From the NCBI RefSeq assembly GCF_044324875.1, contig NZ_CP172188.1: a stretch of DNA of 64,000 nucleotides. The stretch is one strand, 5' to 3'. The number at the start of each line of letters is the position of its first letter. The stretch's first letter is position 1. Positions 1 to 64,000 of this stretch are shown here, piece after piece. The stretch is from Escherichia coli. GTDB lineage: Bacteria; Pseudomonadota; Gammaproteobacteria; Enterobacterales; Enterobacteriaceae. The notes under the pieces are model-generated. The model did not search any database and was not told the origin of the DNA. It saw nothing but the letters and a program-made list of their open reading frames with translations. A program made the translations under genes and the position numbers.

Positions 1-307
1 GGTAGAAACCGTCGAGCAAATCAAGAAAGGCAATATTCCGGAAGGCTACATTGGCTACCGCCAGCTGGCGGCGAAATGCGGCCTGACTGAAGCCAAATGT
101 CGCAACCTTGTCAACGCTTACCGGATTCCCACCGATACACATGAGTTTTTAACTCCAGAGGGGGTATTGTCGCGTCGTTCCATCGTGGCCTTATCTCCCT
201 TCATGAATGCTTTTAACCGGATGATGTCGGAGGCTGAACACCGAGGAAAACGCTGGTATCACCCCAAAATGGGGCAATTCCAGGTGATCGGTTGGGGAGG
301 TGAGTGA
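1..307 (+). CDS. Rha-family antirepressor-like protein, 5'-truncated by window edge (Ant paralog lacking fused C-terminal domain)
   Basis: Frame 2 reads VETVEQIKKGNIPEGYIGYRQLAAKCGLTEAKCRNLVNAYRIPTDTHEFLTPEG..., closely matching the central part of the ORFs at 38647..39588 and 62385..63305; ends at TGA 305..307. Confidence 0.6.
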   Translation, partial: VETVEQIKKGNIPEGYIGYRQLAAKCGLTEAKCRNLVNAYRIPTDTHEFLTPEGVLSRRSIVALSPFMNAFNRMMSEAEHRGKRWYHPKMGQFQVIGWGGE

Positions 308-504
308 TGGACATCATGCAGGCGGTAAAAAAAATCAGGGAAGGACAGGCTGAAGTGTGCCGCCGTAAAGCATGGAGTGTTGGTGTATGGGCCTGGCCTG
401 ATAATTACTCTACTACCGGATGGTTTTGTATTAATGGACTCCAGATCCGGGAAGTTGATTTATCGACGGCTGATATAGTCGGTAATGATTGGATCGTGAC
501 TTGA
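304..504 (+). CDS. small DUF2829/Tad2-like domain protein, stand-alone version of the domain fused to Ant in the other two copies
   Basis: 66 aa; GTG 304 / ATG 307 overlaps upstream stop (TGATG); motifs CRRKAWSVGVWAWP and C-terminal GNDWIV resemble DUF2829 (R-x-x-W ... DW-E/I-V). Confidence 0.45.
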   Translation: MMDIMQAVKKIREGQAEVCRRKAWSVGVWAWPDNYSTTGWFCINGLQIREVDLSTADIVGNDWIVT

Positions 505-512
505 AGCGTGAT

Positions 513-538
513 GCCCCGGCCTGGCCGGGGCTTTTTTC
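513..538. terminator. rho-independent terminator hairpin GCCCCGGCCTGGCCGGGGC + T-run (bidirectional)
   Basis: Perfect GC stem followed by TTTTTT; same hairpin recurs after the other two ant copies (39597, 63314). Confidence 0.6.
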
Positions 539-1022
539 ATGCCTCATTAGTTGAGGTTGCTGCGTCTCCGACTGGTAACAGAGCGGTATTGCGTGGTTCG
601 CCAGCAGGCCAGCGATAGCCAGACACTCTTGATGTTGGGAATGCGCGAATATTAACCGCATCCCCCTGGTTCCCACCCAGGACAAGCAGATCGCCATTGG
701 CGCGGCGTCCGACAACGAAGCCTACGTGCCCACCGCCTACGCGGGTAAATACAACGATACATCCGTATGCCGGTGTATCTAATTTCTCGCCCCAATCCAG
801 ATAGGATTTTGCCGACTCAAATCTTGTTGAGCGGATGCCTACACGTTCCAGCATTGCACCGACAAATGCTGCGCACCACGGAGTTTCATCGTCTTTAATT
901 CCGCCGCGCTTGATGTCGCGCCAGAACTGAACGATTACAGGGTTGTGTTTAGCACCTTTTATTTCAGTCAGGCCAATGTGCTTACGGGCTTCAATTAGCC
1001 AGCGAGGTTCAATGTTTGCCAT
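537..1022 (-). CDS. putative cell-wall hydrolase, NlpC/P60-CHAP-like (TIGR02594-like)
   Basis: 161 aa; candidate Cys (PWCAAFVG) and His (GGGHVGFVVG) catalytic motifs; family assignment from memory. Confidence 0.45.
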   Translation of the reverse strand: MANIEPRWLIEARKHIGLTEIKGAKHNPVIVQFWRDIKRGGIKDDETPWCAAFVGAMLERVGIRSTRFESAKSYLDWGEKLDTPAYGCIVVFTRVGGGHVGFVVGRRANGDLLVLGGNQGDAVNIRAFPTSRVSGYRWPAGEPRNTALLPVGDAATSTNEA

Positions 1023-1097
1023 ATTTTTCTCCCGGTCATGGGTTAATAAGTAGGCAAACTATGGGGAGTATGTGATTTAGACGGTAGTATCGTCCCC

Positions 1098-4000
1098 GTG
1101 AAAATAACATTCTCCATACCCTCTCAACCGTACCGCATAGCGGATTTTTTACGGTTTAGAGGGGGTAATCCTTTGGATAAACTACTTCATTCAATCAGTG
1201 AAGCCTCCAGCTTAGGCGAACTGATTGAAATTGTTAGTCGGTTGCATAAATTACGTGCTGTTGCGACCTTTGGCGTTAAGAAAGTCGATGGTGTCAGCAT
1301 TCAAAAAACACGGCGGGCAGCAAACAACGCCGCAGTAGAGCTTCTTAATTCCCTTCCGCCCGGCTTCGATGGGGCGAAATTAACTGACGAACAACGTCAG
1401 ATTCTTGCCGGGTATACCGGTGAAGGCGGCCTGACAGATGGTGAGGGCAGCCAATACGAATACTACACACCACAGTTTATGGCTGAAGGTATATGGGATC
1501 TGTTTGCTGACTACGGTATTGATGGCGGGCACGTACTGGAACCATCAGCGGGCACAGGTATTTTCCAGGAGACAAAACGGCAGGGCATGATAATGACCAG
1601 CGCCGAACTATCTCCGATTTCCGGTCGAATAAACCAGCTTTTGCACCCGGAAGACGATGTGAATATCGGGGCGTTTGAGGCGCTGGCGGCGAAAGACGCA
1701 ATGTATGACCACGCTGTTGGTAACGTACCGTTTGGTGAAGGGCGTTCCGGCGTTGCCGGGCTTGATCCGGCATATGCAAACGAGAAGAACGTTGGCAATT
1801 ACTTTGTGCTGCGCACGATCGACAAGGTTAAGCCTGGTGGACTAATTGTATTGGTGGTGCCGAATGGCATGACCGATGGTACGAAATACAAAAAATTGCG
1901 CGATAAAGTCAGCCGTAAAGCGGAATTTTTGGGCGCACATCGTATGCCTTCTGGTACGTTCAGCGAATCCGGTACAGATACAGTGGTGGACGTATGGGTA
2001 TTGCGTAAACACCCGGAAACCTTCCTGGAGATGATCCCCGACACGGATGATGCAACGCTCAAGTCGGCAAACGTCCTTTGGGATACCTTCCTCAAAGGGA
2101 AATGGTTTACAACCGAAGGGAAGCGATTTGTTTACGGCGATATGGAGCGTACCAGCTTCCGCAATACCCTGGTGGTGAAAAAGGACGGTCGTGTATCCAA
2201 TGAGTCGATGAAAAACGCTCTATCGCGCCGCTTTGAAAGCCGCATTAATTGGGATTTGCTTGGCGTAACTACTCAGGCATGGCAGGGCGCGAAAGTGGGC
2301 GATAAACGCCTTGTAGGCGGCATCTGGCATGAGTTTGATGGCCTGAAATGGGTCAAGGACGCGACAACCAAATCCTCCGCGCTTGATGTAAATCGATATG
2401 GTGTTACGACGTTTGGTGATCTGCAGATCGCGTTTCAGTCAACAAATGGCATTCTGGCGTTGTCATGGGACCAGATATCGGCGATCGCGTCCGACTATCC
2501 GTCGGTTATCAGTGATGAAGTAGCGGCAATGATTCGCTTTGCTGGCAAGCAGAGAGAAAAAGACAGAGAACGCGTTATGCGCGGCGCACTGATAGGGCAG
2601 TTGATCAACAAGGCGCTTGATAAGCGTAATCTGGGGGAAAATGTTGATGATGAACTTGCTGATGCCGCGCGCCTGGCGGAAGCCGAAATTGCGAAGTATG
2701 GTCCGCCGCACGCGATTAAGCTGAATGGGATTGCTGAAGCTGGCGCTAAAAACTGGATGACTTTCACTGGCAACGTGAAACAGGACGGCTCTGCTTCTGA
2801 CCTCCTTGCTGGACGACTTGATGTAACGGATGGTGCTGCCGGTATTGACTTTACACGCCCGGAACAAGTTGTAACCCACCTTTTCAGTGACGTGGCACTT
2901 AATCCAATCACACTGGACGATTTTCGTGAGGCGTTTGCTGGCGAACTGCCAGAAGACGAAGATGCTGCTCTGGAATACCTGGCGAAATTTGATGATATCG
3001 CTATTGATGGGTATGGCTGCCTGCTGCCGATGGACCGCGCCACCAGCGGCGATATTGCAACCAAAACAGCATTGCTGGTGGGCTGGCGTGATGCGTCAAC
3101 AGGTGAGCAGAAAGCGAACTTTGAGCGTCAGTTGGCGAAAATCGAAGAGAAACGCATTTTCACGCCACTAAATAAAGTCACCGTTAATCTGAACGCCCGC
3201 TGGCTGGATCGCCGCTTGATAAAAGAGTTCCTGGCAGAGCAGGGCTATGACGAGTTTAAGTATACAGAACCCGACCTTAAGGTTGAGGACGGCATTCTGG
3301 TATCTCCGGACGATTACGAAGGTAAGGACGGGGTATTTACTGGCTATCAACTACGAACCGTAAACGGCAAAAACGGGAATGAGTTCAAGAAGGCCAACAA
3401 TAAAGACGGCTTCCTGAACCAGTTAGAAAACTACCTGAACGGCATTAAACCGCGTGGGCAGAACGCTAACGAGTACCTGGATAAGATTGCTCAACTGGAA
3501 ATTAGCTTCAACGACTGGTTACGCACTCACCCGCAGGCTGATCAGATAGCCCGCGACTATAACGACGCATTTAATGGCTTCATCCCGTTTACGCATTCTG
3601 ACGCACCGCTTGGCCTGGAGGGGATTAGTGGGAAGCGCATTCCTCTGACTTATCAGAATGAAGAAGTTCGGCGCTTGTCAGAAGATGGGCGCGGCATCAT
3701 GGGATTTGGTACCGGGCTGGGTAAAACCACGACCGCGCTTGCGCTTGAGGCGTATAACTTCGAAACAGGTCGCACTAAACGCACGTGTATTGTTGTTCCG
3801 AAGGCGGTTTATCAGAACTGGTATCACGAGGCACAGAGCTTCTACAGTGCTGATGCCTTCGCCAATATGATGTTTATCGGTCTGGATGAAGTTCGTGATG
3901 ACAGCGGAAATATTCTGACCGCGCCGGTGCTTGATGAAAATGGCGAACCACGCCTCGACAGTAACGGGCAGCCTCTTACCCGAAATGTTGTGAAAGAGTC

Positions 4001-7000
4001 CGCCAGCGCCGTTATCGTTCAGCGCATGAACATGATCCCGTCGTCAAATTGGCGAACGGTCATCATGACAAAAGAGCAATTCGCGTCTATCCCGCTACGA
4101 GAAGAAACCATTGAGGAAAACTCACAGCAAGCGGTCTTTAATGCTGTGGAAATGGGGCGTCTTGACCTGGCATCTGGCAAACACCGTGACGCGCAGAAGA
4201 AGAACAAGATTAAGGACCAGGCCGCAAATACCGGTACAACGAAGAAGCAGAATATCCCGTACTTTGAGGATATGAACTTCGATAGCGTAATTGCCGACGA
4301 AGGGCATAACTACCGCAACTCCTTTAGCGCCGGGCGCGAAGCGGGGCAACTGGCATATTTGCCTAACCCGGCAGTATCCAAAATGGCCCGCGACATGGCT
4401 GTAAAAGCTGCGTACATGATGAAACGCAACAACGGGCGTGGTGTGGTTATGCTGACGGCAACACCGCTGGTGAACAGCCCGATTGATGCTTTCAACATGC
4501 TGTCTACTGTCATTCCGCAGGAAGAGTGGATGCGCATGGGTATTGTTACGCCGGATGATTTCGTTCGCGTGTTCGGTAAAACAGCCACAGTTCAGGTTCA
4601 GAAAATTTCCGGTGAGGTGGAAGAGAAGCAGGGACTGGTGGGCTTCCAGAACCTGGATGGTCTGCGTGGTATTTTCCATCGCTGGACTACTCTGAAGACT
4701 GCTGCGGACGTCGGGGCGACGGTAAAAATCCCTGATATTGTCGAGAATACCTTGCAGATCCCGATGACAGGAGAGCAAGAGGCCATTTACGAAGAACTTC
4801 GTAAGCGTGCACAGGAGTTAAGTAGTAAAGATGCGCTGACGGTCGATGAAAACGGGCATATCACAAACGAAAAACCGGATGATTTCATCTTCTCCATCAT
4901 CCGCGACATGGATAAGGTTGCTATAGATCCTGATCTGTATGCCAGTGCGATTACATTCCAGTTCCCCGTTGAGCTTGCAGACAAGGTAAAAGCTATTGCT
5001 GATGCCCTGCCAAAAGTAGCTGGCGGTAAAGTGGCAGATGATGTAGACGAGGCCGAAGAAGATGGCGCTGGTGGGCTGGTCAGTACGCGTACCAGCAAGG
5101 TAGTGAAGACCACCTTTAGCGAACATCCGTCGCATGTTGAAATACGTGCTGGCATTGAACTGGAAGCTGAAATACTGAAGGCCATTGCGGCTGCCGGTAT
5201 TGATATGCAGCAGGTATCACACCCCATCCCGCCGAAGTATGCCGCGCTGATCGAAAACCTTCGTGAAGGTCTGAAGAACGGTAAACAAATCGTCTTCATT
5301 GATGAAAAAGCCCAGCACCAGAAGCTGCGCCGTATTATTGCCAGTGCACTGCAAATGCCGGAGCAGGAGATAGGCATTATCAATGCGACGACAGTTAGCC
5401 AGGCTGGCGGCGTCAAGCTGAAGAAGGTGAATAAGCCGACTGAACCTACGCCAAATAAAAACGGTGAATACAAAGAAGGTGCATGGGAAACCTACTACAG
5501 CAAACTTGCCCAATATGAGGATTATCTCTCAGCTAAAAATGATGCTGGCCTTGAGGGCATGGAAGGTATTGCCGCCGACTATAACGAAGGTCGCACGCGC
5601 ATCATAATCTGTAACAAGAAGGCTGAAGTAGGTATTAACTTGCACATCGGGACAACCGATATCCACCATCTGACACTACCCTGGACTCCTGCCAGTATCG
5701 ACCAACGTAATGGGCGCGGCGCTCGGGTAGGCTCACCACAAGAAAAGGTCAATGTTCACTACTATTGTGGCAAAGGCACATTTGATGACTTCCGTCTGGA
5801 TACGCTGAAACGTAAGAAGGACTGGATCAATATGGTGATGACCTCCGACATGTCAGAGATCGCCAATGGTGATGCGGATGACGCAGATGAACGCGCCATT
5901 ATGCTGGCGGCAAATCCGGAAGAACGCCGTGCAATCATGAGTCGTCAGGCGCAAGAGCGTGAAGAACGTCTGAAACTGAAAGCCCTACGCGAAGCCAATA
6001 ATGCTCTCGATAACTACCTGAAAGCGGCGAATGCTGCCGGGAAAGATATCGGCATGATGGAGACAGAACTGAAAAGCGCGATGGAGCAGGTAGAGCATTA
6101 CCAGCGCAATCTTGACGACCTGATTAAAGCGGGGACGAACAGGAACGGGCAGAAATATGTTCTGGAACAGTTGCGAGACTACAGAAAACGTGTGCGGGAG
6201 CTACGCTTTGCGATCACCAGAGCTAAAGACGCTGACACCGTTATGAAACGTTCTCGTGGTGATCTGGAACGTGCGATTAAAGCCGGGGTTCTGGAGCTTG
6301 ATGCCGATGTATTGCAGAACCCACAGGAGTATGTACGCACTGAGAAAAATATCTTGTTGCACAAGGGCAGCCATTATCGCGCGATCATCGATGAGAATCA
6401 CAATACGACAGCAATTGTTCGTGTTACCGCCATTGATGCGGAAAGGGGCGGGTGTACGTGCCGCATATCCTGGCTGGATGTGGCTAGTCGTTACTCTCGT
6501 TCTCCGGGGACGGCATTATTTTTGCCCTTTAACCTGATAATTGAATCGGTAACCTTTGAAGAGGGAGTTGCAGAATCGCGTGAAACAGCTGCACGTGGTG
6601 TTCAATGCCACCAGCTATCAACAACACTTACGCGCGATCAGTTCTATGATGCTATTCGCAATGGGGTAATGAATGTCACTGCCGGGAAGCCTAGTAGAGT
6701 ATGGGGCGGTGGTTCAGCTATTAAATACTGGGCTTATCGCACCGATGATGGTCAGATTGCACTGTCATCGGCTTATGATGGCGTAATAGGTCAAAAAATC
6801 GGGCGAGCATCGGATATAGCGCCTGAGCGGTGGATTTACCCTGATGGCAACGATGAGGCGCTGAAGCGTGAAGTGGCAAAAATACAAGCCAGTGATAACC
6901 CGCTGAATGTCGTGGACGGCGAGGGATTCCTCCAGGCATTGTATGGATATGATTACATCCAGGGAATGCAGGCATGGGGGTCACAGGCCACGATGGATGA

Positions 7001-8012
7001 TGTTTCCCAGGAGTTTGAAAACTGGATGGCAGGGCGTGGTTTGTCCGGTCGCTCACTTAATAAAGTTACTTCTGAAGATATTCTTAGCCTGTTCCGTAAA
7101 CCGTCCGGAGAAGGGCTGGAATCTTTCTGGAAGACCGTGGTGGCATACCGTTTATTCCAGGGCAGGATGAAAGCCTTTAGCAACACTGATGACATTGAAC
7201 GGATGTTTAATCAGGTGAAGGCCGCGAAAATTACGGCGAAAATTGAGAAAACACGAGCTGCGCTGGTGGCCTGGCGCGATGCATTGTTTGAGCAATATAA
7301 ATCACTCAGCGATGCCGATGGCTGGTCGGCATTGGAGCAGCTGGCTAATAATGGTGTCGATGGAGCGAAATTAGCCATTGTTCAGGCCGATAATCCTCTG
7401 GATTCGCCAGCAGCGCAGTGGATTAAGGTGGGGGCTGTCATCAATGCATTTGATGAAAAACACATTAGTAAGGACGATTTTGCTGATGCTGTTTCTGTTA
7501 ATCGCCTGGTAGAAATGGCTACCCGTCGCGCCCGTGAGTTGAAAGACGGCGACTATGTGAATGAGTTGCCGGATGCGCTCAAATCGGCAACGTGGCAGGA
7601 CTATGTATCGCTGAAAAACGGCGGGGCCACTGAATCAGAGATCGCGGAAAGGCTTGAGCAGGCTGAAAGCAAAAGAGAAGAGCAGGCGGCAGTGGCTGAA
7701 TCCAGAGCTGATGAAGCGGCGAATGATGACTATATCATTGTGGTTAATGATAAGCCGATTCGCGCTAAGGCGCGTGTTCGCGGGCGCTGGTGGAGCGTCA
7801 GCGAAGACGTTGGCGCGGTTTATCTCATTGCCGACCAGCCAGGTTCCTCGACAATACGGAACGCCAAAGACGCGATTAAGAAGATTGGCGGGCGTTTCTG
7901 GAATTTTGAAGCAAACCCGGTTGCTGATGTGAACTTTGACCGTCCGGCATGGATGGTATCTACGCGTTACTCGGTAGATGAACTGCGTAAAATAATCGCC
8001 GATGCGGCCTAA
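1098..8012 (+). CDS. darB: DarB-like giant antirestriction protein (N6-adenine DNA methyltransferase + SF2/SNF2-like helicase)
   Basis: 2304 aa single ORF; SAM-binding motif LEPSAGTGIF, catalytic-type motif NVPFG; helicase motifs GFGTGLGKTTT (Walker A), DEGHNYRN (DEAH-like), QRNGRGARVG (motif VI); size and domain order match phage P1 DarB. Confidence 0.8.
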   Translation: MKITFSIPSQPYRIADFLRFRGGNPLDKLLHSISEASSLGELIEIVSRLHKLRAVATFGVKKVDGVSIQKTRRAANNAAVELLNSLPPGFDGAKLTDEQRQILAGYTGEGGLTDGEGSQYEYYTPQFMAEGIWDLFADYGIDGGHVLEPSAGTGIFQETKRQGMIMTSAELSPISGRINQLLHPEDDVNIGAFEALAAKDAMYDHAVGNVPFGEGRSGVAGLDPAYANEKNVGNYFVLRTIDKVKPGGLIVLVVPNGMTDGTKYKKLRDKVSRKAEFLGAHRMPSGTFSESGTDTVVDVWVLRKHPETFLEMIPDTDDATLKSANVLWDTFLKGKWFTTEGKRFVYGDMERTSFRNTLVVKKDGRVSNESMKNALSRRFESRINWDLLGVTTQAWQGAKVGDKRLVGGIWHEFDGLKWVKDATTKSSALDVNRYGVTTFGDLQIAFQSTNGILALSWDQISAIASDYPSVISDEVAAMIRFAGKQREKDRERVMRGALIGQLINKALDKRNLGENVDDELADAARLAEAEIAKYGPPHAIKLNGIAEAGAKNWMTFTGNVKQDGSASDLLAGRLDVTDGAAGIDFTRPEQVVTHLFSDVALNPITLDDFREAFAGELPEDEDAALEYLAKFDDIAIDGYGCLLPMDRATSGDIATKTALLVGWRDASTGEQKANFERQLAKIEEKRIFTPLNKVTVNLNARWLDRRLIKEFLAEQGYDEFKYTEPDLKVEDGILVSPDDYEGKDGVFTGYQLRTVNGKNGNEFKKANNKDGFLNQLENYLNGIKPRGQNANEYLDKIAQLEISFNDWLRTHPQADQIARDYNDAFNGFIPFTHSDAPLGLEGISGKRIPLTYQNEEVRRLSEDGRGIMGFGTGLGKTTTALALEAYNFETGRTKRTCIVVPKAVYQNWYHEAQSFYSADAFANMMFIGLDEVRDDSGNILTAPVLDENGEPRLDSNGQPLTRNVVKESASAVIVQRMNMIPSSNWRTVIMTKEQFASIPLREETIEENSQQAVFNAVEMGRLDLASGKHRDAQKKNKIKDQAANTGTTKKQNIPYFEDMNFDSVIADEGHNYRNSFSAGREAGQLAYLPNPAVSKMARDMAVKAAYMMKRNNGRGVVMLTATPLVNSPIDAFNMLSTVIPQEEWMRMGIVTPDDFVRVFGKTATVQVQKISGEVEEKQGLVGFQNLDGLRGIFHRWTTLKTAADVGATVKIPDIVENTLQIPMTGEQEAIYEELRKRAQELSSKDALTVDENGHITNEKPDDFIFSIIRDMDKVAIDPDLYASAITFQFPVELADKVKAIADALPKVAGGKVADDVDEAEEDGAGGLVSTRTSKVVKTTFSEHPSHVEIRAGIELEAEILKAIAAAGIDMQQVSHPIPPKYAALIENLREGLKNGKQIVFIDEKAQHQKLRRIIASALQMPEQEIGIINATTVSQAGGVKLKKVNKPTEPTPNKNGEYKEGAWETYYSKLAQYEDYLSAKNDAGLEGMEGIAADYNEGRTRIIICNKKAEVGINLHIGTTDIHHLTLPWTPASIDQRNGRGARVGSPQEKVNVHYYCGKGTFDDFRLDTLKRKKDWINMVMTSDMSEIANGDADDADERAIMLAANPEERRAIMSRQAQEREERLKLKALREANNALDNYLKAANAAGKDIGMMETELKSAMEQVEHYQRNLDDLIKAGTNRNGQKYVLEQLRDYRKRVRELRFAITRAKDADTVMKRSRGDLERAIKAGVLELDADVLQNPQEYVRTEKNILLHKGSHYRAIIDENHNTTAIVRVTAIDAERGGCTCRISWLDVASRYSRSPGTALFLPFNLIIESVTFEEGVAESRETAARGVQCHQLSTTLTRDQFYDAIRNGVMNVTAGKPSRVWGGGSAIKYWAYRTDDGQIALSSAYDGVIGQKIGRASDIAPERWIYPDGNDEALKREVAKIQASDNPLNVVDGEGFLQALYGYDYIQGMQAWGSQATMDDVSQEFENWMAGRGLSGRSLNKVTSEDILSLFRKPSGEGLESFWKTVVAYRLFQGRMKAFSNTDDIERMFNQVKAAKITAKIEKTRAALVAWRDALFEQYKSLSDADGWSALEQLANNGVDGAKLAIVQADNPLDSPAAQWIKVGAVINAFDEKHISKDDFADAVSVNRLVEMATRRARELKDGDYVNELPDALKSATWQDYVSLKNGGATESEIAERLEQAESKREEQAAVAESRADEAANDDYIIVVNDKPIRAKARVRGRWWSVSEDVGAVYLIADQPGSSTIRNAKDAIKKIGGRFWNFEANPVADVNFDRPAWMVSTRYSVDELRKIIADAA

Positions 8013-8048
8013 CAGATAAGGAGCGGCCCCAACCGGGGCCGAATTTGA

Positions 8049-8483
8049 ATGACGACACTAATTGACACTGTAAAACCGACGGAATCCTACCTTGAGGAAA
8101 TCTTGCCGCAGGCACTCAATGGCAGGAGTGAAGAAGAATACCTGACAGTTTATCTTGATGGCATGGTAGAAAGGCTGAAGAAAAATCCACAGCTTTATCA
8201 CCTTTATGGTCCGTGGTGGCCCGCGCTCAAAACGATATTGCTGGAGCGCGGCGACATATCATTTGGACAAGTTGTAGATAGTGATGTGGCAGAGATCTAC
8301 AAAATGAGTCGCCCGGCGCTTACGGTTTTGGCTGGGCATCTGTATTCGAGCGATCGCCTGGAAAATGACGCGGTATACAATCCCGTTCATGCTCTGGAAG
8401 TCGCACCTTATGCTGATGATACAGAGCCATACGTGTACACAAGTTACGACGAGTCAATAGAGAAATATCGAATCATGGGGTAG
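8049..8483 (+). CDS. hypothetical protein
   Basis: 144-aa ORF, ATG start, co-directional and tightly spaced after darB. Confidence 0.5.
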   Translation: MTTLIDTVKPTESYLEEILPQALNGRSEEEYLTVYLDGMVERLKKNPQLYHLYGPWWPALKTILLERGDISFGQVVDSDVAEIYKMSRPALTVLAGHLYSSDRLENDAVYNPVHALEVAPYADDTEPYVYTSYDESIEKYRIMG

Positions 8484-8485
8484 CC

Positions 8486-8746
8486 ATGCGAAAGAATCGT
8501 AGGTTTACGGTCGAAGACCTAAAGGAATATTCCATATCGAAGGGGTATGTCCTTGAGTTTCACCGTTACAAGAAGGTTTTTACGCTGCGAAAAGCAGAAA
8601 ACCCAGCGAGCTGGAGCTGGGTATACTTCCCTCATACAGAAGACAAACTGGTAGAGCTTGTTGATGATTTAACCTATGAAGGGTGGTTGATCGCAATCGA
8701 CAAGACAATCACAGAAATATCCGAACCGGATAAAATAAACCTTTAA
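8486..8746 (+). CDS. hypothetical protein
   Basis: 86-aa ORF starting 3 nt after the previous stop. Confidence 0.5.
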   Translation: MRKNRRFTVEDLKEYSISKGYVLEFHRYKKVFTLRKAENPASWSWVYFPHTEDKLVELVDDLTYEGWLIAIDKTITEISEPDKINL

Positions 8747-8885
8747 AAATAACAAGTTGGGTAAATGCCATGCGATTTACCCTCCTTGTTGATTAAGGTC
8801 ACTTTTTACTCTAAAAGCAAATCCTACCTGTTGCATATAGCCCAGCCTTGAGTAGTATCTCTCTTGTTTTACAAATCTAACGCAG

Positions 8886-9377
8886 TTGTTATTATTTCGC
8901 TTATTTACTATCAATGGGTGTGTTAGAAAAATAGCGAGGAAAAGAAGGCGTCGCAGTGAATATTCTGAAACGTCCCCACATGCCGCAGCTCTCAGAGAAC
9001 TGGAGAAAAACCCAGATCTAATCAAAAGGAACCATGAGCATTACGAGCAGGTACGCGTCCTGGATTGGTTGTATCGCAATATGCGCTATGTGTATGAGCA
9101 TACACACGCCACTCCAAACGGCGGTCTGCGAGGCATAAGGACGGCAATAAAAATGGTGGCAGAGGGCCAAAAGAAGGGATATCCCGATCTTTCTATAGAC
9201 CTTGCTTGTGGGGGATACCACGGAATGCGCATTGAGATGAAACATGGGAGAAATCGCCTGACTCCCGAACAACTCGTCTGGATGACTCGCCTCACCGAAG
9301 CAGGTTACTACTGCTTTGAGGCGCGCAGTGCCGCTGAAGCCATAAAAGCTATCACGGAATATGTTTGTCTTGATTAA
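8886..9377 (+). CDS. VRR-NUC domain nuclease (PD-(D/E)XK family); true start uncertain (no in-frame ATG near 5' end, TTG/other likely)
   Basis: C-terminal region ...GYPDLSIDLACGGYHGMRIEMKHGRNRLTPEQLVWMTRLTEAGYY... fits the VRR-NUC pattern (G-x-PD ... E-x-K ... Q..W). Confidence 0.6.
   Translation: MLLFRLFTINGCVRKIARKRRRRSEYSETSPHAAALRELEKNPDLIKRNHEHYEQVRVLDWLYRNMRYVYEHTHATPNGGLRGIRTAIKMVAEGQKKGYPDLSIDLACGGYHGMRIEMKHGRNRLTPEQLVWMTRLTEAGYYCFEARSAAEAIKAITEYVCLD
8918..8934 (+). promoter_or_regulatory. operator-like motif copy (GTGTGTTAGAAAAATAG)
   Basis: Matches the recurrent TGTTAGAAAA core; lies at the 5' end of the VRR-NUC ORF. Confidence 0.45.
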
Positions 9378-9391
9378 ACGGAGAAATCGTT

Positions 9392-9592
9392 TTGCGTTTA
9401 CTTAACGTGGCTGAACTTATCCCTGCTGGTGCTAACGTTGTTGCTCGCCGTCGTTCCTGGCAGCAACCATTGTGTGTTGAGTTGTTGAAACACAGCAATG
9501 GAACAATAGAGGCTCGGAATATTGTCACTGGTGATAAGGTTCACATTACCCCGGAAAGTACAGGCGCTGATGATTGGGAGTTTGTACATTGA
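9392..9592 (+). CDS. small DUF2829/Tad2-like protein
   Basis: 66 aa, TTG start with GAGAAA RBS; VVARRRSWQQP ... ADDWEFVH. Confidence 0.4.
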   Translation: MRLLNVAELIPAGANVVARRRSWQQPLCVELLKHSNGTIEARNIVTGDKVHITPESTGADDWEFVH

Positions 9593-9888
9593 GCAAAAAA
9601 TATCATGTGAACCTGGCGTTTGCCGATGACGCCGGGAGGACGCGGAGCATTACGCTCAACACTGCCCGCAAGGTGGTAACAGCGCCTTTAATCCGGGAAG
9701 CACTCAGGGAGCTGGAAATGGGGGAGAACTCGACCCTTTTGTCGGTTAGTTGGTTAGGGAAAATGTCAGAGAAGGAATACGTAGACGGAGTTACTCCCAT
9801 GACAGCCATGAGGCTGCTTTCATTGCTGCAATGGGCTATCGTACCGGTATGCATCGTGTATTTTATCTACCAGGCAATGACACAATAA
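9574..9888 (+). CDS. hypothetical small protein with C-terminal transmembrane segment
   Basis: 104 aa; hydrophobic C-terminus LLSLLQWAIVPVCIVYFIY. Confidence 0.4.
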   Translation: MGVCTLSKKYHVNLAFADDAGRTRSITLNTARKVVTAPLIREALRELEMGENSTLLSVSWLGKMSEKEYVDGVTPMTAMRLLSLLQWAIVPVCIVYFIYQAMTQ

Positions 9889-9894
9889 CCGCTC

Positions 9895-9922
9895 AAAAAC
9901 CCGCCGATTAGCGGGTTTTTTG
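9895..9922 (+). terminator. rho-independent terminator
   Basis: AAAACCCGCCGATTAGCGGGTTTTTTG hairpin + T-run immediately after the 9574..9888 ORF. Confidence 0.7.
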
Positions 9923-9962
9923 TTTATCACATCTTTCGCTCTTGTTCTCATACTAATAAAAT

Positions 9963-9980
9963 ATGTTAGAAAACTAATTT
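9963..9980 (+). promoter_or_regulatory. operator-like motif copy (ATGTTAGAAAACTAATTT)
   Basis: Consensus copy directly upstream of the 10004..11212 CDS. Confidence 0.5.
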
Positions 9981-10003
9981 TGCAAAAAACAATGGGAACT
10001 GCA

Positions 10004-11212
10004 ATGAGTCAACAAACTGATACTTCTAATCTGGAAATCATCTCAGCCGCGATTGAAACGCTGCGGACACAGATCGCCCTTATTCAAAAGCGGAATCCGG
10101 GGGATGACCTGTCCAGACGGCTACATGAGAGCGTCATTGCCACTACTGATAACCTGGTCGCGGAGATCAACCAGCTACTTGAGGAAGGGACGGTTGATTA
10201 CAACAAGCTGGTGGATCAGTTTGAGGAATATCAACAAGCCGTTAATGATGGCTTGATCCGTTTTTCACAAGTCACAGGCGTATCAGCGACAGTTGAAAGT
10301 CTTGGCAATGCTGTTAATCAATTTGCCGCGAATATGCGTAGTGAGATCGGCAATCTGGAAGCGCGTCTTGAACAGGCAAACACACTGCGCAAATCCGCAG
10401 AAGCCGATTTGAGTCGTTACAAAAAAGACTATCCAGCCAGTCTGTCAAAACGACTGGATGTTGCGGAGAAGGATAACCGTGCGCTGAAAAGAGAGCGTCG
10501 GGAACTAAAAGAGCGTTTAACAGAGCTGAATCAGCAATGCATTAAGTATCAAGGCGAAGGCGTCACACTGCGTAAAAAGTTAGCAGCAGCGCAGAACATT
10601 ATTGAAACGCTGAAACGAGAGTGCTCACAGCTTGGTCATGATCTGAACCGCGCTTGTGGTATGGGACAAAGGCCAGAGACATTCCCGCTCATGTATGACG
10701 GGGTGGATGCTATTGCCTATATCCATGAGTACCCGCATGGTCTGGTTGCGGAGACTGGTCAGCGTGGTGAAGCTCTGTTGACGGCTAATTACCATCAACA
10801 AATTAGAACCAACCGCCTGCTGACGATGGATGTGATCCCATCAGTATGGGGAACGCCGCTTTACTATCGCCTGCCCGGCTTCGAAACGGACTGGAATACC
10901 GATATAGACGAATGCCTGGCAGATAAAATTATGGCGTACCTGGAGACTGATTTCCCGCGCCTGCATCGCCGGATTATGGACTCTAAGGATGCGCCGATCG
11001 ATGAATTGAAAATGCGCCCAGAGACGTTGGAAGCTATCAAACAGACTGCGTTTGATACCGTATTCAGCGTGGCCTGTATCCCAAGTAGTTTTCATGAAAG
11101 CATCCCCTTTATGCAGGGCGACCGTCGTCAAGAAATTATTGATGCCTGCCGGGTGTGGGCTAACGAATGGGACAAGAAGAATGGGGGCGTAGAAGATCTT
11201 TATGGGAAATAA
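10004..11212 (+). CDS. hypothetical protein with N-terminal coiled-coil region
   Basis: ORF 9920..11212; most likely start ATG 10004 (GGGAA RBS-like 7 nt upstream); heptad-like charged N-terminal third. Confidence 0.55.
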   Translation: MSQQTDTSNLEIISAAIETLRTQIALIQKRNPGDDLSRRLHESVIATTDNLVAEINQLLEEGTVDYNKLVDQFEEYQQAVNDGLIRFSQVTGVSATVESLGNAVNQFAANMRSEIGNLEARLEQANTLRKSAEADLSRYKKDYPASLSKRLDVAEKDNRALKRERRELKERLTELNQQCIKYQGEGVTLRKKLAAAQNIIETLKRECSQLGHDLNRACGMGQRPETFPLMYDGVDAIAYIHEYPHGLVAETGQRGEALLTANYHQQIRTNRLLTMDVIPSVWGTPLYYRLPGFETDWNTDIDECLADKIMAYLETDFPRLHRRIMDSKDAPIDELKMRPETLEAIKQTAFDTVFSVACIPSSFHESIPFMQGDRRQEIIDACRVWANEWDKKNGGVEDLYGK

Positions 11213-11213
11213 T

Positions 11214-11231
11214 ATGTTAGAAATCTAATTT
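11214..11231 (+). promoter_or_regulatory. operator-like motif copy (ATGTTAGAAATCTAATTT)
   Basis: Starts 2 nt after stop of the 10004..11212 CDS. Confidence 0.45.
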
Positions 11232-11368
11232 CATCAAACGAACATATTGATTGTGAGAGTAACTTAACTTAGAATTTTCCTTGCTGGTGGAGCGTTGCCA
11301 CATTTCGCTTGCTGGGCTTGATAGTCACTTATTGGTTGTTGTTCGCCCACCAGCAAATAACAAATTAA

Positions 11369-11385
11369 AGTGTTAGAAAATTACA
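11369..11385 (+). promoter_or_regulatory. operator-like motif copy (AGTGTTAGAAAATTACA)
   Basis: TGTTAGAAAA core at the start of the long non-coding tRNA region. Confidence 0.4.
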
Positions 11386-11967
11386 TGCATACAGGGACTC
11401 GCTTTGGCACCGAGCAAGCCAAAGTTCAGCAGGTTTAGTGCGTAAAGTGGTTTCAGAGAGAGCACTTTACGGAGTAAACAACAAGACATGTTGAGCCACG
11501 GAAGGTCTTTTTAAGATGTTCATTGATGATGGTCCGGCAGAGAGTAACGGGACTCGCCGCATCGAATCATCATCAATGCACATCCTCAACATTAAGGAGG
11601 CATAGGGATTTTTTTGTGGCGATTACCTTTTGCCCTAAGTCTCCTTAATGTTGCGGTAATGCACCTATGCGGATGCGGCCTTGCATTGTGTCTTGAAAGA
11701 ATGGGGTAAGGCCGGGGATATCCCCAGGGGGAGGCACCCCCGCTGCAACGAACAGCCACAGACGGCAGTCGAGTGATGGAAACGTGCAAAGACTTTAAAC
11801 CTCGTTACGGCTGGCGTGGCAAACGCGACAACCGAGACAGAGCGGTGACGGGCGGAGAGAGTGCCGCATCAAGAAAGAAGCCGACTTGTGATCCCTTTCT
11901 GCGGGCATTTGAAAGTGAATCCAGCTCAGGCAGTCGGCTTCTTTCTTGTGTGAGATGTAGCGTATTT

Positions 11968-11992
11968 GCCCATCTTCGGGTGGGCTTTTTTA
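11968..11992 (+). terminator. rho-independent terminator-like hairpin
   Basis: GCCCATCTTCGGGTGGGC followed by TTTTTT; no credible CDS upstream, so may terminate a non-coding transcript. Confidence 0.45.
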
Positions 11993-12451
11993 GGGTTTTC
12001 GTCATGGTTAGCGACTTTGCGGCGGTTTAGAACCCGACCATTAAAGTAAATGCAAACGATGATCTGATGATGGTAGCGGCCTAAGAAGCCTGACGCCACG
12101 GGGTATGAGTCGTCCCCCGTCAAAAAATCGACCGCAGAGTGTCCCCGTCTGTGTATTAGGGAACGGGGAGGCATAACAGGCAAGGGCGCTGGTGTGATTA
12201 ACCAGATGAATGAGAAGGGTCAGGTCTTTCTGGTCAGCGCCCTTACCTGTTACGTCCCTCCCGCGTAACAGCCATTGATTAATGGCTTTCTGGGATAACA
12301 TCCTACTACGGGTATATCCCGTCATGCTGAAGGCGCTAATCACGCTGGAAGCCAGGGTTGTGCATCCCCTGTTACCGAATTGCAGCCAGGGCGCGGTGCG
12401 CCGAAAAGCATACGGAGGTGGAAGCCCTCGCCGGAGACGTACCCGGCAAGT

Positions 12452-12528
12452 GATGGTGTAGCTCAGTAGGATAGAGCAGCAGCCTTCTAAGCTGTCGGTC
12501 GGTGGTTCGAATCCACCCACCATCGCCA
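12452..12528 (+). tRNA. tRNA-Arg (anticodon TCT)
   Basis: 77 nt; 7-bp acceptor stem GATGGTG/CACCATC, D-arm GCTC..GAGC, anticodon loop CTTCTAA, T-arm GGTGG TTCGAAT CCACC, encoded CCA. Confidence 0.9.
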
Positions 12529-12530
12529 AT

Positions 12531-12606
12531 GCCGGTTTAGCTCAGTTGGTAGAGCGCCTGCCTTGTAAGCAGGATGTCAGCGGTTCGAGTCCGTTAACCG
12601 GCACCA
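12531..12606 (+). tRNA. tRNA-Thr (anticodon TGT)
   Basis: 76 nt; acceptor GCCGGTT/AACCGGC, anticodon loop CTTGTAA, T-loop TTCGAGT, encoded CCA; P1 also carries a tRNA-Thr. Confidence 0.9.
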
Positions 12607-12608
12607 AC

Positions 12609-12694
12609 ACAACAGGTAAGGGTATTTTGCGACGTCGGAGATCGCCGTGCTTGGCAGAGGGTTCGAATCCCTACGAAGTACCCTTACCGTTGTG
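12609..12694 (+). other. tRNA-like remnant / structured element: 15-16 bp stem enclosing a T-loop-like GGTTCGAATCC
   Basis: ACAACAGGTAAGGGTA ... TACCCTTACCGTTGTG inverted repeat; no canonical D or anticodon arm identifiable. Confidence 0.25.
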
Positions 12695-13071
12695 ATGAAG
12701 TGCAGCTCTTTGAAGCAACCAGAAGATAAGCATCTGGCTTCACAACATAAACCGCAGGAACGACCAATAAACGGTAGTCCGTATGGAGAATACCCCGTTG
12801 AGGAAGAGGCCTGGCCGGAACCGTAACCGGCACTACAACGTTGAGAACACTGACGTAACGGGGTCATATCCCAATCTACGAATAAATGTTGCGTTGCAGC
12901 GTGACAACCAGTGTTCTCAACGTTGTGGTGGATTCGCAGACTGATGCGATAGCTTTCTTGGATGTTAGGGAAATGCGGCCGCAAACCTTCCCTTTCGCGA
13001 GCGGTGATCGTCCGTAGTCCTAATTGGCTGCACCGTATGCCGGAGATTCAGTACCGGCCACCACAACGGCC

Positions 13072-13158
13072 GGAGAGTAGGGAGCATGGTGCTCAAGCGG
13101 TCTTGAAAACCGTCCCATTGCGCAAGCGATGATGGTTCGATTCCATTACTCTCCGCCA
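13072..13158 (+). tRNA. atypical type-II (long variable arm) tRNA-like gene, anticodon possibly TGA (Ser-like); may be a pseudo-tRNA
   Basis: 87 nt; acceptor GGAGAGT/ACTCTCC, anticodon stem-loop GCGGT-CTTGAAA-ACCGT, T-arm GATGG TTCGATT CCATT, discriminator G + CCA; D-arm irregular. Confidence 0.4.
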
Positions 13159-13561
13159 TCGCAACGTTAAGAGTATTTGGCTAATTAAGCGAATGCCGGA
13201 AGCAGAACCGGATCAACAAATGCGTACAGGCGTCATCGCCGCCCAGCCAGCCAAGTGCTCTTACCATTGCGGTGAATGCGGCTAAGCGCACGCGGAACAG
13301 TTAAAACAATCCTGCTTACTAAACATCCCGGCGTTAATTGTTAACTGGTTAACGTCACCTGGAGGCACCAGGCACCGCAATCTAACAGCAATGGCGTTTT
13401 GTCTTAAAAGGTAGCTGCAAGTGATGGATTTTTGGGCCTTTGCCGATAAGAACCCTGGTTGGACATTTTTATTTCTGCTGGTGGTTGCATATGGGATCGA
13501 GCAAGCGGCAAAAGCCTTACGCGGTTCTGGCAAAAAGCGTAAGCGGAATTAACAGTAATCT

Positions 13562-13637
13562 GGCCCTTTAGCTCAGTGGTTAGAGCTGGCGACTCATAAT
13601 CGCACGGTCACCGGTTCAAGTCCGGTAGGGGCCACCA
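13562..13637 (+). tRNA. tRNA with CAT anticodon, most likely tRNA-Ile2 (lysidine type) rather than elongator Met
   Basis: 76 nt; GGCCCTT acceptor, anticodon loop CTCATAA, T-loop TTCAAGT; resembles enterobacterial ileX-type tRNA as I recall it; P1 also encodes a tRNA-Ile. Confidence 0.85.
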
Positions 13638-14090
13638 TATTTGGTTGTAACACGGCGTATGGCACATGCGTCGTTAGCGGTCTGGTGACGTTATAGGGGT
13701 TACCTTTTCCCCTAGCTCAGGCAACAAACCAGGTAGCCGGAATGTGCAAGCCCCGTTCATATCGTCGGACCGAGGACTCACCATCCTGGCGATTCGGTGT
13801 GACAGCCGGAAGAGTACGGCGCACAACAGGAAAAGGCGTTTAATTAACGTGAGCGCCGTTTCCGTTGTGGTAATTGCGGCTATGCGCTCGTGACGAAGCC
13901 ATTTTCATTCACTACGTTCTGATAAGTGACGTCGCCAGGAGTGGCTAACCTGGCAGGTGGAGTCACCACCGCCACAACTCCTTTCAATTCATCATATAGC
14001 CGCTCAGGCTGTAACCCTTAATTAATACGAAGTTTCGACATCTCTATCGGTTTAACCGAGGGATGGTCGCGCGTGTAAAAAGGAGACGTT

Positions 14091-14666
14091 ATGTTAACGG
14101 CGAACGATAACGCGTATGCAGAAGCAGATCTCATATTGAGTGACTTCATCGGTCAGCGGGAACGCTGGACACAAAAGCGAGAGGAACTTTATGCCTCGTT
14201 AGTTCGCAAAGGTGTCAACATTGAAACCGCTCAAAGCGGCGATATGACGGTAGTCAGTGTTGGATTACATGGTGTGAGCGTGTCCGCAGCCAATCATGAG
14301 CCATACGTAGCGTTATCCGAGTCGATGGCAAGGCTAATTAAGTTTCTGAAGCAAACAGAAGCCAATAATGTTTTCATCGCCAAAAAGAACATCAATTTTT
14401 CTGCCGCCATGTTCTGGATGATGAAGGGGCTGGATGCCCGCCGGGCATCATGGCCTAAAGGGAGCTATTTATCGATGTTCCGTGGCAGCATTGGCAGCAA
14501 AGAAAAGCTCTTCGAATTCTTGCCGGAAGAGGCATTCGATATTGTGGAAGGGTGCGATGTGATGGTTATGCCTCGCCTGGTAATGATGAATGGGGATTTA
14601 CAGGCGCAGACAGACTGGTTCGCAACTGGCGTGGATATTATCGCAACTGACTGGGAGGCATTCTGA
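14091..14666 (+). CDS. hypothetical protein with C-terminal DUF2829/Tad2-like domain
   Basis: 191 aa; C-terminal LDARRASWPKGSYL ... IIATDWEAF. Confidence 0.5.
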   Translation: MLTANDNAYAEADLILSDFIGQRERWTQKREELYASLVRKGVNIETAQSGDMTVVSVGLHGVSVSAANHEPYVALSESMARLIKFLKQTEANNVFIAKKNINFSAAMFWMMKGLDARRASWPKGSYLSMFRGSIGSKEKLFEFLPEEAFDIVEGCDVMVMPRLVMMNGDLQAQTDWFATGVDIIATDWEAF

Positions 14667-15058
14667 TGTACGAGACAACAAAATTAAGCATTCACGAAGT
14701 CTCCAACGTGGAGTGGAATATCGTCACCTGTAAGATTGTATCGTGTAATGCTGCGCGTACTGATGCAGGCCATAAGAGCACGATAACAGGCTACATGGTA
14801 ATGGCTTATAGGGGATTGAGAGTTCGCTTTATCTGGAAAGCTCGGCAATTGACACCATTCAGAGAGCCGTCAATGCCATTAGAGGTAGAACAGGATTATT
14901 TAAGCCTGCCGGAAATAGACGGTGCAACGCTGGTGGATTCTGATGGTCGTAAGGCTGATTTTGAAGTCAGCTTAAAGGTGGCGCAGGCCGTAATTAATAA
15001 CTCACGTGGTAAGTGGATCGCTAAGGTAAAACACGTCGTTCGCTTATCTCGCTGGTAG
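14666..15058 (+). CDS. hypothetical protein
   Basis: 130-aa ORF; start overlaps upstream stop (TGATG). Confidence 0.5.
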   Translation: MYETTKLSIHEVSNVEWNIVTCKIVSCNAARTDAGHKSTITGYMVMAYRGLRVRFIWKARQLTPFREPSMPLEVEQDYLSLPEIDGATLVDSDGRKADFEVSLKVAQAVINNSRGKWIAKVKHVVRLSRW

Positions 15059-15070
15059 TGTTAGATGAAT

Positions 15071-15089
15071 GGAATTAATTTTCTAATAT
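15071..15089 (-). promoter_or_regulatory. operator-like motif copy (reverse strand ATATTAGAAAATTAATTCC)
   Basis: 15 of 18 consensus positions; upstream of the Lpa-like candidate. Confidence 0.35.
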
Positions 15090-15166
15090 AACCAACTTTT
15101 TGCCAGTCTATACAGAAATAACATTCTCATTATCATCCCCTCGGTCATTTCCTGCCTGGGGGATTA

Positions 15167-15559
15167 ATGGAGCATATCAGCAGCGCAGAAATTGCGGATA
15201 TCATGATTAGGGCTGACTGCTATCTGACAGTCACCGAAATCACCACTCTAGCTAAAGAAAAATATCCTCACCTTCATGTTTCACGCGTAAGTGTAACCAA
15301 CATCATTCGGCATTTTGTGCGGTCAAGCCGAGCTATTTGTGAGCTTGATGATCGTGTTTACCCACGGAAATACTGGTTGCATGGCCTGAACGGATATCAG
15401 TTCAAGGTGCGCGGGCGCACGCCTGAATACGGTAGCTTACTGGTTAAAAACTGTAGCAGGAAATCAGTCGAACAGGCGCGAAAAGAGCAACGAGAGCTGG
15501 TGGACATGGCGAATAAGCTGTGGAATGCCGCCGTTAAAAAGCGTGGTGTTGCTTTATGA
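15167..15559 (+). CDS. candidate late-promoter activator (Lpa-like), by synteny only
   Basis: 130-aa basic protein immediately upstream of the terminase genes and preceded by an operator-like site, as for lpa in P1; no sequence-level confirmation. Confidence 0.3.
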   Translation: MEHISSAEIADIMIRADCYLTVTEITTLAKEKYPHLHVSRVSVTNIIRHFVRSSRAICELDDRVYPRKYWLHGLNGYQFKVRGRTPEYGSLLVKNCSRKSVEQARKEQRELVDMANKLWNAAVKKRGVAL

Positions 15560-16920
15560 GTCTGGTTAATTGGGAGGAGCACCGCGCCCGCTTTATAGCG
15601 TTGCGTGAAGAAAAAGGGATCACTGTAAAGGAATACTGTGAGGAGCATGGCCTTAGCTTCAATACAGCCAGAAAGCATCTCAATATGAAAAAAAATGAGG
15701 TGCGGTCGCAGGTGAAGACTACAAAAAAAAGCACCAAATCACCTGAAAAAAAACGGGCAGGAAGAGCAAAAAAAAGGCCAGAAGAGGGTACAGAAACAAC
15801 AAAATTTACAGAAACTGACAATTCACAGAGCGGAAGTTCTTTCCGGAGCATGCCGAGAAAGAAAACTTCGGATCATAAAAATAACGACAATAATAACAAT
15901 GAGATAAAAGAATCTGTCAGGAGATCATTGCGCGAAAAAATGGCGAAAATGATCCCCACCGAAGATAAATGCGCCTCAAAAATCGAGGGATCTTCAGCAA
16001 TGATCCCTGGCGGTGCTGTGCAGCGTGCCACGTTGCCCACTACGAGTGTGGCTCGCGACATGATGAAGAACGGCGCAGAAGAGCACCTGCGGTTAGCAAT
16101 TCAAATGGCGCAAGAACGCGCACTTCAGTACCAAAGCATTGTTGATCAGGAGGCCGAACGCCTACAGGCGGAGATAGACGCCCTGGGTGATGAACAGCCA
16201 GAAGGAATGCACCCTGGGCAGCGACTTCTCGGTCTAATCAGTGACGCGGCCTACTACATGAACGATTTTATCAGTAGGTTGGCAGCGATATATCAGTCCG
16301 AACAAAAGCTGCGACAGGGTGATGAAAAACTTCGTCAGGGTGCTCGCCAGCAAGCATTCAGAGAGGCCGAGGCCAGAGAAAAACTCGAATTAGCACGCCT
16401 ACAGGCCGAACAGCGTGGCAAAGAGATTGAATATCGCATTGGCGCTGACGCACGCGCAGCCAGAGTTATCGCCGCCGCTATACGTATGCGTGAGCGCGAG
16501 GAGCTGGATGATATCGGTGTTGCTGAATACATCGAGCGTCAGGGTGTCAGTGTCCCGGCTATCCTCGCGGCGCGCGCGGCGAAAGCTATCACTCTTCTCG
16601 AGCCTCCAGTTTCTGACATCAATGATGTTGATGATGAACAGCTGGACAAAGAAGCGAAGGAGTTTGCATCGCTTCAGGCTAACCATCCGCAATGGCTGGC
16701 AGAGCGCCGGGCGGATGTGGCAACCATTGTTGAAGATCTGGGGTGCGGAGATTACGACCACAATGGCGAGCGTAAGGCTGGGGAATTCGAGGCCAACGAC
16801 GAAGAGTTGGATATTGACCCTTCGGCTACGGCTGAAATTTACGGTGATTATGATGCATCAGACGCAGGATATGACGCCGGAGATGATGATATCGCGATAG
16901 AACCGCCGGAGGACGACTAA
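15556..16920 (+). CDS. terminase small subunit (PacA-like)
   Basis: 454 aa; N-terminal HTH-like region, Lys-rich linker, acidic C-terminus; overlaps large-subunit start (TAATG). Confidence 0.55.
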   Translation: MSLVNWEEHRARFIALREEKGITVKEYCEEHGLSFNTARKHLNMKKNEVRSQVKTTKKSTKSPEKKRAGRAKKRPEEGTETTKFTETDNSQSGSSFRSMPRKKTSDHKNNDNNNNEIKESVRRSLREKMAKMIPTEDKCASKIEGSSAMIPGGAVQRATLPTTSVARDMMKNGAEEHLRLAIQMAQERALQYQSIVDQEAERLQAEIDALGDEQPEGMHPGQRLLGLISDAAYYMNDFISRLAAIYQSEQKLRQGDEKLRQGARQQAFREAEAREKLELARLQAEQRGKEIEYRIGADARAARVIAAAIRMREREELDDIGVAEYIERQGVSVPAILAARAAKAITLLEPPVSDINDVDDEQLDKEAKEFASLQANHPQWLAERRADVATIVEDLGCGDYDHNGERKAGEFEANDEELDIDPSATAEIYGDYDASDAGYDAGDDDIAIEPPEDD

Positions 16921-18428
16921 TGGCTGGTGGGCGCAAGATTAAATGCGTCACCAGCGATCCACGCTGGCGCGATATGGTAATCAAATACCGCTACAACTTT
17001 ACCCAGGCTGTTGTTGATATTTTCGGGATGTTTCCCTCCCACCAGCAGCAGGAGATTATCCAGTCCGTACAGCAAAAAGGGAGCAGAACCACTGTTACTT
17101 CTGGTCACGGTACAGGGAAATCGTCGTTAACGGCTATGTTGTTGCTGATTTATTTGATTCTGTTCCCCGATGCCCGTGTCATCATTGTTGCTAACAAGAT
17201 AGGCCAGGTTAAAACAGGCGTATTCAAATACGTTAAACAGTATTGGGCGAATGCAGTTAAGCGTCACGGGTGGTTACAGACCTATTTTGTCCTGTCTGAC
17301 ACCATGTTTTATGAACGTTCCCGCAAAGGGATCTGGGAAGTTCTCTGCAAAGGTTATCGACTCGGTAACGAAGAAGCACTGGCGGGGGAGCACGCGGCAC
17401 ATTTGCTTCTAATTCTGGATGAAGCATCAGGTATATCTGATAAAGCGATCGGCGTAATGACTGGCGCTCTGACTGAAGAAGATAACCGAATGTTGATGCT
17501 ATCCCAGCCAACAAGGCCAAGTGGTTATTTCTACGATTCGCACCATTCTCAAGCTAAAACCCCAGACAACCCGAAAGGGATCTGGACAGCAATTGTTCTT
17601 AACTCAGAAGAATCACCGTTCGTCACACCACAATTCATCAGGCAGAAGCTTCTGGAATATGGCGGGCGCGATTCTATTGAGTACATGGTCAAGGTTCTTG
17701 GTCAGTTTCCTCGGGAGATTAACGGCTATTTGCTTGGTCGTGATGAATGCGATCGCGCTGCGCGGCGCAAGGTGTTGTTGGAGAAAAACTGGGGATGGGT
17801 GGCTACTGCTGACGTTGGTAACGGGCGAGACAAGTCAGTTCTTAATATCTGTAAAGTGTCTGGTCACCGGGAAAAGCGGCGTGTTGTTAACTTTAAGGTA
17901 ATGGAAATGCCAGGGACTATGGACCCGCTGGCTTTTGCTGACTTTATATACAACGAATGCACGCCGGATAAATACCCGAATATTACAATCGCGGTTGACG
18001 CAGACGGTTTTGGTTCAGATACCTGTGCGCAGCTGGTGCGCCGTGGGGCTAATCCGGTACGGATTCGGTGGGGGAAACCCATGTTTTCGAACAAAGACAA
18101 GGAGCGTTTTGTTAACCAGCGTGCCTACGCAAATATTATGGCTCGTGATGCCATAAAGTCAGGTCGTATGCGAATAGACAGCGACCCTAAAACGGCAGAG
18201 CAAGCGTCAAAAATCCCCTTTTTACTTAATGAAGAAGGGAAGATGGCGATGATGCGCAAGGAGCACATGCGGCAAAAGCTGAACATCAAATCACCTGACC
18301 GATGGGATACCTACTGCTTTACAATGCTGGTGGACTATGTTCCTGCTAATGAAGATATCGGCGCTGAAATGGCTACCTTCCGCGATCAGGTTCTTGCAGA
18401 TGTGGAAATGCCAGAGCTGGATATATAA
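16920..18428 (+). CDS. terminase large subunit (PacB-like; ATPase + nuclease)
   Basis: 502 aa; Walker A TSGHGTGKSS, Walker B LLLILDEASGISD, long C-terminal nuclease-type domain. Confidence 0.85.
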   Translation: MAGGRKIKCVTSDPRWRDMVIKYRYNFTQAVVDIFGMFPSHQQQEIIQSVQQKGSRTTVTSGHGTGKSSLTAMLLLIYLILFPDARVIIVANKIGQVKTGVFKYVKQYWANAVKRHGWLQTYFVLSDTMFYERSRKGIWEVLCKGYRLGNEEALAGEHAAHLLLILDEASGISDKAIGVMTGALTEEDNRMLMLSQPTRPSGYFYDSHHSQAKTPDNPKGIWTAIVLNSEESPFVTPQFIRQKLLEYGGRDSIEYMVKVLGQFPREINGYLLGRDECDRAARRKVLLEKNWGWVATADVGNGRDKSVLNICKVSGHREKRRVVNFKVMEMPGTMDPLAFADFIYNECTPDKYPNITIAVDADGFGSDTCAQLVRRGANPVRIRWGKPMFSNKDKERFVNQRAYANIMARDAIKSGRMRIDSDPKTAEQASKIPFLLNEEGKMAMMRKEHMRQKLNIKSPDRWDTYCFTMLVDYVPANEDIGAEMATFRDQVLADVEMPELDI

Positions 18429-18450
18429 AGCCCCGGCAATGCGGGGCTTG
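18429..18450. terminator. hairpin between convergent terminase and repressor-candidate genes
   Basis: AAGCCCCGGCAATGCGGGGCTT. Confidence 0.45.
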
Positions 18451-18453
18451 TGA

Positions 18454-19491
18454 TTACCAGAGTTTAGCGGCGTGCTGTGTTTGGGAGAAAGTGAACCCGT
18501 AACGTTCTTCTATGGTTTTACCGTATCTTTTCCGCGCGTCTGTCAGTTTTATGCCTGTCAGGTCATCTCCGGATGTCATCATTACGTCTAACAACTCCAG
18601 ATCCATTTTATTCAGTCGCGCCATCGCTTCGCGTGCTGTCTGTATTTTACGCTCAATGATATGGCGAATAGCCGGATCGGCTTCCTCAAGCATTTTGGCT
18701 GATTTGTTCTTTAAGCTCTCATTGCGGATGTCGATGTTTCGCAAGATGTATGACTTCGCAACATAGCTTGGTTGGTGTTTCTCCAGATCGCGAACGCGAT
18801 AGAGACTAAAGTCACCAAGCAGGCCGCAAGGTATCGACTCAACCCCAGAATAAATAGTAATGCTGCGACGTTCGCCGACATTATTAACAACGGGCACTGT
18901 GGTGTTCGGAAGTTTTGCGAACACTAAGGCTCCGTGTGCGCCTACCCTGAATCGTGACAGAGCATTGCTGCCTTCAATGTTTGTTGTAAGCACTACATCT
19001 GTGTATCCATCTTTGCGCGCCCGGTAAACTTCCCCTTCAGGTTCTGATGCGAAAAAACGGCGCTCTTCTTCAAGTGCACCAACAATCTGCGAAAATATCT
19101 TGTTTTTCAGGCTTTTCTTTATAATTGCATCATATTTTTTGAGCAGATTTTCGCGCGTAAATGAGCGGGTGGTGGTCGCGCTTTGCACAACAATATGCGT
19201 GCTTTGATTTGTGTCCTCGATAATGAATGGGATCGGAGAATATACAGACTCAACAATGTTAGACGCTTTGCCGTCAGCGTTACGGCACAAGTCAACAAAG
19301 GCTTTCCATTCTGTGAGGCACTTTTCAGCTTCTTCTAGCACATTCTGATCATGTGTTAGTGCAACATGGCGGAATTCCTCGCCGGCATAACTGGTATCAT
19401 GGAAAACAGAGTTTGCGACCACCAGCTCTTTCCACCGTTCAGCGGTTTGCAGGAACCGTTTGTACTCTTTCTCGATCGACTTCTTACTCAT
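18454..19491 (-). CDS. candidate C1-like master repressor (by position and operator cluster; sequence not confirmed)
   Basis: 345 aa; convergent with pacB as c1 is in P1; its upstream region 19504..19700 carries 2-3 operator-like motifs. Confidence 0.35.
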   Translation of the reverse strand: MSKKSIEKEYKRFLQTAERWKELVVANSVFHDTSYAGEEFRHVALTHDQNVLEEAEKCLTEWKAFVDLCRNADGKASNIVESVYSPIPFIIEDTNQSTHIVVQSATTTRSFTRENLLKKYDAIIKKSLKNKIFSQIVGALEEERRFFASEPEGEVYRARKDGYTDVVLTTNIEGSNALSRFRVGAHGALVFAKLPNTTVPVVNNVGERRSITIYSGVESIPCGLLGDFSLYRVRDLEKHQPSYVAKSYILRNIDIRNESLKNKSAKMLEEADPAIRHIIERKIQTAREAMARLNKMDLELLDVMMTSGDDLTGIKLTDARKRYGKTIEERYGFTFSQTQHAAKLW

Positions 19492-19503
19492 TATTCCTAC
19501 TCG

Positions 19504-19520
19504 ATTTAGTTTTCTAACAT
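19504..19520 (-). promoter_or_regulatory. operator-like motif copy (reverse strand ATGTTAGAAAACTAAAT)
   Basis: 13 nt upstream of the candidate repressor start codon. Confidence 0.5.
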
Positions 19521-19691
19521 AAAATTACTATGACAAATCTATGCCGAATAACAGGGTGAGTAAAGGATCAAGATGCATTTTTTTATCATCCAATTTAGAA
19601 AATTCTGCTTAAAAACTGCCAGGCATAACTTAAAGCCCACGCCAGCAATGCATTGCCCATCTGCGCGGAAAGGAAAAAAATTCCTAAGTTT

Positions 19692-19725
19692 CTAACTTTA
19701 GATAATTGGCATTATTTAAAGTTAG
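19692..19725. other. lox-like 34-bp recombination site (13-bp inverted arms, 8-bp spacer)
   Basis: CTAACTTTAGATA-ATTGGCAT-TATTTAAAGTTAG; arms differ at one position; 9 of 13 arm positions shared with loxP ATAACTTCGTATA; 150 bp upstream of the Cre-like gene. Confidence 0.55.
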
Positions 19726-19876
19726 GCTATAATTATGGGTAGATGATCAGTATTGACATCACTGAAAATACGTGCCTCGAATCAAAGGCTTGAATCTTGA
19801 AAATTAACTTATAGCTACCCTGTCATTTTTATATTTTTCGCGTAGCGTCATCTGTATATAGAGGTTAAATAGTTTC

Positions 19877-20905
19877 ATGAGTGAATTAATTATCTCTGGC
19901 AGCTCCGGTGGTTTTCTGCGCAACATTGGCAAAGAGTACCAGGAGGCCGCAGAAAACTTTATGCGGTTCATGAATGACCAGGGGGCTTACGCGCCGAATA
20001 CTTTGCGCGATCTCCGGTTAGTGTTTCACTCCTGGGCGAGATGGTGTCACGCTCGCCAGCTCGCCTGGTTCCCGATCTCACCAGAGATGGCCCGCGAGTA
20101 TTTTCTTCAGCTGCATGATGCTGATCTGGCTTCGACCACCATTGATAAGCACTACGCCATGCTTAACATGCTGCTTTCGCATTGTGGCCTTCCGCCACTT
20201 TCGGATGATAAAAGTGTTTCTCTGGCTATGCGGCGCATCCGGCGTGAAGCGGCAACTGAAAAAGGCGAACGAACAGGCCAGGCTATACCGCTGCGGTGGG
20301 ACGATCTGAAACTGCTCGACGTCCTGTTGTCCAGGTCAGAACGGCTGGTGGACCTGCGCAACCGGGCTTTTCTCTTTGTTGCATACAATACGCTGATGCG
20401 TATGTCGGAAATCTCGCGTATTCGTGTAGGAGATCTGGATCAAACAGGTGACACTGTCACGCTACATATTTCACACACGAAGACAATAACGACCGCCGCC
20501 GGGCTTGATAAGGTGCTTTCCCGTCGCACTACCGCTGTGCTGAATGACTGGCTGGATGTTTCCGGGCTTCGCGAACATCCTGACGCAGTGTTGTTCCCGC
20601 CGATACACCGTAGCAATAAGGCCAGGATCACGACAACGCCCCTTACTGCACCTGCAATGGAGAAAATATTCAGCGACGCCTGGGTGTTGCTGAATAAAAG
20701 AGATGCTACGCCAAACAAAGGAAGATACCGGACGTGGACCGGGCATAGTGCACGCGTCGGGGCCGCTATTGATATGGCTGAAAAGCAGGTGTCTATGGTG
20801 GAGATCATGCAGGAAGGAACCTGGAAGAAACCGGAAACACTTATGCGGTATCTTCGCCGTGGCGGCGTGTCTGTGGGGGCTAATAGCCGCCTGATGGATT
20901 CGTAA
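19877..20905 (+). CDS. cre: Cre-family tyrosine recombinase
   Basis: 342 aa; blocks resembling P1 Cre as recalled: MLNMLLSHCGLPPLSDDKSVSLAMRRIRRE, DLRNRAFLFVAYNTLMRMSEISRIRVGDL, WTGHSARVGAAIDMAEKQVSMVEIMQEGTWKKPETLMRYLR (R-H-R-Y region). Confidence 0.85.
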   Translation: MSELIISGSSGGFLRNIGKEYQEAAENFMRFMNDQGAYAPNTLRDLRLVFHSWARWCHARQLAWFPISPEMAREYFLQLHDADLASTTIDKHYAMLNMLLSHCGLPPLSDDKSVSLAMRRIRREAATEKGERTGQAIPLRWDDLKLLDVLLSRSERLVDLRNRAFLFVAYNTLMRMSEISRIRVGDLDQTGDTVTLHISHTKTITTAAGLDKVLSRRTTAVLNDWLDVSGLREHPDAVLFPPIHRSNKARITTTPLTAPAMEKIFSDAWVLLNKRDATPNKGRYRTWTGHSARVGAAIDMAEKQVSMVEIMQEGTWKKPETLMRYLRRGGVSVGANSRLMDS

Positions 20906-20922
20906 ATTAAAATTCTAACACA
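20905..20922 (-). promoter_or_regulatory. operator-like motif copy (reverse strand TGTGTTAGAATTTTAATT)
   Basis: Upstream of the 20979..24600 operon. Confidence 0.45.
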
Positions 20923-20978
20923 TCTTTTTAGATTAACGCCTTTGCTGTAAAGTACCCTCGCCTATTTAGGAGGGTGCT

Positions 20979-21323
20979 TTGCAGAGTCAAATCACGGAAT
21001 CAAGACGCTTCAAGGTGGATGGTTACACCGTAACCTTCGCCGCTGGTGTTAAGAACAGTCATGCTGTCGTTGTGTTCGGCATCATGACCGGGCTTGAGGC
21101 CGTCCCTGTGTTTACCCTCGAAAAAAACTGGCGAAATCTGGAGGAAGCAGAAAGCTACGTCCGGAAAGTAACCATCATTGCCGCCGAAAAACTCCTGGCC
21201 CACTATCAGGAAAATTATCGCACTATGGTCGAGAAGATTAATCTCGCTTTCACTCGCCCCACTACCGGCTTTATTGCACCGGATACTAATGCCGGTCGAT
21301 ATCCTGCAAGGGGGCGTCGGTGA
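20979..21323 (+). CDS. hypothetical protein
   Basis: 114 aa; TTG start with strong RBS TAGGAGGG. Confidence 0.45.
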   Translation: MQSQITESRRFKVDGYTVTFAAGVKNSHAVVVFGIMTGLEAVPVFTLEKNWRNLEEAESYVRKVTIIAAEKLLAHYQENYRTMVEKINLAFTRPTTGFIAPDTNAGRYPARGRR

Positions 21324-21796
21324 AAACTTATTACCCATCTCTGAATTGTTACCCGTCTTCCTATCCAGAATTATCCGGGAAGCTGTTAGCTCTATTAGCT
21401 AAAGCACCTACGGAATGGTTTAAGCCAGTCGTTATCAATCCACACTTCCTGGGGTACGGATCTGTTCGCACTCGTAACGAACTCAAAAACCTACTGGCGC
21501 ATGGATTCATTCGACACCGTGCCGGGAAAGGCTATCAGTTAGCGATTGCGCCAGAAGAGGCCGTGCGGCTATTCGCATATCGTGACAGCCAGACAAAAGC
21601 TCGGGTAATAGCTCAAATACTTCATAACGGCAGCACCTATGCCCGCCAGTTTGGCGGCGACACGTCGCAGTTCTTGCGGGCGGTGCGATCGCTGGAGGAG
21701 CAAGGAGTTATTGAAAGTTCCTGTCTTCCTGTTCCTACCGTTCCACATATCAAACGTCGGGTTTACACCTTCACGCAGAGAGCTAAAAAACAATGA
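21320..21796 (+). CDS. hypothetical protein
   Basis: 158 aa; GTG start overlapping upstream stop (GTGA). Confidence 0.45.
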   Translation: MKTYYPSLNCYPSSYPELSGKLLALLAKAPTEWFKPVVINPHFLGYGSVRTRNELKNLLAHGFIRHRAGKGYQLAIAPEEAVRLFAYRDSQTKARVIAQILHNGSTYARQFGGDTSQFLRAVRSLEEQGVIESSCLPVPTVPHIKRRVYTFTQRAKKQ

Positions 21797-22287
21797 TTTA
21801 CGTAAAAGTGAAACGCCTACATCCGGCAGCAAAACTTCCAGCTTATGCCACCTCCGGATCGGCGGCGATGGATTTTGAGGCTGTTGAAATAAAACCATGC
21901 GTCGATAGCAATGGTGCAATTTCCTCAAGCTGGTGGGTGTATACCGGACTGGCTATGGAGATCCCGCCCGGCTGGTGTCTGAAACTCTATCCGCGATCAG
22001 GATTGGGCTGCAAAAAACATACTCGCCTGGCTAACTGCGTAGGAATTATCGACTCCGATTATCGCGGCGAAATCATGGCAAAACTGATTACTGATCCAGG
22101 CGGGGAAGGCGTTTGTCTCAAGCCTGGAATGGCTGTCATGCAAGGAATTTTTGAGCGTGTTGAACAAGTCTCACTAGTCGAGGTTGAGGAACTCAACGAA
22201 ACGGAGCGTGGTGCTGGTGGCTTTGGTAGCACATCGGAAGGCCACTTTGAAATTAAGCGTTCACCGCTTCAGTACGAAAAGTTATAA
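21793..22287 (+). CDS. dut: dUTP diphosphatase (dUTPase) family protein
   Basis: 164 aa; motif YPRSGLG and motif G-x-ID-x-DYRGE (GIIDSDYRGE). Confidence 0.75.
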   Translation: MIYVKVKRLHPAAKLPAYATSGSAAMDFEAVEIKPCVDSNGAISSSWWVYTGLAMEIPPGWCLKLYPRSGLGCKKHTRLANCVGIIDSDYRGEIMAKLITDPGGEGVCLKPGMAVMQGIFERVEQVSLVEVEELNETERGAGGFGSTSEGHFEIKRSPLQYEKL

Positions 22288-22301
22288 GCAGAGAAAAGAC
22301 T

Positions 22302-22742
22302 ATGAATAACATGGCAACGAAAGAGCTTTTTAAGTTCCGTCCCAAATACAAAGCTCACAAAAAAAATGGAACCACGGTCATCATTACGGATGACAACGGC
22401 GTGATGATTAATCTTACCGGGAGCGTAACTATTTCTGCTGGTGGCATCACCACCCAGCAAGAAGAAATCGACCTTGAAGCAGCCGACTTTTCAGACGCGC
22501 TGATGTGGCTGAAGGAAGGCAAGAAAGTTGCTCGACGCGGGTGGAACGGCGAAAACCAATTCTGCTGGCTGGTTCCTGAAGGACAGTACCCGGCACGAAT
22601 GGAAGCCATTAAGGGATATTTCCCCGGCGACCTCGTTCCGTATGGTGCTTATTTCGCCTTAAAAAATGCACAAGGTGTAGTTGTTCCGTGGGTGCCTTCA
22701 GTTGGCGACCTGCTGGCCTGTGACTGGTTTGTTGTGGAGTGA
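22302..22742 (+). CDS. DUF2829/Tad2-like domain protein (candidate signalling-nucleotide sponge)
   Basis: 146 aa; C-terminal LMWLKEGKKVARRGWNGENQFCWLV ... PWVPSVGDLLACDWFVVE. Confidence 0.55.
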   Translation: MNNMATKELFKFRPKYKAHKKNGTTVIITDDNGVMINLTGSVTISAGGITTQQEEIDLEAADFSDALMWLKEGKKVARRGWNGENQFCWLVPEGQYPARMEAIKGYFPGDLVPYGAYFALKNAQGVVVPWVPSVGDLLACDWFVVE

Positions 22743-22748
22743 TTTGAC

Positions 22749-23516
22749 ATGGAAAGCACTAAAACAATTCAATACCGCTTGCGTAATGGCCTGCTGGTGG
22801 CTGTTAACGCCGACATGTCACTGCCGTTTGACACGATTGAACGCACTATCATGACGTATCTCGGCTTTAATGAAGAGCTGAATGAAGAGCATGGCGTAGC
22901 TATATGGAGTGATGCAGACAGCGGCGTTCGTCGTTACATCACCGCCAGGGGCAAAGACTACTCTCTGGAAGAACTGTTTGCCCTTGCGCAGTCTTTCGAA
23001 TGTGTAGCATTAGACCTGTTTAATGATCCTGCTATAGCGCAACGACTTATACGCGAGCTTGGGCTATCCGTTACACCAATTATATTTAAAAATGGCAGCC
23101 TGACTGGCACATGGCGCGTAGAACGCATCTCAAACTACCTTCCATATAACCGACAGTTAAATGGAGTAATCTCCGGCGTTAACCAGCCCGTAGCGTGTGA
23201 AAATGTAAACCTGGTTGTCGCTGTTTTGGCAACCGCATGTCGTGTTATCGGTTTGGCTAAACAGGCATTTATTCATTTCCCAAATGGTGCAGAAGGTAGC
23301 GCAGAGATTATCGCGTGTGATTTCGAATTTACCTGGATGCTACGCGAATATCTGGACCAAACAGTATTCCGTGCCGAAGAACTGGATATGTATATCACGT
23401 CAACGATTCCAGACGATGTGCGAGCTGAAGCAATCGCTACAGCCAGGGCGAAATGCCGTGCGGCGATTGCAGAACAGGCCAAAGAAGAAGTTAAGGAAGT
23501 GGCAGATGGCGACTAA
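22749..23516 (+). CDS. hypothetical protein
   Basis: 255-aa ORF in the same operon. Confidence 0.5.
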   Translation: MESTKTIQYRLRNGLLVAVNADMSLPFDTIERTIMTYLGFNEELNEEHGVAIWSDADSGVRRYITARGKDYSLEELFALAQSFECVALDLFNDPAIAQRLIRELGLSVTPIIFKNGSLTGTWRVERISNYLPYNRQLNGVISGVNQPVACENVNLVVAVLATACRVIGLAKQAFIHFPNGAEGSAEIIACDFEFTWMLREYLDQTVFRAEELDMYITSTIPDDVRAEAIATARAKCRAAIAEQAKEEVKEVADGD

Positions 23517-24600
23517 GAGCAATATTTATAAAGATCCGCGCTGGCTGTCGCTGGTGGAGAAATATAAAGACAATTGGGTACTGGCAGCAAAAGAATTGTT
23601 TGATATTGATTTAAGCCACCAGCAACAACAAATTGTTGAAGCTATACAGCCCAATAATGCAAAAGCTACTGTCACCACTCCGTATGGGATCGGACGACCG
23701 CAAGTGCTTGCTGTTATTAGTACCCTTTATACGATTATGTATCCTGATTCCCGGACAGTAATTGTTTATCCAAAATCAAATGTTTGCAAAAGAGGAATTG
23801 TTGCATATGTGTGGCAATGTTGGGAGGCATTGCTGAAAAAACAACCTTTTATCATTGAGTATTTTAAGGTCGGTGATAGCGGTCTGATGTTCAATGAATT
23901 TTGGGGAATGTGCTTTTGTAACTTCCGCCTTAACTATGAAGATAGCATTGCAGGTCACTACGCCGACCATCTTTTATTCATTATTGTGGATTCCGCACAT
24001 ATCAGCGATCGGGCATACAGCATTGTGTGGGCAAGCATGACTAGTGGTGATTCACGCATATTGCTCACTTCAATTCCGTCACCAGAGGAAATAGGCTTTT
24101 TTTATGATTCACATCATGGACGTGCTTTAGCTGAAGATAATCCGAGTGGTGTATATAAAGCCATTAAGCTGAGTGCGGAGGATTCACCATTTATTACCCA
24201 AGAATATCTTGATCATTTTGCCGAAAGGTATGGCGGGCGAAATAGTGATGACTATCGTCGTATGATTCTTGGTGAGTTCCCTGGTATTAGGGAGGCTGTT
24301 CTTGAATCAGATATGCCGAAGACAATGCGCTTTTCGATGCCTGATGGTAGTGAATGGACAATACCATTACGAGTGATAGCCCGGCATCATGCGCAGCACC
24401 ACGCCAAAAAACATGGCGTCACGACATTAGAATGGTTGAAATCGCACACCATTCCACTCTTCACTGCAGATCACAATGCTATCGTTGAGTGGGCAAAAAC
24501 AATTCCGTGGGAGAATGTCGCTGAATACGCCCACATGCTAAAACCGCCGAAAGACAGGCAAGAAATTAGCTGGCTGACAGCAGAAAAAATCATTGAGTGA
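23506..24600 (+). CDS. terminase-large-subunit ATPase-domain paralog with degenerate Walker motifs and no nuclease domain
   Basis: 364 aa from ATG 23506 (RBS AAGGAAG); aligns to PacB-like 16920..18428 (DPRW..KY, SHQQQ, YDSHH, DNP, YGGR, FPG) but Walker A GHGTGKS becomes PYGIGRP and Walker B ILDEAS becomes IIVDSA. Confidence 0.65.
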   Translation: MATKSNIYKDPRWLSLVEKYKDNWVLAAKELFDIDLSHQQQQIVEAIQPNNAKATVTTPYGIGRPQVLAVISTLYTIMYPDSRTVIVYPKSNVCKRGIVAYVWQCWEALLKKQPFIIEYFKVGDSGLMFNEFWGMCFCNFRLNYEDSIAGHYADHLLFIIVDSAHISDRAYSIVWASMTSGDSRILLTSIPSPEEIGFFYDSHHGRALAEDNPSGVYKAIKLSAEDSPFITQEYLDHFAERYGGRNSDDYRRMILGEFPGIREAVLESDMPKTMRFSMPDGSEWTIPLRVIARHHAQHHAKKHGVTTLEWLKSHTIPLFTADHNAIVEWAKTIPWENVAEYAHMLKPPKDRQEISWLTAEKIIE

Positions 24601-24606
24601 TAGTAA

Positions 24607-24636
24607 GAAGCCCGCCTGGTTGAGCGGGCTTCTTTT
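24607..24636. terminator. hairpin terminator between convergent genes
   Basis: GAAGCCCGCCTGGTTGAGCGGGCTTCTTTTC. Confidence 0.6.
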
Positions 24637-25016
24637 CAAATATTGGAACCATATAGTTCACGTAGTTTTTTCGCTACTGAAGATACGGGGATTTCACCAG
24701 TTGCAGCCCCCACTGCAAGCTCCACCAGCACGGGATCATCATATACCTGTATACCGTTACGGCGTAGAAATAGCAGCGCACTGTTTAGCGCGGTACGCTT
24801 ATTGGCATCATTGAATATATGCCCTCTCGCCGTAGCCACCAGGTAGGTGGCGGAGACTTCGAAAAGGTCGGTGATCTCTTCGTAGGCAACTCTGGCCTGA
24901 ACTCTCCCGATAATGGCCTCTGCCCTACCCGGATCTGACATTCCCGGCAGGCCGCCGTAGCGGCTTATATTCGCATCATGAAGCGCAATAAGTTCTTCCG
25001 GTGATATATGCCTCAT
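24636..25016 (-). CDS. doc: Doc toxin (Fic-family kinase) of the phd-doc addiction module
   Basis: 126 aa [40 protein letters not shown]...; essentially the P1 Doc sequence as I recall it. Confidence 0.93.
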
Positions 25017-25237
25017 TATCGGTTAACCAGTTCCTTGTTGGTGGAGTCCAGGGTGTCAAACAGGGATGCAAATTCGGCATCCAGCGCCGCTTTTTTGTAG
25101 GCTTCAAAAGTAGCCTTGCTGACAATTACTGCTGGCTCACGGCCTCTGCGGGTGATTTCAACCTCTTCCCCGGCTTCAACATTGTTGAGCACTTCAGAAA
25201 GGTTGCCACGCGCGGTACGGAAGTTAATGGATTGCAT
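25016..25237 (-). CDS. phd: Phd antitoxin
   Basis: 73 aa from second Met: [49 protein letters not shown]...; overlaps doc start. Confidence 0.93.
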
Positions 25238-25309
25238 AAACACCTCGTGTACTCGTTATGTGTACACAATTATAAACTTCACAGGCATAAAGCACCAGCA
25301 CTTTGCAGC

Positions 25310-25699
25310 TTAAATAACCGGACAATCATCAAATTCCCCACTTCGGGCATCATTGATGACATGAGTGATCACACCAAAAACAGCATTACTGCCCGTGTAT
25401 CCATCGTCATCTACTGGTAACGCCTCTTTCTTCCCGGTGCTTAAGTCCTCCAGGTGCTGGCGCGGATACTTCCTGTATCTCTTTATGCGATATTCACCCT
25501 CCATAGCGCACACAAGCAGAGAACCATCAACCGGAGTAAGCGAGGAATCAACCACCAGCAAAGCACCCTGCAATATTCCCTCACGGTGATGGCTATCAGC
25601 TGCCCGCATGAAGTAGGTCGCTGAAGGATGTCTAATTATCTGCTGATCAAGAGAAATTCGGCTTTCAACATAATCCGCCGCAGGAGAAGGGAAGCCCAT
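25310..25699 (-). CDS. humD: HumD (UmuD'-like, LexA/S24 peptidase family)
   Basis: 129 aa; FPSPAADYVESRISLDQQIIRHPSATYF ... AVFGVITHVIN parallels UmuD. Confidence 0.75.
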   Translation of the reverse strand: MGFPSPAADYVESRISLDQQIIRHPSATYFMRAADSHHREGILQGALLVVDSSLTPVDGSLLVCAMEGEYRIKRYRKYPRQHLEDLSTGKKEALPVDDDGYTGSNAVFGVITHVINDARSGEFDDCPVI

Positions 25700-25717
25700 A
25701 GCGTTTTACCTCAATGA

Positions 25718-25737
25718 TACTGTTTATTCATACAGTA
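25718..25737. promoter_or_regulatory. LexA box (SOS operator) in the humD promoter
   Basis: TACTGTTTATTCATACAGTA = CTGT-N8-ACAG palindrome about 20 nt upstream of the humD start. Confidence 0.7.
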
Positions 25738-25822
25738 TACATTGAAAAGGCATAGTTTGTGAAAGCGGGGTTTGTAGGCGCGCCACGCTGGGGGCTAATC
25801 ACATTTCTCCCCCATCTTGCCG

Positions 25823-26074
25823 TTATTTTTTTGGTGCATCCTCGTTCTGATACACCGGATCGCTCCCTTTTGGCAACTGGAGGCTTAACTGCCGGTAGTG
25901 CCGTAGCCGTTCCATGAAATAGGCGCGCAGGTTTTCCGGTTGCTCACGGGCCACCTGCTCTGCAATCACAGGTATATTCAGCCGTTCTTTGTAAGCAACG
26001 CCGCTGGCGGCAAGGTCTACGTTCACCTTGTCTCGCTCTTCCTGGCTTTTAGCTGCTATATTTCGATCTGACAC
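25823..26074 (-). CDS. hot: Hot (homolog of DNA polymerase III theta subunit)
   Basis: 83 aa; [43 protein letters not shown] parallels E. coli HolE. Confidence 0.75.
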
Positions 26075-26106
26075 AAGAAACCTCCAGGAGTTAGTGGATC
26101 AGGCAC

Positions 26107-26457
26107 ATGCACAATAACGTTCTCAATGTTAGCCGTTCAATTCAGACAATCAGAGACTGCACCAGTGTGGTGGCATCAATCCCATTGCGAAACAGCATAG
26201 ACGAACTGCAAATTCGTGTATTGAATCCGAATCAGGCTAATAAGCAATTGCGCTTTATTTTGACGCTGAAAAGTGAAACAGAGGGGATAAAGCACAGCGT
26301 AAAAGTGTTTTCTGAGGCCATTCTGCTTAATGGGAAGCTCCGGCATCTGGTAAGGCCAGAACGTCAATATCCTGACGTCCTGGCGCGTGAAAAAGACCTT
26401 CTTTCTGAAGTTCAGGATAGGGTGATCGATTTCGTCAAATGCTATCCCCTGCATTGA
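26107..26457 (+). CDS. hypothetical protein
   Basis: 116-aa ORF, ATG start. Confidence 0.4.
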   Translation: MHNNVLNVSRSIQTIRDCTSVVASIPLRNSIDELQIRVLNPNQANKQLRFILTLKSETEGIKHSVKVFSEAILLNGKLRHLVRPERQYPDVLAREKDLLSEVQDRVIDFVKCYPLH

Positions 26458-26726
26458 GGGCAGGTGTTCCCTTCCGCAAAGTAGGGAAAACTGCTATCAA
26501 GTTCATCACACCATCTGCGATGGTCGTAGCACCAAAACGCCTCCCACGGCGCACGGAAATACTTCATCCACCAGGACACCCGATCAGGTATATCTGCTGG
26601 TGGCAGTTCTTCTGGCAATAATTTGCCTGATAATTCCCTTTCCGCCCGCGACAGCATTTTTTTGAGGCTCGCGTTCTCTTTTTCAAGCTCATCTACGCGC
26701 ACCTGTAATTCAGCTTTCGTTGGCAT
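26442..26726 (-). CDS. hypothetical protein (start set at internal Met)
   Basis: ORF 26442..26807; likely start MPTKAELQ...; short coiled-coil then Cys/Trp-rich C-terminus. Confidence 0.35.
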   Translation of the reverse strand: MPTKAELQVRVDELEKENASLKKMLSRAERELSGKLLPEELPPADIPDRVSWWMKYFRAPWEAFWCYDHRRWCDELDSSFPYFAEGNTCPQCRG

Positions 26727-27582
26727 GGTCCGCCTCATGCTTTTCAGCCACCAGCGGCAATAAAGCCCTGGCCATCTTATGAACCAATAATGCATCAATA
26801 ATGCCAAGCGTATGCCCCGGCTTAATGTTTAATGCCGCCTCAAGGTGACACCTTTCCAAGCCACTTTTCTCGGCTTGTTTATGATGATCTGGTGTAATAA
26901 CGTCGCCCAAAACACGGCTAATTCTTTCTCGTAATTGCTGGGTGCCCGCACACTTGATCGCTGTATCGTGGAGACGGTTAACCAGTTCGCGATAAACATG
27001 CGGTTTAATGCGGATACGTTCACCGGTGACGCCCTTTCCTGGCACTGGCACCGAACTATCCGGAATATCCGGATAGTTGCCAGCCAGTCTACGCAAAACA
27101 GCCTTAATTGCATCAATACGGTCATCATCAACTTTTTCTACAATATTGGAATTTAAATACTTCGAAGCCTTGCTATGCCAATCGCTGGTTTTAGGGTCTT
27201 GTCCATCCATCAAACGCCAAGCTTCAGCGATTAACTCATAGCCAGTAACAGTGGCTTCCTGCGCATCACCAATCAGTTGTGTGATCTCTCTTTCAAGCAT
27301 GCTTAGAGCGTTAGGCATTGGTTTTTCTTCCGGTACTACTGGAACGGGGGGAGCGGCGTAGACCTCAATAATTCCATTATCAATAGGCCATTCTCCATCC
27401 TTGAGGTAGTCACTTGTGCCGTCAACTTGCTGTTCTGCAATGTGGAATGCACCTATTGGTTTTGCTTCCAGCGATGCCAGAGCAATTTCATAAGCACGGC
27501 GCTCAATATTGTCTCTCACATCCAGGCTACCTATGCGCTCTTTGATTTCTTTAATCAGTTCTTTGTCGGTTAAAGTGGTCAT
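26710..27582 (-). CDS. hypothetical protein; shares a module with the IS-disrupted gene at 36077..36796
   Basis: 290 aa; segment LHDTAIKCAGTQQLRERISRVL matches LRDVAIECHGTDQLRARLSNTL in 36077..36796. Confidence 0.5.
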   Translation of the reverse strand: MTTLTDKELIKEIKERIGSLDVRDNIERRAYEIALASLEAKPIGAFHIAEQQVDGTSDYLKDGEWPIDNGIIEVYAAPPVPVVPEEKPMPNALSMLEREITQLIGDAQEATVTGYELIAEAWRLMDGQDPKTSDWHSKASKYLNSNIVEKVDDDRIDAIKAVLRRLAGNYPDIPDSSVPVPGKGVTGERIRIKPHVYRELVNRLHDTAIKCAGTQQLRERISRVLGDVITPDHHKQAEKSGLERCHLEAALNIKPGHTLGIIDALLVHKMARALLPLVAEKHEADHANES

Positions 27583-27896
27583 TTGTTAATCCTCAAAACT
27601 TTATGCCCGGGCGCAAAAGCACGCGTTTTGTCTTTGCTTATTCGCCAGCCATCCTTGCGCGCCTCTTTTGCACAGCCAGCCCATGACGTACCGATATACT
27701 CACCGAAGTCTGGTGATTGATATTTACCATTTGTACACTGGCGACAATCACAGTAGAGATGCATGGTGTAACTTGCGGCAATAGCCATATCAGGCTCCTT
27801 TAGTGCGCAAGTGGTTTTTCCAGCGGTTTTGCGCCGCGCTGCGCTTATCTTTGATTCCCTCTCTGGCAATTCCAGAAAATGAAAACAACACCACAC
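27579..27896 (-). CDS. hypothetical Cys-rich protein
   Basis: 105 aa; YCDCRQC and WAGC motifs. Confidence 0.4.
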   Translation of the reverse strand: MWCCFHFLELPERESKISAARRKTAGKTTCALKEPDMAIAASYTMHLYCDCRQCTNGKYQSPDFGEYIGTSWAGCAKEARKDGWRISKDKTRAFAPGHKVLRINK

Positions 27897-28326
27897 AGCG
27901 ATTGCTAACTCTCAACCACTGGCTGGGATAGCAAAGTCTGTATACACGGGAGATAAGCATCTTAGCTTTACGGTTTTTCATCGCACTGCGTACCCCTTCT
28001 CTCGTCTGTTACGCGATGTGGTGGGTTTATAGTTAAATGCGAATACCACCCTACCAAACATGCCGATCACCGCCCGTTTGTGATTGCTGATTGGTAGCTT
28101 CTCGTACCCCGTCGAACGCGATAAAAGAAGTAATTTTGCTTTACGGTTTTTCATCGTTTTGCTCTCCTGCGTCTCTTTGCTGCTCGTCGTGCCGCTGCAA
28201 TACCGGTATGGCGGCGCTTTGGTGCCGGGATGATGTTGTCAGCCATCAGTACATGCGGCTTTGCAATTAGCGCAGAAGCCCAAAAACGAGTCGGGTATGG
28301 TAATAAACCGATAAACGCGACACGCA

Positions 28327-29037
28327 TTACGCACCTCCTTTGATGCGAATGCCTGCGGCGCGTGGCACATTAACTTCCACGATGCGCACTGTTGGTTTGT
28401 ACATCTCAATCGCTGTCAGCCAGTCAGCTCCTGTCATGCGCTTTTCCGCATCGCCATTAGTCCACTTAACCGGTACACCAATAGACTTCATCGCGATTTC
28501 TATTTCCCCGGCGATGGCGCTTTTTCCGCAACCAGTAAAACCAGATACAACGACAAGAACTTCGCCTTTGGCTGGTTTTATTTCCCGTGCTTCCTGCCCT
28601 GATTTGCGCAGCAAAACAGCGTACTTTAATGCGTCCTGGGCTTTCTGAAATTTCAGTGCATAGTCAGTGGCGATTTTCTCCAGTTCAGCAATACGCTTAC
28701 TCCCATCCGAGATAACACCTTCGTAATACTCACGCTGCTCGTTGAGTTTTGATTTTGCCAACTCCAGTTGTTTTGTTAGTTCCGCAATACGGCAAACATC
28801 GTTGATACGCGTTTCCTCTAATGCGTTGATCTCATCCAGCAGCGCCAGCACGGTAGCCGGATTGGCTGCGGCGATGAATTCAGCATCACGAGATTCGTTT
28901 TCACTGAACACCATAGCTATTTGCTCATGGTTTATGCCGTCAGTGGAGTAAATCTCATCGTCGAATTCAACAGCCCACTTACCTTTCGTAGCCTTCTCTG
29001 CCGCCTCACGCAGTGCCTGATAGTCAATCTTGCTCAC
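28327..29037 (-). CDS. Ea22/Ead-like family protein (paralog 1)
   Basis: 236 aa; N-terminus MSKIDYQALREAAEKATKGKW typical of lambdoid Ea22-like proteins. Confidence 0.6.
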   Translation of the reverse strand: MSKIDYQALREAAEKATKGKWAVEFDDEIYSTDGINHEQIAMVFSENESRDAEFIAAANPATVLALLDEINALEETRINDVCRIAELTKQLELAKSKLNEQREYYEGVISDGSKRIAELEKIATDYALKFQKAQDALKYAVLLRKSGQEAREIKPAKGEVLVVVSGFTGCGKSAIAGEIEIAMKSIGVPVKWTNGDAEKRMTGADWLTAIEMYKPTVRIVEVNVPRAAGIRIKGGA

Positions 29038-29714
29038 TGGTTGCCTCCTTTGCGAAGCTGGGCAGCAAAGTCAACTAACCACTCAGTCATTTCAACCTTC
29101 CCTACCAGGTCTGAACCAGGGTGCATACAGCAATCACTCTGCACCGCTTTGAAATCCTTATACTCATATTCTTGGGCCACCAGATTTTTTGCAGCTTCTA
29201 TAGCAGCATCCACCCCCTGCGCCCGGACTTCAGCCAGGAAAGCATCAGTGGTTGGCGTTTCAGGTATCTGTCTCCTCATCCGTTCTATTGCATGATTGAA
29301 CCCGAAGTCTTCCGCGAGAGATACGTCATCCATATTGTCATTGTCATCCTCAATATCCCGTGATTCTGGAATTGCAGACTTTATTCCCGCATTCTCCGCT
29401 GCCAGCGCCGCGCACTTGGCTTCAAGAGCGGCAACCACTTCCTGATGGTCTTTGTACTTAACGTATGAGCCGGAGATGTCATCACCTTCGGTGTTTAGCC
29501 ATGCGTCATTGCAATTCACTGCGTAGGTTCTGATGCTGATGCTCTCCCGCCCCTGACAGACGCCAGGCCAGTCAATAAAGTATCCGCAATGCCTACCCTC
29601 AGACGTGCGCGCAGGATAAATGCCGTTATGACCCGGCAAAATATATGCTACCCATTCATCTTGCGTTGCCTGTTCCGCCGCCTCGCGCAGTTCTTGATAG
29701 TTAATTTTGCTCAC
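29034..29714 (-). CDS. Ea22/Ead-like family protein (paralog 2, mosaic)
   Basis: 226 aa; N-terminus MSKINYQELREAAEQATQDEW; C-terminal module [17 protein letters not shown]...QLRKGGNQ shared with 32990..33757. Confidence 0.6.
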   Translation of the reverse strand: MSKINYQELREAAEQATQDEWVAYILPGHNGIYPARTSEGRHCGYFIDWPGVCQGRESISIRTYAVNCNDAWLNTEGDDISGSYVKYKDHQEVVAALEAKCAALAAENAGIKSAIPESRDIEDDNDNMDDVSLAEDFGFNHAIERMRRQIPETPTTDAFLAEVRAQGVDAAIEAAKNLVAQEYEYKDFKAVQSDCCMHPGSDLVGKVEMTEWLVDFAAQLRKGGNQ

Positions 29715-30402
29715 TGGTTGCCCCCTGAATACGCTTAAACTCGATTACCCACACCCAAGGATTAGCGTTCCAACTATCTTCGCCATAAATTGATTTCCAT
29801 AGGCTACGGAAACTTGGGTAATGCTTATCGCCAATGAGGGTCGATTCTGTTGGTGCGCCCTCAGCCCTTGCATCGCATTCGCTGATATCGTTCAACCGCT
29901 CAACGCGCACGTTGGTAATTTCCAGAAGAATGCGCGATGCCCAGCGCGGCATGTGAATTGATGGACACCACCCGCCATCAAATTTTTCATTCACAGTGTG
30001 AGGTTTCCAGTCGGCATCATCGGGTATCGACCACAAGCCGTAATCACCCGGCTTTTGCTCACAACTGGCCCGATAAATCCTTGCTGCGTTCTTCTCATCG
30101 CCACGACAAAGGTTGTCGTTCCAGTCCACACTGCAACCATCCTCATTGCCTAATATCGCCCACGCCTCACGGACCCATATGCGATCACCAACGTTACCGA
30201 ACGGGCATAAACCATGTTCAGGCGCATCCATAACGTGGGTATAGACACCATTGCGTTTCTTTGTCGGTTTACGGATAACCAGGCAGTTATCGGCCCTGAC
30301 ATTTTTTACAGGTCGGCGAGTCTGCGTCTTCCTTCCTTCGAGGATGGCCCTGACCATCTCATCGTTAAAAATCATCCCGCATTCTTTCATTTTTTGATCC
30401 AC
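29701..30402 (-). CDS. hypothetical phage protein, possibly ASCH-domain-like
   Basis: N-terminal MIFNDEMVRAILEGRKTQTRRP resembles ASCH-type proteins; from memory only. Confidence 0.35.
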   Translation of the reverse strand: MDQKMKECGMIFNDEMVRAILEGRKTQTRRPVKNVRADNCLVIRKPTKKRNGVYTHVMDAPEHGLCPFGNVGDRIWVREAWAILGNEDGCSVDWNDNLCRGDEKNAARIYRASCEQKPGDYGLWSIPDDADWKPHTVNEKFDGGWCPSIHMPRWASRILLEITNVRVERLNDISECDARAEGAPTESTLIGDKHYPSFRSLWKSIYGEDSWNANPWVWVIEFKRIQGATSEQN

Positions 30403-30406
30403 CTCA

Positions 30407-31402
30407 TCAGTTATTGAAAGTGATCACTCCGCGCTCGATGGCGAAGTCAAAAAGCTGGTTAGCGGCTACGTAAAGGCGTATGCCATGTGCTTTTTCCCAT
30501 GCCCGGACATCGTTTTCTGCGCTTCTGGCGCAGTCATCGCAAAGAGGAACAGCCCAGCGGTCGTGTTCGTTTAACGAGCGGGCGCGGTATATGAACGGGT
30601 GGTTAACTTTGCCACCGCATCCGATGCACGGACGAGAAACCACAAACCGGAGATAAGCCGGGCTTTTACCGAGGACCGCTTTTGGTCGGCGCATATAAAG
30701 CAGGCCGGAATCCTCATCTACAGACAGGTTGACGATCTGCTCTGCGGTTATGTCCACCAGCTCGCGGGTACTGTGCTCCCAGGTGATATCTGATTCTTTC
30801 AGCGTACCGGTAGGGATTTCAGTTTTTGGCTGACAAAATGCAATGCGACCGGCTTCATCTGGCAGCTCATCTTTCAGATTCCGGCGAATGGCCCAAAAAG
30901 TGAGTTCAACCATGCTCAGATCGCGTTCTGGCGGTAGTTTTAACTCGCTCGCAGCCCAGTTCATAACCCAGTTGGCACGATTCAGGGATAACTGGTCGTC
31001 CAGCTTGCTGTACCCCTTCATCATGTATTCCGCATCATGCTTCCAGCACAGGCGAACGGCAGAGCCGTTATAGAAATGAGTGGTTAGCTGGTGGCTGCAA
31101 TCGCGCTTATCGTGCGCCTGGCAATCGTGGATATTGGAACTTACCCAATGAACAAGCGAATCTTCACCGCCCAACGCGTTAAATACGCGCTCGCTTTGAA
31201 AAAACGGTTTCAGAGACTGGTTGGCAACCAGCGAATAATTCAGATCCACTACGCCATCTGGCGTGTTTTCAGCCTGTTCACGCGGAAGTGGGGAGATAAT
31301 GAAACGGCGACCTACGCCAATGTAGTTACTGGTGGGCTTGTCTACCGGAAAGACAGCCACACCAGCTCCGTTTACGAAATGAGGTGTGATTATTGCACTC
31401 AT
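30407..31402 (-). CDS. hypothetical protein with C-terminal Cys-cluster (zinc-binding) motif, DUF968-like
   Basis: 331 aa; C-terminal RPCIGCGGK ... VPLCDDCAR. Confidence 0.45.
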   Translation of the reverse strand: MSAIITPHFVNGAGVAVFPVDKPTSNYIGVGRRFIISPLPREQAENTPDGVVDLNYSLVANQSLKPFFQSERVFNALGGEDSLVHWVSSNIHDCQAHDKRDCSHQLTTHFYNGSAVRLCWKHDAEYMMKGYSKLDDQLSLNRANWVMNWAASELKLPPERDLSMVELTFWAIRRNLKDELPDEAGRIAFCQPKTEIPTGTLKESDITWEHSTRELVDITAEQIVNLSVDEDSGLLYMRRPKAVLGKSPAYLRFVVSRPCIGCGGKVNHPFIYRARSLNEHDRWAVPLCDDCARSAENDVRAWEKAHGIRLYVAANQLFDFAIERGVITFNN

Positions 31403-31443
31403 AATGTATACCGACTCTGTTTTGTTCCGAGCGGTAAAATAAT

Positions 31444-31477
31444 ATGTTAGAAAACTAAAATCAATGTTCTAACACAT
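31444..31477. promoter_or_regulatory. paired (inverted) operator-like motifs
   Basis: ATGTTAGAAAACTAAAATCAATGTTCTAACACAT: TGTTAGAA ... TTCTAACA inverted halves; upstream of the 30407..31402 gene. Confidence 0.5.
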
Positions 31478-31499
31478 TTTGAGTGCGTAAATGATTTGA

Positions 31500-32192
31500 T
31501 CAGACTTTAAGCTGTCCTCCCTTCACCTGCATTAGCGTCAGATTTCCGCAAAAAACCGCGCCCGTGTCTATGTAGTGCTGATTCCAGTATGCTTTTGGTC
31601 TTCGTACCGGTGTGTGCCCAAAGATAAAGCGATCTGCGCCTGTGATTTCTCCACCAATGCCATCTATCGAATCACCGACGCGACTGCGCGACCAGACAAC
31701 ATCAAAAAGCGACACATCCTTACCGAACTGGTACTCTCCACCTGGATAGTCGGCATGGGCTATAACGATAGTTTCATGCCCGGTGTTCAGCTCAATGATA
31801 TAGGGCAGACGCTTTACCAGCTCCACCAGCGCCCTGGCTAATATTTCCTGATCAGTGTCCAGCATGAAGAACCATTGACCGCCATTCATTAGCCAGTTAT
31901 TCACATTGCCTGCGGGACTTAACGCATCGATCATTAATCGCTCGTGGTTTCCCATAACCGACCGAAACCAGGGCATCTGCAATAGCTCCAGGCATTCAAC
32001 ATTTTCGGCGCCGCGATCGATAAGGTCGCCAACCGATATCAGTAAATCCTGTGTCGGGTCAAAATCCACACGATGGAGTTCATTCATAAGTAGGGTGTAG
32101 CAACCGTGCAAATCACCAATAACCCATATGTTTCTGTAGCCTGAACCATCAATACGGCTATATAAATTCACTTCATGCAGAGCCTGGATCAT
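31500..32192 (-). CDS. Ser/Thr protein phosphatase (lambda PPase / calcineurin-like metallophosphatase)
   Basis: Motifs GDLHG, GDLIDRG, GNHE; ATG overlaps upstream stop (ATGA). Confidence 0.85.
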
Positions 32193-32500
32193 GCGGCAAC
32201 CTTCTCCCGCAGCCAGATACAAACTGGACCATCTTCAGTGTCATGAATAGAGCCAACAAACCAGCCTTCACCCTCTGGTCGCTCCGGTTCCCAGGCGGCA
32301 ATATCGGGACCAGCTGCGTCCAGATCAAAATCATCTTCATCCATACTGCGAATAGTCCACTGAAGATTATTTTCCTTCATCCAGGCGTCAAATTCCTCAG
32401 TGGATATATATTCACGACCTGCGCAAAACTTTTCATACTCCGGATGTGTCCAGCAGCCATATTCATCACGTTCTACCGGCATTTCTTTAATGATGCTCAC
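32189..32500 (-). CDS. hypothetical protein
   Basis: 103-aa ORF in the same minus-strand gene array. Confidence 0.45.
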
Positions 32501-32721
32501 TCTTCATCCTCCAAGTCGGCAACGGCATCCATCACATCAGAACCGCGAATAACCTCAAAAGCACGGCAGGCCATTTCAAACACCTGTTGTTCTTGCGGAT
32601 GCGGTGACTCCCAATACTTAAAACCAGGTCGATGCTCGTAACCCATCATGGAATAAAAATCGCCAGCAAGTTCAATCGCGGCATCAACAAGTTCGCGATT
32701 TGTCATCGTCTGTTCTGTCAT
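32497..32721 (-). CDS. hypothetical protein
   Basis: 74-aa ORF, overlapping stop/start with neighbours. Confidence 0.4.
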   Translation of the reverse strand: MTEQTMTNRELVDAAIELAGDFYSMMGYEHRPGFKYWESPHPQEQQVFEMACRAFEVIRGSDVMDAVADLEDEE

Positions 32722-32993
32722 TTGGTTTTCTCCTGTCTGAACATCACTATCATCAGGTCGCCTTTTGTCGCTATCCTCGCTGTTGTGCCTGGTTCAATGC
32801 GGCTAAGTTCAAATGCGTCATAGAACGCCTCCAACGCTTTCTGGCGTTTTTCCTGTTTGCGGCGCTTTCCCCACTGCTTTAGAAAAACAGAGGCCGCCCA
32901 CTTCCCCGCACTGAACATGATGTAAAACCAACCGAGAAGTGCCAGACCGGTATTTAGGAGCGTATCGATCGTTATTGTCGTGTCGATATTCAC
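32718..32993 (-). CDS. hypothetical small membrane protein
   Basis: 91 aa; hydrophobic N-terminal segment GLALLGWFYIMFSAGKWAA. Confidence 0.4.
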   Translation of the reverse strand: MNIDTTITIDTLLNTGLALLGWFYIMFSAGKWAASVFLKQWGKRRKQEKRQKALEAFYDAFELSRIEPGTTARIATKGDLMIVMFRQEKTK

Positions 32994-33757
32994 TGGTTGC
33001 CTCCTTTGCGAAGCTGGTCGGCGAACAAACGTACACCAGACGCTTCACTGCGTAGAAACTTAACGGCATAATCAAAACCACCTCGTTCTGCGTCGTCTGC
33101 TGCGTTGTCGAGGTTATCTGCGTACATCTCTACCCCCTGCGCACGCACTTCAGCCAGGAAAGCGTCGGTGGCTGGGGTTTCAACACGGATGCTGTCGCGC
33201 AAGATGAAAAATGCATTGAGCATTCCTGTCTCTGGCACTTCATCCTGATGCTTCTCATACGCATCAAGAGCCTTCATCATCTCAGCTCCGAATGGTTGAG
33301 GGTGCACAGACTTCAGCTCCGCATTCTCCGCCGCCAGCACCACGCGTTCGCTCTCCAGTTCTGCAATGCGCTGTTTTGCGGCATCAAGTTCAATCGATAA
33401 TTTTTCCAACTGCTCTTTATGCTTCTTGTATTCCTGATATGCGTGCCAAGACTGACCTTTGCGCACACTATCCGTGATATCAGTAATCTGTTCTGGTGTT
33501 AGCGTGGTCAGTGGCTGTGCTGGGAAAATCAGCACTTTCCCGGAATCCCAATCAAAACCAGCGTGAATTGACTGAACCTCAACTGAAGGTGTTGAACCAA
33601 TGCTGCCAGGCGAATGAACAACGATCGTTACATCCATATCGCGACGATGGCTGTGGTTGTTGGACAAAATACGATTCACCAACTCAGAAAATTTGGAAAA
33701 TTTCATGCTGATTCCCTTTGCTCTTCCTGGATAATGTTGTTGCAATCTTTCACGCAC
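32990..33757 (-). CDS. Ea22-like family protein (paralog 3, mosaic)
   Basis: C-terminal [17 protein letters not shown] ... QLRKGGNQ shared with 29034..29714; coiled-coil middle. Confidence 0.55.
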
Positions 33758-34065
33758 TCGTTGCAGATGAAAACGTTGTCCCCGGCAATTAACTTTTTAA
33801 CGGTGTGCTGGGATTTGTTGCAGAAGCTGCAATAAAGCGTTGGACTGGCTGATACGGATGGTGCGCCAGATGTCAGCCGCGCGATGTCGTTCTTGCGACG
33901 CAATATCACACGGCTGCACTCGACCAGCATCTCCGGGGATATCTCCTCCTCCGTAGCGAGCGTTTCTAATCGTTCGAGTATGTGGAAGGCTTTTTCCTGG
34001 GTAATCCTGGGTAATTCAGCGTTACGCTCTGCCAGTTGTGCGGGCGTTAAACCTTCAGACTTCAT
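33703..34065 (-). CDS. protein with ClpX-type N-terminal zinc-binding-domain homology (stand-alone ZBD)
   Basis: 120 aa; C-terminal [39 protein letters not shown] parallels ClpX [39 protein letters not shown]. Confidence 0.6.
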
Positions 34066-34372
34066 ACACTCTCCTTTCGAAATAAACGTACTGATTAATC
34101 ATGCCCAGGGGCATTTCGAGTTTTTCCGCGATCTCACGGCGGGGAACACCACACTGATGAAGCTGCCGTGCCAGTTCTATATCGCTCTGCCGGTATTTGG
34201 CTGACGGATGAAAGTCACCTTTCAGAATCATTCTGATCCCCAGTTCCCGCGCTTTAGTCCTGACAGCATCTCCGGTACGCCCGATCAGCCTCCCTATACT
34301 CTCGACTGTCATAGTTCCGGCACACTGGCGGAGTATCATGATTTCTGCCCTTCTCCATCCCCGCCATCTCAC
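34055..34372 (-). CDS. putative HTH DNA-binding protein
   Basis: 105 aa; two HTH-like segments ([24 protein letters not shown]; [22 protein letters not shown]). Confidence 0.4.
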
Positions 34373-34519
34373 GCTGACATCCTCTTAGACATAAACTCAA
34401 CAAAACGAACTGCATCTTCAGAAACAACGCCGCATGACTTCAGCGAAAAACCGCCGAGAACCCTCGCCCAATGCGGGCGGGGAGGAAAGGCGGAAAAGCC
34501 CGAAGGGCTTTAAAAAAAA

Positions 34520-34945
34520 TCATTCCGGCGTTGACTGGTTTTGAACGTAAGCCCTGAGTGTTTCAATCGTTGCTCCTCCGGTACTACATGCAAAGTAGGC
34601 TCTCGACCAAAGCAAGCCTGTTTTGCTCTGTGTTCGTAAATGTGTGTTTTGTTGACGTAGCAGACGTGACGATACTGATTTCAAATTATTCACCATTACG
34701 CTGACTGCCAGCTTTGGCGGATAGGCAACCAGTAGATGTACATGATCTGCTTCTCCATCCATTTCAAGAATTTCGCATTCAAGTTTTGCAGCAGCGGAAC
34801 AAAAAGCTTCCCGTAGTTGCTCTATCATGCAGCCGTCAAAAAGTTTTCTGCGGTATTTTGTAGTGAAAATTAAATGCACAACGAGCTTACTCACGCTGTG
34901 ACGTTTCCGAAGGAATCCCTCAAGGGATTCATGCTGTTCGCTCAA
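34520..34945 (-). CDS. tnpA: IS200/IS605 transposase TnpA (HUH Y1)
   Basis: 141 aa; HUH motif DHVHLLV and catalytic Tyr region SRAYFACSTGG. Confidence 0.9.
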   Translation of the reverse strand: MSEQHESLEGFLRKRHSVSKLVVHLIFTTKYRRKLFDGCMIEQLREAFCSAAAKLECEILEMDGEADHVHLLVAYPPKLAVSVMVNNLKSVSSRLLRQQNTHLRTQSKTGLLWSRAYFACSTGGATIETLRAYVQNQSTPE

Positions 34946-35001
34946 TTGAAAAAACGCCTCAATTTGTTAAAATGATTGAATAATATCAATGAGCGCTGAG
35001 T

Positions 35002-36180
35002 ATGTTAAGAGCGACAAAAGTACGCATATATCCCACTACTGAACAGGCTGAGTATCTCAATGCCCAGTTCGGTGCGGTACGTTTTGCGTACAATAAAGCT
35101 CTTCACATCAAAAAACATGCTTACCAGCGATACGGGGTGAATTTAAGTCCGCGCAAAGATTTAAAGCCGTTGCTGTCTATAGCGAAGAAGTCCCGTAAGT
35201 ATGCCTGGCTCAAAGAGTTTGATTCAATGGCATTGCAACAGGCAGTAATTAATCTTGATGCGGCATTTTCCAACTTTTTTAATCCGAAGCTGAAAGCACG
35301 GTTCCCGACGTTTAAACGTAAACACGGGAGACAATCGAGCTATCACTGCACCGGAATCAAGGTGCTGGATGATGCCATTAAGATCCCTAAACTGAATCTG
35401 CCGATAAAGGCGCGTATACACCGTGTAATTACGGGAAAAGTAACGAGCATAACAATTACTCGCAATGCCGCTGGGGAATATCACGCATCCATCCTTTGTG
35501 ATGACGGTATTCCCGCGCCAGAGAAACCCACGTATCTGGAAGAAGAAAAGATTACTGGTGTGGACATGGGATTAACAGATTATGCCATCAAATCGGATGG
35601 TAATAAGGTTGGTAATCCTCGTCATCTCATCAATGCCAGTCGTAATCTGCGACGCAAACAAAAAGCGTTATCCCGCAAGCAAAAGGGAAGCGCGAACCGT
35701 AAAAAGGCCAGAATCCGTCTGGCAGCGTTACACGAACGGGTGGCTAATGCCCGTGCTGATTTTCAACACAAGCTCTCTCGTGCAATTGTTGACGAAAACC
35801 AAGCGGTAATTGTCGAGACGCTGAAAACAGCCAACATGATGAAAAACCACAATCTGGCAAGAGCGATAGGTGATGCAGGCTGGCATAGCTTCATCACAAA
35901 GCTGGAGTACAAGGCAGCGGAAAAAGGCGTTCACCTGGTAAAACTCGACCAGTGGTTTGCCAGTTCGAAAACGTGCCATTGTTGTGGTTACAAAATGCCG
36001 GAAATGCCGCTTCATAAACGCATCTGGCGATGCCCTGAATGTGGAGCAGAGCACGACCGCGATATCAATGCGGCGCTCAATATCCGGCAAAAAGGAATAC
36101 TGGAACTAAAGGCGGCGGGACTCGTCGTTTCTGTCCATGGAGGCCAGCGTAAATCCGTCGAACAGACGGTAGCGGCCTGA
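35002..36180 (+). CDS. tnpB: TnpB (OrfB; RNA-guided RuvC-like endonuclease)
   Basis: 392 aa; N-terminal MLRATKVRIYPTTEQAEYLNAQFGAVRFAYNKAL; C-terminal zinc finger CHCCGYK...CPECG and RuvC-III-like DRDINAALNI. Confidence 0.9.
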   Translation: MLRATKVRIYPTTEQAEYLNAQFGAVRFAYNKALHIKKHAYQRYGVNLSPRKDLKPLLSIAKKSRKYAWLKEFDSMALQQAVINLDAAFSNFFNPKLKARFPTFKRKHGRQSSYHCTGIKVLDDAIKIPKLNLPIKARIHRVITGKVTSITITRNAAGEYHASILCDDGIPAPEKPTYLEEEKITGVDMGLTDYAIKSDGNKVGNPRHLINASRNLRRKQKALSRKQKGSANRKKARIRLAALHERVANARADFQHKLSRAIVDENQAVIVETLKTANMMKNHNLARAIGDAGWHSFITKLEYKAAEKGVHLVKLDQWFASSKTCHCCGYKMPEMPLHKRIWRCPECGAEHDRDINAALNIRQKGILELKAAGLVVSVHGGQRKSVEQTVAA

Positions 36181-36796
36181 GAAGTGGGAAGCCTCGCCCG
36201 ACAGGGCGGGGAGCAGTCACATAATTCATTGCGTCATTAGGTAGCGGATTAGTTGGTTCGGCATTTGCCAGGGATTGAGATAAACGCGTGATTAATTTGA
36301 CCATTCTCCGCTGCCGGAGGTTGTATCCTTCAGCTAAAGACAGGTAACTGGAAAGGGTATTGCTTAAGCGGGCGCGAAGCTGATCCGTGCCGTGACATTC
36401 AATAGCAACATCACGTAACGCATCGACCAGTTCACGGTAAAGATGCGCTGCCATTCTGCAATCTGTGTCAGATGGTGCTTCATAAATTACCGTCAACCCC
36501 AGTTTTTCAGCCAGAGCGTGTTCTGCACGTGCTCCTGCGGACACATCCCATCCCTTAAGCAGATAGATCGCATCAGCAGAACGCACCATTGCCAGGCAAA
36601 TATCCATGTATTCACTCTGGCAAAGGCCACCAGGTAACACAGCTGGATTCAGAACGATATGCCCTTCAGACATCAGCTCGCTCGCTTTCGCATTAAACGC
36701 CGCACGGTTGTAGTCTGGATAACCAGTCATCGGCCCCGCGATGTAAATTTTCAAAACACGTTTCACCATCAAAATTTCCCCAAAATCGTGACGCAA
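36077..36796 (-). pseudogene. DUF4406 / nucleoside 2-deoxyribosyltransferase-like gene with 3' end replaced by IS sequence
   Basis: N-terminal KIYIAGPMTGYPDYN Rossmann-like motif; the last ~50 codons (below ~36226) read into the IS right end. Confidence 0.45.
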
Positions 36797-36961
36797 AACA
36801 TAAGCACTGCGAAAAGCTCAATACCAAGCTCAAGTAGCGCCAACGCCCCGAAAAACAACACATAGAACAGGCCAATCTCATTCACAGATGGCTGGTGGAT
36901 CGCACTTAAAGCTATAAGCATCATGTCCTCCAAACAGTTATCAGGAATGATATTAATGTTT

Positions 36962-36992
36962 TGTGTTAGAAAATCAATTTTGAATATCTAAC
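36962..36992. promoter_or_regulatory. operator-like motif pair upstream of ref
   Basis: TGTGTTAGAAAATCAATTTTG plus inverted ATATCTAAC; 50-80 nt upstream of ref. Confidence 0.5.
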
Positions 36993-37041
36993 TGTTTTGA
37001 TCAATCATAGAAAAATAGCTGAAAAGTAAGAGGCAGCCATC

Positions 37042-37620
37042 ATGCAGAAACAGAGCTATTGGGAGAAACAGAGACAAAAAGCCATGCAAAAATTGGCTGA
37101 CCCAGCCTGGCGAGAGGAACAAAGGGCAAAGCGCCTTCAACAAGCTCAACGCCAGCAGCAGCGAGCGAGAGAAAAAGCCGCATCGCCTGAATATCGGCAA
37201 AAGAAAATTGAAAAAGCAAAGCAATATGAACAGCGGAGAAAAGATAAAGCTGTATCCGCTCCGCCCAAAAAAACACGCACGTCACGCGGCCTGAAGGGCA
37301 GATCACTCACAGCCGATGAACGCCGGATACAGACCGCTATCGGTACTCTCCCCTGCATTGCCTGCCATATTCACGGGCAACATAGCCCAGTGGTATCCCT
37401 GCACCATATCTTCGGGAGAACGGCAGAGAACGCACATAAATATGTCCTCCCTTTGTGTAAATGGCACCACCAGTACGCAGCGCCAGCCGAGGTCCGAGAA
37501 CAATATCCCTGGCTGGTCCCTGTTCATGCTGATGGAAAAATAGGCGGAAAAGCAGATTTCATACGGCACAATGCCGATGAAATGGCGTTGTATCAGATGG
37601 CGATTGAATTAATAAATTAG
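37042..37620 (+). CDS. ref: Ref recombination-enhancement HNH-family endonuclease
   Basis: 192 aa; basic N-terminus then SRGLKGRSLTADERRIQTAIGTLPCIACHIHG ... CKWHHQYAAPAEVREQYPWLVPVHADG, matching P1 Ref as I recall it. Confidence 0.85.
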   Translation: MQKQSYWEKQRQKAMQKLADPAWREEQRAKRLQQAQRQQQRAREKAASPEYRQKKIEKAKQYEQRRKDKAVSAPPKKTRTSRGLKGRSLTADERRIQTAIGTLPCIACHIHGQHSPVVSLHHIFGRTAENAHKYVLPLCKWHHQYAAPAEVREQYPWLVPVHADGKIGGKADFIRHNADEMALYQMAIELIN

Positions 37621-37631
37621 TTTTCTAACAT
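37611..37631 (-). promoter_or_regulatory. operator-like motif copy (reverse strand ATGTTAGAAAACTAATTTATT); candidate control site for the downstream immunity module
   Basis: Overlaps the ref stop codon; consensus copy. Confidence 0.5.
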
Positions 37632-37951
37632 TTTAAGTTGAATTGTAAATTTCTCCGATGTACATTCACTACCGATTGGCACACCGGTCAACTTTTTGAG
37701 ACAAACTGTTTAGTTTTTCGTATTATTGCCCCCGCCATACCTATGGCGGTGCAATATAGGTGGCTGAAAAGCCCCCGTTGACTCACGGTGTTCCAGCCTT
37801 TATTGCGCCGCCACCAGACCGTGGAACAGTCGATGGCGGCTCCGAAAGCAAGGAGTCACTACACTATGAACAACTACAGTCTTTTCCCATCACTCGTCGT
37901 CCACCACTCACGCGATAATCTGCATTCTTTATTCGCGCTGGGGGAGTCAAA

Positions 37952-38119
37952 ATGACTGTTCGCTACCTCAACTTTCAAATCAAGAACATTACTGGCGGTT
38001 GCTATGACTGGTTTGTCACTCTCGGAAAAGAAGTGATTACCGGGAAGCTGGATGAAGTGAAAGCTAAAGCAATGGCCTACGCCTGCAAGCAAGCCCGGAA
38101 GAAATCCGCCAAAGCATAA
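37952..38119 (+). CDS. possible small protein (55 aa)
   Basis: ATG with GGGGGAG RBS 7 nt upstream; below the ORF-track size cutoff. Confidence 0.3.
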   Translation: MTVRYLNFQIKNITGGCYDWFVTLGKEVITGKLDEVKAKAMAYACKQARKKSAKA

Positions 38120-38139
38120 AATACTGACTGTTGCGCCCT

Positions 38140-38430
38140 GGCATTATCGTGGGGTATATTTCTACGGCACCTTAGAAAAACGGGTGCCGGGATTGGAACC
38201 CCGGATAATGCAAAAGGCGACACAGACGCCGAAAGCGTCTTTTCTTGTGTCATGCCATCGCACAGCCATACGTAGCGTTTAGCTCAGAGATCAATGGTAG
38301 TGCTGGCTGGGCTGCCGAAAGGCAGGCCGGTTCCCTTTTGCGCCGGTAGTTCCAACCCAGTCAGTGCTACCGCCATTGAGATTGGAACCTCACGCGGTAG
38401 CTCCTTAAATTAGCAAAAGGAGGCTGCCAA
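38140..38430 (+). ncRNA. candidate c4-like antisense RNA / leader region of immunity module A
   Basis: Structured leader upstream of the icd-like gene: direct repeats GATTGGAACC (38192, 38383) and a partly complementary GTTCCAACC (38346); hairpin GACGCCGAAAGCGTC + T-run near 38223. Confidence 0.3.
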
Positions 38431-38431
38431 T

Positions 38432-38647
38432 ATGGCTACTATCCCTACCCCAACTCATTCTGAATTTATCTGGCGTTTCTATTCCTGCCAAAAACACCTG
38501 TATATCTGCGTCATGGCTGCAACCGAAGCAGAAGCTCGTTCATACCTTCCTGAAGAACCCTGCATTTTTGCCGCACGCTTCACTCTTGATGCGATGGAGA
38601 TCCTCAATTACTGGAATCTGCCAATGAACTGCGTGGAGGTGCACTGA
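38432..38647 (+). CDS. Icd-like small protein (module A)
   Basis: 71 aa; paralog of 62161..62385 (shared SEFIWRF, QKH, AATE-EARS); stop overlaps ant start (TGATG) as for icd-ant coupling in P1. Confidence 0.5.
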   Translation: MATIPTPTHSEFIWRFYSCQKHLYICVMAATEAEARSYLPEEPCIFAARFTLDAMEILNYWNLPMNCVEVH

Positions 38648-39588
38648 TGAATCTGTCCATCTCTCAAAAAGCGACAATGACCAGCATTGAGATCGCGGAA
38701 CTGGTAGGAAGTCGCCAAGATAGTGTGAAGAGAACTATCGAAACACTGGCTAAAAAGAGTGTGATCCAATTTCCACAATCTGTGGAAATTGAAAATAAAC
38801 AATCAGTTGGCCCTCGTCGATTTTCCAAGGCTTACATCTTTGAAGGCGAACAAGGCAAGCGCGATAGTATCATTGTCGTCGCACAGCTCTCTCCGGAATT
38901 CACCGCCCGGCTGGTGGACCGCTGGCGCGAACTGGAGAATGCCAGGGGACCGTTAAAATCAAAAGCCGAAATCCTGGCTGAAATGGCGCAAATGCATCTT
39001 GAGCATGAACGCCGGATCAACGCCGTAAATGCCCAGGTAGCCGAGGTATCAGCACAAGTATCGATGGTCGCTGAAACACTCGAGCAAATAAAGAAAGGCA
39101 ATATGCCGGAAGGCTACATTGGCTACCGCCAGCTGGCGGCGAAATGCGGCCTGACTGAAGCCAAATGTCGCAACCTGGTTAACGCTTACCGGATACCCAC
39201 TGATACGCATGAGTTTTTGACTCCCGACGGTTTGCTTGCGCGACGCTCAATTGTGGCCCTGGCCCCCTTCCGGAAAGCCTTTAAGCAGGTTATGTCGGAG
39301 GCAGAACCACGCAACAAACGCTGGTATCATCCAAAGATGGGGATGTTTCAGGCAATCCACCATCCTGTGCCTGAAAGTCCAAAGGCAAACCTGTCGTTGC
39401 ATACCGCCAGAGAGAGGATTAAAACAGGGTATGCAATCGTATGCCGTCGAGCATCTTGGCCTGAAGGTGTATGGGTATGGCCCGAAGGTGGATCACGAAA
39501 GCACTGGCGCACTATCCGGGATGGGAAAATCCATGCGATTGATTTAGCTCCAGAGGATGTTGTTGCTACGGACTGGATTGTTAGTTAA
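38647..39588 (+). CDS. antirepressor-like protein: Rha-family N-terminal domain fused to DUF2829/Tad2-like C-terminal domain (module A)
   Basis: 313 aa; N-terminal MTSIEIAELVGSRQDSVKRTIE; C-terminal CRRASWPEGVWVWPEGG ... DLAPEDVVATDWIVS. Confidence 0.65.
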   Translation: MNLSISQKATMTSIEIAELVGSRQDSVKRTIETLAKKSVIQFPQSVEIENKQSVGPRRFSKAYIFEGEQGKRDSIIVVAQLSPEFTARLVDRWRELENARGPLKSKAEILAEMAQMHLEHERRINAVNAQVAEVSAQVSMVAETLEQIKKGNMPEGYIGYRQLAAKCGLTEAKCRNLVNAYRIPTDTHEFLTPDGLLARRSIVALAPFRKAFKQVMSEAEPRNKRWYHPKMGMFQAIHHPVPESPKANLSLHTARERIKTGYAIVCRRASWPEGVWVWPEGGSRKHWRTIRDGKIHAIDLAPEDVVATDWIVS

Positions 39589-39596
39589 TTACTGTT

Positions 39597-39620
39597 GCCC
39601 CGGCCTGTCCGGGGCTTTAA
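39597..39620 (+). terminator. rho-independent terminator
   Basis: GCCCCGGCCTGTCCGGGGCTTT. Confidence 0.6.
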
Positions 39621-39647
39621 CTACTAAATAACCGGATTCTCCGCACG

Positions 39648-39932
39648 ATGAAGAAAATAGATTTCACTTACTCTGCTGCCACAATCCAGCGACGTTTCAG
39701 TCTCATAAGGGAAGTGGAACTATCAAAAAACTGGTATCAAATTCTACTGGATGAAGAGTTTTCACTGATGGTTATAGCAGAAAAATTGGCTATGCCGAAT
39801 GACCGGCACAAGGTCATAGCCAGCCTGGATCTGGTGACAAACAGATACTGGGAATCCGAGGAACTACTTGAAGTTGGCTTGATACGCGAGATGATAGAAC
39901 AGGCTGTTCCCCTCCACTTACAGCAACCATAA
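39648..39932 (+). CDS. hypothetical protein
   Basis: 94-aa ORF, ATG start. Confidence 0.4.
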   Translation: MKKIDFTYSAATIQRRFSLIREVELSKNWYQILLDEEFSLMVIAEKLAMPNDRHKVIASLDLVTNRYWESEELLEVGLIREMIEQAVPLHLQQP

Positions 39933-40068
39933 TTGAAAGGTCTTAACGATAGTCTGCCACGAATAGTTACTTTCACTGCCTAAAGTTATTTAATTGCATT
40001 ACAAAGTGTAAATTAGTAACATTAGAATCTCACACAGCACTATAACTATATGTTTTTTATGTAAAAGG

Positions 40069-40428
40069 ATGATAATCGTGGCTACTAAAATTAAACTTGA
40101 AAACCCTCAAACTGGCGAATCAATCACCGGTTTTTATGGTTTTTCCTGGACTACATTCTTGTTTGGTGCTTTTCCAGCTTTGTTCAGGAAAGACTTTATA
40201 ACTTTTATTGGGGTATTCGTAGTGATGCTGATACTGGCATTCCTCACAGCCGGAATTGGCCCGTGGATTGCCTCATTTATCTGGGCGTTCATGTATAATA
40301 AATATTTCACCGTAAATAAGATAAAACAAGGCTTCATTTTTGCTGGTTCTCACACAGAAAATGAGTTGGCTGCTAGCAAGCTAGGATTGTCATTAAATCA
40401 AAACAACTGCAAAACTATTACCGAGTAA
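40069..40428 (+). CDS. small integral membrane protein
   Basis: 119 aa with two hydrophobic helices; AT-rich locus. Confidence 0.5.
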   Translation: MIIVATKIKLENPQTGESITGFYGFSWTTFLFGAFPALFRKDFITFIGVFVVMLILAFLTAGIGPWIASFIWAFMYNKYFTVNKIKQGFIFAGSHTENELAASKLGLSLNQNNCKTITE

Positions 40429-40468
40429 TAGCCAAAAAGCAGGCTTAATAGTAAGCCTGCTATGTCAA

Positions 40469-41290
40469 TCACGAATCTCTCTGACAATTCAGAAACATAA
40501 ACGCCCGCTTGTCTGTTAAATCCGTAACATAATACTCTCTCATGCCTGTAGGTTTTATTCTACGAGCATATACAAACTTATGAACTGGTTGTTTTTCCCC
40601 ATAACTTACATCAGTCCTAAATTCATCAACCACGCTACCATCTTTTTCGACTTCCTTCCTCACCAGCTTATTTTCTAATGCTGGCTTTAATTCGTCCATG
40701 CCACTAAAAGCATCCTGGCCTGTACTATTGCCTCGATTTCCGCGCGGCAAATCCCAGGAGAAATAAGTGCCATAGTCAGTAATCACACGATCCCAGACTC
40801 CGGTATCCCCCATATAGTTAGAGCGCTTTCCATTGTAGGTTACAGCCACTTTACAGGAGTACGTTTCTTCATTCCCTCCAGCCTTACTCGCTGTGGTTGC
40901 AGGGATATTTTGGATAGATGCGCTTACGTCATCTTGCGTTAATTCCTCAACTGGAGCAAATTCATATATGGGTGTGCCGAGGCTATTTAAATATAACTTA
41001 TATCTAACCCTAAGCGCACTTCCATCTGAGAATTCATACGTTCCCAGGCATTGGAGCTTATTTTTTTCTCTTATCTCATTGATCTGATAATAAGCATCAA
41101 TTACAGAGATTGCTTCCTGATCGTCCTTCAGCAGTTCATTATAATCATCAATTAACATCTGTCTGGTTTTAGGGGCATTGCAGTCAATTTTGCTAAAATC
41201 ATAAGCAAAGGCAAATGTGGGAACAGAGAGAGCAACAACAGTAGCAAGTATTGTTGAGGAACATCTTTTTCCATTTTTTATAAAAAACAT
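40469..41290 (-). CDS. secreted (signal-peptide) protein of unknown function
   Basis: Start ATG 41290 with GGAG RBS; N-terminal signal-like STILATVVALSVPTFAFA; AT-rich. Confidence 0.5.
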   Translation of the reverse strand: MFFIKNGKRCSSTILATVVALSVPTFAFAYDFSKIDCNAPKTRQMLIDDYNELLKDDQEAISVIDAYYQINEIREKNKLQCLGTYEFSDGSALRVRYKLYLNSLGTPIYEFAPVEELTQDDVSASIQNIPATTASKAGGNEETYSCKVAVTYNGKRSNYMGDTGVWDRVITDYGTYFSWDLPRGNRGNSTGQDAFSGMDELKPALENKLVRKEVEKDGSVVDEFRTDVSYGEKQPVHKFVYARRIKPTGMREYYVTDLTDKRAFMFLNCQRDS

Positions 41291-41530
41291 TTCATTAACT
41301 CCATACTTTACCATCTTAGCCGCGAGCGCGGTCCCTAAAACCATTAACTTCACTGCACCGTTCCTTCATGCAATCAAAATGACTTTTATGTTATAAAAAT
41401 AATCAGCCAAATCAACATGATTTAGGCCAAATGCGTATTCCGCTCTATTCGATCACGGATTGGCATCGAAGTCCGATCAGCGATTCGCATCCATTCGATC
41501 AACCGGGAACTTAACTTTTTCTACCGCTTT

Positions 41531-42286
41531 TTAACGCGTTTTTTCGCTGCTTTCCACTACCGGGGGATTTTTCCTCAGTGACTCTCCCTGAAGGACCACT
41601 CGGTGTGAGTTATGTACCAGTCTGTCCAGGATGGCATCTGCTGTTGTTGGGTTCTCCATCAGACCATGCCATTTATCTACCGGGAACTGGCTTACCACTA
41701 TCGTGCTGCTTTGTCCGTAACGATCCTCTATGAGCTCCAGAAGGTCATTACACTGGGCGTTACTTAACTGTTCCAGCCCCAGATCGTCCAGGATTAGAAC
41801 CTGTATTTTTTGCAACTGTTTCAGATATTTCAGCCAGCTGCCATCAACACGTCCCTGAGCCAGTTGTTCCAGTAATCGCCCGGTTCTACAGTACCGGACG
41901 CTGTGTTTCTGTCGACATGCCTGTTCGCCCAGCGCATTGGCTATCCAGCTCTTGCCACATCCTGTCGGACCGGTTATCAGCAGGTTTTTCCTGTGGGTTA
42001 TGTAGTGGCCGTTCAGCAGTTCTCTCATCTGTTCAGCCCGCAGACCTCTTGAGGCCGGATAGCGCAGCCCTTCCGGTGTTGCCTGGTATTTCAGGCCGGC
42101 ATTTTTTCTCAACCGTGCCACACGGCTGTTTTCCCTGCTCAGAAGCTCGTCATCAACCAGCAGCGTCAGCCTTTCCTCGAACGACAGTTCGTCGTAGGTC
42201 TGAGGCGTTTCCCGCTGCCGTATCAGGCTCCCGGCCATCGCCGGGAGTTTCAGTTGGGTCAGTTTGTTTAACAGGTTATCACTCAT
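41531..42286 (-). CDS. istB: IS21 helper ATPase IstB
   Basis: Walker A LLITGPTGCGKS, Walker B VLILDDLG; start set at MSDNLL. Confidence 0.88.
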   Translation of the reverse strand: MSDNLLNKLTQLKLPAMAGSLIRQRETPQTYDELSFEERLTLLVDDELLSRENSRVARLRKNAGLKYQATPEGLRYPASRGLRAEQMRELLNGHYITHRKNLLITGPTGCGKSWIANALGEQACRQKHSVRYCRTGRLLEQLAQGRVDGSWLKYLKQLQKIQVLILDDLGLEQLSNAQCNDLLELIEDRYGQSSTIVVSQFPVDKWHGLMENPTTADAILDRLVHNSHRVVLQGESLRKNPPVVESSEKTR

Positions 42287-42302
42287 ACTGTTGTTCCTTC
42301 TG

Positions 42303-43838
42303 TCAGTGGTAGTAGCCCGGACCACGCAGGTTTTCATGCTCTGAAGCATATGCCGGATGTTGTTCGCCCTGGCGGGATAATGGAAGCTCCAGGTTCTCCC
42401 GATGGTGACGCAGCAGATTGTCGATAAAGCGTCTGTCAGGGGCGTTATAGTGCAGGGCAACGTAACAGGCCTTTTCCAGCCGTTCCGGGCCGTATTTTTT
42501 CTGAAGTGCCAGCAGCCCCAGAACTGCACGATAAGCCAGTTCCGGATGGGGTTTTGCCTTCAGCATGGATTCAACCACCCGGCCTGTGGACGGGCCCGTA
42601 CGTTTTCCCTGCTCGATCAGGCGTTCCGGTGTCCATGTCCCGTGCTGCCGGTGGCGCTCTGGCATGTGAAGCGGATTGGTTGTGTGTTTATATTCATGTG
42701 TGCTGCGCGGATGTTGCGCCACACACTGCCCCTTGTGCCAGAGCTGTACCACCGACTGCCCCGCCTTCAGTGACAGACGCTGACCGACCAGTTCGTGTGG
42801 AACGGAGTACCAGTGACGGGCATATTCAACGTGGTAGTCAGGGCCAACCTTCACAGCTTTGTATTCCGTGTATTCATAAGGTGCCAGAGGCAGCGGAGAG
42901 AGTGCTGGCGCATCCAGTATGCGGAAGCGTTCTGCACGGGTTTGATTGCCGTACCCCTTCATTGGCCGGTTATTCATGTCTGTCAGTAACTCCCTAAGGC
43001 GCGCATTCAGCGCCCTGAGCGTGTGGAAGGTTTCATTACGGATGCGGGCAAGAAGCCATCGTTCAACGATGAGGACGCCGTTTTCTGCTTTTGGTTTATC
43101 TTTAGGTTTGCGTGGTCGGGCCGGGATGATAACCGTGCCATAGTGCTCAGCCAGTGCCTGATAACTGTCGTTGATGACAGGCTCATATCGATCGGCCTTT
43201 TTCACTGCGCTTCTGAGGTTATCGGGGATGAGCAGCTTCGGTACGCCGCCCAGGAAGGTCAGGCAACGGCTGTGGGCATTTAACCATGACATCATGTCCT
43301 GACCTTCGCACGCTTCAACGTAGGTATAGTTGGACGCCCCCATTACGGCCACGAAGATTGCCACGCGGCGTATCTCACCGGTGTCCGGATTAATAACAGG
43401 AACCGTAGGACCACAGAAGTCGATAAAAAGCTTTTCGCCGGCACGATGCTCCTGGCGCATGGAGAGACGTCGCGTTTTTTTCCACTCCCGGTAGCAACGG
43501 CAGAAGTGCGAGTATCCCATCGCTTTGTTACCCGCCTGTGCCTTGTATTCCATCCACAACAGTTGCCGCGTCACACCTGGTTTTCTCATTTCCGTATCGA
43601 AGTACAACATGTCAGGCATTACAAGCTCTGATGCAAAGGTGTCTTTGGGCGGAAAAATGAGTTTCTCCAGCGTGTCATGGGATATATCAGCAGGTAATGG
43701 CCATGACAGAGAAGAGGCTTTGAAGCGGGCAAGAACCTCAAAAACGGTTGAGGCGCTGATGTGTAACGTCAGTCCGATACAACGGTTAGTCAGCTTCTTG
43801 TCGAACTTGAGCTGAAGGATCTTAAAACAGGTTTCCAT
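42303..43838 (-). CDS. istA: IS21 transposase IstA
   Basis: 511 aa from METCFKIL; N-terminal HTH and DDE-type core. Confidence 0.85.
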   Translation of the reverse strand: METCFKILQLKFDKKLTNRCIGLTLHISASTVFEVLARFKASSLSWPLPADISHDTLEKLIFPPKDTFASELVMPDMLYFDTEMRKPGVTRQLLWMEYKAQAGNKAMGYSHFCRCYREWKKTRRLSMRQEHRAGEKLFIDFCGPTVPVINPDTGEIRRVAIFVAVMGASNYTYVEACEGQDMMSWLNAHSRCLTFLGGVPKLLIPDNLRSAVKKADRYEPVINDSYQALAEHYGTVIIPARPRKPKDKPKAENGVLIVERWLLARIRNETFHTLRALNARLRELLTDMNNRPMKGYGNQTRAERFRILDAPALSPLPLAPYEYTEYKAVKVGPDYHVEYARHWYSVPHELVGQRLSLKAGQSVVQLWHKGQCVAQHPRSTHEYKHTTNPLHMPERHRQHGTWTPERLIEQGKRTGPSTGRVVESMLKAKPHPELAYRAVLGLLALQKKYGPERLEKACYVALHYNAPDRRFIDNLLRHHRENLELPLSRQGEQHPAYASEHENLRGPGYYH

Positions 43839-43941
43839 AGTGCTCCTGGATTTTCTCTTTCTGGACATTGACGTCTCCACTGGTTTAAACACGGCAATGG
43901 AGACTGTGGTGAAAAGAGTTAATTCCCGGAGTGACTGGCAG

Positions 43942-44060
43942 GATGCCAATCAATGATCGGAAGCATGCCAAATCGTGATCGATTGTGATGCCAAACTGTG
44001 ATCGGAGATGGATGCCAAATCATGATCGATTCGAATGCCAAACTGCGATCGATTCAGATG
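43942..44060. repeat. five tandem ~23-bp repeats at the IS21-family end
   Basis: GATGCCAATCAATGATCGG / CATGCCAAATCGTGATCG / GATGCCAAACTGTGATCGG / GATGCCAAATCATGATCG / AATGCCAAACTGCGATCG. Confidence 0.7.
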
Positions 44061-44281
44061 CCATTTTGCAGCCAAATTTCTGTCAAAAAATAAAATCCAC
44101 AAAAAGTGGTTGACACTATTTTGGAAATCACAAACTGCACATAATCCATCGCGCTAACGGCTCCCGTTGAAGGTTCTTTTGACGATTAACTTTCAGCCGA
44201 AGCGCGGTAGGGAGTCATAACGCCAAAGCAGGCCGCCATGTGCGGCCTTTTTTTGTATCCGTCATCCGTGGAGGAAGGACA

Positions 44282-44935
44282 ATGGAAAAGATCGCAATAT
44301 TCAGCCTGACCACCAGCAAGCCTCAAATGCTCACTGCAATACTGAAAGACGGTGCTCTCATTATTAACGAAGTAAAACCCCTTCCCGCGTCAGCATTGGA
44401 GCAAAAGCAAAAAATTCCTCCAGCTATAGCAGCCCTGCGGAAAAGCAAATTTAAGGTACTGGTAGACGAAATTACGCCAACGATCTCCGCTGGCACCGGA
44501 GCAAGCCAGGTTACTCTCAAGACCCGTCATGCCGATGGCAGAGCAGCAATCATCGTCGGGATGGAAAGATACAGAGAGTTAAAACTCCAGAAGCTATTAT
44601 CCCTGCCGCAAAATAACAAAGGTGCTTTCGAAATCCCTGACTCCATCGTTGACACCGAATACAACGGTAACGGAGAAGAAGTCTACCGGGTGAACTGGCA
44701 GGATATCAGGCCGGAACATATTCTGATGGTCCTGTGTTGCTACGCGACCGTATACCACAACGTTGCCAGTGCAGATTACGTAGAGCAGATGACCGGCACA
44801 GTCGAGAAAGAGCAAAAAACAGGCATACTCGCTTCGTTCCTGTCCATTATTGGGCATGAAAAAGTTGAAGCAGGCACCTCCCAGCCAAAGTCACTGGCTG
44901 GGAAAGAAGTTGATGAAGATACCGTGATACTTTGA
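44282..44935 (+). CDS. hypothetical protein
   Basis: ORF 44240..44935; start set at MEKIAIF. Confidence 0.45.
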   Translation: MEKIAIFSLTTSKPQMLTAILKDGALIINEVKPLPASALEQKQKIPPAIAALRKSKFKVLVDEITPTISAGTGASQVTLKTRHADGRAAIIVGMERYRELKLQKLLSLPQNNKGAFEIPDSIVDTEYNGNGEEVYRVNWQDIRPEHILMVLCCYATVYHNVASADYVEQMTGTVEKEQKTGILASFLSIIGHEKVEAGTSQPKSLAGKEVDEDTVIL

Positions 44936-45271
44936 TCACATTAGTAGCTTTGTTAACTCCCTCAATACCAGGTAGAAGAGTAACAAAAACACTGACGTGG
45001 ATACCTGCTGAGTTAAAGAAGCACTAATGAATTTATTCAATAAATCAATCAGCTTATTAAAAATATTCATCTTTTCGAATCCATTCGATCGGTAAATAAC
45101 ACCCAGCTCACTATCGAGCTGGTCCACGCCTTAAGATTAATGAAAGTCACTTGTTGACAGTCAATAAATTCCAGGGTGGCGAAAAAACTCTGTCTATACG
45201 GATAGTGCTTGCATTTTACTCTTTCTGCGTGTAGCGTATATACACAGGTTGCACGCACGAATGGAATTATT

Positions 45272-45553
45272 TTGATTAAGTCATTTCGCCATAAAGGGCT
45301 TGAACGCTTTTTCAAGACAGGTTCAACCGCAGGCATTCAGGCCAAACATGCGGTTAAGCTACGCATTCAATTGACTGCGCTTAATACAGCTAAACGCCCG
45401 GACGATATGTCTGCGCCTGGATGGGAATTGCACCCTCTAAAGGGGGCGGACCTTAAAGGTCACTGGGCAATATCGGTAAACGGTAACTGGCGACTTACCT
45501 TCCGATTTGAAGGAGAAGACGCAATTCTAGTTGACTATCAGGATTATCATTGA
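45272..45553 (+). CDS. higB: HigB-family toxin (RelE/ParE superfamily, killer-protein type)
   Basis: TTG start; [13 protein letters not shown] ... WELHPLKG ... [21 protein letters not shown]. Confidence 0.75.
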
Positions 45554-45561
45554 GGAACACT

Positions 45562-45843
45562 ATGAGTCGTATGCATAATCCCGCGCATCCAGGCGCGGTT
45601 CTTCGTGAATATTTGGGAGACATGTCAGTCACAGACGCCGCTGCGGCATTAGGCATTACTCGCACGGCGCTTTCCCGAATTCTGAATGAAAAAGCAGGTA
45701 TATCTGCTGATATGGCACTTCGTCTGGAGTCCGCTCTTGGAACCAGTGCCGAAATGTGGACCGGTATGCAATCCCAGTATGAGCTTTGGGTTGCTTCGCA
45801 AACCACTCGCCCAAACATCCGTCCATTATTTTTCCACGCATAA
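45562..45843 (+). CDS. higA: HigA-family antitoxin (XRE HTH)
   Basis: GAGGA RBS; [44 protein letters not shown]. Confidence 0.75.
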
Positions 45844-45935
45844 TTTCACAGCGTCACCAGGCCTGGTGACGCTGCTTTCTCGCATTTCACACCCTGCATA
45901 CAGTTTTCCCCAGGTTATGACTGAGGGGCTTTGTT

Positions 45936-46265
45936 ATGGGCTATAGCAGACTCGACGATAGGTACATTGAAGACGATATTTTTCGTGCGCTGTTTCACCA
46001 GGAAATGATTAAGCGGGTATCGGAGTATCACTCTGATAATTTCCAGTACACGATAAAGATTGATGAAGTATATCGTTCAGACCTTGCAGCCTACAGGGCG
46101 TATGGCAATGCAGATTTGCGCTGGGTATTCCGGGTGCTGGTGGGCCATGAGTCAGAAATGGAAGAAATGCCCGCCGGGACCACGTTAACTCTTCCTGATG
46201 TGGCATGGCTGAGGAATAAGATCCGTGATTACGCGAGCGCGGAACCGGAGATAGAAAATGCCTGA
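45936..46265 (+). CDS. hypothetical protein
   Basis: 109-aa ORF. Confidence 0.4.
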   Translation: MGYSRLDDRYIEDDIFRALFHQEMIKRVSEYHSDNFQYTIKIDEVYRSDLAAYRAYGNADLRWVFRVLVGHESEMEEMPAGTTLTLPDVAWLRNKIRDYASAEPEIENA

Positions 46266-47448
46266 TTTCCTGAAAAACCAGGACGGGCGCTATATCACTG
46301 ACGGCCTGTCCTCTAAGGACTTCACGCGTTTATTCGACCTTATCAGGAAAGAACAAACCCGTAAGCGCCGGCAAGCTCACCGGACGCTGACGCCAGGTAG
46401 ACTGAGGAACAAATCCGCCGAAGATATTCTCAAGTTAGGGAAGAAAAAAGGCGGCACGTTCTTCACGCGAGACGACCTGAAAGGTTTCGAAAAGCTACGG
46501 AGTAAAACGCGCGAAAAATATGACAGCAAGACGGCTGGCATCACATACGCCCAGCTGGTGGCATCCAGCCAGGCAATCGATATTAAGCGTGCAAATAACG
46601 CCGTGGATGACGGATCTGGTATCAAAAGAGCTACACCCGTATCTCTTCGCCACAATGTGATTAATATCCGCGTAGAAGCATCGGATATATCCGTCCACCA
46701 GCACCATATCGTCCGGATACGCTTTGAAGAATGGGATCAGATGGTTGATGATATCGCAGAAGACGATAAATCAGCTCTCAAAATCACTAAATCACTGTGC
46801 GCCGGGCGAGTGTCTTTCGATTGTGACTGTGGTCGTCATCAATACTGGTATCGTTACATCGCCACTGCGGGTAACTTTGCCCTGGCACCGCCAAAAGAAT
46901 ACGCCTATCCAAAAGTTCGCAACCCGAAGCTGCAAGGCGTCGCCTGTAAACACGTGATCCACTCAATGACGCGGTTACAGTCCGCCAGTTGGCAAATGAG
47001 TATTGCTCGTGCGCTACAAAAGGCTGCAACGCAAATTGCATTTGGTGACGATCGCCGCCGTACAACCAAACACTTCTCAAAAGAAGACGAGAAGGAGTTT
47101 AATCGCAATCGTAGCAGTAAAACAAACGTTGAAGCCGCCAAACGCGAATGGAGGCTCTATCAGAAGCGCCAGGCAGCTTTAAGTACAAAACTGGCAAAGG
47201 ACAACGGCAATATCGACAAGCTACGTGACCAATTGACCAGGGCCAGAAAGTTGTCAGACGCACAGAAAAAACGGGCGGCTGCAAAAGAAGCGGCCTTGCA
47301 ACGTGAGAAACAGAAAAATAAGGAACTTCAGCAACGCCTTGCCGATCAGTTCGCACTGAAGAAGCAGGCGTTCATTGATGCGCTTGTCATGGCTGGAACA
47401 CCACCAGCACAAGCTGAAAAAATGTTCATGGAGTACATAAAAAATTAA
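46258..47448 (+). CDS. hypothetical protein with SWIM-like zinc-finger motif and basic coiled-coil C-terminus
   Basis: 396 aa; C-x-C ... C-x-H pattern in FDCDCGRHQYW ... ACKHVIH. Confidence 0.45.
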   Translation: MPDFLKNQDGRYITDGLSSKDFTRLFDLIRKEQTRKRRQAHRTLTPGRLRNKSAEDILKLGKKKGGTFFTRDDLKGFEKLRSKTREKYDSKTAGITYAQLVASSQAIDIKRANNAVDDGSGIKRATPVSLRHNVINIRVEASDISVHQHHIVRIRFEEWDQMVDDIAEDDKSALKITKSLCAGRVSFDCDCGRHQYWYRYIATAGNFALAPPKEYAYPKVRNPKLQGVACKHVIHSMTRLQSASWQMSIARALQKAATQIAFGDDRRRTTKHFSKEDEKEFNRNRSSKTNVEAAKREWRLYQKRQAALSTKLAKDNGNIDKLRDQLTRARKLSDAQKKRAAAKEAALQREKQKNKELQQRLADQFALKKQAFIDALVMAGTPPAQAEKMFMEYIKN

Positions 47449-47459
47449 CAAAGGTGGGT

Positions 47460-48200
47460 TTATCCCACCTTTTTATTAGCATCGCATTTAATTTTTTCAA
47501 GTGAATCAGAAAGCTTTGAGAGAATCTCCTCAAGTGTCTCCCTGTCATTTGTATCACCCGAACGAAAAGATGAGTTTTTCACGGCAGTAAAAAATTCATA
47601 AAAATCATCCAACGAATTTAAGCTCTCACCTTTCTCTCTATATAATTTAATAACATGACGGATATCGCTATCCACACATTCAATCTGTTCCCTAACTTCT
47701 TCTACCTTTCTTTTTAATGATTCATGTTCTTCTTTTTCTTTTTCAAGACGCTCTTCAACGTCTTTCCGTTTCTTAGTAAGATCATTAATGTCTCTGTTAA
47801 TTTTTCTTACTTGTTCTTTTTTGTCTTCAATTTTATCTATCTCTCTCAATTTAGCGTATATTGTGCCAGTCACCATAGAAATTAGTAAAGTTAACATTGG
47901 GGCTAATATTGAAGCCACAACACCATAAATAAAAGGCAAGACAAAATGAGCTACGAATGAGGGTACAAAAACATTCCCAAATAATGGAATCTTTTCCCCA
48001 ACAAACACCATAGATAATGTATACATAACATCATCTTTTGACTTCAACAATATAAATATATCTCGCCAGTTAGAAATTAAAAATGAAATAAAAATGTAGG
48101 CAAAAACCTTATTAAACAACTTATCTTTTACAGCATCTTCTATCAGATTTTGGGCGGATGATTTTTCATTTTCCTTTTCTATTGATGAATCAGTGCTCAT
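47460..48200 (-). CDS. membrane protein with cytoplasmic coiled-coil domain (AT-rich cargo)
   Basis: 246 aa; transmembrane stretches (FAYIFISFLISNW; FVAHFVLPFIYGVVASILAPMLTLLISMV) then E/K-rich heptad region. Confidence 0.5.
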   Translation of the reverse strand: MSTDSSIEKENEKSSAQNLIEDAVKDKLFNKVFAYIFISFLISNWRDIFILLKSKDDVMYTLSMVFVGEKIPLFGNVFVPSFVAHFVLPFIYGVVASILAPMLTLLISMVTGTIYAKLREIDKIEDKKEQVRKINRDINDLTKKRKDVEERLEKEKEEHESLKRKVEEVREQIECVDSDIRHVIKLYREKGESLNSLDDFYEFFTAVKNSSFRSGDTNDRETLEEILSKLSDSLEKIKCDANKKVG

Positions 48201-48260
48201 ATAATCACCAAATATTTAAACCTTGATTTTATGTAAAATCGGCCCTCCAGACTGCCAAAC

Positions 48261-48641
48261 TTAAACACCAACTAGGCTTTCAAGAGGAATGCCAAACTGG
48301 GAATGTAAACGACGAATCATAGGTAACGTTAAATTTCGTGTCCCATTTAGCACTTCGTAAACACGATTTGACTTACCAATCGCCGGTTCCAGATCCTTCA
48401 CGGTCAACCCTTGCTATTCCATACGGGATTTAATGGCTTCAATAGGTGATGGCGGCTCAATTGGGTAATGTTTTTTCTCGTACTCCTCAATGAGAAGACA
48501 CATAACCTCCAAGAAATTACCTTCCGGGGTGTTCGTTTCCGGTTCGTTATCGAACATCGGTTCTACCGCACGCAGTGCGGCCTCATAATCTTGTTCTGTA
48601 CGGATAGTTTTAATGTTCATTAATTCCAAAGGAAAGCCCAC
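48261..48641 (-). pseudogene. HigA-type antitoxin homolog interrupted by an in-frame amber codon
   Basis: N-terminal part (48414..48641) then TAG at 48414..48416, same frame continues QGLTVKDLEPAIGKSNRVYEVLNGTRNLTLPMIRRLHSQFGIPLESL (HTH), parallel to E. coli HigA LTLSDLPEIGSKSMVSRVLSGKRKLTLEHAKKLATRFGISPALF. Confidence 0.5.
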
Positions 48642-48676
48642 TTGTTAAGTGGGCTTTTTGTATGTGTTTTACTATA

Positions 48677-49015
48677 TCAGGCTGCTTTTTTATTCAGGTT
48701 CCGCTGAGAAATAAATTTTTCAGCAGTATTGATACGACTTAACTCTTCCTGAACGCGCATGTCATTTTCGACTTCCCACAGGTCTACTGCGGTCTGGAGA
48801 TTAATCCAAAAATCTACAGAAGTATCGAATGCTTTTGCCAGGCGATATGCCATATCCATCGTTAGCTTACGATTATTATTAACAAGAGCACTTACGGTGT
48901 TACGATGAACATGAAGTATTTCTGCTAACTCGTTGATCTTCAGCTCTAACGGCTCCAGGTATTCGTACAGCAGGATATCACCTACGGTCGTCGGTTTTCT
49001 GGTTGCCTGTTTCAT
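48677..49015 (-). CDS. higA: HigA-family antitoxin (XRE HTH)
   Basis: VGDILLYEYLEPLELKINELAEILHVHRNTVSALVNNNRKLTMDMAYRLAKAF. Confidence 0.75.
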   Translation of the reverse strand: MKQATRKPTTVGDILLYEYLEPLELKINELAEILHVHRNTVSALVNNNRKLTMDMAYRLAKAFDTSVDFWINLQTAVDLWEVENDMRVQEELSRINTAEKFISQRNLNKKAA

Positions 49016-49085
49016 TTTTTGCCCTTACTAGCGTGCGTATTAAGTGGACTCTGGTCAGAACCCGGTCCGTAACCGGGTATCTGTT

Positions 49086-49388
49086 TTAGTATTTGTGAGG
49101 GTCGAGATACAAGTCCTCGGCCTTTCCGTTAACCCACTTAAAAATTAACCTATATTGCTTATTCACCCTTACTGATGAATAGCCATTTAGCTTCCCTGAC
49201 AGTTCCTCATACCGATTACCTGGTGGTGATCTTAAATCCTTACAGGTAGTTGCGGCATTGATAATGTCCAACTTCCGTGACAATGTCATATGAATATCAG
49301 GAGGTATCTTTCTATGTGGTGTTGAAAATTCAAAAAAATCATCAAGCCACGCATCCCTGAAATCCTTTATGTTAATTTTTTTGGTCAT
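49086..49388 (-). CDS. higB: HigB-family toxin (RelE/ParE superfamily)
   Basis: DLRSPPGNRYEELSGKLNGYSSVRVNKQYRLIFKWVNGKAEDLYLDPHKY. Confidence 0.75.
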   Translation of the reverse strand: MTKKINIKDFRDAWLDDFFEFSTPHRKIPPDIHMTLSRKLDIINAATTCKDLRSPPGNRYEELSGKLNGYSSVRVNKQYRLIFKWVNGKAEDLYLDPHKY

Positions 49389-49550
49389 TAGTCATTTGAT
49401 CCTCCGTGATGATTACCGAATGCCATAACTATAGCGCACTGTTGCACTGTGCGCAAGTGCATTTTATGAATTCCCCCTCCTTCATCCAAAATCACAATCT
49501 CCCGAAAATCTTCCTTTCGATACCTGACAGATCGACCTTTGAGGATGCTT

Positions 49551-50342
49551 ATGGGCCGTTTTGACGAATGGTTTGCTGACGATGCAAACCTGGCAAGTAA
49601 GGAGTCAGAACATGACAGCACGCAGAGAGAAACGCCAGCACCGATTGAAGCGAATGCAGGAGGCGCGCCGGAACATGGCAATACCGGTTCGGATTCATTC
49701 AGCATTCTGGAAGAGCAACCCGCCGCCAAAGCTGATAGCCATGATAATTTTGCTGATAGCAACGGTGGCCTTACTTCGGATGCTGGCGAATCAGATATAG
49801 CCATACTTCCATCTTCCCTGGCTGGCAGAGAACCGACTCCACAGTTAAAAGCACGCTATAACGGGCATAAAGCCTTTAACGACCAAATCCGCGCAGACTG
49901 GATGCTGATTATTGAATCCAGCCCAGACGCGTTTCAGGCTCTCTTATATCGACCAGATGTTGGCACATATGGGGTAGTCAGCGACGAAACAGGAGAAGAG
50001 TCATTCACCGAACTGGATAACAACCAACGCGAACTGACTTACCAGGAACCTGAAATCGTTTATGTGCTGGATAACCCTGACGGGCGTGACTCTTTCCATG
50101 CGATTGACGCAGACGGTGAGCAGGATGGCTTAACCGATGATGTTCTGATTCTGCGTATTGCAGCAAATAACGTCCCCGTCGGCTCAATTCTTGAATGGAA
50201 TGAAGAGATGGTAAACGGCGTAGCGCGCCGCTGGTGGTACGTGCACCGTATTTTTAGCTACGGCACACAGCATGTTGGTTCGCTTTACTACTGCATACCT
50301 GCCAGGAATTTTGATACGACTCAAAACGGAGTGATCGAATGA
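49551..50342 (+). CDS. hypothetical protein, possibly virion/baseplate-associated
   Basis: ORF 49539..50342 with start at MGRFDEW (GAGGATG RBS); first of four overlapping genes ending in a gpV-like spike. Confidence 0.4.
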   Translation: MGRFDEWFADDANLASKESEHDSTQRETPAPIEANAGGAPEHGNTGSDSFSILEEQPAAKADSHDNFADSNGGLTSDAGESDIAILPSSLAGREPTPQLKARYNGHKAFNDQIRADWMLIIESSPDAFQALLYRPDVGTYGVVSDETGEESFTELDNNQRELTYQEPEIVYVLDNPDGRDSFHAIDADGEQDGLTDDVLILRIAANNVPVGSILEWNEEMVNGVARRWWYVHRIFSYGTQHVGSLYYCIPARNFDTTQNGVIE

Positions 50343-51106
50343 CTTCAAATAAAACCCTCCTGGCGCGAACAGGTGAATGGCAAACCTCACGCACAGGAAA
50401 ATTCCAGACCACGGGCTTTGAAAACGTGGATAACGCGTTTGCGACGCTAATCAGCAACATTTTTTCTGATATCTTACTGGTGGCCCCCGCGCCGGAAGAA
50501 AAACGCTTTGCGTCATTCCTGAATCGTCCACCAGCAGAGCGTGTCTATGTGGCCCGTTTCGACAATGCGATCGAGTTTCTTAAAGCAGTTCGTCGCGCAA
50601 ATGCCGGGCAAGGGAGAAAACCTGAAAACCAGAACATTAACCGGGATGCTCTCCCCCTGGTCAATATCTCACGCAATATGGATATCAATTATATCAACGA
50701 TGATCAGCAGATTGACCGCAAAAAAGTAGCCAGTTTTTGCGAACCGGATACCGGAATGCCTTTAGCAGAACTGGAATACACCCAGGCCATTCTGACGTAT
50801 GACGTTACGTTAATGGCAACTGATAAAGCGACCATGAGTCTGATGTGTAATTCGCTGGGCGCACGGCTTCGCCTGATGACAGGTACACAATTTGAAGCAA
50901 CCACTCACCTTGTTCGTGTCCCGGTCCCGCTGATTAGCTCGATACAGGATGCCAAAGAAGTCGGCTTTACGGATGTTTCAGCACCAATTGGAGAAGAGCG
51001 TATTTATGCCACACAAGCGCCGATAAGTGTGATTGCAGACGTGATCACAGCATGGGAGTTGGACGCAAAACGTATTATTACCGAAACCTCGATATCTATG
51101 GGGTGA
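50339..51106 (+). CDS. hypothetical protein, possibly baseplate-associated
   Basis: 255 aa; ATGA overlap with upstream gene. Confidence 0.4.
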   Translation: MTSNKTLLARTGEWQTSRTGKFQTTGFENVDNAFATLISNIFSDILLVAPAPEEKRFASFLNRPPAERVYVARFDNAIEFLKAVRRANAGQGRKPENQNINRDALPLVNISRNMDINYINDDQQIDRKKVASFCEPDTGMPLAELEYTQAILTYDVTLMATDKATMSLMCNSLGARLRLMTGTQFEATTHLVRVPVPLISSIQDAKEVGFTDVSAPIGEERIYATQAPISVIADVITAWELDAKRIITETSISMG

Positions 51107-51109
51107 TAA

Positions 51110-52090
51110 GTGGCCCAGGAGTTACAACAATATTTTCTACAGTCAGTGCTCATTAACGATAACAAAGTGCCACGAGACTGGATTTTTACCGCAGTATATG
51201 TAGAAAAAACCAGCCTCAAAGCCCCTTTGCTAAAACTGGAAATTCATGACGCTACCGGCACCGTAATTGATGACTGGAAAGCCAAATACGGTGCATCGCT
51301 GGTGGCTGAAATGGGCGATCCAAACGGTAATGCAGGCACTTTTAAAACAGATTTCTTTGTTACGTCTGCAATGCTGGCTGGTGATGTTGTTACCGTTATT
51401 GCTGTCAGTGAAGACGTGCGCAGGTTTAAGATCCCCTCCCCGCGCACAAATTTACATACCAACAAAACACCAGACGCTATATTCAAGGCATATTCCGGCA
51501 AGCTTAAAATTACCAGCAGCGTGCTAAAACGCGCAGTTACATATCATCTGAATGCCGGTGACAAACCGTCAAAAATGCTTTCGGAGATAGCGCGAGACAA
51601 AGGTGCATTATGTTGGGTATGCCGGGGGGAATTTAACTTTTACACCCTGGATGATCTGATGAAGCAAACGCCATCATTTACCTACGAGGGGAATAACCCT
51701 AAAGCAGAATACACTTTGTCCAAAATGCGCCTACTCCAACAGGAACATGCGACAACAGCAAAGAATCAATATCGTTTTGTTGGGTATTCCATGACCGATG
51801 GCTACGTCGAATATGGCGATAGCTCACTCCCAGTGCGTTATATATCCGACTCTGATATGGAAACTCTTCGCAATATGCAGCTGTCTCTCGTCCCCAAAAT
51901 GGATATAGAAGTCGCAGGCAATCCGGATATAAAACCGGGAATGGTAATAGAGATTATCGTATACCGCTATGACCAGGAAAACCGCATTGATGAATCAATG
52001 CCCCGCAAGCTGATAGTAAAAAATGTTGCGCACTTTGAAGACCGCGTAGGCTACACAACACGAATGATATTAGGAGTGCCGAACAAATGA
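51110..52090 (+). CDS. putative baseplate hub (gpD / gp27-like) protein
   Basis: 326 aa immediately upstream of the gpV-like spike; assignment by position and size. Confidence 0.35.
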   Translation: MAQELQQYFLQSVLINDNKVPRDWIFTAVYVEKTSLKAPLLKLEIHDATGTVIDDWKAKYGASLVAEMGDPNGNAGTFKTDFFVTSAMLAGDVVTVIAVSEDVRRFKIPSPRTNLHTNKTPDAIFKAYSGKLKITSSVLKRAVTYHLNAGDKPSKMLSEIARDKGALCWVCRGEFNFYTLDDLMKQTPSFTYEGNNPKAEYTLSKMRLLQQEHATTAKNQYRFVGYSMTDGYVEYGDSSLPVRYISDSDMETLRNMQLSLVPKMDIEVAGNPDIKPGMVIEIIVYRYDQENRIDESMPRKLIVKNVAHFEDRVGYTTRMILGVPNK

Positions 52091-52740
52091 AGCGTAGAGC
52101 GCAAATTGTTGGAACTGTGCACCCGGCAGGGCTTATGCGTGCTCAGGTCCGTGTTTTACCAGACTGGAATGGCGTTCCTGATGACGATCTACCCTGGGCA
52201 GAATACCTGTTACCCATAGGTAACGCGTTTGTACCTACAGTAAAAGGCGACCTGGTATGGGTAGAGTTTCCTTATCTGGATGTTAATGGTCGAATTGATA
52301 CCAGACGCCCAATGATAGTTGGCGCAGCTCAGGATGCGCCTGGCGGAGTACCAAACGTCGCGCCGGAGGCGTCAGGCAATGGTAGCGGCTGGACGCCACC
52401 AGAAGTAGACGGAGCGCCTCCCCGCCCGCAATTTTCGGCGACAAAAGATTTCGTGATTCACCGCAACAATGTGCTCGAAGTGCGAACGGCTGGCGGTGGA
52501 TATGAAATAGCGAATACGGCAGCAGGCTCAAGGATTGGAATGAATGAATCAGGGCAGATATACATCATTGGTCCGGCTGATGTAGTAGTGAATGCGGGAG
52601 GGAGTGTTAACGTCAAATCAGCCGATAACATCAGCGTTAATGGCAAAAACATTACTGTGACAGCCGACGAAAATATTGATTTCAAGGCTGGAGGCACCTT
52701 CCAGGCTATCGCAAGCAACTTTGATTTCAAGAAGGGATAG
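52087..52740 (+). CDS. baseplate spike protein (gpV / Mu gp45-like OB-fold)
   Basis: N-terminal GTVHPAGLMRAQVRVLPDWNGVPDDDLPWAEYLLPIGNAFVPTVKGDLVWVEFPYLDVNG resembles gpV family. Confidence 0.55.
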   Translation: MKRRAQIVGTVHPAGLMRAQVRVLPDWNGVPDDDLPWAEYLLPIGNAFVPTVKGDLVWVEFPYLDVNGRIDTRRPMIVGAAQDAPGGVPNVAPEASGNGSGWTPPEVDGAPPRPQFSATKDFVIHRNNVLEVRTAGGGYEIANTAAGSRIGMNESGQIYIIGPADVVVNAGGSVNVKSADNISVNGKNITVTADENIDFKAGGTFQAIASNFDFKKG

Positions 52741-52750
52741 AAAACACATC

Positions 52751-52792
52751 CAATTGTGTTAGATAATTGAACAGAATTTTCTAACACAATTG
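52751..52792. promoter_or_regulatory. palindromic operator-like site upstream of rdgC
   Basis: CAATTGTGTTAGA ... TCTAACACAATTG, perfect 13-bp inverted arms. Confidence 0.6.
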
Positions 52793-52799
52793 GTGAAAC

Positions 52800-53705
52800 A
52801 TGAGATCAGTCGCTTTCAAAAACATCTTCATCTATCGTCTTTCACGTGAAGTTAACTGGAGTGCCGCAGAAGTATCCGATGCTCTTAGCAAATTCGTGTT
52901 TACTCCTTGCGGTTCTCAGGACACAGCTAAAGTCGGTTGGACACCTGTTCTTGGTGACAACCTCACCCATGAATACCAGGGTTTTCTGCTAATACAGCAT
53001 AAGCGAGAAGAAAAAATTCTCCCCTCGCAGGTGCTCAAGGAAGAGTTGCAGAAAAAAGTCCTGAAACTCGAAGAAGAGCAAGCCCGCAAGCTGAAGAAAA
53101 CGGAAAGAGACAGTCTTAAAGATGAAGTCCTGCATTCCCTTTTGCCTCGCGCGTTCACGAGAAAATCACTCGCCAAAATCCTGATCGACCGCAGCAACCA
53201 TCTGGTATTCGTTGAGGCAAGCAGCGCCAAAAAGGCAGAGGACCAGCTGGCTTTATTGCGAAAATCGCTCGGCAGCCTGCCTGTCATTCCATTCACACCA
53301 CGCGAACCGCTGGAAATTACAATGACCGAGTGGTTTAAAAACGGCTTCCCTGCCGGATTTACAGCAGGTGAAGACGCCACATTAAAGGGTCTGCTCGATA
53401 ATGGTGGTGCCGTTCGCTGCAACAAAGTTGATCTACAGTCCGACGAGATTATGTCTCACATTGAGGCGGGGAAAGTAGCTACGACCGTTGCAATTAACTG
53501 GATGGAACGCGCGTCGTTCAGAGTCAACGATGATATGAGTATCAAAGCCCTGACATTCTGTGATGATCTCTATGACCAGAACGACGATATCGACCGGGAG
53601 GATGTAGCACAACGATTTGATGCTGATTTCGTGCTCTTTACGGGCGAATTATCTGCACTGTTTAACGCGCTGGTGGAGGCCATTGGCGGTGAAGCAGAAC
53701 GATAA
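52800..53705 (+). CDS. rdgC: RdgC recombination-associated protein
   Basis: 301 aa; near-colinear with E. coli RdgC ([61 protein letters not shown]). Confidence 0.9.
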
Positions 53706-53718
53706 TAACCGACAGCTT

Positions 53719-54369
53719 GTTGTGAGTCTTTGTGATTTTACGGGGGCAATGGTTGCCCCCTGGCTGGAATACGGTGTCGATGCCGCTATCGTCGATCCAC
53801 AGCACTTATCGACCAGTGACGAGCGGATGCAATCAGGTGCCGTTCTGACGCGTATTAGTGCGATCATCGATAGCGATGAAGTATACGCTTTTCTTCGTAA
53901 GAATTTGCAGCGCATCGTGTTTCTGGCCGGGTTCCCACCGTGTACTGACCTGGCTGTTTCCGGCGCGCGCTGGTTTTCTGACAAGGCTAATAAAGATCCG
54001 GTTTTCCAGTTCAAAGCAATGCAGGTTGTCTGGCAGTGTTACGACATTGCAAAGATGATTGGTTGCCCGTACATGATTGAAAACCCGGTCAGCCAAATAT
54101 CGACATTCTGGCGTAAACCTGATCACATCTTCCATCCTTACCACTTCACTGCATATTGCAAGGAAGACAATTACACCAAAAAAACATGCCTCTGGAGCGG
54201 GCAAGGCTTTGTCATGCCTGATGCCCTAATGGACGAATCATTAGGCAAGCCAGATAACAGAATCCATACCGCGCCACCTGGACCTGAAAGGGCTAATTTT
54301 CGAAGTGCTACTCCGCATGGATTCGCAAAGGCAGTTTTCGAAGCGAATAAGGGGGTGCTCTATGAGTAA
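53719..54369 (+). CDS. compact C5-cytosine-methyltransferase-like protein (start uncertain, GTG/TTG near 53719)
   Basis: Motif-IV-like FLAGFPPCTDLAVSGA (Pro-Cys) and motif-VI-like IENPV; no clear target-recognition domain. Confidence 0.4.
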   Translation, partial: VVSLCDFTGAMVAPWLEYGVDAAIVDPQHLSTSDERMQSGAVLTRISAIIDSDEVYAFLRKNLQRIVFLAGFPPCTDLAVSGARWFSDKANKDPVFQFKAMQVVWQCYDIAKMIGCPYMIENPVSQISTFWRKPDHIFHPYHFTAYCKEDNYTKKTCLWSGQGFVMPDALMDESLGKPDNRIHTAPPGPERANFRSATPHGFAKAVFEANKGVLYE

Positions 54370-55267
54370 ATCTATAGCAAGCATAGCCATAGAAAAACAG
54401 GATACGATGGCTGAAATTAGCTATATGCGCACCATTCGGACTCAGGATGAATATGAGCGCCCGATCTTCAAATGGGTAGGCGGTAAATTCTCAGAGTTGC
54501 CTACAGTGCTTGAGCATCTACCACACGGCAAGCGGTTAATAGAACCATTCGTTGGTGGCGGTTCCGTATTTACAAATGCAGGATTTCGCCACAACCTGCT
54601 TAATGATATTAACGGTGACCTGATTAACTTCTATCAGACATTGCAGCGAGAAGGACATTCGCTCGTCACGCTGTCATATAGTTTTTTCCAAAATTACAAC
54701 AACGCTGACGCTTACCTCGAAGTGCGTGAGGCATTTAACAGAGGAAAGTATGACCAGCTACATCATGCTGCCGCCTTTTTGTACCTTAATCGGCACTGTT
54801 TTAATGGCGTAACGCGGTACAACCAAAATGGCGAGTTCAACGTGGGGTATGGCAAATACAAAGCGCCCTACTTCCCACATGCAGAGATGGAGGCATTTTT
54901 GGCTGATGACGTACTCAAAAACACGTCCTTTGTATCAGGTGACTTTGCTGGCGTCATCGAGGCGGCTGGTGAAGGCGATGTGATTTTTTGCGATCCGCCG
55001 TATGAACCGCTGCCGGATACAGAAGGGTTTACCAGTTATTCAGGAAATAGCTTCCGTTTCGACGAACAGAAACGGCTGGTATCTCTATTGGTGGAAGCCC
55101 ACCAGCGCGGCGCTAAGGTAGTGATAACAAATAGTGGTGCGCCAAACATCCGTGAACTATATGAAGGAAACGGGTTTAAAGTACATCATATGGCAGCCAG
55201 ACGGTCGGTTTCCTGCAAGGCGTCAACACGTGTAGTTGCTAACGATATAATTGCAATAATGAAGTAA
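54362..55267 (+). CDS. dam: DNA adenine methyltransferase (Dam family)
   Basis: FKWVGGK ... EPFVGGGSVF (SAM binding) and catalytic DPPY; overlaps upstream gene by 8 nt. Confidence 0.85.
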   Translation: MSKSIASIAIEKQDTMAEISYMRTIRTQDEYERPIFKWVGGKFSELPTVLEHLPHGKRLIEPFVGGGSVFTNAGFRHNLLNDINGDLINFYQTLQREGHSLVTLSYSFFQNYNNADAYLEVREAFNRGKYDQLHHAAAFLYLNRHCFNGVTRYNQNGEFNVGYGKYKAPYFPHAEMEAFLADDVLKNTSFVSGDFAGVIEAAGEGDVIFCDPPYEPLPDTEGFTSYSGNSFRFDEQKRLVSLLVEAHQRGAKVVITNSGAPNIRELYEGNGFKVHHMAARRSVSCKASTRVVANDIIAIMK

Positions 55268-55297
55268 AAAACGCCGCAGTAGCGGCGTTTACTTTTT
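55266..55297. terminator. bidirectional rho-independent terminator between dam and glnS
   Basis: AAAAACGCCGCAGTAGCGGCGTTTACTTTTTC. Confidence 0.7.
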
Positions 55298-55315
55298 CAT
55301 GTGGCGAAATACCTA

Positions 55316-56977
55316 TTAACCTAACTTCGCCCAGGTATCACGCAGCCCAACGGTGCGGTTAAATACCGGTTTTTCCGCCGTAGAATGGCGGCTATCGAGG
55401 CAGAAGTAACCTTCACGCTCAAACTGGAATGCTTTACCCGCAACCGCATCTTTCAGCGACGGTTCAGCAAAGCCCTGTTTGATCACCAGCGATTCCGGGT
55501 TAATCACCGACAGGAAATCATCCGCAGCACCTGGGTTAGGCACGCTGAACAGACGATCGTACAGGCGGATTTCAACCGGCAGCGCATGTGCCGCGCTCAC
55601 CCAGTGAATAACGCCTTTCACTTTACGACCATCTGCCGGATCTTTGCTTAAGGTGTCGGCGTCATAAGTACAGAAGATGGTGGTGATATTGCCTTCGGCA
55701 TCTTTCTCCACGCGTTCAGCCTTAATGACGTAAGCATTACGCAGACGCACTTCTTTACCCAGCACCAGACGTTTGTACTGCTTGTTAGCTTCTTCGCGGA
55801 AATCGGCGCGGTCGATCCAAATCTCACCGCTAAACGGCACCTGACGGCTACCCATTTCCGGTTTGTTCGGATGGTTCGGCATGGTGACCATTTCGCCTTC
55901 GCCCTGGTAGTTTTCGATAACCAGTTTCACCGGATCGATAACCGCCATTGCGCGCGGCGCATTTTCGTTGAGATCTTCACGGATGCAGGATTCCAGCGAC
56001 GCCATCTCAATGGTGTTGTCCTGCTTGGTCACGCCGATGCGTTTGCAGAACTCACGAATAGAAGCCGCAGTGTAACCACGACGACGCAGACCGGAAATGG
56101 TCGGCATACGCGGGTCATCCCAGCCTTCAACGTGTTTGTCGGTCACCAGCAGGTTCAGCTTACGCTTGGACATCACGGTGTATTCCAGATTCAGGCGCGA
56201 GAATTCGTACTGGCGCGGGTGAACAGGAATGGTGATGTTGTCCAGCACCCAGTCGTACAGGCGACGGTTGTCCTGGAACTCAAGCGTACACAGAGAGTGC
56301 GTAATACCTTCCAGCGCATCGCTGATGCAATGGGTGAAGTCGTACATCGGGTAGATGCACCACTTGTTGCCAGTCTGGTGGTGTTCAGCAAATTTAATGC
56401 GGTACAGCACCGGATCGCGCATTACGATAAATGGCGACGCCATGTCGATTTTCGCACGCAGGCAGGCTTTACCTTCTTCAAAACCACCGGCACGCATTTT
56501 TTCGAACAGCGCCAGGTTCTCTTCAACGCTGCGATCGCGGTACGGGCTGTTTTTACCCGGCTGCGTCAGGGTGCCGCGGTATTCGCGGATCTGTTCCGGC
56601 GTCAGTTCGTCAACATACGCCAGGCCTTTGTTGATCAGTTCAACAGCATAGGCGTGGAGCTGATCAAAATAATCGGAGGAGTAACGGATGTTGCCAGACC
56701 AGTGAAAACCTAACCATTCAACGTCGTTTTTAATCGACTCGACGTACTCGATATCTTCTTTTACCGGGTTAGTGTCGTCGAAACGCAGGTTGCACTGGCC
56801 TTTATAGTCCTGGGCGATCCCGAAGTTCAGGCAGATAGATTTCGCATGACCAATATGCAGATAGCCATTCGGTTCCGGCGGGAAACGGGTATGTACTGTG
56901 GTGTGCTTACCACTGGCCAGATCTTCATCGATGATCTGACGAATAAAGTTAGTCGGGCGGGCTTCTGCCTCACTCAT
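55316..56977 (-). CDS. glnS: glutaminyl-tRNA synthetase
   Basis: 553 aa; class I HIGH (HIGHAKS) and KMSKS-type (VMSKRK) motifs; essentially colinear with enterobacterial GlnRS. Confidence 0.95.
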
Positions 56978-57168
56978 TGTGGATTCCTCAAAGCGTAAAC
57001 AACGTATAACAGCGTATGATCTTATAAGCCGAATAGGCTGACAACCACTAGTTGATTAGAAATTGCTTTCTATCGTTATTTCAATAATGAGCTTTTTCAT
57101 TAAGCCCACTTTTGCGCATAAGTAAATTAATGACAAATGGTACACAATTGGAACCAAAAAGGATGTAA

Positions 57169-57201
57169 AGGTGCACCAAATTAGTGGTGTATTGGTGCAC
57201 C
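57169..57201. repeat. palindrome GGTGCACCAA-N13-TTGGTGCACC
   Basis: Perfect 10-bp inverted arms downstream of the parG-like gene / upstream of glnS; adjacent TTGGAACCA-type motifs. Confidence 0.5.
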
Positions 57202-57245
57202 TTTGGTTCAAGACTTTTTAAGTTCTAAAACCAACCTGAAAGACT

Positions 57246-57533
57246 TTATTTTGCTTCCTCAGACTCCGCTAACATGAGGATAGCATGGCGGATCATATTC
57301 AATTTGCTACGATTATGCTTTTTACTTAACGCATCAAGTACCTGGTACTCGTATTCATTGAAACCAACACGAATAGATTTAAAATCACGTGGAGCGTCCT
57401 TATCGAGCACTTTGTTGTCTTCTGGTTGCTCACCCGGCACCAAATCAGCCTTACTTGCAAAATCCTCAATTCGGCGTTCAAGATCGGGGTCTTTTACTTC
57501 GGGGGCTTTTACCGATTTACGAGGCTTAATCAC
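57246..57533 (-). CDS. ParG-like ribbon-helix-helix partition protein
   Basis: 95 aa; C-terminal RHH-like SIRVGFNEYEYQVLDALSKKHNRSKLNMIRHAILML; start overlaps ParF-like stop. Confidence 0.5.
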   Translation of the reverse strand: MIKPRKSVKAPEVKDPDLERRIEDFASKADLVPGEQPEDNKVLDKDAPRDFKSIRVGFNEYEYQVLDALSKKHNRSKLNMIRHAILMLAESEEAK

Positions 57534-58167
57534 TTAATAACTCCTTAACCAACATCTGGATTTCACCTTTAGCTTTCCCGTTGTCCATCTCAACAACGCC
57601 CTTCCCTTCAGCCATGCAATCGCGGTAAACCTTACGATCACGAATGATGGTTTTCAGCAACTTCAGTTGCGGATATTCAGCCAGGTACTCTTTGGCCTCA
57701 TTGGTTTCATTCACAACCGGATTGGATGGGGCCATTGTTAAGACTGCGAACGCCTTAATGCTAGGATTAGGCATCAGGTCCAAAGCCTCTTCAAACACTT
57801 CAACAAAGTGTGCCAGCGTGTCTAAATCTGGTTGAGATGGTCTGAATGGGACCAACACAATATCTGCAGCGGTTATGCCTGTACGCATCTCTTTGCTATC
57901 GCGCCCGGCTGTATCAACAACTACAAATTCATAACGCTTATCCAGATCGAGAAGTGTTTCTCGAATATTACCAAACTTCTGGACACAATGAATTACAGGA
58001 GAAACCTCTGCCGTGTTACGGTCAGCGGCCCAGCGGGCAGCTGTTCCTTGCTTGTCTGCATCTAGTAACACTACATCCTTATTTTCGCGGGCAAGCTCCG
58101 CACAGATGTTTACGCTTGTGGTTGATTTTCCACAGCCACCTTTTTGGCTGACTACCAATATAATCAT
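57526..58167 (-). CDS. ParA/ParF-family partition ATPase
   Basis: 213 aa; deviant Walker A VVSQKGGCGKST and motif LLDADKQG. Confidence 0.8.
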   Translation of the reverse strand: MIILVVSQKGGCGKSTTSVNICAELARENKDVVLLDADKQGTAARWAADRNTAEVSPVIHCVQKFGNIRETLLDLDKRYEFVVVDTAGRDSKEMRTGITAADIVLVPFRPSQPDLDTLAHFVEVFEEALDLMPNPSIKAFAVLTMAPSNPVVNETNEAKEYLAEYPQLKLLKTIIRDRKVYRDCMAEGKGVVEMDNGKAKGEIQMLVKELLSD

Positions 58168-58189
58168 ATCCGTTCCTCGGTGTTATTTT

Positions 58190-58406
58190 GGTATCAAACT
58201 GGTTCCAAACAGAAGCCTTATTGATGCGGTTTTGGCTCTATAGTGGAGTCATTATGCTTTGCAAAAGTATAACACTAATCATTCTAAATTTGCCCTCTGT
58301 TGCATCCTGTTTAACACGAAATCAGCACTAAATTGGAACCAGATACAAAGCAGCACCATAACAACACCGTTTTGGTACTAAAAGAGCACCAAACTAGAAC
58401 CATAAC
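58190..58406. repeat. repeat-rich putative centromere/operator region of the ParF/ParG module
   Basis: CAAACTGGTTCCAAAC, TAAATTGGAACCAGATAC, AAACTAGAACCATAAC and related copies. Confidence 0.45.
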
Positions 58407-58452
58407 GGTATAAAAAAGGCTGCAAATTGCAGCCTTTGAAGATGTAGATTGG

Positions 58453-58824
58453 TTAATCAGGGAGTGAGTTTGCCAAATTCTGAGCAGAGCGGCTTTTCGG
58501 AACGCCTGGTTTTTTTACATCCTCTGAGACAGAGGTTTTTCCTTCAGTAGGTTCCCGAACTTCATGCGAAATTTCAAGAAACGAAACCAGCATTTTTCTG
58601 ATCACTTCAGAGCTATTATCACCGGATAAAAGCGATGCCAACATGGGAGGTAATCTGCTATCAACCTCGCCAAGAGCGATACCTGCAAGCATCGCAGTGC
58701 GCACCATATCATTGCGATCACTTAATGGATGGGCCTCAATTTTTGCCACAGCATATTGCTCACTGGCGTAAGCGTTAAGATCTGAACGAAGATAAAACAT
58801 TATTTTTCGACGTTCTTTAGACAT
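58453..58824 (-). CDS. parR: ParR-like centromere-binding protein
   Basis: 123 aa immediately downstream of parM; hairpin terminator follows at 58410..58436. Confidence 0.5.
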   Translation of the reverse strand: MSKERRKIMFYLRSDLNAYASEQYAVAKIEAHPLSDRNDMVRTAMLAGIALGEVDSRLPPMLASLLSGDNSSEVIRKMLVSFLEISHEVREPTEGKTSVSEDVKKPGVPKSRSAQNLANSLPD

Positions 58825-58834
58825 GGCAACCTCA

Positions 58835-59794
58835 TCAACCGATAGATTTTAGACCATATACAAGAGCAAGTTGTGGATCATCAGCAACGAAAAACCTATC
58901 GTCACGAATGTTTACCTGCTCACGGATAGCATCAGCAACAAGCGGCGCGCCGCCACCAATTACCATAACATGTGTGTATCCTTTGAAATCACTGATCACA
59001 TCCAGTACGCGTGTACGGAGTCGCTCTATGCTTGACGAAATGGCTTTCTTAACATCATCAATAGCAGACGGATCGTTAATATTGTCGGTCAGATAATCCT
59101 CATCATCTCGATTAATGATTAATTGATCGACGTTATAATTAGAGGTTTCGGTATTAGCTTTTGCAAGTGCCTGTCTGACCTCTTTAGTTACCAGCGAAAC
59201 GCCGAGATTAGAATCGCCAAATACGCGAGAAACGGCGGTCATTTGCCCGGCAACCATCGACACATCCAGAGTAGTCCCGCCAAGATCAACAATAAGCACA
59301 GAATGCGCTGGCACAAGGCTGTCGCACAGACCGATCCCTGCGGGTATTGACTCCGGGCGCACAGTCACTTTTTTGATAGTAAAAACCTGACCTTTGTTAA
59401 GGGTGACTGGTCGCATCAGGCTGGCCTTTTTCCGCTCAATATTTTTCATGTTGTATTGTGCGTCGTCGTCATAAAACTCTGCCAGTGGCAACGTGACTAC
59501 TATTTCCACTTCTTGAGGCTCAATGCCACTTGTAAGCAGGGCATGATGAACAGCAAGCACATTAAGCGGGCTGTATTGCCATTCAACGTTATTCGTTGGC
59601 AGAGCATCCGGCGAGATCAAGTCATATGAATATTTTTCGTCATCAATGATGTAGTTAAACGTTTTTCCTGCGCCAAATGTGGCGGACCATCCACGTTTAA
59701 AACTGTTCGGGCAGATATGGGTTCGAGTTTCCCCGTCTTGTTCCCACAGCATTTTGATATTGGTAGAACCATCGTCGATAAAAATGCGCATCAT
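58835..59794 (-). CDS. parM: ParM/StbA actin-like segregation ATPase
   Basis: Start MMRIFIDDGSTNIK (GGAG RBS); blocks SPNSF, VHHALLTSG, IVDLGGTTLDVS, GDSNLGVSLVT, YTHVMVIGGGA match R1 StbA as recalled. Confidence 0.85.
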   Translation of the reverse strand: MMRIFIDDGSTNIKMLWEQDGETRTHICPNSFKRGWSATFGAGKTFNYIIDDEKYSYDLISPDALPTNNVEWQYSPLNVLAVHHALLTSGIEPQEVEIVVTLPLAEFYDDDAQYNMKNIERKKASLMRPVTLNKGQVFTIKKVTVRPESIPAGIGLCDSLVPAHSVLIVDLGGTTLDVSMVAGQMTAVSRVFGDSNLGVSLVTKEVRQALAKANTETSNYNVDQLIINRDDEDYLTDNINDPSAIDDVKKAISSSIERLRTRVLDVISDFKGYTHVMVIGGGAPLVADAIREQVNIRDDRFFVADDPQLALVYGLKSIG

Positions 59795-59890
59795 ATTGCT
59801 CCACTTCTGAGACACATTTGAGAAAGAATTGAATCTTATATGAGAAAACAAAATAAAACCAGAAGTTGAGAGAGCAAAAAGCACCAGATT

Positions 59891-59956
59891 TGAGACAAAC
59901 CAGAGACAAACCAGAGACAAACTAGAGACACACTAGAGACAAGTATGAGAAACAAG
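59891..59956. repeat. parC-like centromere: five to six tandem 11-bp iterons
   Basis: TGAGACAAACC AGAGACAAACC AGAGACAAACT AGAGACACACT AGAGACAAGTA upstream of parM. Confidence 0.65.
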
Positions 59957-60013
59957 AAATCTTAAGAGTGAAAATCACAAAGTGGAGAAGATTTAAGAAA
60001 AAGGAGGTGTTAG

Positions 60014-60298
60014 ATGAGTGCAATAGCGACCTGTGACACAGTTTGTTCCGGTCATGGAGGATTCCCTCCGCGACCTGTAGCAGAAACAGTTTCCTGGTTT
60101 ACCGTAAATGGAAAGCCAGTTGTTGTAGATGGTGCCATGTTTCCCAGTCACACTGACGGTAACAGTGCACATCCAGGGGCAGCTGTATCGACGCGAGTAT
60201 GGTTTTCGATAGGTGGAAAGGGAGTTGTCTGTGTAGGCGATCCGCTTTCTTGTGGTTCTGTTATCGCCAACGGCGAGGATATTTTTCAGGTTGCATAA
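60014..60298 (+). CDS. PAAR-like spike-tip protein
   Basis: 94 aa, Cys/Gly-rich with HPGAAV and repeated G-x-V segments; my reading of the printed sequence around 60013-60061 differs from the ORF track by one base, track coordinates used. Confidence 0.45.
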   Translation: MSAIATCDTVCSGHGGFPPRPVAETVSWFTVNGKPVVVDGAMFPSHTDGNSAHPGAAVSTRVWFSIGGKGVVCVGDPLSCGSVIANGEDIFQVA

Positions 60299-61104
60299 TG
60301 CTTGATTCAATAGGTGAAGTTAAAGCCTTCAAAATTCTGTCAGATGCCGGTATCTCTACACCAGAATCTATAACCATAAGCCGGGCAGCTTCTGTAAAAG
60401 CCTCATCGCTCGCCAGCGCCATACAGGGAATAGTTCACGCCGATAAAACCTATCCTGATTCTGTTTCGGCCTGGACTACTCAATTGCTTGGCTTTTCTGA
60501 ACAGCTCAATGAGGCCAGCAAAGCGTCTTCATCACTGGCTGATTCTCTTTCCCCATACACCAAGCCATCAGAGCTGTTACAGATGAAGATTGGCTGGGAA
60601 TGCTACGCAAAAGGTAACGAGCTGACCCCCATACCTGCTTTCGCCCTTGTTGAGGGAATGGGGAATGTTTCCATTCCGCAATCTCTAACGGACGCATTGA
60701 CGGCGCTAAAACTTGATGCTCTGAAAACCGCCATGAACGCCATTAACGCAAAAATTGAAGCTGCCGGAAGTGCTGGTGGTGGTGAAAGCAATGGTGGACA
60801 GGGTGGTGCTGGGGGCGCTCAGGCTCCAGTCATTACTCAGGATGAAATTGATGCTTTACGGGAAGCAGTGACAGCCGCCGAAGTTTTACTCTCCGAAATT
60901 AACTCAGCAAGTGAGGGTGTCGTAGCCCTTACAGGTCGCATTAAAACGTCAACCACTCAGGCAACCAAAGGTTTAGAGAACGCTGTCGCCATCACGTTAA
61001 CTGGTTCTCTACTGGATGATGCAGTAATGAGTCCGGCAATCAGTTTAATCATGCCACAAGGCGTTATTGATGCGCTCCAAAAGAACACCAAAAAGGAACC
61101 ATAG
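60298..61104 (+). CDS. hypothetical protein (start at MLDSIGE, TAATG overlap with PAAR-like gene)
   Basis: ORF 60199..61104; Gly-rich linker GSAGGGESNGGQGGAGGAQAP. Confidence 0.45.
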   Translation: MLDSIGEVKAFKILSDAGISTPESITISRAASVKASSLASAIQGIVHADKTYPDSVSAWTTQLLGFSEQLNEASKASSSLADSLSPYTKPSELLQMKIGWECYAKGNELTPIPAFALVEGMGNVSIPQSLTDALTALKLDALKTAMNAINAKIEAAGSAGGGESNGGQGGAGGAQAPVITQDEIDALREAVTAAEVLLSEINSASEGVVALTGRIKTSTTQATKGLENAVAITLTGSLLDDAVMSPAISLIMPQGVIDALQKNTKKEP

Positions 61105-61159
61105 AAACACCACTTAGGCACACAAAAGGATGTATATTGGTACATGTTTAACACCAAAA

Positions 61160-61633
61160 ATGAACCTGAAGAGGATGGTTTTGAAAAAGATAATTTTGAT
61201 TGTAATTGCGCTTTTAGCCATTTCTGGAATTTACCGAACAACGACGGCAGTTATCGAACACATCAGGTATGTCCGATCGCTTGAAGACTCAAAATCACAA
61301 CTGGAAAGCACGAACAACACGCTTTCTACCGCATTACAGTTAAGTGAGAACGCTCGCTCAGCCATGCTGACCGAAAACGAAAGAATTAAAGCACTGGAAA
61401 AGGAGTACCAGCGCAAAACAGCAGAACTGAATGCCAACCTAATCAAACAACGAGAGGAAAGCCAGAATGAAATCACTCGCCTTGAAAATGCGTTGCGCCG
61501 TGCTGGGATTAACGATGTGCGTGTGCCTGATGACGTTATCAGGATGCAGCGGGAACGGGCAAAAGCCATCAACCAGCGTGCCAGTGAAAATTACCGTAGA
61601 AGCCACCAGCAAGCCGCAGGCAAATCTGATTGA
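61160..61633 (+). CDS. i-spanin (Rz-like): N-terminal TM anchor + periplasmic coiled-coil
   Basis: ORF 61130..61633; KKIILIVIALLAISGIY then coiled-coil. Confidence 0.6.
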   Translation: MNLKRMVLKKIILIVIALLAISGIYRTTTAVIEHIRYVRSLEDSKSQLESTNNTLSTALQLSENARSAMLTENERIKALEKEYQRKTAELNANLIKQREESQNEITRLENALRRAGINDVRVPDDVIRMQRERAKAINQRASENYRRSHQQAAGKSD

Positions 61634-61793
61634 TTACTCCCCTTGTTTAGTGCCAGAGGACACGCCAGTGCTGTTAAACAAGTATCCGACATACGCTGAA
61701 CAGTTATTCAGCACGATCGACGAATGCAACCAACGAAACGCACTGAATAACCAAAGAAACAGGGAGATTTGGGAAGGGAAGGGGCGGCAGTGA
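61467..61793 (+). CDS. o-spanin (Rz1-like lipoprotein), overlapping the i-spanin in the +1 frame
   Basis: Lipobox LTMCVCLMTLSGCSG; starts inside the i-spanin gene and extends past its stop. Confidence 0.6.
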   Translation: MKSLALKMRCAVLGLTMCVCLMTLSGCSGNGQKPSTSVPVKITVEATSKPQANLIDYSPCLVPEDTPVLLNKYPTYAEQLFSTIDECNQRNALNNQRNREIWEGKGRQ

Positions 61794-61820
61794 GCTTCAC
61801 AAAATCTATATAGCTATTTT

Positions 61821-61838
61821 ATGTTAGAAAAATAATTT
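61821..61838 (+). promoter_or_regulatory. operator-like motif copy (ATGTTAGAAAAATAATTT), candidate control site of immunity module B
   Basis: Consensus copy ~100 nt upstream of the c4-like leader. Confidence 0.5.
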
Positions 61839-61899
61839 GAATTTTCGAACATAAACAATAAAATAAATCATCAAAAATTTGATGTTGATCTTCCATGTT

Positions 61900-62160
61900 T
61901 TCAGGCTTATATTCACGCCGTTGCAGCAAATTCTGCGACCGGGTTTAGCAGCCTGAATGTACATGCGGACAACCGCAGATATCCGATATTGCGGTATTTT
62001 TGTGTCCGTAAAACCATGTTACGCCCGAATTATGGTGGGGCGTGATGGGGAGGCTTCGGCCTGCTGGTTTCATGTACGCCAGTCTGCTAACCCCGTCACG
62101 TCCTGCCACCCGTTTAGCAGCGGGTAGCAGGTTGTTAAACCTGTACATGAGGCCGTAACT
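61900..62160 (+). ncRNA. candidate c4-like antisense RNA locus of immunity module B
   Basis: Paired elements a=TTTAGCAG and b=GTACATG occur at 61945/61958 and again at 62112/62141; complements (CATGTAC at 62066, CTGCTAA at 62085) lie between in reversed order. Confidence 0.35.
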
Positions 62161-62385
62161 ATGGTTAATGCCAATCCTTGCTCACGTCCAGAATTCATCT
62201 GGCGTTTTCACTCCCTGCAAAAACACTGCGATCACTTCGCAATTGCCGCAACTGAAAAAGAAGCCCGTTCTCTGATCCCTGATCAGTATGGTGTTCTTAC
62301 TGGTCGTTTCTCTACTTCCCCACAACCAAACACTAATCCCTGGTATCGCAATATTACCAATCCCGGAATTGCGGAGGCACACTGA
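62161..62385 (+). CDS. Icd-like small protein (module B)
   Basis: 74 aa; paralog of 38432..38647; stop overlaps ant start (TGATG). Confidence 0.5.
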   Translation: MVNANPCSRPEFIWRFHSLQKHCDHFAIAATEKEARSLIPDQYGVLTGRFSTSPQPNTNPWYRNITNPGIAEAH

Positions 62386-63305
62386 TGGATATCTGCATTC
62401 TTGAAAAGCCATCAATGACCAGCATTGAGATCGCGGAGCTGGTGGGAAGTCGTCCAGATAACGTAAAAATATCAATAGAGCGCCTGGCTAAATCTGGAGT
62501 TATTCAACTTCCTGCATTGCAGGTTTTCGAAAAAATCAATAACTTAGGACTACGCCGTAGTGTCGAGGCTTACGTCTTCGAAGGCGAGCAAGGCAAACGA
62601 GACAGCATTATTGTCGTTGCGCAGCTCTCTCCCGAATTCACCGCCCGGCTGGTGGACCGCTGGCGCGAACTGGAAGAACAAGTACGCCAGCCGTTGACCG
62701 AAATAGAGATGATCGCCGCAATGGCTGCAAATGCAGTTCAGCAGCAAAAGCGGCTTCATGTTGTTGAGTCAAAGGTTAGCCAGGTTGCTGAAACCGTCGA
62801 GCAGATCAAGAAGGGCAACATGCCAGAAGGTTACATTGGCTACCGCCAGCTGGCGGCGAAATGTGGCCTGACTGAAGCCAAATGTCGCAACCTGGTTAAC
62901 GCTTTCCGGATTCCCACCGATACGCATGAGTTTTTAACTCCAGATGGTTTGCTTGCGCGACGCTCCATTGTGGCCCTGGCCCCCTTCCGGAAAGCCTTTA
63001 AGCAGGTGATGTCGGAGGCAGAACCACGCAACAAACGCTGGTATCATCCGAAGATGGGGCTGTTTCAGGCAATCCATCATCCTGTGCCTGAAAGCCCAAA
63101 GGATAATCTGTCACTACATACCGTCAGAGAGAAGATCAGGACTGGATACGCAACAGTGTGTCGTCGTTCTTCCTGGCCTGAAGGTATATGGGTGTGGCCC
63201 GAAGGTGGATCACGAAAGCACTGGCGCACTATCCGGGACGGGAAAATCCATGCTATTGATTTAGCGCCAGAGGATATTGTTGCTACGGACTGGATTGTTA
63301 GTTAA
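62385..63305 (+). CDS. antirepressor-like protein: Rha-family N-terminal domain fused to DUF2829/Tad2-like domain (module B)
   Basis: 306 aa; N-terminal 60 aa and middle linker differ from module A, C-terminal 200 aa nearly identical. Confidence 0.65.
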   Translation: MDICILEKPSMTSIEIAELVGSRPDNVKISIERLAKSGVIQLPALQVFEKINNLGLRRSVEAYVFEGEQGKRDSIIVVAQLSPEFTARLVDRWRELEEQVRQPLTEIEMIAAMAANAVQQQKRLHVVESKVSQVAETVEQIKKGNMPEGYIGYRQLAAKCGLTEAKCRNLVNAFRIPTDTHEFLTPDGLLARRSIVALAPFRKAFKQVMSEAEPRNKRWYHPKMGLFQAIHHPVPESPKDNLSLHTVREKIRTGYATVCRRSSWPEGIWVWPEGGSRKHWRTIRDGKIHAIDLAPEDIVATDWIVS

Positions 63306-63313
63306 TTACTGTT

Positions 63314-63336
63314 GCCCCGGCCTGTCCGGGGCTTTC
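63314..63336. terminator. terminator hairpin
   Basis: GCCCCGGCCTGTCCGGGGCTTTCG. Confidence 0.55.
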
Positions 63337-63340
63337 GTGA

Positions 63341-63745
63341 CTAAAAATCTGTTCGCTGTCGCCATGCGTTTTTTAACTCAGGAATATCCGCCATTTCAAT
63401 TAACTTGCGAAGTCCAGCACTGACTTTCCCATTGCCAACCATAGCAAGCCAATCTCTTACAGCTTTCGGCATGTAGAGCGTTGCAGTTACCGGCTCTTCA
63501 ACCCTGGCAGGACATCCGCATACAGGCCATTTAATTGATTCCATAACTTCGGATGCCGGGGTGAGGGCGGGGACATTGAGTATATCTCTACCAGAAAACT
63601 GGATAACGATCCGTTCAGCGAGCGAGAGTATCTCACTTTCGGCAAGAATTGATGCCAACTGCGCCTCAACAAGAAAGCGACTTGTTGTGTTCAGAGAGTG
63701 GCTCTTAGCGCCATTTTTATACGAAACAAAGATTCGATACGCCAT
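63341..63745 (-). CDS. hypothetical protein
   Basis: 134-aa ORF; operator-like motif just upstream of its start. Confidence 0.45.
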   Translation of the reverse strand: MAYRIFVSYKNGAKSHSLNTTSRFLVEAQLASILAESEILSLAERIVIQFSGRDILNVPALTPASEVMESIKWPVCGCPARVEEPVTATLYMPKAVRDWLAMVGNGKVSAGLRKLIEMADIPELKNAWRQRTDF

Positions 63746-63758
63746 AACTCTAATGATT

Positions 63759-63778
63759 TGTGTTAGAAAACTAAAATT
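63759..63778 (+). promoter_or_regulatory. operator-like motif copy (TGTGTTAGAAAACTAAAATT)
   Basis: 14 nt upstream of the 63341..63745 start. Confidence 0.5.
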
Positions 63779-64000
63779 AAATCACATAACAACATGTGTG
63801 TTAATAGATTTTATTTTACTAAACCTATTGACTAAATCACAAAGTAGGTATTGTTAGCCCGTCAAAAGAACCTTCACGCCGCGCCCGAATTTAGGGCTTA
63901 ACCGTGAATAAAAACATTCAGCCAGCTCGTGATCGCGAGCGCGAGATTATGAATCGGGCGGCAAGCGTCATGGCTATGACCGTCGATCCGACCACCGATG

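Follow-up and report, generated by a model that had tools for sequence, protein, structure and literature searches.

Accessory regions in P1, D6 and lambda

Phage P1 (NC_005856) is collinear with the DNA analysed here, a 64,000-nucleotide stretch of an Escherichia coli contig (NZ_CP172188.1; hereafter the window), in the order ppp ... pmgT ... pmgU ... hot ... humD ... phd ... doc. In P1, pmgQ, pmgR, pmgS and pap lie between ppp and pmgT, while pdcB follows doc. The P1 genes ppp, pmgT, pmgU and pdcB are non-essential and dispensable for plaque formation (PMC10695390). The C1-controlled units of P1 (pmgN-ppp, pmgR-pmgS and pmgT-pmgU-pmgV) have repressor operators at their heads, as is proposed below for the window. 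The reference P1 genome has no Ea22-like genes in the syntenic region, and the equivalent of window position 29753 there joins the equivalent of 27085 directly. However, between pmgT and pmgU, accessory genes are present in Punavirus variants whose backbone is truly P1-like and includes pmgQ, pmgR, pmgS and pap (MH422554, MH445380/1 and vB_EcoM-813R1); Ea22-like DNA adjoins a PmgT-like gene there, and other cassettes (EaA, a RecT fragment) fill the slot.

In phage D6 (NC_050154 / MF356679), the counterpart of the block studied here is orf88-orf104, which lies between ref and hot/humD/phd-doc at the same position and on the same strand, and for whose ORFs the record's own notes name relatives in phiV10, mEp213, ES18 and 933W. 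Lambda ea22, from the exo-xis region, and the Ea22 variants of Stx phages (PF13935) encode a short N-terminal segment, a coiled coil and a swappable C-terminal domain, as do their relatives in the window. Mosaicism of Ea22 has already been published, ea22 is early and non-essential, and lambda Ea22 is pro-lysogenic (PMC7093339, PMC10834534). The window proteins differ in that their C-terminal domains are unlike lambda's solved one and they end in KGGNQ or KGGA, whereas lambda and Stx-phage Ea22 end in K/RGE. In addition, P1-type operator-like sites precede the window genes, which lie on a plasmid prophage, whereas lambda ea22 lies behind pL.

Identity of the element and layout of the block

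Nucleotide comparison identifies the backbone as D6-like rather than P1 proper. The flanks of the block are 92-96% identical to D6, the D6 immC genes c1 and dre were found in the window, and a motif search returned no occurrence of the P1 C1 operator (ATTGCTCTAATAAATTT) in the window. The first-pass annotation described the backbone as P1-like; D6 is a relative of P1 and forms its own branch of the P1-like phage-plasmids. The block itself (28327-33757) is where accessory genes normally vary in D6-type plasmid prophages, and an ordinary example: P1-shared genes are interleaved with swappable Ea22-type cassettes also found in lambda-like prophages. The best explanation of the block as a whole (probability roughly 0.8) is that it forms part of a leftward, non-essential accessory operon system built from two interleaved layers, which would start at a promoter that diverges from ref at about 36.96 kb and extend as far as the hot-humD-phd-doc cluster at about 26 kb.

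The minus-strand ORFs of the block were confirmed at the coordinates first reported. They lie close together, and the sequence shows stop codons overlapping start codons, which implies translational coupling; the sole intergenic gap of the block is 31403-31499. The central 2.6 kb of the D6 counterpart (the DUF968-ppp-orf96-orf95-DUF4752 core) is 96.7% identical and is likewise flanked by Ea22-like genes, and D6 also has the ClpX zinc-finger ORF, the HTH ORF, DUF4406, a PmgU-like ORF and candidate operator sites. In contrast to the window, D6 lacks a PmgT homolog, Ea22-2 and the third Ea22-like gene at the block slot, has an extra Ea22-like gene and orf91 between its ClpX zinc-finger and HTH ORFs, and encodes a counterpart of Ea22-1 with a different N-terminal half.

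Upstream on the minus strand, a stand-alone 120-aa protein with a ClpX zinc-binding domain (33703-34065; PF06689, zf-C4_ClpX, E 1.3e-17, residues 78-114) bears out the earlier call of a ClpX homolog, although its ORF lies mostly beyond the end of the block as first drawn (33757); a Pfam search of the 120 residues found no AAA+ module. It is followed by a putative DNA-binding (HTH) protein of 105 aa (34055-34372, minus strand), a homolog of D6 orf90 with a weak Sigma70_r4_2 match (E 0.005), whose homologs are named 'DNA-binding protein' by PGAP. An IS200/IS605-family insertion (34444-36221; tnpA 34520-34945, minus strand; tnpB 35002-36180, plus strand) was recognised by its Y1_Tnp (1.2e-38) and OrfB_IS605/TnpB domains and by subterminal hairpins read in the sequence. 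It is lodged in the 3' end of a DUF4406 gene and is absent from D6 and pWP8, which are contiguous across the interval. The head of the leftward operon (36222-36925, minus strand) consists of a small hydrophobic ORF (~36796-36925) and the IS-truncated DUF4406 gene (start 36769; PF14359, E 2.1e-33), the homologs of which are D6 orf88 and orf89, and ref (37042-37620, plus strand) diverges from it. Downstream, the operon continues on the minus strand (26710-28327) with small ORFs at 27579-28327, two of which start MKNRKAK, and a 290-aa PmgU-like protein (26710-27582). P1 PmgU (111 aa) aligns with the C-terminal third of this protein at 93% identity, while the N-terminal parts differ among D6, Punavirus and the window.

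Resident genes and the distribution of the block

The central genes, all on the minus strand, have homologs in P1. The 233-aa product of 29701-30402 is 69% identical to P1 PmgT (residues 1-232); homology to P1 PmgQ was ruled out, with none found on comparison. This protein had been labelled ASCH-like, a description that can stand beside its assignment to PmgT, with weak but convergent support from sequence (Pfam ASCH, E 0.097; PDB ASC-1, E 0.0087), from the top four Foldseek matches, which were ASCH/PUA-like (E 0.02-0.2; model pLDDT 58.7), and from near-identical homologs named 'ASCH domain-containing protein' by PGAP. The former 'Cys-cluster' protein (30407-31402, 331 aa) is a DUF968 protein (PF06147, E 3.6e-45) that matches phrog_96, 'HNH endonuclease', and is 38% identical to P1 PdcB end to end. 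Across the gap, the lambda-type (PPP family) Ser/Thr phosphatase was recognised correctly (Metallophos, E 7.5e-16), and its translation shows GDLHG, GDLIDRG and GNHE motifs; it is nevertheless closer to P1 Ppp (85% identity) than to lambda NinI (65%). Its longest frame is 31500-32222, with a likely start at 32192, an ATG overlapping the upstream stop codon from which the length of 230 aa is counted. Three small ORFs of 103 aa (32189-32500), 74 aa (32497-32721) and the DUF4752 family (32718-32993; Pfam E 1.7e-41) are linked by ATGA/GTGA overlaps and share 96.7% nucleotide identity with D6 orf96, orf95 and orf94.

Much of the block occurs at the same position in D6 (53% coverage at 96.5% identity) and in ~90-kb plasmids of E. 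coli and Salmonella (up to 79% at 97%), with an overall range of 53-79% coverage and 96-98% identity. Hundreds of related plasmids have it in the same place, and one carries the whole pmgT-to-DUF4752 segment at 98.4%. The two parts of the block differ in where they are found: the central segment matched 1127 plasmid versus 233 chromosomal places, while the segment spanning Ea22-1 and Ea22-2 matched 4606 chromosomal versus 498 plasmid places among 5426 complete E. coli genomes, of which 2677 had a match. Pieces of the latter segment mostly share 90-99% nucleotide identity with these genomes and also occur in Stx, phiV10, CUS-3 and HK phages, and these matches support placing the Ea22-type cassettes and several small ORFs in a gene pool that lambdoid prophages share with other integrated ones.

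Because the central segment is mainly plasmid-borne and the Ea22-1/2 segment mainly chromosomal, two layers can be proposed. The first would comprise resident genes of the P1/D6 group (ppp, DUF968/pdcB-like, pmgT and pmgU), which keep the P1 order and are found mainly on plasmids. The second would comprise exchangeable cassettes, namely the Ea22-type genes, DUF4752, small ORFs and the ClpX zinc-finger protein, drawn from a pool shared among enterobacterial temperate phages. The first-pass annotation had instead read the block as lambdoid early-left content, foreign to the P1 family at this position. A single recent import of such a block into a P1-type backbone would account for the abundance of Ea22-type modules in lambdoid and Stx prophages, for the resemblance of Ea22-1 to lambda Ea22 and for the empty slot in reference P1. 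It is nevertheless very unlikely, as the central genes are P1-family residents, D6 and its plasmid relatives have the block in the same place, Ea22-like and EaA genes occupy the pmgT-pmgU slot of Punavirus genomes, and the parts of the block differ in distribution and best matches and so do not form one unit. Moreover, the lambda phosphatase sits in the nin (early-right) region rather than early-left. The lambdoid attribution therefore survives for the Ea22 cassettes and several small ORFs, but not for the homologs of Ppp, PmgT and PdcB.

Ea22-type genes and their junctions

Two of the three proteins initially described as Ea22-like belong to the Ead/Ea22 family. Ea22-1 (28327-29037, minus strand, 236 aa; PF13935, E 3.5e-25) has a lambda-Ea22-like N-terminus and coiled coil (first ~120 aa; 43% identical to the lambda protein across 127 aa), but its C-terminal domain is a different one, in which GFTGCGKS forms a Walker-A-like motif; this domain is at least 97% identical in proteins with unrelated N-terminal halves. 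Ea22-2 (29034-29714, minus strand, 226 aa; PF13935, E 3.8e-27) is a chimera of an Ea22 N-terminal module and a QLRKGGNQ C-terminal module. Its best full-length phage homologs are in the P1-like Punavirus variants (63%), and positions 29387-29706 are 98% identical to MH422554 DNA. The third ORF (longest frame 32990-33757; likely ATG start at 33706, giving 32990-33706, minus strand, 238 aa) encodes a coiled coil and the QLRKGGNQ module and matches phrog_368 and phrog_6026, but a Pfam search gave no PF13935 match, and unlike lambda Ea22 it lacks that N-terminal region. A full-length 98% nucleotide match in plasmid NZ_CP034790 is annotated 'hypothetical protein'.

Module sharing among these proteins is real and beyond chance. 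Ea22-1 and Ea22-2 share an N-terminal module of 21 aa (71% identical; BLASTP E 2e-7), seen in DNA as a 76-nt repeat at 82%, while Ea22-2 and the third protein share the C-terminal module (E 4e-15), seen as one island of 54 nt (87% identical) and another of 36 nt (92%); pairwise comparison of Ea22-1 with the third protein revealed no significant similarity. DNA similarity among the three genes is confined to such islands of 36-76 nt, and the gene bodies are unrelated. Each gene also has 96-99% identical counterparts elsewhere, and no record among the 5426 complete E. coli genomes searched covers as much as 80% of the Ea22-1/2 pair. For these reasons, each gene was probably acquired or reassorted on its own, and not by duplication within the block. 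Related ~90-kb plasmids typically carry 2-4 Ea22-like genes each, in varying slots.

A 15-nt junction motif, GGRGGCAACCAGTGA, in which a Shine-Dalgarno sequence and a GTG start overlap a TGA stop, occurs on the minus strand at three gene boundaries (29034-29048, 29711-29725 and 32990-33004; three matches versus 0.00 expected) and is widespread in IMG/VR prophage contigs. Among 122 IMG/VR instances listed, it joins at least 25 different upstream C-termini to about 10 different downstream genes, frequencies that are biased because the sample (at least 120 loci) was picked by an 18-nt motif. Across 70 unique junctions, the interval from -30 to +45 relative to the start codon is the only one in which identity reaches 0.62-0.98; elsewhere it is ~0.3-0.37. 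The mosaic may have arisen by homologous recombination at short conserved junction islands (~36-90 nt), with the plasmid prophage exchanging DNA with integrated prophages resident in the same cell. Each island is made up of the C-terminal ...QLRKGGNQ* codons, the Shine-Dalgarno sequence, the GTG start and the N-terminal MSKI[DN]YQ.LREAAE codons. Illegitimate recombination followed by selection could be another source of the sharp module boundaries.

The same junctions could be read as a dedicated diversity system, in which cassettes with variable effector domains, perhaps serving counter-defence or takeover of the host, are swapped and the island is selected as a recombination signal. The sharp island between unalignable flanks, its many partners on either side, the near-invariant C-terminal domains on unrelated N-terminal halves and the varying number and slots of cassettes per plasmid fit such a system, and yet it is about as improbable as a single import. 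The conserved ends encode an N-terminal helix, a C-terminal helix and a ribosome-binding site, for which ordinary selection suffices, the junction sample is biased by its search motif, and a mosaic of this kind has long been known from the early regions of temperate phages. Least credible is in-place duplication with divergence within the lineage (true paralogy), for although the three genes lie in one operon and orientation and share terminal modules and the junction sequence, their similarity stops at the islands, near-identical copies occur in other combinations in other replicons, and family members have Ea22-like genes in different slots.

Proposed regulation and function of the accessory operon

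Under the two-layer reading, the operon would form two leftward units, each with a promoter at its head that is overlapped by two inverted copies of a D6-type motif resembling C1 operators. One candidate bivalent operator lies in the intergenic gap (31440-31478; GTTAGAA..N13..TTCTAAC) and overlaps minus-strand promoter-like hexamers (TTAGAA-17-TAACAT). The other (36959-36997), an exact motif match with an inverted partner and hexamers TTAGAT-17-TAACAC, marks a candidate divergent promoter region between the leftward operon and ref. Both sites are kept in D6, that at 31440 at the equivalent spot. The motif occurs at 17 sites in the window versus 2.7 expected, a number reached in 0 of 100 shuffles, including sites upstream of c1, upstream of ref (as is Oref in P1), beside the second C4 locus and 74-89 nt upstream of lpa, where P1 Olpa lies 71-87 nt upstream. 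This enrichment and the positional analogy with P1 make these candidate D6-type C1 operators. A generic sigma-70 scan of the window did not return the proposed promoters among its predictions, and shuffled sequences yielded more promoter-like sites than the window did.

By analogy with Oppp, OpmgR and OpmgT of P1, both units would be shut off in the lysogen and switched on early once induction or infection has taken place. The IS200/IS605 element separates the upstream unit from its promoter and may have uncoupled the two, so that present-day regulation from the third Ea22-like gene through ppp is uncertain. The block combines alleles of a known hypervariable region in a new way, and its genes, judged from their counterparts in related phages, would be non-essential modulators of host physiology or of the lysis-lysogeny decision.

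Identity of the element and organisation of the accessory region

The DNA flanking the region is of D6 type: Escherichia phage D6, a plasmid prophage related to P1, matches 78% of the left flank (window positions 1-25000) at 92.1% identity and 78% of the right flank (39001-64000) at 95.7%, whereas P1 (NC_005856) matches just 5% of the left flank and the P1-type phages P7 and RCS47 only ~1% of the right. The D6 immC genes lpa, pacAB, c1 and dre are also encoded in the window. On these sequence matches the element is a D6-like plasmid prophage, belonging to the D6 branch of the P1-like phage-plasmids and not to P1 proper, and the P1-like backbone of the first-pass annotation is corrected to this extent. 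The D6-type immC (18454-20905) comprises c1 (18454-19491, minus strand) and the Cre-like recombinase gene dre (19877-20905, plus strand), with a rox-site region between them. ARAGORN placed four tRNA genes (Arg-TCT, Thr-TGT, Ser-TGA and Met-CAT) at 12452-13637, in a segment that matches the tRNA region of phages P1 and P7 at ~92% identity. Two C4 antisense-RNA loci were found (38290-38377 and 62028-62113, within regions spanning 38167-38377 and 61907-62113), the first beside an isrK match (38167-38245) and the second beside a c4-a1b1 target match (61907-61959), so that two immI-type regions seem to be present in the element.

Between 28327 and 33757 the minus strand carries a tightly packed string of genes, nearly all of which overlap their neighbours by 1-14 nt, and the single break is a 97-nt gap at 31403-31499. 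The ORFs reported at first pass were recovered, with Pfam matches for Ea22-1 (28327-29037) and Ea22-2 (29034-29714; both Ead_Ea22), a DUF968 protein (30407-31402; DUF968), a phosphatase (31500-32222; Metallophos) and the last of three small genes at 32189-32993 (a 103-aa ORF, a 74-aa ORF and DUF4752). A 233-aa ORF homologous to PmgT lies at 29701-30402, and a third 'Ea22-like' ORF, whose C-terminal module is common to Ea22-2, at 32990-33757. A stand-alone ClpX zinc-finger protein (33703-34065; zf-C4_ClpX), on the same strand, lies mostly past the end of the block. The true starts of the phosphatase and the third protein are likely the ATG codons at 32192 and 33706, each overlapping the upstream stop as ATGA. 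NCBIfam provided names only for the phosphatase and the ClpX zinc finger among the block proteins.

Family membership of the encoded proteins

Two of the three proteins described as Ea22-like belong to the Ead/Ea22-like family, scoring 89.6 bits (Ea22-1) and 96.0 bits (Ea22-2) against PF13935, for which the gathering score is 27 bits. The third has no PF13935 match at E <= 0.01 and no significant similarity to lambda Ea22, and is tied to the family solely by the C-terminal module in common with Ea22-2. The reported sharing of modules is real: the first 21 residues of Ea22-1 and Ea22-2 are 71% identical, and Ea22-2 and the third protein have their coiled-coil and C-terminal parts in common (E 4e-15), while pairwise comparison of Ea22-1 with the third protein found no shared part. 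At the DNA level, sharing among the three genes is confined to islands of 76, 60, 54 and 36 nt.

Among Ea22-type proteins, only those of lambda and Stx phages are known to favour lysogeny. Their mosaic build has been published (PMC7093339, PMC10834534), and the described layout places a coiled coil between a short N-terminal segment and a C-terminal domain that varies (PMC10834534). Ea22-1 conforms to this architecture, being 43% identical to lambda Ea22 across the N-terminus and coiled coil (lambda residues 1-101) and divergent beyond, where it carries a C-terminal domain that is found elsewhere, at 97% identity or more, on unrelated N-terminal halves. The C-terminal ~85 aa (window 28327-28650) contain a Walker-A-like GFTGCGKS motif and are nearly invariant over ~970 protein clusters with unrelated N-terminal halves. 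Matches of this domain to PDB and Pfam were all above E 0.02, the weak sequence matches being to APS kinase, FtsY and MTH538, and its AlphaFold model (pLDDT 44) was of unusably low quality. Among phages, the best homologs along the full length of Ea22-2 sit in P1-like phages. Two adjoining small ORFs (27978-28154 and 27790-27981; together 27790-28154) both begin MKNRKAK and have in common, at the 5' end, a repeat of 29 nt (27955-27983 and 28128-28156), a further small case of one conserved gene head on different bodies.

The phosphatase was correctly described as a lambda-type PPP Ser/Thr phosphatase: PF00149 matches at E 7.5e-16, and GDLHG, GDLIDRG and GNHE are all present in the translation. 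It is 85% identical to P1 Ppp and 65% identical to lambda NinI, which is located in the nin region of lambda and not in the early-left region, of which the block content had been called typical. The DUF968 protein, previously noted as a Cys-cluster protein, matches PF06147 (E 3.6e-45) and aligns end to end with P1 PdcB (38% over 341 columns, E 1e-75), and is accordingly classed by homology as a DUF968/PdcB protein.

The 233-aa ORF, previously called ASCH-like, is 69% identical to P1 PmgT over residues 1-217 (E 7e-112), and this full-length homology, together with its position upstream of pmgU, assigns it as a PmgT homolog. P1 PmgQ is also 233 aa long, yet shows no similarity to it and was rejected. 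For the ASCH assignment, PF04266 fell under the Pfam cut-off (E 0.097) and PDB ASC-1 matched at E 0.0087; the top four Foldseek matches of its AF2 model (pLDDT 58.7) were ASCH-type (E 0.02-0.2), and PGAP calls its homologs ASCH.

The ClpX zinc-finger protein (PF06689, E 1.3e-17, residues 78-114) is not a ClpX unfoldase, because it is only 120 aa long and has no AAA+ module, though it may interfere with substrate or adaptor recognition by ClpX. It adjoins an HTH protein, and its best matches are almost all in D6-like plasmids; the annotation of orf93, its counterpart in D6, as 'carboxylate--amine ligase' appears to be a misnomer. By CRISPRi, P1 ppp, pmgT, pmgU and pdcB and lambda ea22 are all non-essential (PMC10695390).

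Relation to P1 and other Punavirus genomes

The content of the block had been described as typical of lambdoid phages and not of P1, but P1 encodes homologs of the phosphatase, the 233-aa ORF and the DUF968 protein (Ppp 85%, PmgT 69%, PdcB 38%) and is collinear with the window in the order ppp ... pmgT ... pmgU ... hot ... humD ... phd ... doc. The P1 reference jumps straight from the equivalent of window position 29753 to that of 27085, so that exactly the interval with both Ea22 genes (Ea22-2 and Ea22-1), the small ORFs and the N-terminal portion of the PmgU-like gene is missing from it. In P1, PmgT has an extra 77 C-terminal residues, for which the pmgU region is translated in a different frame, and PmgU (111 aa) corresponds to the C-terminal third of the window's 290-aa protein (93%). 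P1 pmgT thus continues out of frame into pmgU, an arrangement noted at NC_005856 4231-4237 as compared with window 27085 and 29753. Full PmgU-type proteins of 224-360 aa are found in D6, a Punavirus variant and the window; P1 has the C-terminal third only.

The sequence 'AGNYPDIPD' marks the point at which the PmgU versions of D6, Punavirus and the window begin to differ, and is therefore taken to be a recurrent module boundary. The P1 pmgT/pmgU overlap is best read as a product of deletion or recombination at this boundary, by which P1 appears to have lost the cassette slot. In Punavirus MH422554 the same slot contains Ea22-like DNA 98% identical to part of Ea22-2, as well as an EaA gene and a RecT fragment.

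Distribution of the block and its two layers of genes

The block is not foreign to its phage-plasmid family: D6 holds 53% of it at 96.5% identity in the same place, with a collinear local map, a DUF968-to-DUF4752 core 96.7% identical and flanking Ea22-like genes. Similarly, E. coli and Salmonella plasmids of ~90 kb contain up to 79% of the block at 97% and typically have 2-4 'ead/Ea22-like' genes in the region. The whole pmgT-to-DUF4752 segment occurs on one plasmid at 98.4%, and the segment comprising the third Ea22-like gene, the ClpX finger and the HTH gene on another at 98%. At least 80% of the 5.4-kb block was found in none of the phage or plasmid records (best 79%), no complete E. coli genome covered at least 80% of a 10.4-kb query that included the IS (26400-36800), and the window's exact gene combination was matched by no record searched. 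An assembly artefact was rejected, since the organisation is common to many independent plasmids. The window carries a new combination of alleles of an accessory region already known to be hypervariable.

Place counts over 5426 complete E. coli genomes separate two layers of genes. The central pmgT-DUF968-ppp-DUF4752 segment was found at 1127 places on plasmids and 233 on chromosomes, whereas the Ea22-1/Ea22-2 segment was found at 4606 chromosomal places and 498 on plasmids, mostly at 90-99% identity. Given these opposite distributions, the claim of inter-family mosaicism is upheld for the Ea22-type cassettes but does not extend to the entire block. The first-pass observation itself is confirmed, and its interpretation is supported in part.

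A junction motif and possible exchange of Ea22-type cassettes

A 15-mer, GGRGGCAACCAGTGA, occurs three times in the window where none is expected by chance, at the Ea22-2/Ea22-1 (29034-29048), PmgT/Ea22-2 (29711-29725) and third-Ea22/DUF4752 (32990-33004) junctions. It combines a Shine-Dalgarno sequence with a GTG start that overlaps a TGA stop; at the two junctions that contain the stop of an Ea22 gene, the codons for the C-terminal GGNQ are part of it as well. An 18-mer version is present in at least 120 IMG/VR contigs (prophage) with many different neighbouring genes; among the matches listed, it is preceded by at least 25 distinct protein C-termini, all ending ...RKGGNQ, and followed by ~10 different genes, about two-thirds of which have an Ea22 N-terminus. 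Proteins with both conserved ends, as in Ea22-2, are rare (6 of 183 among the IMG/VR matches listed). When 70 unique junctions are compared in pairs, identity lies at 0.62-0.98 between -30 and +45 of the start codon and at ~0.3-0.37 elsewhere.

These junction islands, and the nearly invariant C-terminal domain on unrelated halves, are consistent with exchange through homologous recombination within short conserved stretches. On one further reading the Ea22-type genes would be exchangeable cassettes, and each island, of ~75-90 nt, would join the ...QLRKGGNQ* codons, the Shine-Dalgarno sequence, the GTG start overlapping the stop codon and the MSKI[DN]YQ.LREAAE codons, coupling translation and, at the same time, offering Red/RecET-type recombinases a homology arm of sufficient length. 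Through it, P1/D6 phage-plasmids and integrated lambdoid prophages would continually swap variable effector domains. This cassette proposal is tentative, and we put its probability at roughly one in four. The conserved C-terminal ...KGGNQ may simply reflect the embedded ribosome-binding site, as perhaps does the K/RGE ending of Ea22 in the literature.

Candidate C1 operators and an IS200/IS605 insertion

The P1 C1 operator consensus, ATTGCTCTAATAAATTT, was not matched anywhere in the 64 kb even when up to 3 mismatches were allowed, so a D6-type motif was sought instead. The motif TTTTRTGTTAGAAAAY is common to the region upstream of c1 and the operon head, with 17 matches in the window versus 2.7 expected, a number reached in 0 of 100 shuffles. 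The candidate sites extend to ATGTTAGAAAACTAAWT, at 9959, 11210, 11366, 15078, 19509, 31440, 36959, 37620, 41384, 52752/52776, 61817/61841 and 63756. They stand where P1 has C1 operators, mirroring Oc1, Olpa, Oref and the immI operator: one is next to c1, one is 74-89 nt upstream of lpa (71-87 nt for P1 Olpa), one is upstream of ref and one is beside the second C4 locus.

In the block region, candidate operators lie in the sole intergenic gap (31440-31478) and at the operon head (36959-36997). In each, two motif copies in inverted orientation overlap TTAGA(A/T)-17-TAACA(T/C), as read on the coding strand, and both sites are kept in D6. We infer two leftward, putatively C1-repressed units, a layout that mirrors P1 Oppp, OpmgR and OpmgT. 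The CAAACAGTTA inverted repeat at the operon head was discarded as a signal, as it was not enriched (4 matches versus 4.3 expected). A generic sigma-70 and terminator scan of 26-38.5 kb gave fewer promoter-like sites than shuffled sequence; the IS was the one place in the block where any was listed.

This IS (34444-36221), with tnpA (34520-34945, minus strand), tnpB (35002-36180, plus strand) and hairpin-forming ends, lies in the 3' end of a DUF4406 gene, where D6 and plasmid pWP8-S17-ESBL-05_2 are contiguous (empty site). Domain matches to a Y1 transposase (TnpA) and TnpB, the subterminal hairpins and the clean insertion assign it to the IS200/IS605 family. It separates the HTH-to-ppp genes from the candidate operon-head promoter, and a promoter-like site of tnpA (35008-34980) faces these genes.

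Implications for D6-like phage-plasmids

These results are mainly a correction: the region does not testify to unusual inter-family transfer into P1 but is a standing hypervariable accessory region of D6-like phage-plasmids, and half of its 'lambdoid' genes are P1-family residents. P1-like phage-plasmids are reported to exchange ~30% of their genes, with phages and plasmids as partners (PMC10879196), and the region provides a concrete small-scale case of this exchange. The recurrent junction motif, which marks cassette joins, could aid annotation, as could the recognition that the pmgT/pmgU overlap in the P1 reference looks like a rearrangement product. The candidate D6-type operator motif would allow the C1 regulon of D6-like plasmids to be mapped. 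If the Ea22-type genes are indeed exchanged as cassettes, the conserved C-terminal tripeptides described for Ea22 in published work would arise as a side effect of the ribosome-binding site embedded there.

Follow-up and report, generated by a model that had tools for sequence, protein, structure and literature searches.

The gene at positions 33703–34065 (minus strand) of the window, by which we mean the whole 64,000-nucleotide stretch of Escherichia coli DNA analyzed here, encodes a protein of 120 amino acids that would most likely interfere with ClpXP-dependent degradation. The protein is built of an N-terminal tail, a helical hairpin, a linker, and a zinc-binding domain (ZBD) of the ClpX type, in that order. 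The ZBD is already part of public annotation, in that RefSeq records for near-identical plasmids give its product the name "ClpX C4-type zinc finger protein," and naming the domain is thus not novel. What is new is the two-domain architecture, the main home of the family in P2-like prophages, the old and selected capture of the ZBD, and the recombinant 5′ end of the present allele with its frame-restoring duplication. Full-text literature searches found no paper on stand-alone phage ClpX ZBD proteins.

The ClpX-type domain and its family-specific companion

The ZBD occupies residues 77–119 (33709–33837, minus strand), as judged from Pfam, from structures in the PDB, and from a position-by-position comparison with ClpX. 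The Pfam family zf-C4_ClpX (PF06689) matches residues 78–114 over positions 2–39 of its 39-position model (E = 2.2e-17), and a phmmer search of the PDB returned the ClpX ZBD structures 1OVX (E = 1.6e-15) and 2DS5 (E = 6e-15), followed by full-length ClpX chains. Alignment with E. coli ClpX is gapless over 42 residues, of which 69% are identical. Residues C79, C82, C101, and C104 (codons at 33829–33831, 33820–33822, 33763–33765, and 33754–33756, minus strand) align with the ClpX zinc ligands C14, C17, C36, and C39 in the shared spacing C-x2-C-x18-C-x2-C, and all four cysteines are invariant in 32 distinct ZBDs of the family. An earlier inspection of the letters alone (the sequence-only reading) had assigned the C-terminal 40 or so residues to the ClpX ZBD, with its four cysteines, and had proposed a profile search for zf-C4_ClpX as a check; that search has now been run, and the assignment is borne out at a level well past chance.

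The same inspection had found no AAA+ module. Indeed, the protein ends at residue 120, and when full-length ClpX and ClpP were compared by tblastn with the whole 64-kb window, only the ZBD segment was matched. The segment is therefore a stand-alone ZBD and not a gene fragment lying beside a decayed motor. Nor is the product a ClpX equivalog: the model NF003745 gave 47.1 bits (cut-off 359) and TIGR00382 gave 43.2 bits (cut-off 370.75), and their matches were confined to HMM positions 5–50. The description of the protein as a free ZBD is thus apt as regards the missing motor and mistaken as regards a bare domain, since residues 21–65 form a second conserved domain. In common with the N-domain of ClpX, the protein has its fold family (by sequence), the cysteine spacing, the F16/I46 region, the KLIAG strand, and the high identity given above. 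Unlike ClpX, it carries no AAA+ motor, has its ZBD at the C terminus instead of the N terminus, has substitutions at G18, E23, P31, and L42 (ClpX numbering), and begins with an unrelated helical hairpin.

For a comparison of conservation, the 32 family ZBDs were set against 38 distinct ClpX ZBDs, a set that was taken from the query's own matches and is biased toward similar sequences. The family retains, in ClpX numbering, L12, Y13, S15, F16, K19, Q21, V24, L27, I28, A29, G30, and V33, and also I35, E38, V40, C43, I/V46, and I47. Conserved among these are the V-x-K-L-I-A-G (KLIAG) and V-x-I strands of the ClpX ZBD; according to the paper on structure 2DS8, the SspB tail reportedly pairs with the β-strands of the domain. 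The hydrophobic region marked by F16 and I46 is conserved as well, and in ClpX this region, to which TF, SspB, and RssB bind, coincides in part with the lambda O site (PMC7804408). Four positions that are 79–95% conserved in the ClpX set, biased as it is, are altered in the window protein (G18N, E23T, P31D, and L42D), and most family members have likewise changed them (G18 to N or K, E23 to A or T, P31 to D or E, and L42 to V, A, or D). Because position 42, which adjoins the I46 patch, is an aspartate in the window allele, its ligand specificity may differ from that of ClpX. One family member (P0021) has a ZBD that is 79% identical to that of host ClpX, with the segments AGPSVYIC and VDLCN intact.

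The N-domain (residues 21–65; 33871–34005, minus strand) is a helical hairpin that is conserved and occurs only in this family. AlphaFold2, run with the family alignment, gave a mean pLDDT of 76.6 and a model in four parts: a short N-terminal helix (residues 8–16); the hairpin, with helices at 23–39 and 44–65 (pLDDT 83–89); a linker (residues 66–76; 33838–33870, minus strand) in which pLDDT dips to 64–71 and no secondary structure appears; and the ZBD, which in the monomer consists of two short strands and a C-terminal helix (102–119). The linker is predicted to be flexible, and its length and sequence vary within the family. No fold match was found for the N-domain. Purifying selection is equally strong on the two domains, with dN/dS of ~0.2–0.5 in the N-domain and in the ZBD.

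At the level of the whole protein, PHROG 6797, which is listed there as of uncharacterized function, provides a full-length match (E = 7.7e-55; residues 16–119 against profile positions 3–106 of 107). Many entries of ~110 amino acids belonging to the family bear the legacy GenBank/RefSeq name "carboxylate--amine ligase." We found no ligase family among the Pfam and NCBIfam matches, and the 120 residues are fully covered by hairpin and ZBD; the name is therefore a misnomer and looks like a propagated annotation error. Membership in a defense system was set aside, as neither the window protein nor two of its relatives (P0013 and P0036) matched a PADLOC-DB defense HMM at E ≤ 0.1.

Genomic setting, age, and a recombinant 5′ end

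The start codon, an ATG at 34065, is preceded at a distance of 5 nt by a Shine–Dalgarno sequence, AGGAG (34071–34075, minus strand), read from the sequence, and the gene ends in a TGA at 33703–33705 (minus strand). Open reading frames on the opposite strand within 33703–34065 are not among the annotated genes of homologous records. Just upstream lies a gene (34055–34372, minus strand) for a putative helix-turn-helix (HTH) DNA-binding protein of 105 amino acids (phrog_323, "transcriptional regulator," E = 1.8e-27, with weak HTH matches in Pfam), whose stop overlaps the start of the ZBD gene by 11 nt. Downstream is an Ea22-like gene (32990–33706, minus strand; phrog_368, E = 1.5e-55), which is likely to start, as annotated in the homologous plasmid, with the ATG at 33706, which shares an ATGA with the stop of the ZBD gene, and not with the GTG at 33757 given in the list of open reading frames. 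Successive genes down to ~32189 overlap by 4 nt in start–stop junctions of the ATGA/GTGA type, which suggests translational coupling. Both neighbors lie within a tightly packed run of genes on the same strand, the operon on the ppp/pdcB side. The HTH gene was considered as a conserved partner and rejected: it adjoins the ZBD gene only in this backbone and is not beside it in P2-like loci or in phage D6.

An insertion of the IS200/IS605 family (34444–36216), with tnpA at 34520–34945 (minus strand) and tnpB at 35002–36180 (plus strand) in the list of open reading frames, begins 72 nt upstream of the HTH gene. It is exactly at this element that collinearity with plasmid pF719-4 is interrupted; the flanks of the element are collinear with that plasmid and share a 4-nt overlap. 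The element truncates a DUF4406 gene, being inserted 75 nt before its stop, and it cuts the operon off from its original upstream region. A promoter-like site of tnpA (35008–34980, minus strand) is directed into the operon, and expression of this copy of the ZBD gene may therefore differ from that of its intact relatives.

The window also contains, at 24645–25237 (minus strand), a P1-type phd/doc addiction module, the presence of Phd having been stated from the sequence; Phd is 100% and Doc 92% identical to the P1 sequences. The connection that had been drawn between Phd and the ZBD protein looks incidental, however, because phd/doc belongs to the P1-type backbone, whereas the family resides mainly in P2-like prophages; within 5–6-kb flanks of the P2-like loci examined, no phd/doc is present. 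Elsewhere in the window, a very large open reading frame of 2,304 amino acids (1098–8012, plus strand) might encode a DarB-like antirestriction protein, which is our guess from its size on a P1-type backbone.

The bulk of the family consists of proteins of 105–113 amino acids, starting MTTSHSAITQEKAF, that are encoded in P2-like prophages of Escherichia and its relatives. There the gene lies on the same strand as replication gene A and shortly downstream of it, within the variable stretch that precedes the portal gene. Other carriers are phage P88, D6 (orf93), and further E. coli phages. The region in the window is collinear with D6 and P1-like E. coli phage-plasmids, showing 95–99% identity to several non-mobilizable plasmids of ~90 kb and a mosaic pattern of identity to D6 itself. 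The phage-plasmid allele (at least 80% of the gene) is present in 99 of 5,426 complete E. coli genomes (~2%), almost always on a plasmid. Genes of the Ead/Ea22 type adjoin the family genes in most of the backbones examined, and no neighbor gene is conserved across P2-like loci, D6, and the window, so that the protein probably works with no phage partner dedicated to it.

How old is the capture of the ZBD? When family members are compared with E. coli clpX, amino-acid identity in the domain is 69–79%, and identical residues share the same codon in just 36–50% of cases. This saturation of synonymous sites rules out a recent capture of host clpX and points to an old one that selection has held near the ClpX sequence. 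The ZBD module also recombines with neighboring genes of the Ea22-type coiled-coil class: in one family member (P0029) an Ea22-like coiled-coil N terminus is fused straight to the linker and ZBD.

The window allele is itself a recombinant, its 5′ end being derived, as judged by sequence identity, from a D6 orf91-type gene. Codons 1–17 (34015–34065, minus strand) are identical at 17 of 17 positions to the start of D6 orf91, and in other plasmids this 5′ segment and the remainder of the gene give separate matches. In D6 (locus L001, 6086–7427), orf92 lies between the orf91-type gene and orf93, the ZBD gene, which are two distinct genes. Exactly at the junction of the borrowed start and the body of the ZBD gene, comparison with D6 orf93 and orf91 revealed a perfect 10-nt tandem duplication of ATTACCCAGG (33996–34015, minus strand). 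With the second copy, the borrowed start is read in the frame of the ZBD gene, and the protein gains the residues LPR; as read from the sequence, a single copy would shift the frame and lead to a stop after ~12 codons. The duplication preserved expression of the protein once its start had been exchanged.

Proposed competition for ClpX partners and the alternatives

The sequence-only reading had proposed that a free mimic of the ZBD could titrate adaptors or substrates, or poison dimerization of the ClpX N-domain, and we consider this hypothesis plausible, if incomplete, with precedent for the titration that it proposes. The best reading of the evidence, which we hold tentatively, is that the protein may be a decoy that vies with ClpX for those adaptors and substrates that depend on the ZBD. 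The observed part of this model comprises the identity of the domain, the retention of its ligands and of surface residues, the purifying selection on it, and placement in an early operon. By the model, the C-terminal half would adopt the fold of ClpX's Zn(Cys)4 N-domain, binding zinc, and would probably dimerize by analogy with it. It would present both the hydrophobic surface and the β-strand edge on which ClpX docks the adaptors SspB and RssB and N-domain-dependent substrates such as lambda O, MuA, and similar proteins. Made in larger amounts than ClpX at an early stage of lytic growth, the phage protein would bind the partners of ClpX in solution, with the result that ZBD-dependent degradation by ClpXP would be competitively blocked and ZBD-independent degradation (ssrA tags alone) would be left largely intact. 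The N-terminal hairpin would probably add oligomerization and avidity, or a second, specific partner. The likely payoffs would be stabilization of phage or host proteins that ClpXP normally removes, or a block of defenses that rely on ClpXP for the degradation of an antitoxin.

Precedent for such competition comes from work on ClpX itself. ClpX without its ZBD is unable to perform the breakdown of sigma-S that RssB mediates (PMC7226468), and the isolated, purified ZBD, supplied in trans in vitro at 5–20 µM, inhibits RssB-mediated sigma-S degradation by 0.6 µM ClpXP (PMC7226468, Fig. 1d). The ZBD is likewise required for degradation of lambda O (PMC7804408). Support for a decoy also comes from the full-length match to the domain, with its four cysteines and the conserved residues of the ligand region. 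Translational coupling ties the family genes into closely packed operons, early or accessory, and in P2-like prophages they follow gene A directly; placement in an early operon fits a role in host takeover. Three points count against the decoy: the alteration in most members of G18, E23, P31, and L42, which are strongly conserved in ClpX; the equally constrained N-domain, which a simple decoy would not need; and the roughly 10–30-fold excess that the isolated ZBD needed in vitro (PMC7226468). An AlphaFold2 prediction for a homodimer fused through (GGGGS)6, with a paired alignment, yielded no confident dimer (pTM 0.43, with ZBD pLDDT down to ~60).

The least improbable of the alternatives, though unlikely in itself, is that the zinc ribbon serves as a mere dimerization scaffold and that the hairpin carries a function unrelated to ClpXP, such as an interaction with nucleic acid or with a protein of phage or host. 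This would account for an N-domain that is both family-specific and constrained, for the drift of some surface positions conserved in ClpX, and for the joining of the ZBD module to other helical N termini, as in the Ea22-like coiled-coil fusion. Fusions of zf-C4_ClpX to unrelated proteins, for example cyanobacterial sigma factors, are reported (PMC11119718) and are in keeping with a scaffold. A scaffold would be expected to drift more than this one has, however: conservation extends beyond the cysteine ligands and the core to exposed residues of the ligand region (F16, K19, Q21, I46, and the KLIAG strand), and these have been kept at saturated synonymous divergence.

We regard as doubtful a second alternative, in which the protein docks on ClpX, either by forming mixed dimers with its N-domains or by binding the ring, so that the hairpin blocks the pore or recruits cargo; ClpX would then be poisoned, or retargeted to new substrates by an adaptor that brings its own N-domain. 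Two domains joined by a flexible linker are typical of adaptors, and the N-domain is constrained as strongly as the ZBD. The close match of some ZBDs to the host domain, 79% in the case of P0021, is as expected if the host ZBD must be matched, and cross-linking has identified the ClpX ZBD as a constitutive dimer (PMC7226468). On the other hand, the N-domain has no fold match, and there is no conserved neighbor gene to serve as a partner. Moreover, dimers of the ClpX ZBD are very stable, and exchange of subunits with pre-existing ClpX would therefore be slow.

Finally, the possibility that the gene is a non-functional fragment of captured clpX or a spurious open reading frame, as its shortness, its uninformative legacy name, and its mosaic 5′ end might suggest, is very remote and effectively refuted by its strong ribosome-binding site and translational coupling, by dN/dS below 1 in both domains, by an architecture kept across P2-like, P1-like, and other phage backbones, by synonymous sites that are saturated relative to clpX, by a duplication that restores the frame, and by the lack of any AAA+ remnant or ClpP similarity in the 64-kb window.

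Known modulators of proteolysis and implications

The decoy reading, which we continue to prefer, places the protein beside several known systems. One is the isolated recombinant ZBD of ClpX, likewise a soluble, motor-less ZBD and the mechanistic precedent for a decoy (PMC7226468), but that molecule is a laboratory construct, whereas the phage protein, known from sequence, is a natural and selected gene product with an extra domain. The anti-adaptors IraP, IraD, and IraM and the prophage-encoded AppY are also small and spare the ClpXP substrate sigma-S by acting on its delivery and not on the protease (PMC10057817; PMC7226468); the Ira proteins do so by sequestering RssB (PMC10057817). They have no relation to the phage protein in sequence or fold, and none of them copies a domain of ClpX.

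Phages are known to modulate host AAA+ proteases by other means: PinA of T4 and gp4.5 of T7 act against Lon, Gp53 of SPO1 acts on ClpCP in the manner of a competing adaptor, and lambda encodes RexB. These proteins resemble the phage ZBD protein as early modulators of ATP-dependent proteolysis in the host and differ from it in having other proteases as targets and unrelated folds; to our knowledge, none of them copies the docking domain of the protease itself. Nearer in sequence are ZBD-only miniproteins of 57–65 amino acids, found among phage records and in BFVD, from Pseudomonas phages (PP9W2 and the phi1 type) and Caulobacter phage Cr30, an example being the 65-residue "Clp protease" of PP9W2 in phrog_12435. 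They too are stand-alone, phage-encoded ZBDs of the ClpX type, but they lack the N-terminal hairpin and fall into separate PHROG families. Their presence in unrelated phages, those of Pseudomonas and Caulobacter, suggests a strategy that recurs among viruses. We also note that the jumbo phages PA5oct, Atu_ph07, and Phosso have genes annotated as ClpX.

ClpXP controls sigma-S, components of the SOS response, cell-division proteins, several antitoxins including Phd of P1, and such phage proteins as lambda O and MuA. A broader proposal, to which we give little credence at present, is that temperate enterobacterial phages of the P2-like and P1-like types carry a dedicated, two-domain mimic of ClpX in which the ZBD would hijack the docking code and the N-domain would bring a specific target, such that degradation in the host would be reprogrammed. 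The phage ZBD protein is small, easily expressed, and directly testable, and it is widespread, the phage-plasmid allele alone being found in ~2% of complete E. coli genomes and many P2-like prophages also encoding the family. If it does mimic ClpX, it would be the first case shown of a phage factor that affects ClpXP through mimicry of a domain and would provide a ready-made tool for separating, in vivo, N-domain-dependent from N-domain-independent degradation by ClpXP. Under the broader proposal, phage replication or regulatory proteins, for example, would be protected, or toxin–antitoxin defenses in which ClpXP triggers abortive infection would be disarmed; and, taken together with the miniproteins of Pseudomonas and Caulobacter phages, mimicry of a protease's own docking domain would be a general viral strategy.

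Follow-up and report, generated by a model that had tools for sequence, protein, structure and literature searches.

The tnpA and tnpB genes of IS608 from Helicobacter pylori are co-oriented. The cleavage sites of IS608 are set by tetranucleotides located 5' of the hairpin feet (PMC3201880), and for ISDra2 from Deinococcus radiodurans a reRNA architecture with a flank-derived guide has been described, in which the TAM follows the logic of the target motif (PMC8612924). IS609-type tnpB elements, annotated as 'insQ / IS609 transposase', occur in plasmids of E. coli, Salmonella and E. albertii and in P1-like phage-plasmids; in one paper, IS609 TnpB is named only among purified orthologues and its TAM is not given. 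ISEc46 from E. coli is also present, as a tnpA-less copy, in phage RCS47. The window analyzed here, a whole stretch of 64,000 nucleotides of E. coli DNA, contains a complete IS200/IS605-family element of 1,777 bp whose 'top' strand corresponds to the + strand. It is highly probable that an intact and probably active element of this family, related to IS609 and ISEc46, was inserted here by 'peel and paste' into a DUF4406 gene of a D6/pF719-4-like phage-plasmid. The preliminary description of this DNA had proposed an IS200/IS605 insertion carrying tnpA and tnpB, which is confirmed by Pfam matches to Y1_Tnp and to TnpB domains, and had placed its left end at 34440, within 4 bp of the true position.

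The boundaries of the element were set to the base by two comparisons, one with a second copy and one with the empty site. E. coli TUM9803 carries a copy that is identical at 1777/1777 positions and interrupts norW; the norW flanks, once joined, form an intact ORF of 377 aa (NorW), and this insertion follows the same motif (GTTTCAG|). The exact empty site, ...GACTTCAG|ATAATTCATTGCG..., was found in plasmid pF719-4 and in at least 40 other phage-plasmids of ~90 kb. pF719-4 reads ...GCATGACTTCAGATAATTCATTGCG..., and the window sequence, when the element is removed, is identical to it across the joint, base for base. A 60-mer placed across the restored joint matched 54 PLSDB plasmids (44 at ≥99% identity, at least 40 at 100%), always within a DUF4406 gene, and in phage-plasmid D6 the IS is likewise missing. 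The insertions in the phage-plasmid and in norW are independent of each other and both lie 3' of TTCAG without target duplication. The insertion in the window split the gene with neither duplication of the target nor loss of host DNA. The comparison with uninterrupted homologues proposed earlier has thereby fixed the insertion point to the base and the target motif as TCAG/TTCAG. The junctions expected from excision are a donor joint TTCAG|ATAATTC, i.e. GACTTCAG|ATAATTCATT, and an RE-LE circle junction GTCAC|CGAAAAA, i.e. GCAGTCAC|CGAAAAACC.

Table 1. Features of the element and of the interrupted gene (window coordinates).
Feature	Position	Strand	Basis or details
IS200/IS605 element	34444..36220	+	Ends CGAAAAACC...GCAGTCAC; TUM9803 copy and empty sites
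Target and left cleavage site TTCAG (core TCAG 34440..34443)	34439..34443	+	Abuts left end; predicted TnpB TAM
GAAC, candidate left 'guide' tetranucleotide	34458..34461	+	Four bases 5' of left hairpin foot
Left subterminal imperfect palindrome CCTCGCCC-AATGC-GGGCGGGG	34462..34482	+	Read from sequence; 18 nt from left cleavage point
Second conserved hairpin AAAGCCC-GAA-GGGCTTT	34495..34511	.	Read from sequence; just past tnpA stop
tnpA, 141-aa Y1 HUH transposase	34520..34945	-	H68-V-H70, catalytic Y133
Divergent promoter-like sites	34946..35008	.	+ TTGAAA-16-TAAAAT; - TTAACA-17-TATTAT
tnpB, 392 aa, RNA-guided endonuclease family	35002..36180	+	RuvC D188/E272/D354; zinc finger C325, C328, C344, C347
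Predicted ωRNA scaffold (tnpB 3' end and right end)	36095..36220	+	Conservation, fold; 5' limit approximate
Right-end signals	36188..36220	+	GAAG 36188..36191; palindrome CCTCGCCC-GACA-GGGCGGGG 36192..36211; 9-nt tail ending in TCAC
Right cleavage site TCAC	36217..36220	+	End of 9-nt tail
Predicted 16-nt guide template ATAATTCATTGCGTCA	36221..36236	+	Flank directly 3' of right end; placed by ISDra2 reRNA architecture
DUF4406 gene, 5' part, codons 1-183 (MVKRV...AMNY)	36221..36769	-	Matches 207-aa pF719-4 and 203-aa D6 proteins
DUF4406 gene, stranded 3' part, codons 184-207 and stop	34369..34443	-	Frame restored on removing 34444..36220
IS-derived tail, 47 codons and stop (VTAPRPVG...FAGY)	36077..36220	-	Chimeric 239-codon ORF; ORF list and translation

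The element has no terminal inverted repeats, its termini being CGAAAA... and ...GTCAC, and subterminal imperfect palindromes with N4/5 loops are found at both ends. The left palindrome is kept in all relatives compared, which are inserted after TCAG or TTAG. Five relatives inserted after TCAG have GAAC and three inserted after TTAG have AAAC in front of the left hairpin, a pattern that parallels the IS608 rule, and as these eight elements belong to two lineages the correlation may equal a single evolutionary event. At the right end, GAAG, the two arms of the stem and GTCAC are the same in 8/8 relatives, and the signals as a whole are near-invariant, with a few substitutions confined to the 9-nt tail and the loop of the hairpin. 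The second hairpin retains its stem and varies in its loop among relatives; it may weakly terminate minus-strand transcription, and a terminator scan did not call it.

TnpA matched the Pfam profile Y1_Tnp over its full length (positions 1-121/121, E=1.2e-38) as well as NCBIfam transpos_IS200 (E=4.7e-40, 136.7 bits, cutoff 55), and in the alignment with the solved structure of IS608 TnpA (2A6M, E=2.5e-21) the HUH motifs are aligned and Y133 lies opposite Y127. TnpB contains the three Pfam domains HTH_OrfB_IS605, OrfB_IS605, and Cas12f1-like_TNB and matched NCBIfam guided_TnpB (E=2.9e-106, 356 bits, cutoff 100). When compared with the solved TnpB of ISDra2 (8EXA, E=4e-79), its RuvC residues lie opposite D191/E278/D361 and its zinc-ribbon cysteines align with C331, C334, C351, and C354. 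As judged from these alignments, all catalytic residues of TnpA and TnpB are retained, and from what is known of its family TnpB would be an RNA-guided nuclease. The two genes are divergent, with a 56-bp spacer between them, and the promoter-like sites in this spacer, which score 10/12 each in a consensus scan in a region where the total of such sites is not above that of shuffles, are only suggestive.

An ωRNA is predicted to be formed from the 3' end of tnpB and the right end. In this region, among four relatives with an overall identity of ~76–78%, 82–88% of the columns are invariant, compared to ~42–87%, mostly 50–75%, elsewhere in the element. Conservation peaks in the last ~110–125 nt and includes third codon positions; the hairpins are conserved, with variation limited to loops or G-U changes. 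The fold of the tnpB 3' end together with the right end, which had been suggested as a check, gave z=-2.9. An Rfam search returned only a sub-threshold match to HgcC (36121..36227, E=0.98, 16.7 bits, gathering score 50). Among eight relatives, true compensatory changes in the ωRNA helices are essentially absent, the region being too conserved, and the four 'compensatory' pairs reported all lie in upstream coding sequence; therefore the predicted structure rests on conservation and thermodynamics. By analogy with ISDra2, the TAM would be TCAG/TTCAG and the guide ATAATTCATTGCGTCA, the 5' end of the ωRNA and the length of the guide being estimated in the same way. This agrees with the preliminary description, which had expected a readable flank-derived guide and a motif of 4–5 nt. 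TAM and guide match the uninterrupted allele exactly. When TCAG plus guide was searched in the window, the sole match was at the RE junction, which has TCAC and thus differs from the target only at the last base of the TAM.

The host of the element is a P1/D6-like (D6/pF719-4-like) phage-plasmid, and the interrupted gene is a small accessory gene of 207 codons, broken between codons 183 and 184. Its stranded 24-codon 3' part is identical to the C-terminus of the pF719-4 protein, and the next gene starts at a GTG (34372) that overlaps the stop codon of this part. The minus-strand ORF 36077..36796 matches Pfam DUF4406 (PF14359, E=2.2e-33, 114.9 bits, cutoff 22) with residues 16–105 of its 239 aa, covering profile positions 2–91 of 91, so that the domain lies entirely upstream of the break. 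The ORF then continues into an IS-derived tail which is antisense to the 3' end of tnpB. About 50 IS-derived last codons had been predicted for it and 47 are counted in the translation; the disruption of a DUF4406-like gene was likewise recognized correctly, as intact homologues carry a different C-terminus and the VTAPRPVG... tail is absent from them. Following the annotation of D6 and pF719-4, the true start is probably the ATG at 36769 (MVKRV...) and not the TTG at 36796. With these data the gene model of the interrupted gene is corrected. The restored protein was assigned to no family in an NCBIfam scan.

A different reading, contained in the preliminary description, is that the insertion was accompanied by a deletion which replaced the 3' end of the DUF4406 gene, and that the paralogous ORF 26710..27582 indicates the original C-terminus. 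Two observations could favor it, namely that 58 bp of D6 (L001 3076..3133) beside the junction were left unaligned by blastn and that the similarity to the product of 26710..27582 is real (20/41 identical residues, E=5e-11 in a single comparison). However, the D6 stretch is merely diverged, as translation shows the same C-terminus to the left of the IS (LKSCNVVSEDGVLLVRRSSA in D6), and the similarity to the paralog covers residues 104–144, located before the break at 183 and retained in the window, with none after it. The paralog, for which no Pfam family was found, is unrelated to the DUF4406 protein past this 41-residue module and was rejected as a guide to a lost C-terminus. Loss of the 3' end is refuted by the surviving last 24 codons and by the exact joint with pF719-4, of which the 60-mer is also present in PLSDB, and a deletion is thus extremely improbable.

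An assembly chimera, in which an IS copy was mis-joined into a phage-plasmid contig, might be considered because IS elements often cause mis-assembly and because the same insertion was not found in INPHARED phages, in PLSDB, or in 5,426 complete E. coli genomes. Both junctions, however, are at the expected base and the flanks join perfectly; as a mis-join would not meet collinear flanks with site-specific precision on both sides, the probability of a chimera is practically nil. The element could also be a dead relic, a fixed and immobile copy whose TnpB is no longer a nuclease (for example, domesticated or only a regulator). Such a state would fit with tnpA-less non-autonomous relatives being far commoner than full-length ones and with only one other full-length copy of at least 95% identity existing in the 5,426 complete E. 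coli genomes. Against it stand the intactness of both ORFs, with every catalytic residue kept, and of both ends, the 100% identity of two copies at unrelated sites, from which recent activity is deduced, and the absence of the insertion from 54/54 plasmids with the same site, which argues for a recent event. A relic is therefore unlikely, and from its sequence the element is intact and probably active.

The insertion into the DUF4406 gene would have followed the single-strand 'peel and paste' route that is the mode of this family. According to the IS608 paradigm, TnpA, with its HUH motif and Y133, would bind the two subterminal hairpins and locate its cleavage sites, TCAG at the left end and TCAC at the right end, via the GAAC and GAAG 5' of the respective hairpins. 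According to the ISDra2 paradigm, TnpB with its RuvC residues would load an ωRNA whose transcription begins at about 36095, crosses the right end and continues into the flank. Guide and TAM would then target the IS-free allele, that is, the donor joint, and the occupied site with its TCAC would be spared; cutting of the empty allele would favor re-copying of the IS. Genes downstream of the insertion, beginning with that at 34372, may be expressed at a lower level through lost translational coupling and through transcription that now crosses the IS. The predicted TAM and guide occur base-exact in the uninterrupted DUF4406 allele of dozens of ~90-kb phage-plasmids from E. coli, Salmonella, and Shigella. 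A tentative and rather doubtful idea is that the IS-borne TnpB-ωRNA works as a device for drive or interference between sibling phage-plasmids. If it were true, an IS-bearing phage-plasmid that enters a cell already occupied by an IS-free relative, or that replicates lytically after excision, would cut the empty allele, and this allele would be converted to the IS-bearing form or the competitor eliminated. The value of the locus lies mostly in annotation, since base-exact ends, a target motif and a predicted guide are provided for a little-documented enterobacterial element with tnpA and tnpB. It might also be a convenient natural test case for retention or homing mediated by TnpB on a phage-plasmid, as many sequenced relatives carry perfect natural targets, and for the switch of target between TCAG and TTAG that separates close relatives.

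The window element, a relative of IS609 and ISEc46, represents a known type in textbook form and involves no new principle. Another IS of pF719-4 (7379..8715), considered as a possible relative, has no nucleotide similarity. With IS609-type elements the element of the window shares the ends CGAAAA...GCAGTCAC, the TCAG target, and the right-end/ωRNA region, and the TnpB proteins are 89–92% identical. In contrast, IS609-type copies are only ~1,336 bp long and lack tnpA, aligning in two pieces with 75% query coverage and 89–91% DNA identity; the window element, judged by its sequence, represents their full-length, autonomous form. ISEc46 has the same divergent order of tnpA and tnpB, the hairpins and a near-identical right end, with 78% identity in DNA and 87% and 82% amino acid identity in TnpA and TnpB, respectively. 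Full-length copies of the ISEc46 type, however, follow TTAG and have AAAC 5' of the left hairpin, whereas TCAG and GAAC are found here. As in IS608, a Y1 HUH TnpA, subterminal imperfect palindromes, and insertion 3' of a tetranucleotide without duplication are observed, and the cleavage sites lie 18 nt upstream of the hairpin at the left end (against 19 for IS608) and 9–10 nt downstream of it at the right end. The IS608 target is TTAC rather than TCAG, its two genes are not divergent, and the TnpA proteins are only distant relatives. The alignment of TnpB with that of ISDra2 spans the full length and includes the RuvC triad and four cysteines, and in both elements the guide RNA comes, or is predicted to come, from the tnpB 3' end and the right end; compared with ISDra2, the ωRNA of the window element is predicted from sequence and its TAM would be TCAG/TTCAG instead of TTGAT.

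The boundaries of the IS200/IS605-family element (34444..36220, 1,777 bp) were obtained from three independent comparisons, with phage D6, with E. coli TUM9803 and with the E. coli phage-plasmid pF719-4. D6 is devoid of the element, and the DNA to which both flanks align there (window 34016..34374 and 36222..37200) is contiguous. In TUM9803 a 1777/1777 identical copy resides in norW, flanked by GAGTTTCAG|CGAAAAACC... on the left and ...GCAGTCAC|CGGCGTG on the right, and joining its flanks restores an intact NorW of 377 aa. pF719-4, 97.9% identical to the window flanks, reads ...GCATGACTTCAGATAATTCATTGCGTCATTAGG... at the empty site, and the window without 34444..36220 is identical to it over the joint. 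When a 60-mer joint probe (30 nt per flank) was searched in PLSDB, 54 plasmids were matched (44 with at least 99% identity), always within a DUF4406-annotated gene; these plasmids, from E. coli, Salmonella and Shigella, are all non-mobilizable and nearly all of about 90 kb (one listed has 74.5 kb). As the three comparisons and the empty sites agree, the insertion is precise, 3' of TTCAG, without duplication or deletion. The same insertion was not found in the phage collection, PLSDB or 5,426 complete E. coli genomes.

Features of the element and of the interrupted DUF4406 gene (window coordinates)
Feature	Position	Strand	Remark
tnpA ORF, 141 codons	34520..34945	minus	ORF listing and reading of 34300..37100
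tnpB ORF, 392 codons	35002..36180	plus	ORF listing and reading of 34300..37100
Chimeric DUF4406 ORF, 239 codons	36077..36796	minus	antisense overlap with 3' end of 392-codon ORF
Left end start	34444		
Tetranucleotide GAAC, left	34458..34461		
Left imperfect palindrome CCTCGCCC-AATGC-GGGCGGGG	34462..34482		18 nt from cleavage point
Tetranucleotide GAAG, right	36188..36191		
Right palindrome CCTCGCCC-GACA-GGGCGGGG	36192..36211		
9-nt right tail AGCAGTCAC			terminates element at 36220
DUF4406 5' part	36221..36769	minus	reads into right end, 47 IS-encoded codons (VTAPRPVG...FAGY), stop 36077
DUF4406 3' part, orphaned but intact	34369..34443	minus	24 residues encoded; left of IS

The uninterrupted homologues in pF719-4 (207 codons) and D6 (203 codons) start with MVKRV, corresponding to ATG 36769 in the window, and show that the IS separates codon 183 (TAT, Tyr) from codon 184 (CTG, Leu), the DUF4406 domain being wholly upstream of the break. 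TTG 36796 is probably not the true start, because at ATG 36769 the start overlaps with the stop codon of the preceding ORF. The preliminary description was right that the gene is disrupted and that about 50 terminal codons of the chimera are IS-derived, and the comparison with uninterrupted homologues that it proposed gave the exact insertion point and the motif. Its statement that the 3' end had been replaced was mistaken, as the 3' part survives and the pF719-4 joint is exact. The stop of this orphan overlaps the GTG start (34372) of the next gene, from which we infer that translational coupling to downstream genes was lost.

It had also been claimed that a paralog at 26710..27582 shows the intact C-terminus. 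In BLASTP its 290-aa product, for which no Pfam family was found, gave a single match to the restored DUF4406 protein (residues 190-230 versus 104-144; 20/41 identical, E=5e-11) and no similarity beyond residue 144 of the latter. This 41-residue module cannot reveal the missing C-terminus because it precedes the break at residue 183, and the claim is wrong; the orphan fragment, pF719-4 and D6 show the true C-terminus. The module (49% identity; window 26892..27014 and 36338..36460, both minus) occurs in two otherwise unrelated proteins, which suggests domain shuffling among accessory genes.

Both transposon proteins were recognized by Pfam and NCBIfam, in agreement with the initial assignment. 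The 141-codon ORF matches Y1_Tnp (E=1.2e-38) and transpos_IS200 (136.7 bits, cutoff 55); the 392-codon ORF contains HTH_OrfB_IS605, OrfB_IS605 and Cas12f1-like_TNB and matches guided_TnpB (356 bits, cutoff 100); the 239-codon ORF matches DUF4406 at residues 16-105 (E=2.2e-33). TnpA retains H68-V-H70 and Y133, the latter aligned to Y127 of IS608. TnpB aligns end-to-end to ISDra2 TnpB (8EXA, E=4e-79), with D188/E272/D354 and all four zinc-ribbon cysteines retained. The 56-bp tnpA-tnpB spacer contains one promoter-like site per strand (10/12 matches each), the region's total being no higher than in shuffles. Another such site, CCGACA-16-CATAAT (9/12; 36198..36225, plus), crosses the right-end junction towards the flank and is probably a chance match. 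Directly past the tnpA stop, within the left end, lies a hairpin (AAAGCCC-GAA-GGGCTTT, 34495..34511) whose stem is conserved and loop variable in ISEc46-type relatives; terminator or TnpA-related roles are candidates.

ISDra2 TnpB binds an RNA of about 150 nt that spans the 3' end of tnpB together with the right end, with the last ~16 nt derived from the flank; its TAM (target-adjacent motif) equals the transposon target, and the donor joint left by excision is the proposed natural substrate (PMC8612924). Among four relatives (~76-78% identical overall), conservation peaks over the final ~110-125 nt (82-88% invariant columns versus about 42-87%, mostly 50-75%, elsewhere in the element) and extends to synonymous sites in the 3' end of tnpB. 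The folding proposed earlier yielded three conserved hairpins in the consensus fold, with changes only in loops or G-U-compatible, and z=-2.9 for the single sequence. Rfam returned only an HgcC match far under the gathering score (36121..36227, plus; 16.7 bits, E=0.98), which coincides exactly with the predicted guide RNA and right-end hairpin. By analogy with ISDra2, and as anticipated, a flank-derived guide can be predicted, ATAATTCATTGCGTCA (36221..36236), with TAM TCAG/TTCAG. The only TAM-plus-guide-like place in the window is the occupied junction, where TCAC instead of TCAG would spare the allele that carries the IS. pF719-4-type plasmids match the predicted target perfectly and D6 has mismatches at guide positions 1, 13 and 16; TnpB might possibly target IS-free sibling phage-plasmids.

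Along 53.7 of 64 kb, the window and pF719-4 are collinear, with identity mostly 89-99% and 77-87% in a few shorter blocks. pF719-4 is a D6/P1-like phage-plasmid whose gene products include pacase, capsid, tail, Ref, Icd/Ant, ParM and RepB. Mosaic segments absent from pF719-4 include 26063..27456, 27847..29855, 41433..44070 and 47437..48247. pF719-4 carries a different IS (7379..8715; 1,337 bp, 402-aa 'transposase', own hairpin ends, after GGATAT|), without nucleotide similarity to the window element, and its uninterrupted site is at 18424|18425 in the window. A 553-codon ORF (55316..56977, minus) is the counterpart of a pF719-4 gene with the annotation glnS (glutamine--tRNA ligase), which makes it an aminoacyl-tRNA synthetase gene carried by a phage-plasmid; four tRNA genes (Arg-TCT, Thr-TGT, Ser-TGA, Met-CAT) cluster at 12452..13637 (plus).

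Full-length copies of at least 95% identity are rare, TUM9803 having the sole one among the 5,426 E. coli genomes, already annotated by PGAP as IS200/IS605 transposase and RNA-guided endonuclease. The nearest relatives (~1,336 bp, 89-91% DNA identity) lack tnpA; they are carried by IncI-type plasmids, where some bear the annotation 'IS609 transposase insQ', and by P1-like phage-plasmids. Such derivatives are found at recurring positions, beside the gene for the late-promoter activator in P1-like plasmids (E. albertii pEA50_2), beside repL in phage RCS47 and beside psiA on IncI plasmids.

ISEc46 shares 78% DNA identity with the window element; at the amino acid level the identity is 87% for TnpA and 82% for TnpB. 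In IS608, TTAC is found 19 nt away on the 5' side of the left hairpin and TCAA 10 nt away on the 3' side of the right one, and cleavage sites are recognized by the tetranucleotide preceding each hairpin foot (PMC3201880), a layout mirrored by the ends of the window element. In eight related copies, representing two lineages only, the 5 copies located 3' of TCAG have GAAC and the 3 copies located 3' of TTAG have AAAC, a pairing that fits the IS608 recognition rule. The analysis bears out the element, the gene disruption and the possibility of reading off a target and a predicted guide, all now placed at single-base resolution; as a canonical member of a well-understood family, the locus shows no departure from the known mechanism.

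Follow-up and report, generated by a model that had tools for sequence, protein, structure and literature searches.

Known Tad2 sponges are free-standing proteins made early by both lytic and temperate phages. The named comparators within the family (PF11195, Tad2-like/DUF2829) are SPO1 gp34.65, HgmTad2/AcrIIA7, and ModTad2. Proteins of the Tad2 fold form obligate homotetramers (10.1101/2023.05.01.538930), and the ligands of the family have diversified to His-ADPR, cNMPs, N7-cADPR, and cyclic dinucleotides (10.1101/2025.08.24.671296; 10.1101/2023.11.15.567273). The second relevant system is the immI operon of phage P1, in whose record the C4 antisense RNA represses translation of icd/ant and Ant antagonises C1. 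A literature search found no paper joining Tad2/DUF2829 to antirepressors, Rha proteins, or phage-plasmids, and for Tad2 it found neither fusion to or coupling with an antirepressor nor C4 control described. What sets the Tad2-like module analysed here apart from Tad2 is its fusion to, or coupling with, a gene of antirepressor type and its place under what is presumably C4 antisense control.

The window, meaning the whole stretch of 64,000 nucleotides analysed from Escherichia coli contig NZ_CP172188.1, belongs to a D6-like phage-plasmid of the P1 family. It contains three operons, denoted A, B, and C, that are assigned to the P1 immI type because each locus has C4, icd, coupling junctions, and a common hairpin, together with a Rha-type "ant" gene. 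The likeness to P1 and P7 extends to the a1/b1 targets of C4, to the translational coupling of the regulator gene to icd and, for copy A, to a common neighbourhood (sim, pmgF). P1 differs in having one such operon rather than three and in lacking a Tad2-like 3′ module. The region around the copy A fusion gene is 100% identical to E. coli plasmids such as pRHB39-C21_3 (CP057047.1) and pF374-2 (NZ_OY754373.1), and its identity to phage D6, a plasmid prophage of the P1 family, is 97%. In the D6 record the 313-aa gene is labelled "putative anti-repressor", the gene preceding it is icd, and its neighbours are homologues of ref, pmgF, simB, and mat. Three tRNA genes lie elsewhere on the plus strand of the window (12452-12525, 12531-12603, and 13562-13634).

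All operon features described below are on the plus strand. Operon A begins with an Rfam match to isrK, an Hfq-binding sRNA (38167..38245), at the position held by c4-a1b1 in B and C; RF03163, the a1/b1 target of C4, matches copies B and C instead. The same isrK-type match lies upstream of a C4 gene in phage JL22 (L011:3002-3080), and the two leaders may be alternative forms of one C4-target region. The C4 gene follows (38290..38377; RF01695, 76.7 bits). An "ash family protein" CDS annotated in CP057047.1, at window positions 38294-38413, overlaps it and is probably a mis-called ORF. The icd-like gene (38432..38647; NCBIfam Icd-like model NF033153, E 3.3e-13) is coupled to the 313-aa Rha/Tad2-like fusion gene (38647..39588; ORF listing, Pfam, PHROGs, and AF2) by a one-base TGATG overlap with GGAGG upstream. 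The Tad2-like C-terminal domain occupies 65 codons at 39391..39585, as placed by alignment and profile comparison. Past the stop, sequence comparison of the copies reveals a conserved hairpin, GCCCCGGCCTGTCCGGGGC, with a short T run (39597..39615).

Operon B has an a1/b1 element (61907..61959; RF03163), a P7-like C4 gene with ~91-94% identity to that of copy C (62028..62113; RF01695, 71.7 bits), and an icd-like gene (62161..62385; NF033153) that is joined by the same TGATG coupling to a 306-aa Rha/Tad2-like fusion gene (62385..63305). The latter is a chimera, its 5′ part resembling copy C and its 3′ half copy A. Its Tad2-like C-terminal domain lies at 63108..63302, and a hairpin of identical type to that of copy A lies past the stop (63314..63332). 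The cassette of c4, icd, and ant (~61900-63335) is missing from D6 at this place, where D6 aligns to 51% of 60800-64000 in two pieces. The c4/icd parts of copies B and C are ~89% identical to phage P7, and the P7-like character of cassette B indicates that the plasmid carries two immI specificities. In Punavirus JL22, which is P1-like, an extra operon of C4, an icd-like gene, and a 370-aa "Roi" gene (L011:3125-4597) is found between pacB and c1; it has no Tad2-like tail, and it suggests that C4-gated Rha/Roi-type genes are common in the P1-like phage group.

Operon C is cut by the window edge. Only the 3′ part (101 codons) of its 235-aa Rha-type gene is present, at 2..307; the gene is entire in pF374-2 (L004:2100-2807), where it is preceded by c4-a1b1, the C4 RNA (L004:1743-1828), and icd and followed by a 65-aa gene. 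The Rha gene ends with TGA at 305..307, and the next ORF runs to 504 from either 304 (GTG, 66 aa) or 307 (ATG, 65 aa). The ORF at 307..504 falls in phrog_7385 (E 1.8e-49) and has a GGAGG Shine-Dalgarno sequence 6 nt upstream; the junction reads GGAGG-N6-TGATG, and the start overlaps the upstream stop by one base. The form GGAGG-N5/6-TGATG is thus common to the icd-ant junctions of A and B and to the ant-65-aa junction of C. An intrinsic terminator of 8 G-C pairs and a T run (513..537) closes the operon. Its hairpin, GCCCCGGCCTG(G/T)CCGGGGC, is present 3′ of the stop in all three copies, and in operon C the T run is full and scores as an intrinsic terminator. Directly downstream are a TIGR02594-family 161-aa gene on the minus strand (537-1022) and a 2304-aa gene on the plus strand (1098-8012). 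Related plasmids annotate the latter as SNF2-related or as a DEAD/DEAH box helicase family protein, and by its appearance we take it to be DarB-like, after the P1 protein.

The 313-aa protein of copy A is laid out as a Rha winged helix (residues 11-98), a long helix (106-149), a conserved middle domain (151-237), a linker, and the Tad2-like tail (249-313), and it is 79% identical to the fused protein of copy B. The AF2 model of the full-length protein (pLDDT 68) has a winged-helix head, a 44-residue helix, an alpha/beta domain at 157-234, and then the tail. The linker is Pro-rich at 238-250, and AF2 predicts a disordered segment at 237-261, so that the linker would span 13-25 residues. Pfam Phage_pRha (PF09669) matches residues 11-98 over all 91 model positions (1-91/91, E 8.6e-6), which bears out the Rha-type head that the initial annotation had given both fused genes; the NCBIfam Rha model TIGR02681 missed its cut-off (18 bits versus 46, in copy C only). 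The same annotation called these proteins antirepressors. That name follows from position, because pairwise similarity to P1 Ant1 is marginal (BLASTP, E 0.013 across 67 residues), though PHROGs places both the whole fused protein and P1 Ant1 in phrog_63 ("anti-repressor Ant"). The protein in the ant position is Rha-type here, and any antirepressor activity is putative. With the Rha, Roi, ORF6N, and KilA-N regulators of other phages it shares a winged-helix head that is exchangeable (Rha for ORF6N) while the rest is retained. It differs from these relatives in its tail: among the matches listed from other phages, which include Klebsiella and Stx phages, none extends past residue 237, so that the Tad2-like domain is lacking there.

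The tail and the 65-aa ORF are both placed in phrog_7385, which has no function assigned in PHROGs. The 65-aa protein is 40-42% identical to the last 65 residues of the fused proteins. Conventional searches are of little help at this distance. Pfam leaves the tail of the fused proteins without any match up to E 10, and NCBIfam and PADLOC give the module no match. PF11195 reaches the 65-aa ORF at E 0.07 (model positions 1-72/73), and of the Pfam search proposed in the initial annotation the Rha part therefore succeeded, while the DUF2829 part was marginal for the separate ORF and empty for the fusions. A word-indexed protein search with the 65-aa protein gave 3 matches, phmmer against the PDB gave none, and the family profile found chance matches only in the PDB, none of them Tad2. 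Among 1.84 billion representatives, searched exhaustively by profile, there were 5 members only. One of these, P0124, links the family to Pfam more closely: its match to the family profile has E 2e-10 and that to PF11195 E 8.6e-5, and it shares 42% identity with the 65-aa protein. Three of the five members match that model at 0.1 or better.

Comparison of profiles and structures adds indirect evidence, which converges with that from P0124. SPO1 Tad2 was taken as gp34.65, whose residue numbering fits the published W25, N26, W73, T78, and D79 (10.1101/2023.05.01.538930), and a Tad2 profile was built from 41 of its homologues. With hhalign, the module family aligns to this profile end to end over 64 columns (P 4e-4). 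The score of 24.4 was not equalled in any of 200 column shuffles (mean 10.7, sd 2.4, max 18.8), and the reversed alignment scored 11.6. P1 Coi, the 69-aa C1 inactivator, served as a control, and a relationship to it was rejected (hhalign P 0.64). AF2 predicts the Tad2 element order for the 65-aa protein: an N-terminal helix, a five-stranded antiparallel sheet, and a helix before the last strand. Confidence in this domain is moderate, with a pLDDT of 76 for the domain alone and ~50 inside the full-length model. The top five Foldseek matches in the PDB are SPO1 Tad2 chains (probability 0.96-0.99), and in AFDB50 the best matches outside the family are DUF2829 proteins of 66-70 aa. Both Tad2 and the module are small and phage-encoded, and Tad2 is the top structural match by two methods. 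From these profiles and models we regard the tail as a remote and minimal member with a predicted Tad2 fold, and the DUF2829-like domain first read from the letters stands in that remote form.

Several features separate the module from a functional Tad2 sponge. It is 65 residues long, compared with 89 for SPO1 Tad2 and 72-156 for the sampled homologues. The beta2-beta3 insertion (SPO1 Tad2 residues 36-59) is absent, and helix alpha2, part of the Tad2 dimer interface, lies in this missing insertion. By profile alignment the module keeps the scaffold residues G17, R22, W25, D79, and D84-W85, and the fused tail closely resembles the C-terminal stretch of SPO1 Tad2 (KIHA-x6-D-V-x-A-x-DW-x-IVS). 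The contacts to gcADPR fare worse. Of W25, N26, I63, T65, W73, T78, and D79, two are kept, W25 (here W23) and D79 (here D56). N26 is replaced by S or P, W73 by V, I, Y, or F, and T78 by A, E, or N; T65 and I63 are not aligned. More broadly, N26, G27, K28, T65, W73, S76, Q77, and T78 vary little or not at all among the 41 canonical Tad2 proteins and are not conserved in the module. Canonical 3′cADPR binding by the module is doubtful because two of seven contacts are left and the beta2-beta3 insertion is absent, and the description of the domain as ligand-binding-like is weakened to that extent. Twelve positions of the module family stay invariant even in relatives of 32-42% identity. The family also has invariant positions of its own, C18, R19, R20, G26, W28, and P31, with C-R-R and G-x-W-x-[WF]-P motifs; these are mostly in beta1, the beta1-beta2 loop, and beta2, adjoining the canonical pocket. 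A remodelled pocket is plausible from this pattern.

A sliding identity profile across the three copies maps the operons as a mosaic. Copies B and C have c4, icd, and the coiled coil in common (91-100% identity), while A and B have the middle domain, linker, and tail in common (90-97%). In the recognition part of the Rha head no two copies are close (47-65%). The stand-alone module is ~40% identical in protein sequence to the fused tails, and the 3′ modules are of common ancestry. The fused and split forms are separated by a 17-nt indel at the junction. The initial annotation had noted the split third copy and had spoken of modular shuffling; the split is real, and the shuffling goes further than was then described. 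An assembly artefact as the origin of split copy C was rejected, the ORF being full-length in 121/122 plasmid records. In the E. coli plasmid pEC7-3 an ORF6N head (PF10543, E 1.5e-11) stands in place of Rha, with coil, middle domain, linker, and tail retained: from residue ~120 (PLKSKAEIL...) the 332-aa protein (L017:1011-2009) is a near-exact match to copy A 102-313, with one substitution seen. On two other phage-plasmid contigs of ~90 kb (L008:4752-5291 and L009:4746-5207), a stand-alone Tad2-like ORF of 96 or 68 aa begins 45-53 nt past C4, in the icd slot, with no icd or Rha gene there. When PLSDB was searched for more plasmids like L008, nothing but the C4 RNA segment matched. Since the module is found alone behind C4 in these plasmids and the heads are swapped elsewhere, its constant partner is the C4-controlled operon and not the Rha protein.

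Our leading, still tentative, interpretation sees in the module a minimal sponge of Tad2 type that has diverged, is gated by C4, is altered in specificity, and has been secondarily fused. Each locus would comprise a promoter, the C4 antisense RNA, icd, a Rha-type putative antirepressor, the Tad2-fold module, and a terminator hairpin. The module would be an autonomous unit of such operons, placed alone in the icd slot, coupled after ant, or fused to ant through a flexible linker. If, as in P1, C4 keeps the operon untranslated in a lysogen, the module would be made only at fresh infection or upon loss of C4. The phage could then blunt signalling-based host immunity at infection while the lysogen's own immunity is otherwise left intact. 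The putative ligand would be a nucleotide-like signal other than canonical 3′cADPR, and fusion would be a secondary event giving a bifunctional protein rather than a sensor-regulator. In favour of a sponge role are the predicted fold, conserved residues on the pocket side, a module able to occur on its own, and an expression logic that would be on at infection and off in the lysogen. Weighing against it are the replacement of five of the seven SPO1 Tad2 ligand contacts, the absence of the insertion bearing alpha2, the failure of the window proteins to reach the Pfam threshold, the moderate AF2 confidence of the domain (76; ~50 in the full-length model), and the tiny size of the family (5 of 1.84 billion proteins).

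The main rival makes the module an accessory to the antirepressor, serving protein-protein contact or oligomerisation. It could hold Ant in a tetramer, or bind a C1-type repressor or another partner, and would have no small-molecule ligand. We regard this as possible, though on the unlikely side. The obligate homotetramer of the Tad2 fold (10.1101/2023.05.01.538930) would suit such a role, as would the loss of most ligand-contact residues, the purifying selection on the fused domain, and the module's constant place at the 3′ end of immI operons, with fusion in the majority of copies. The same comparison with Tad2 also counts against it, however, in that helix alpha2 of the dimer interface is missing, and the linker is disordered in the AF2 model. 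Moreover, the module occurs alone behind C4 in an operon without Ant, and close Rha/middle-domain relatives in other phages stop at ~237 without it.

The distribution and substitution pattern of the module bear on whether it has a current function. A tblastn search of 72,556 plasmids places it in 122 of them, from Escherichia, Salmonella, and Shigella, with 1-4 places per plasmid and 223 altogether. At the DNA level the fused tail is found in 108 of 5,426 complete E. coli genomes (~2%), with 116 of 120 places on plasmids, and among 50,697 phage records the module is found in D6 only. A variant of 53% identity on Salmonella plasmid pSa1423-160k was set aside, as its stretch is heavily frameshifted. 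The tails of copies A and B differ by 17 synonymous and 7 non-synonymous changes (dN/dS 0.09), and the middle domain has a dN/dS of 0.04. These counts indicate purifying selection on the fused domain. The stand-alone ORF shows a different pattern in its close alleles, where replacements predominate (dN/dS ~1; 1 synonymous versus 7 non-synonymous in one pair) and cluster at residues 25-29, 34, 45-46, 51, and 57. This fits neutral or diversifying evolution, the counts being too small to separate the two, and positive selection is not claimed because a ratio of ~1 on small counts is indistinguishable from neutrality. Compared with another plasmid (L014), window positions 307-501 have a dS of 0.025 and the adjoining last 90 Rha codons (37-306) a dS of 0.34 (dN/dS 0.06). 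The drop at the boundary points to a recent replacement of the 3′ module of copy C by recombination. For the preferred sponge role, the ratio of ~1 in the stand-alone ORF is a further difficulty, since on such small counts it could reflect relaxed constraint rather than an arms race.

That ratio, which is ~1 or higher in close alleles, would also suit a decaying passenger with no current function, the stand-alone copy drifting and the fusions being accidental read-throughs. Frameshifted variants (P0002 and P0003) can be added to this, as can a remnant next to IS26. The latter, on p1506-1 (L018:1762-2007), is an 81-aa piece of the fused tail annotated as "transcriptional regulator", with an integrase and IS26 as neighbours; NW has replaced DW in its terminal motif, and it is probably a degenerating fragment. 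A passenger is nonetheless improbable, given an ORF that is full-length in all but one of the 122 plasmid records, twelve invariant positions kept out to distant relatives, a dN/dS of 0.09 in the fused domain, and a conserved Shine-Dalgarno sequence and coupling junction.

A further reading follows the idea of the initial annotation that a fusion could couple derepression to sensing: on binding a nucleotide of host immunity or metabolism, the tail would switch the antirepressor allosterically and tie derepression to that signal. A ligand-binding fold is indeed fused to a regulator in two of the three copies, and again to one with an ORF6N head elsewhere, and pocket-equivalent positions are conserved. 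The split and stand-alone forms, however, make covalent linkage dispensable, and a disordered linker of 13-25 residues offers no fixed interface. If C4 gates the operon as in P1, moreover, Ant would be untranslated in lysogens, leaving no sensor to respond. There is accordingly little likelihood in such a sensor-regulator, and an obligatory coupling of derepression to sensing is unlikely because the module occurs as a separate gene or without Ant and the linker is predicted to be disordered. Least probable of all is its most specific form, in which the tail acts as the receptor of a second messenger in host immunity and switches the attached antirepressor, so that a lysogen would read abortive-infection signalling, derepress, and escape the doomed cell.

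A minimal, strongly diverged module with a predicted Tad2 fold thus sits inside the lysis-lysogeny switch of widespread enterobacterial phage-plasmids. Should it act as an accessory of Ant, it would illustrate the recruitment of a sponge fold for regulation. Should it act as a sponge, a temperate element would confine its anti-defence to the moment of infection, the ligand range of Tad2 would be widened through a remodelled pocket, and the module would provide a natural minimal scaffold of 65 residues.
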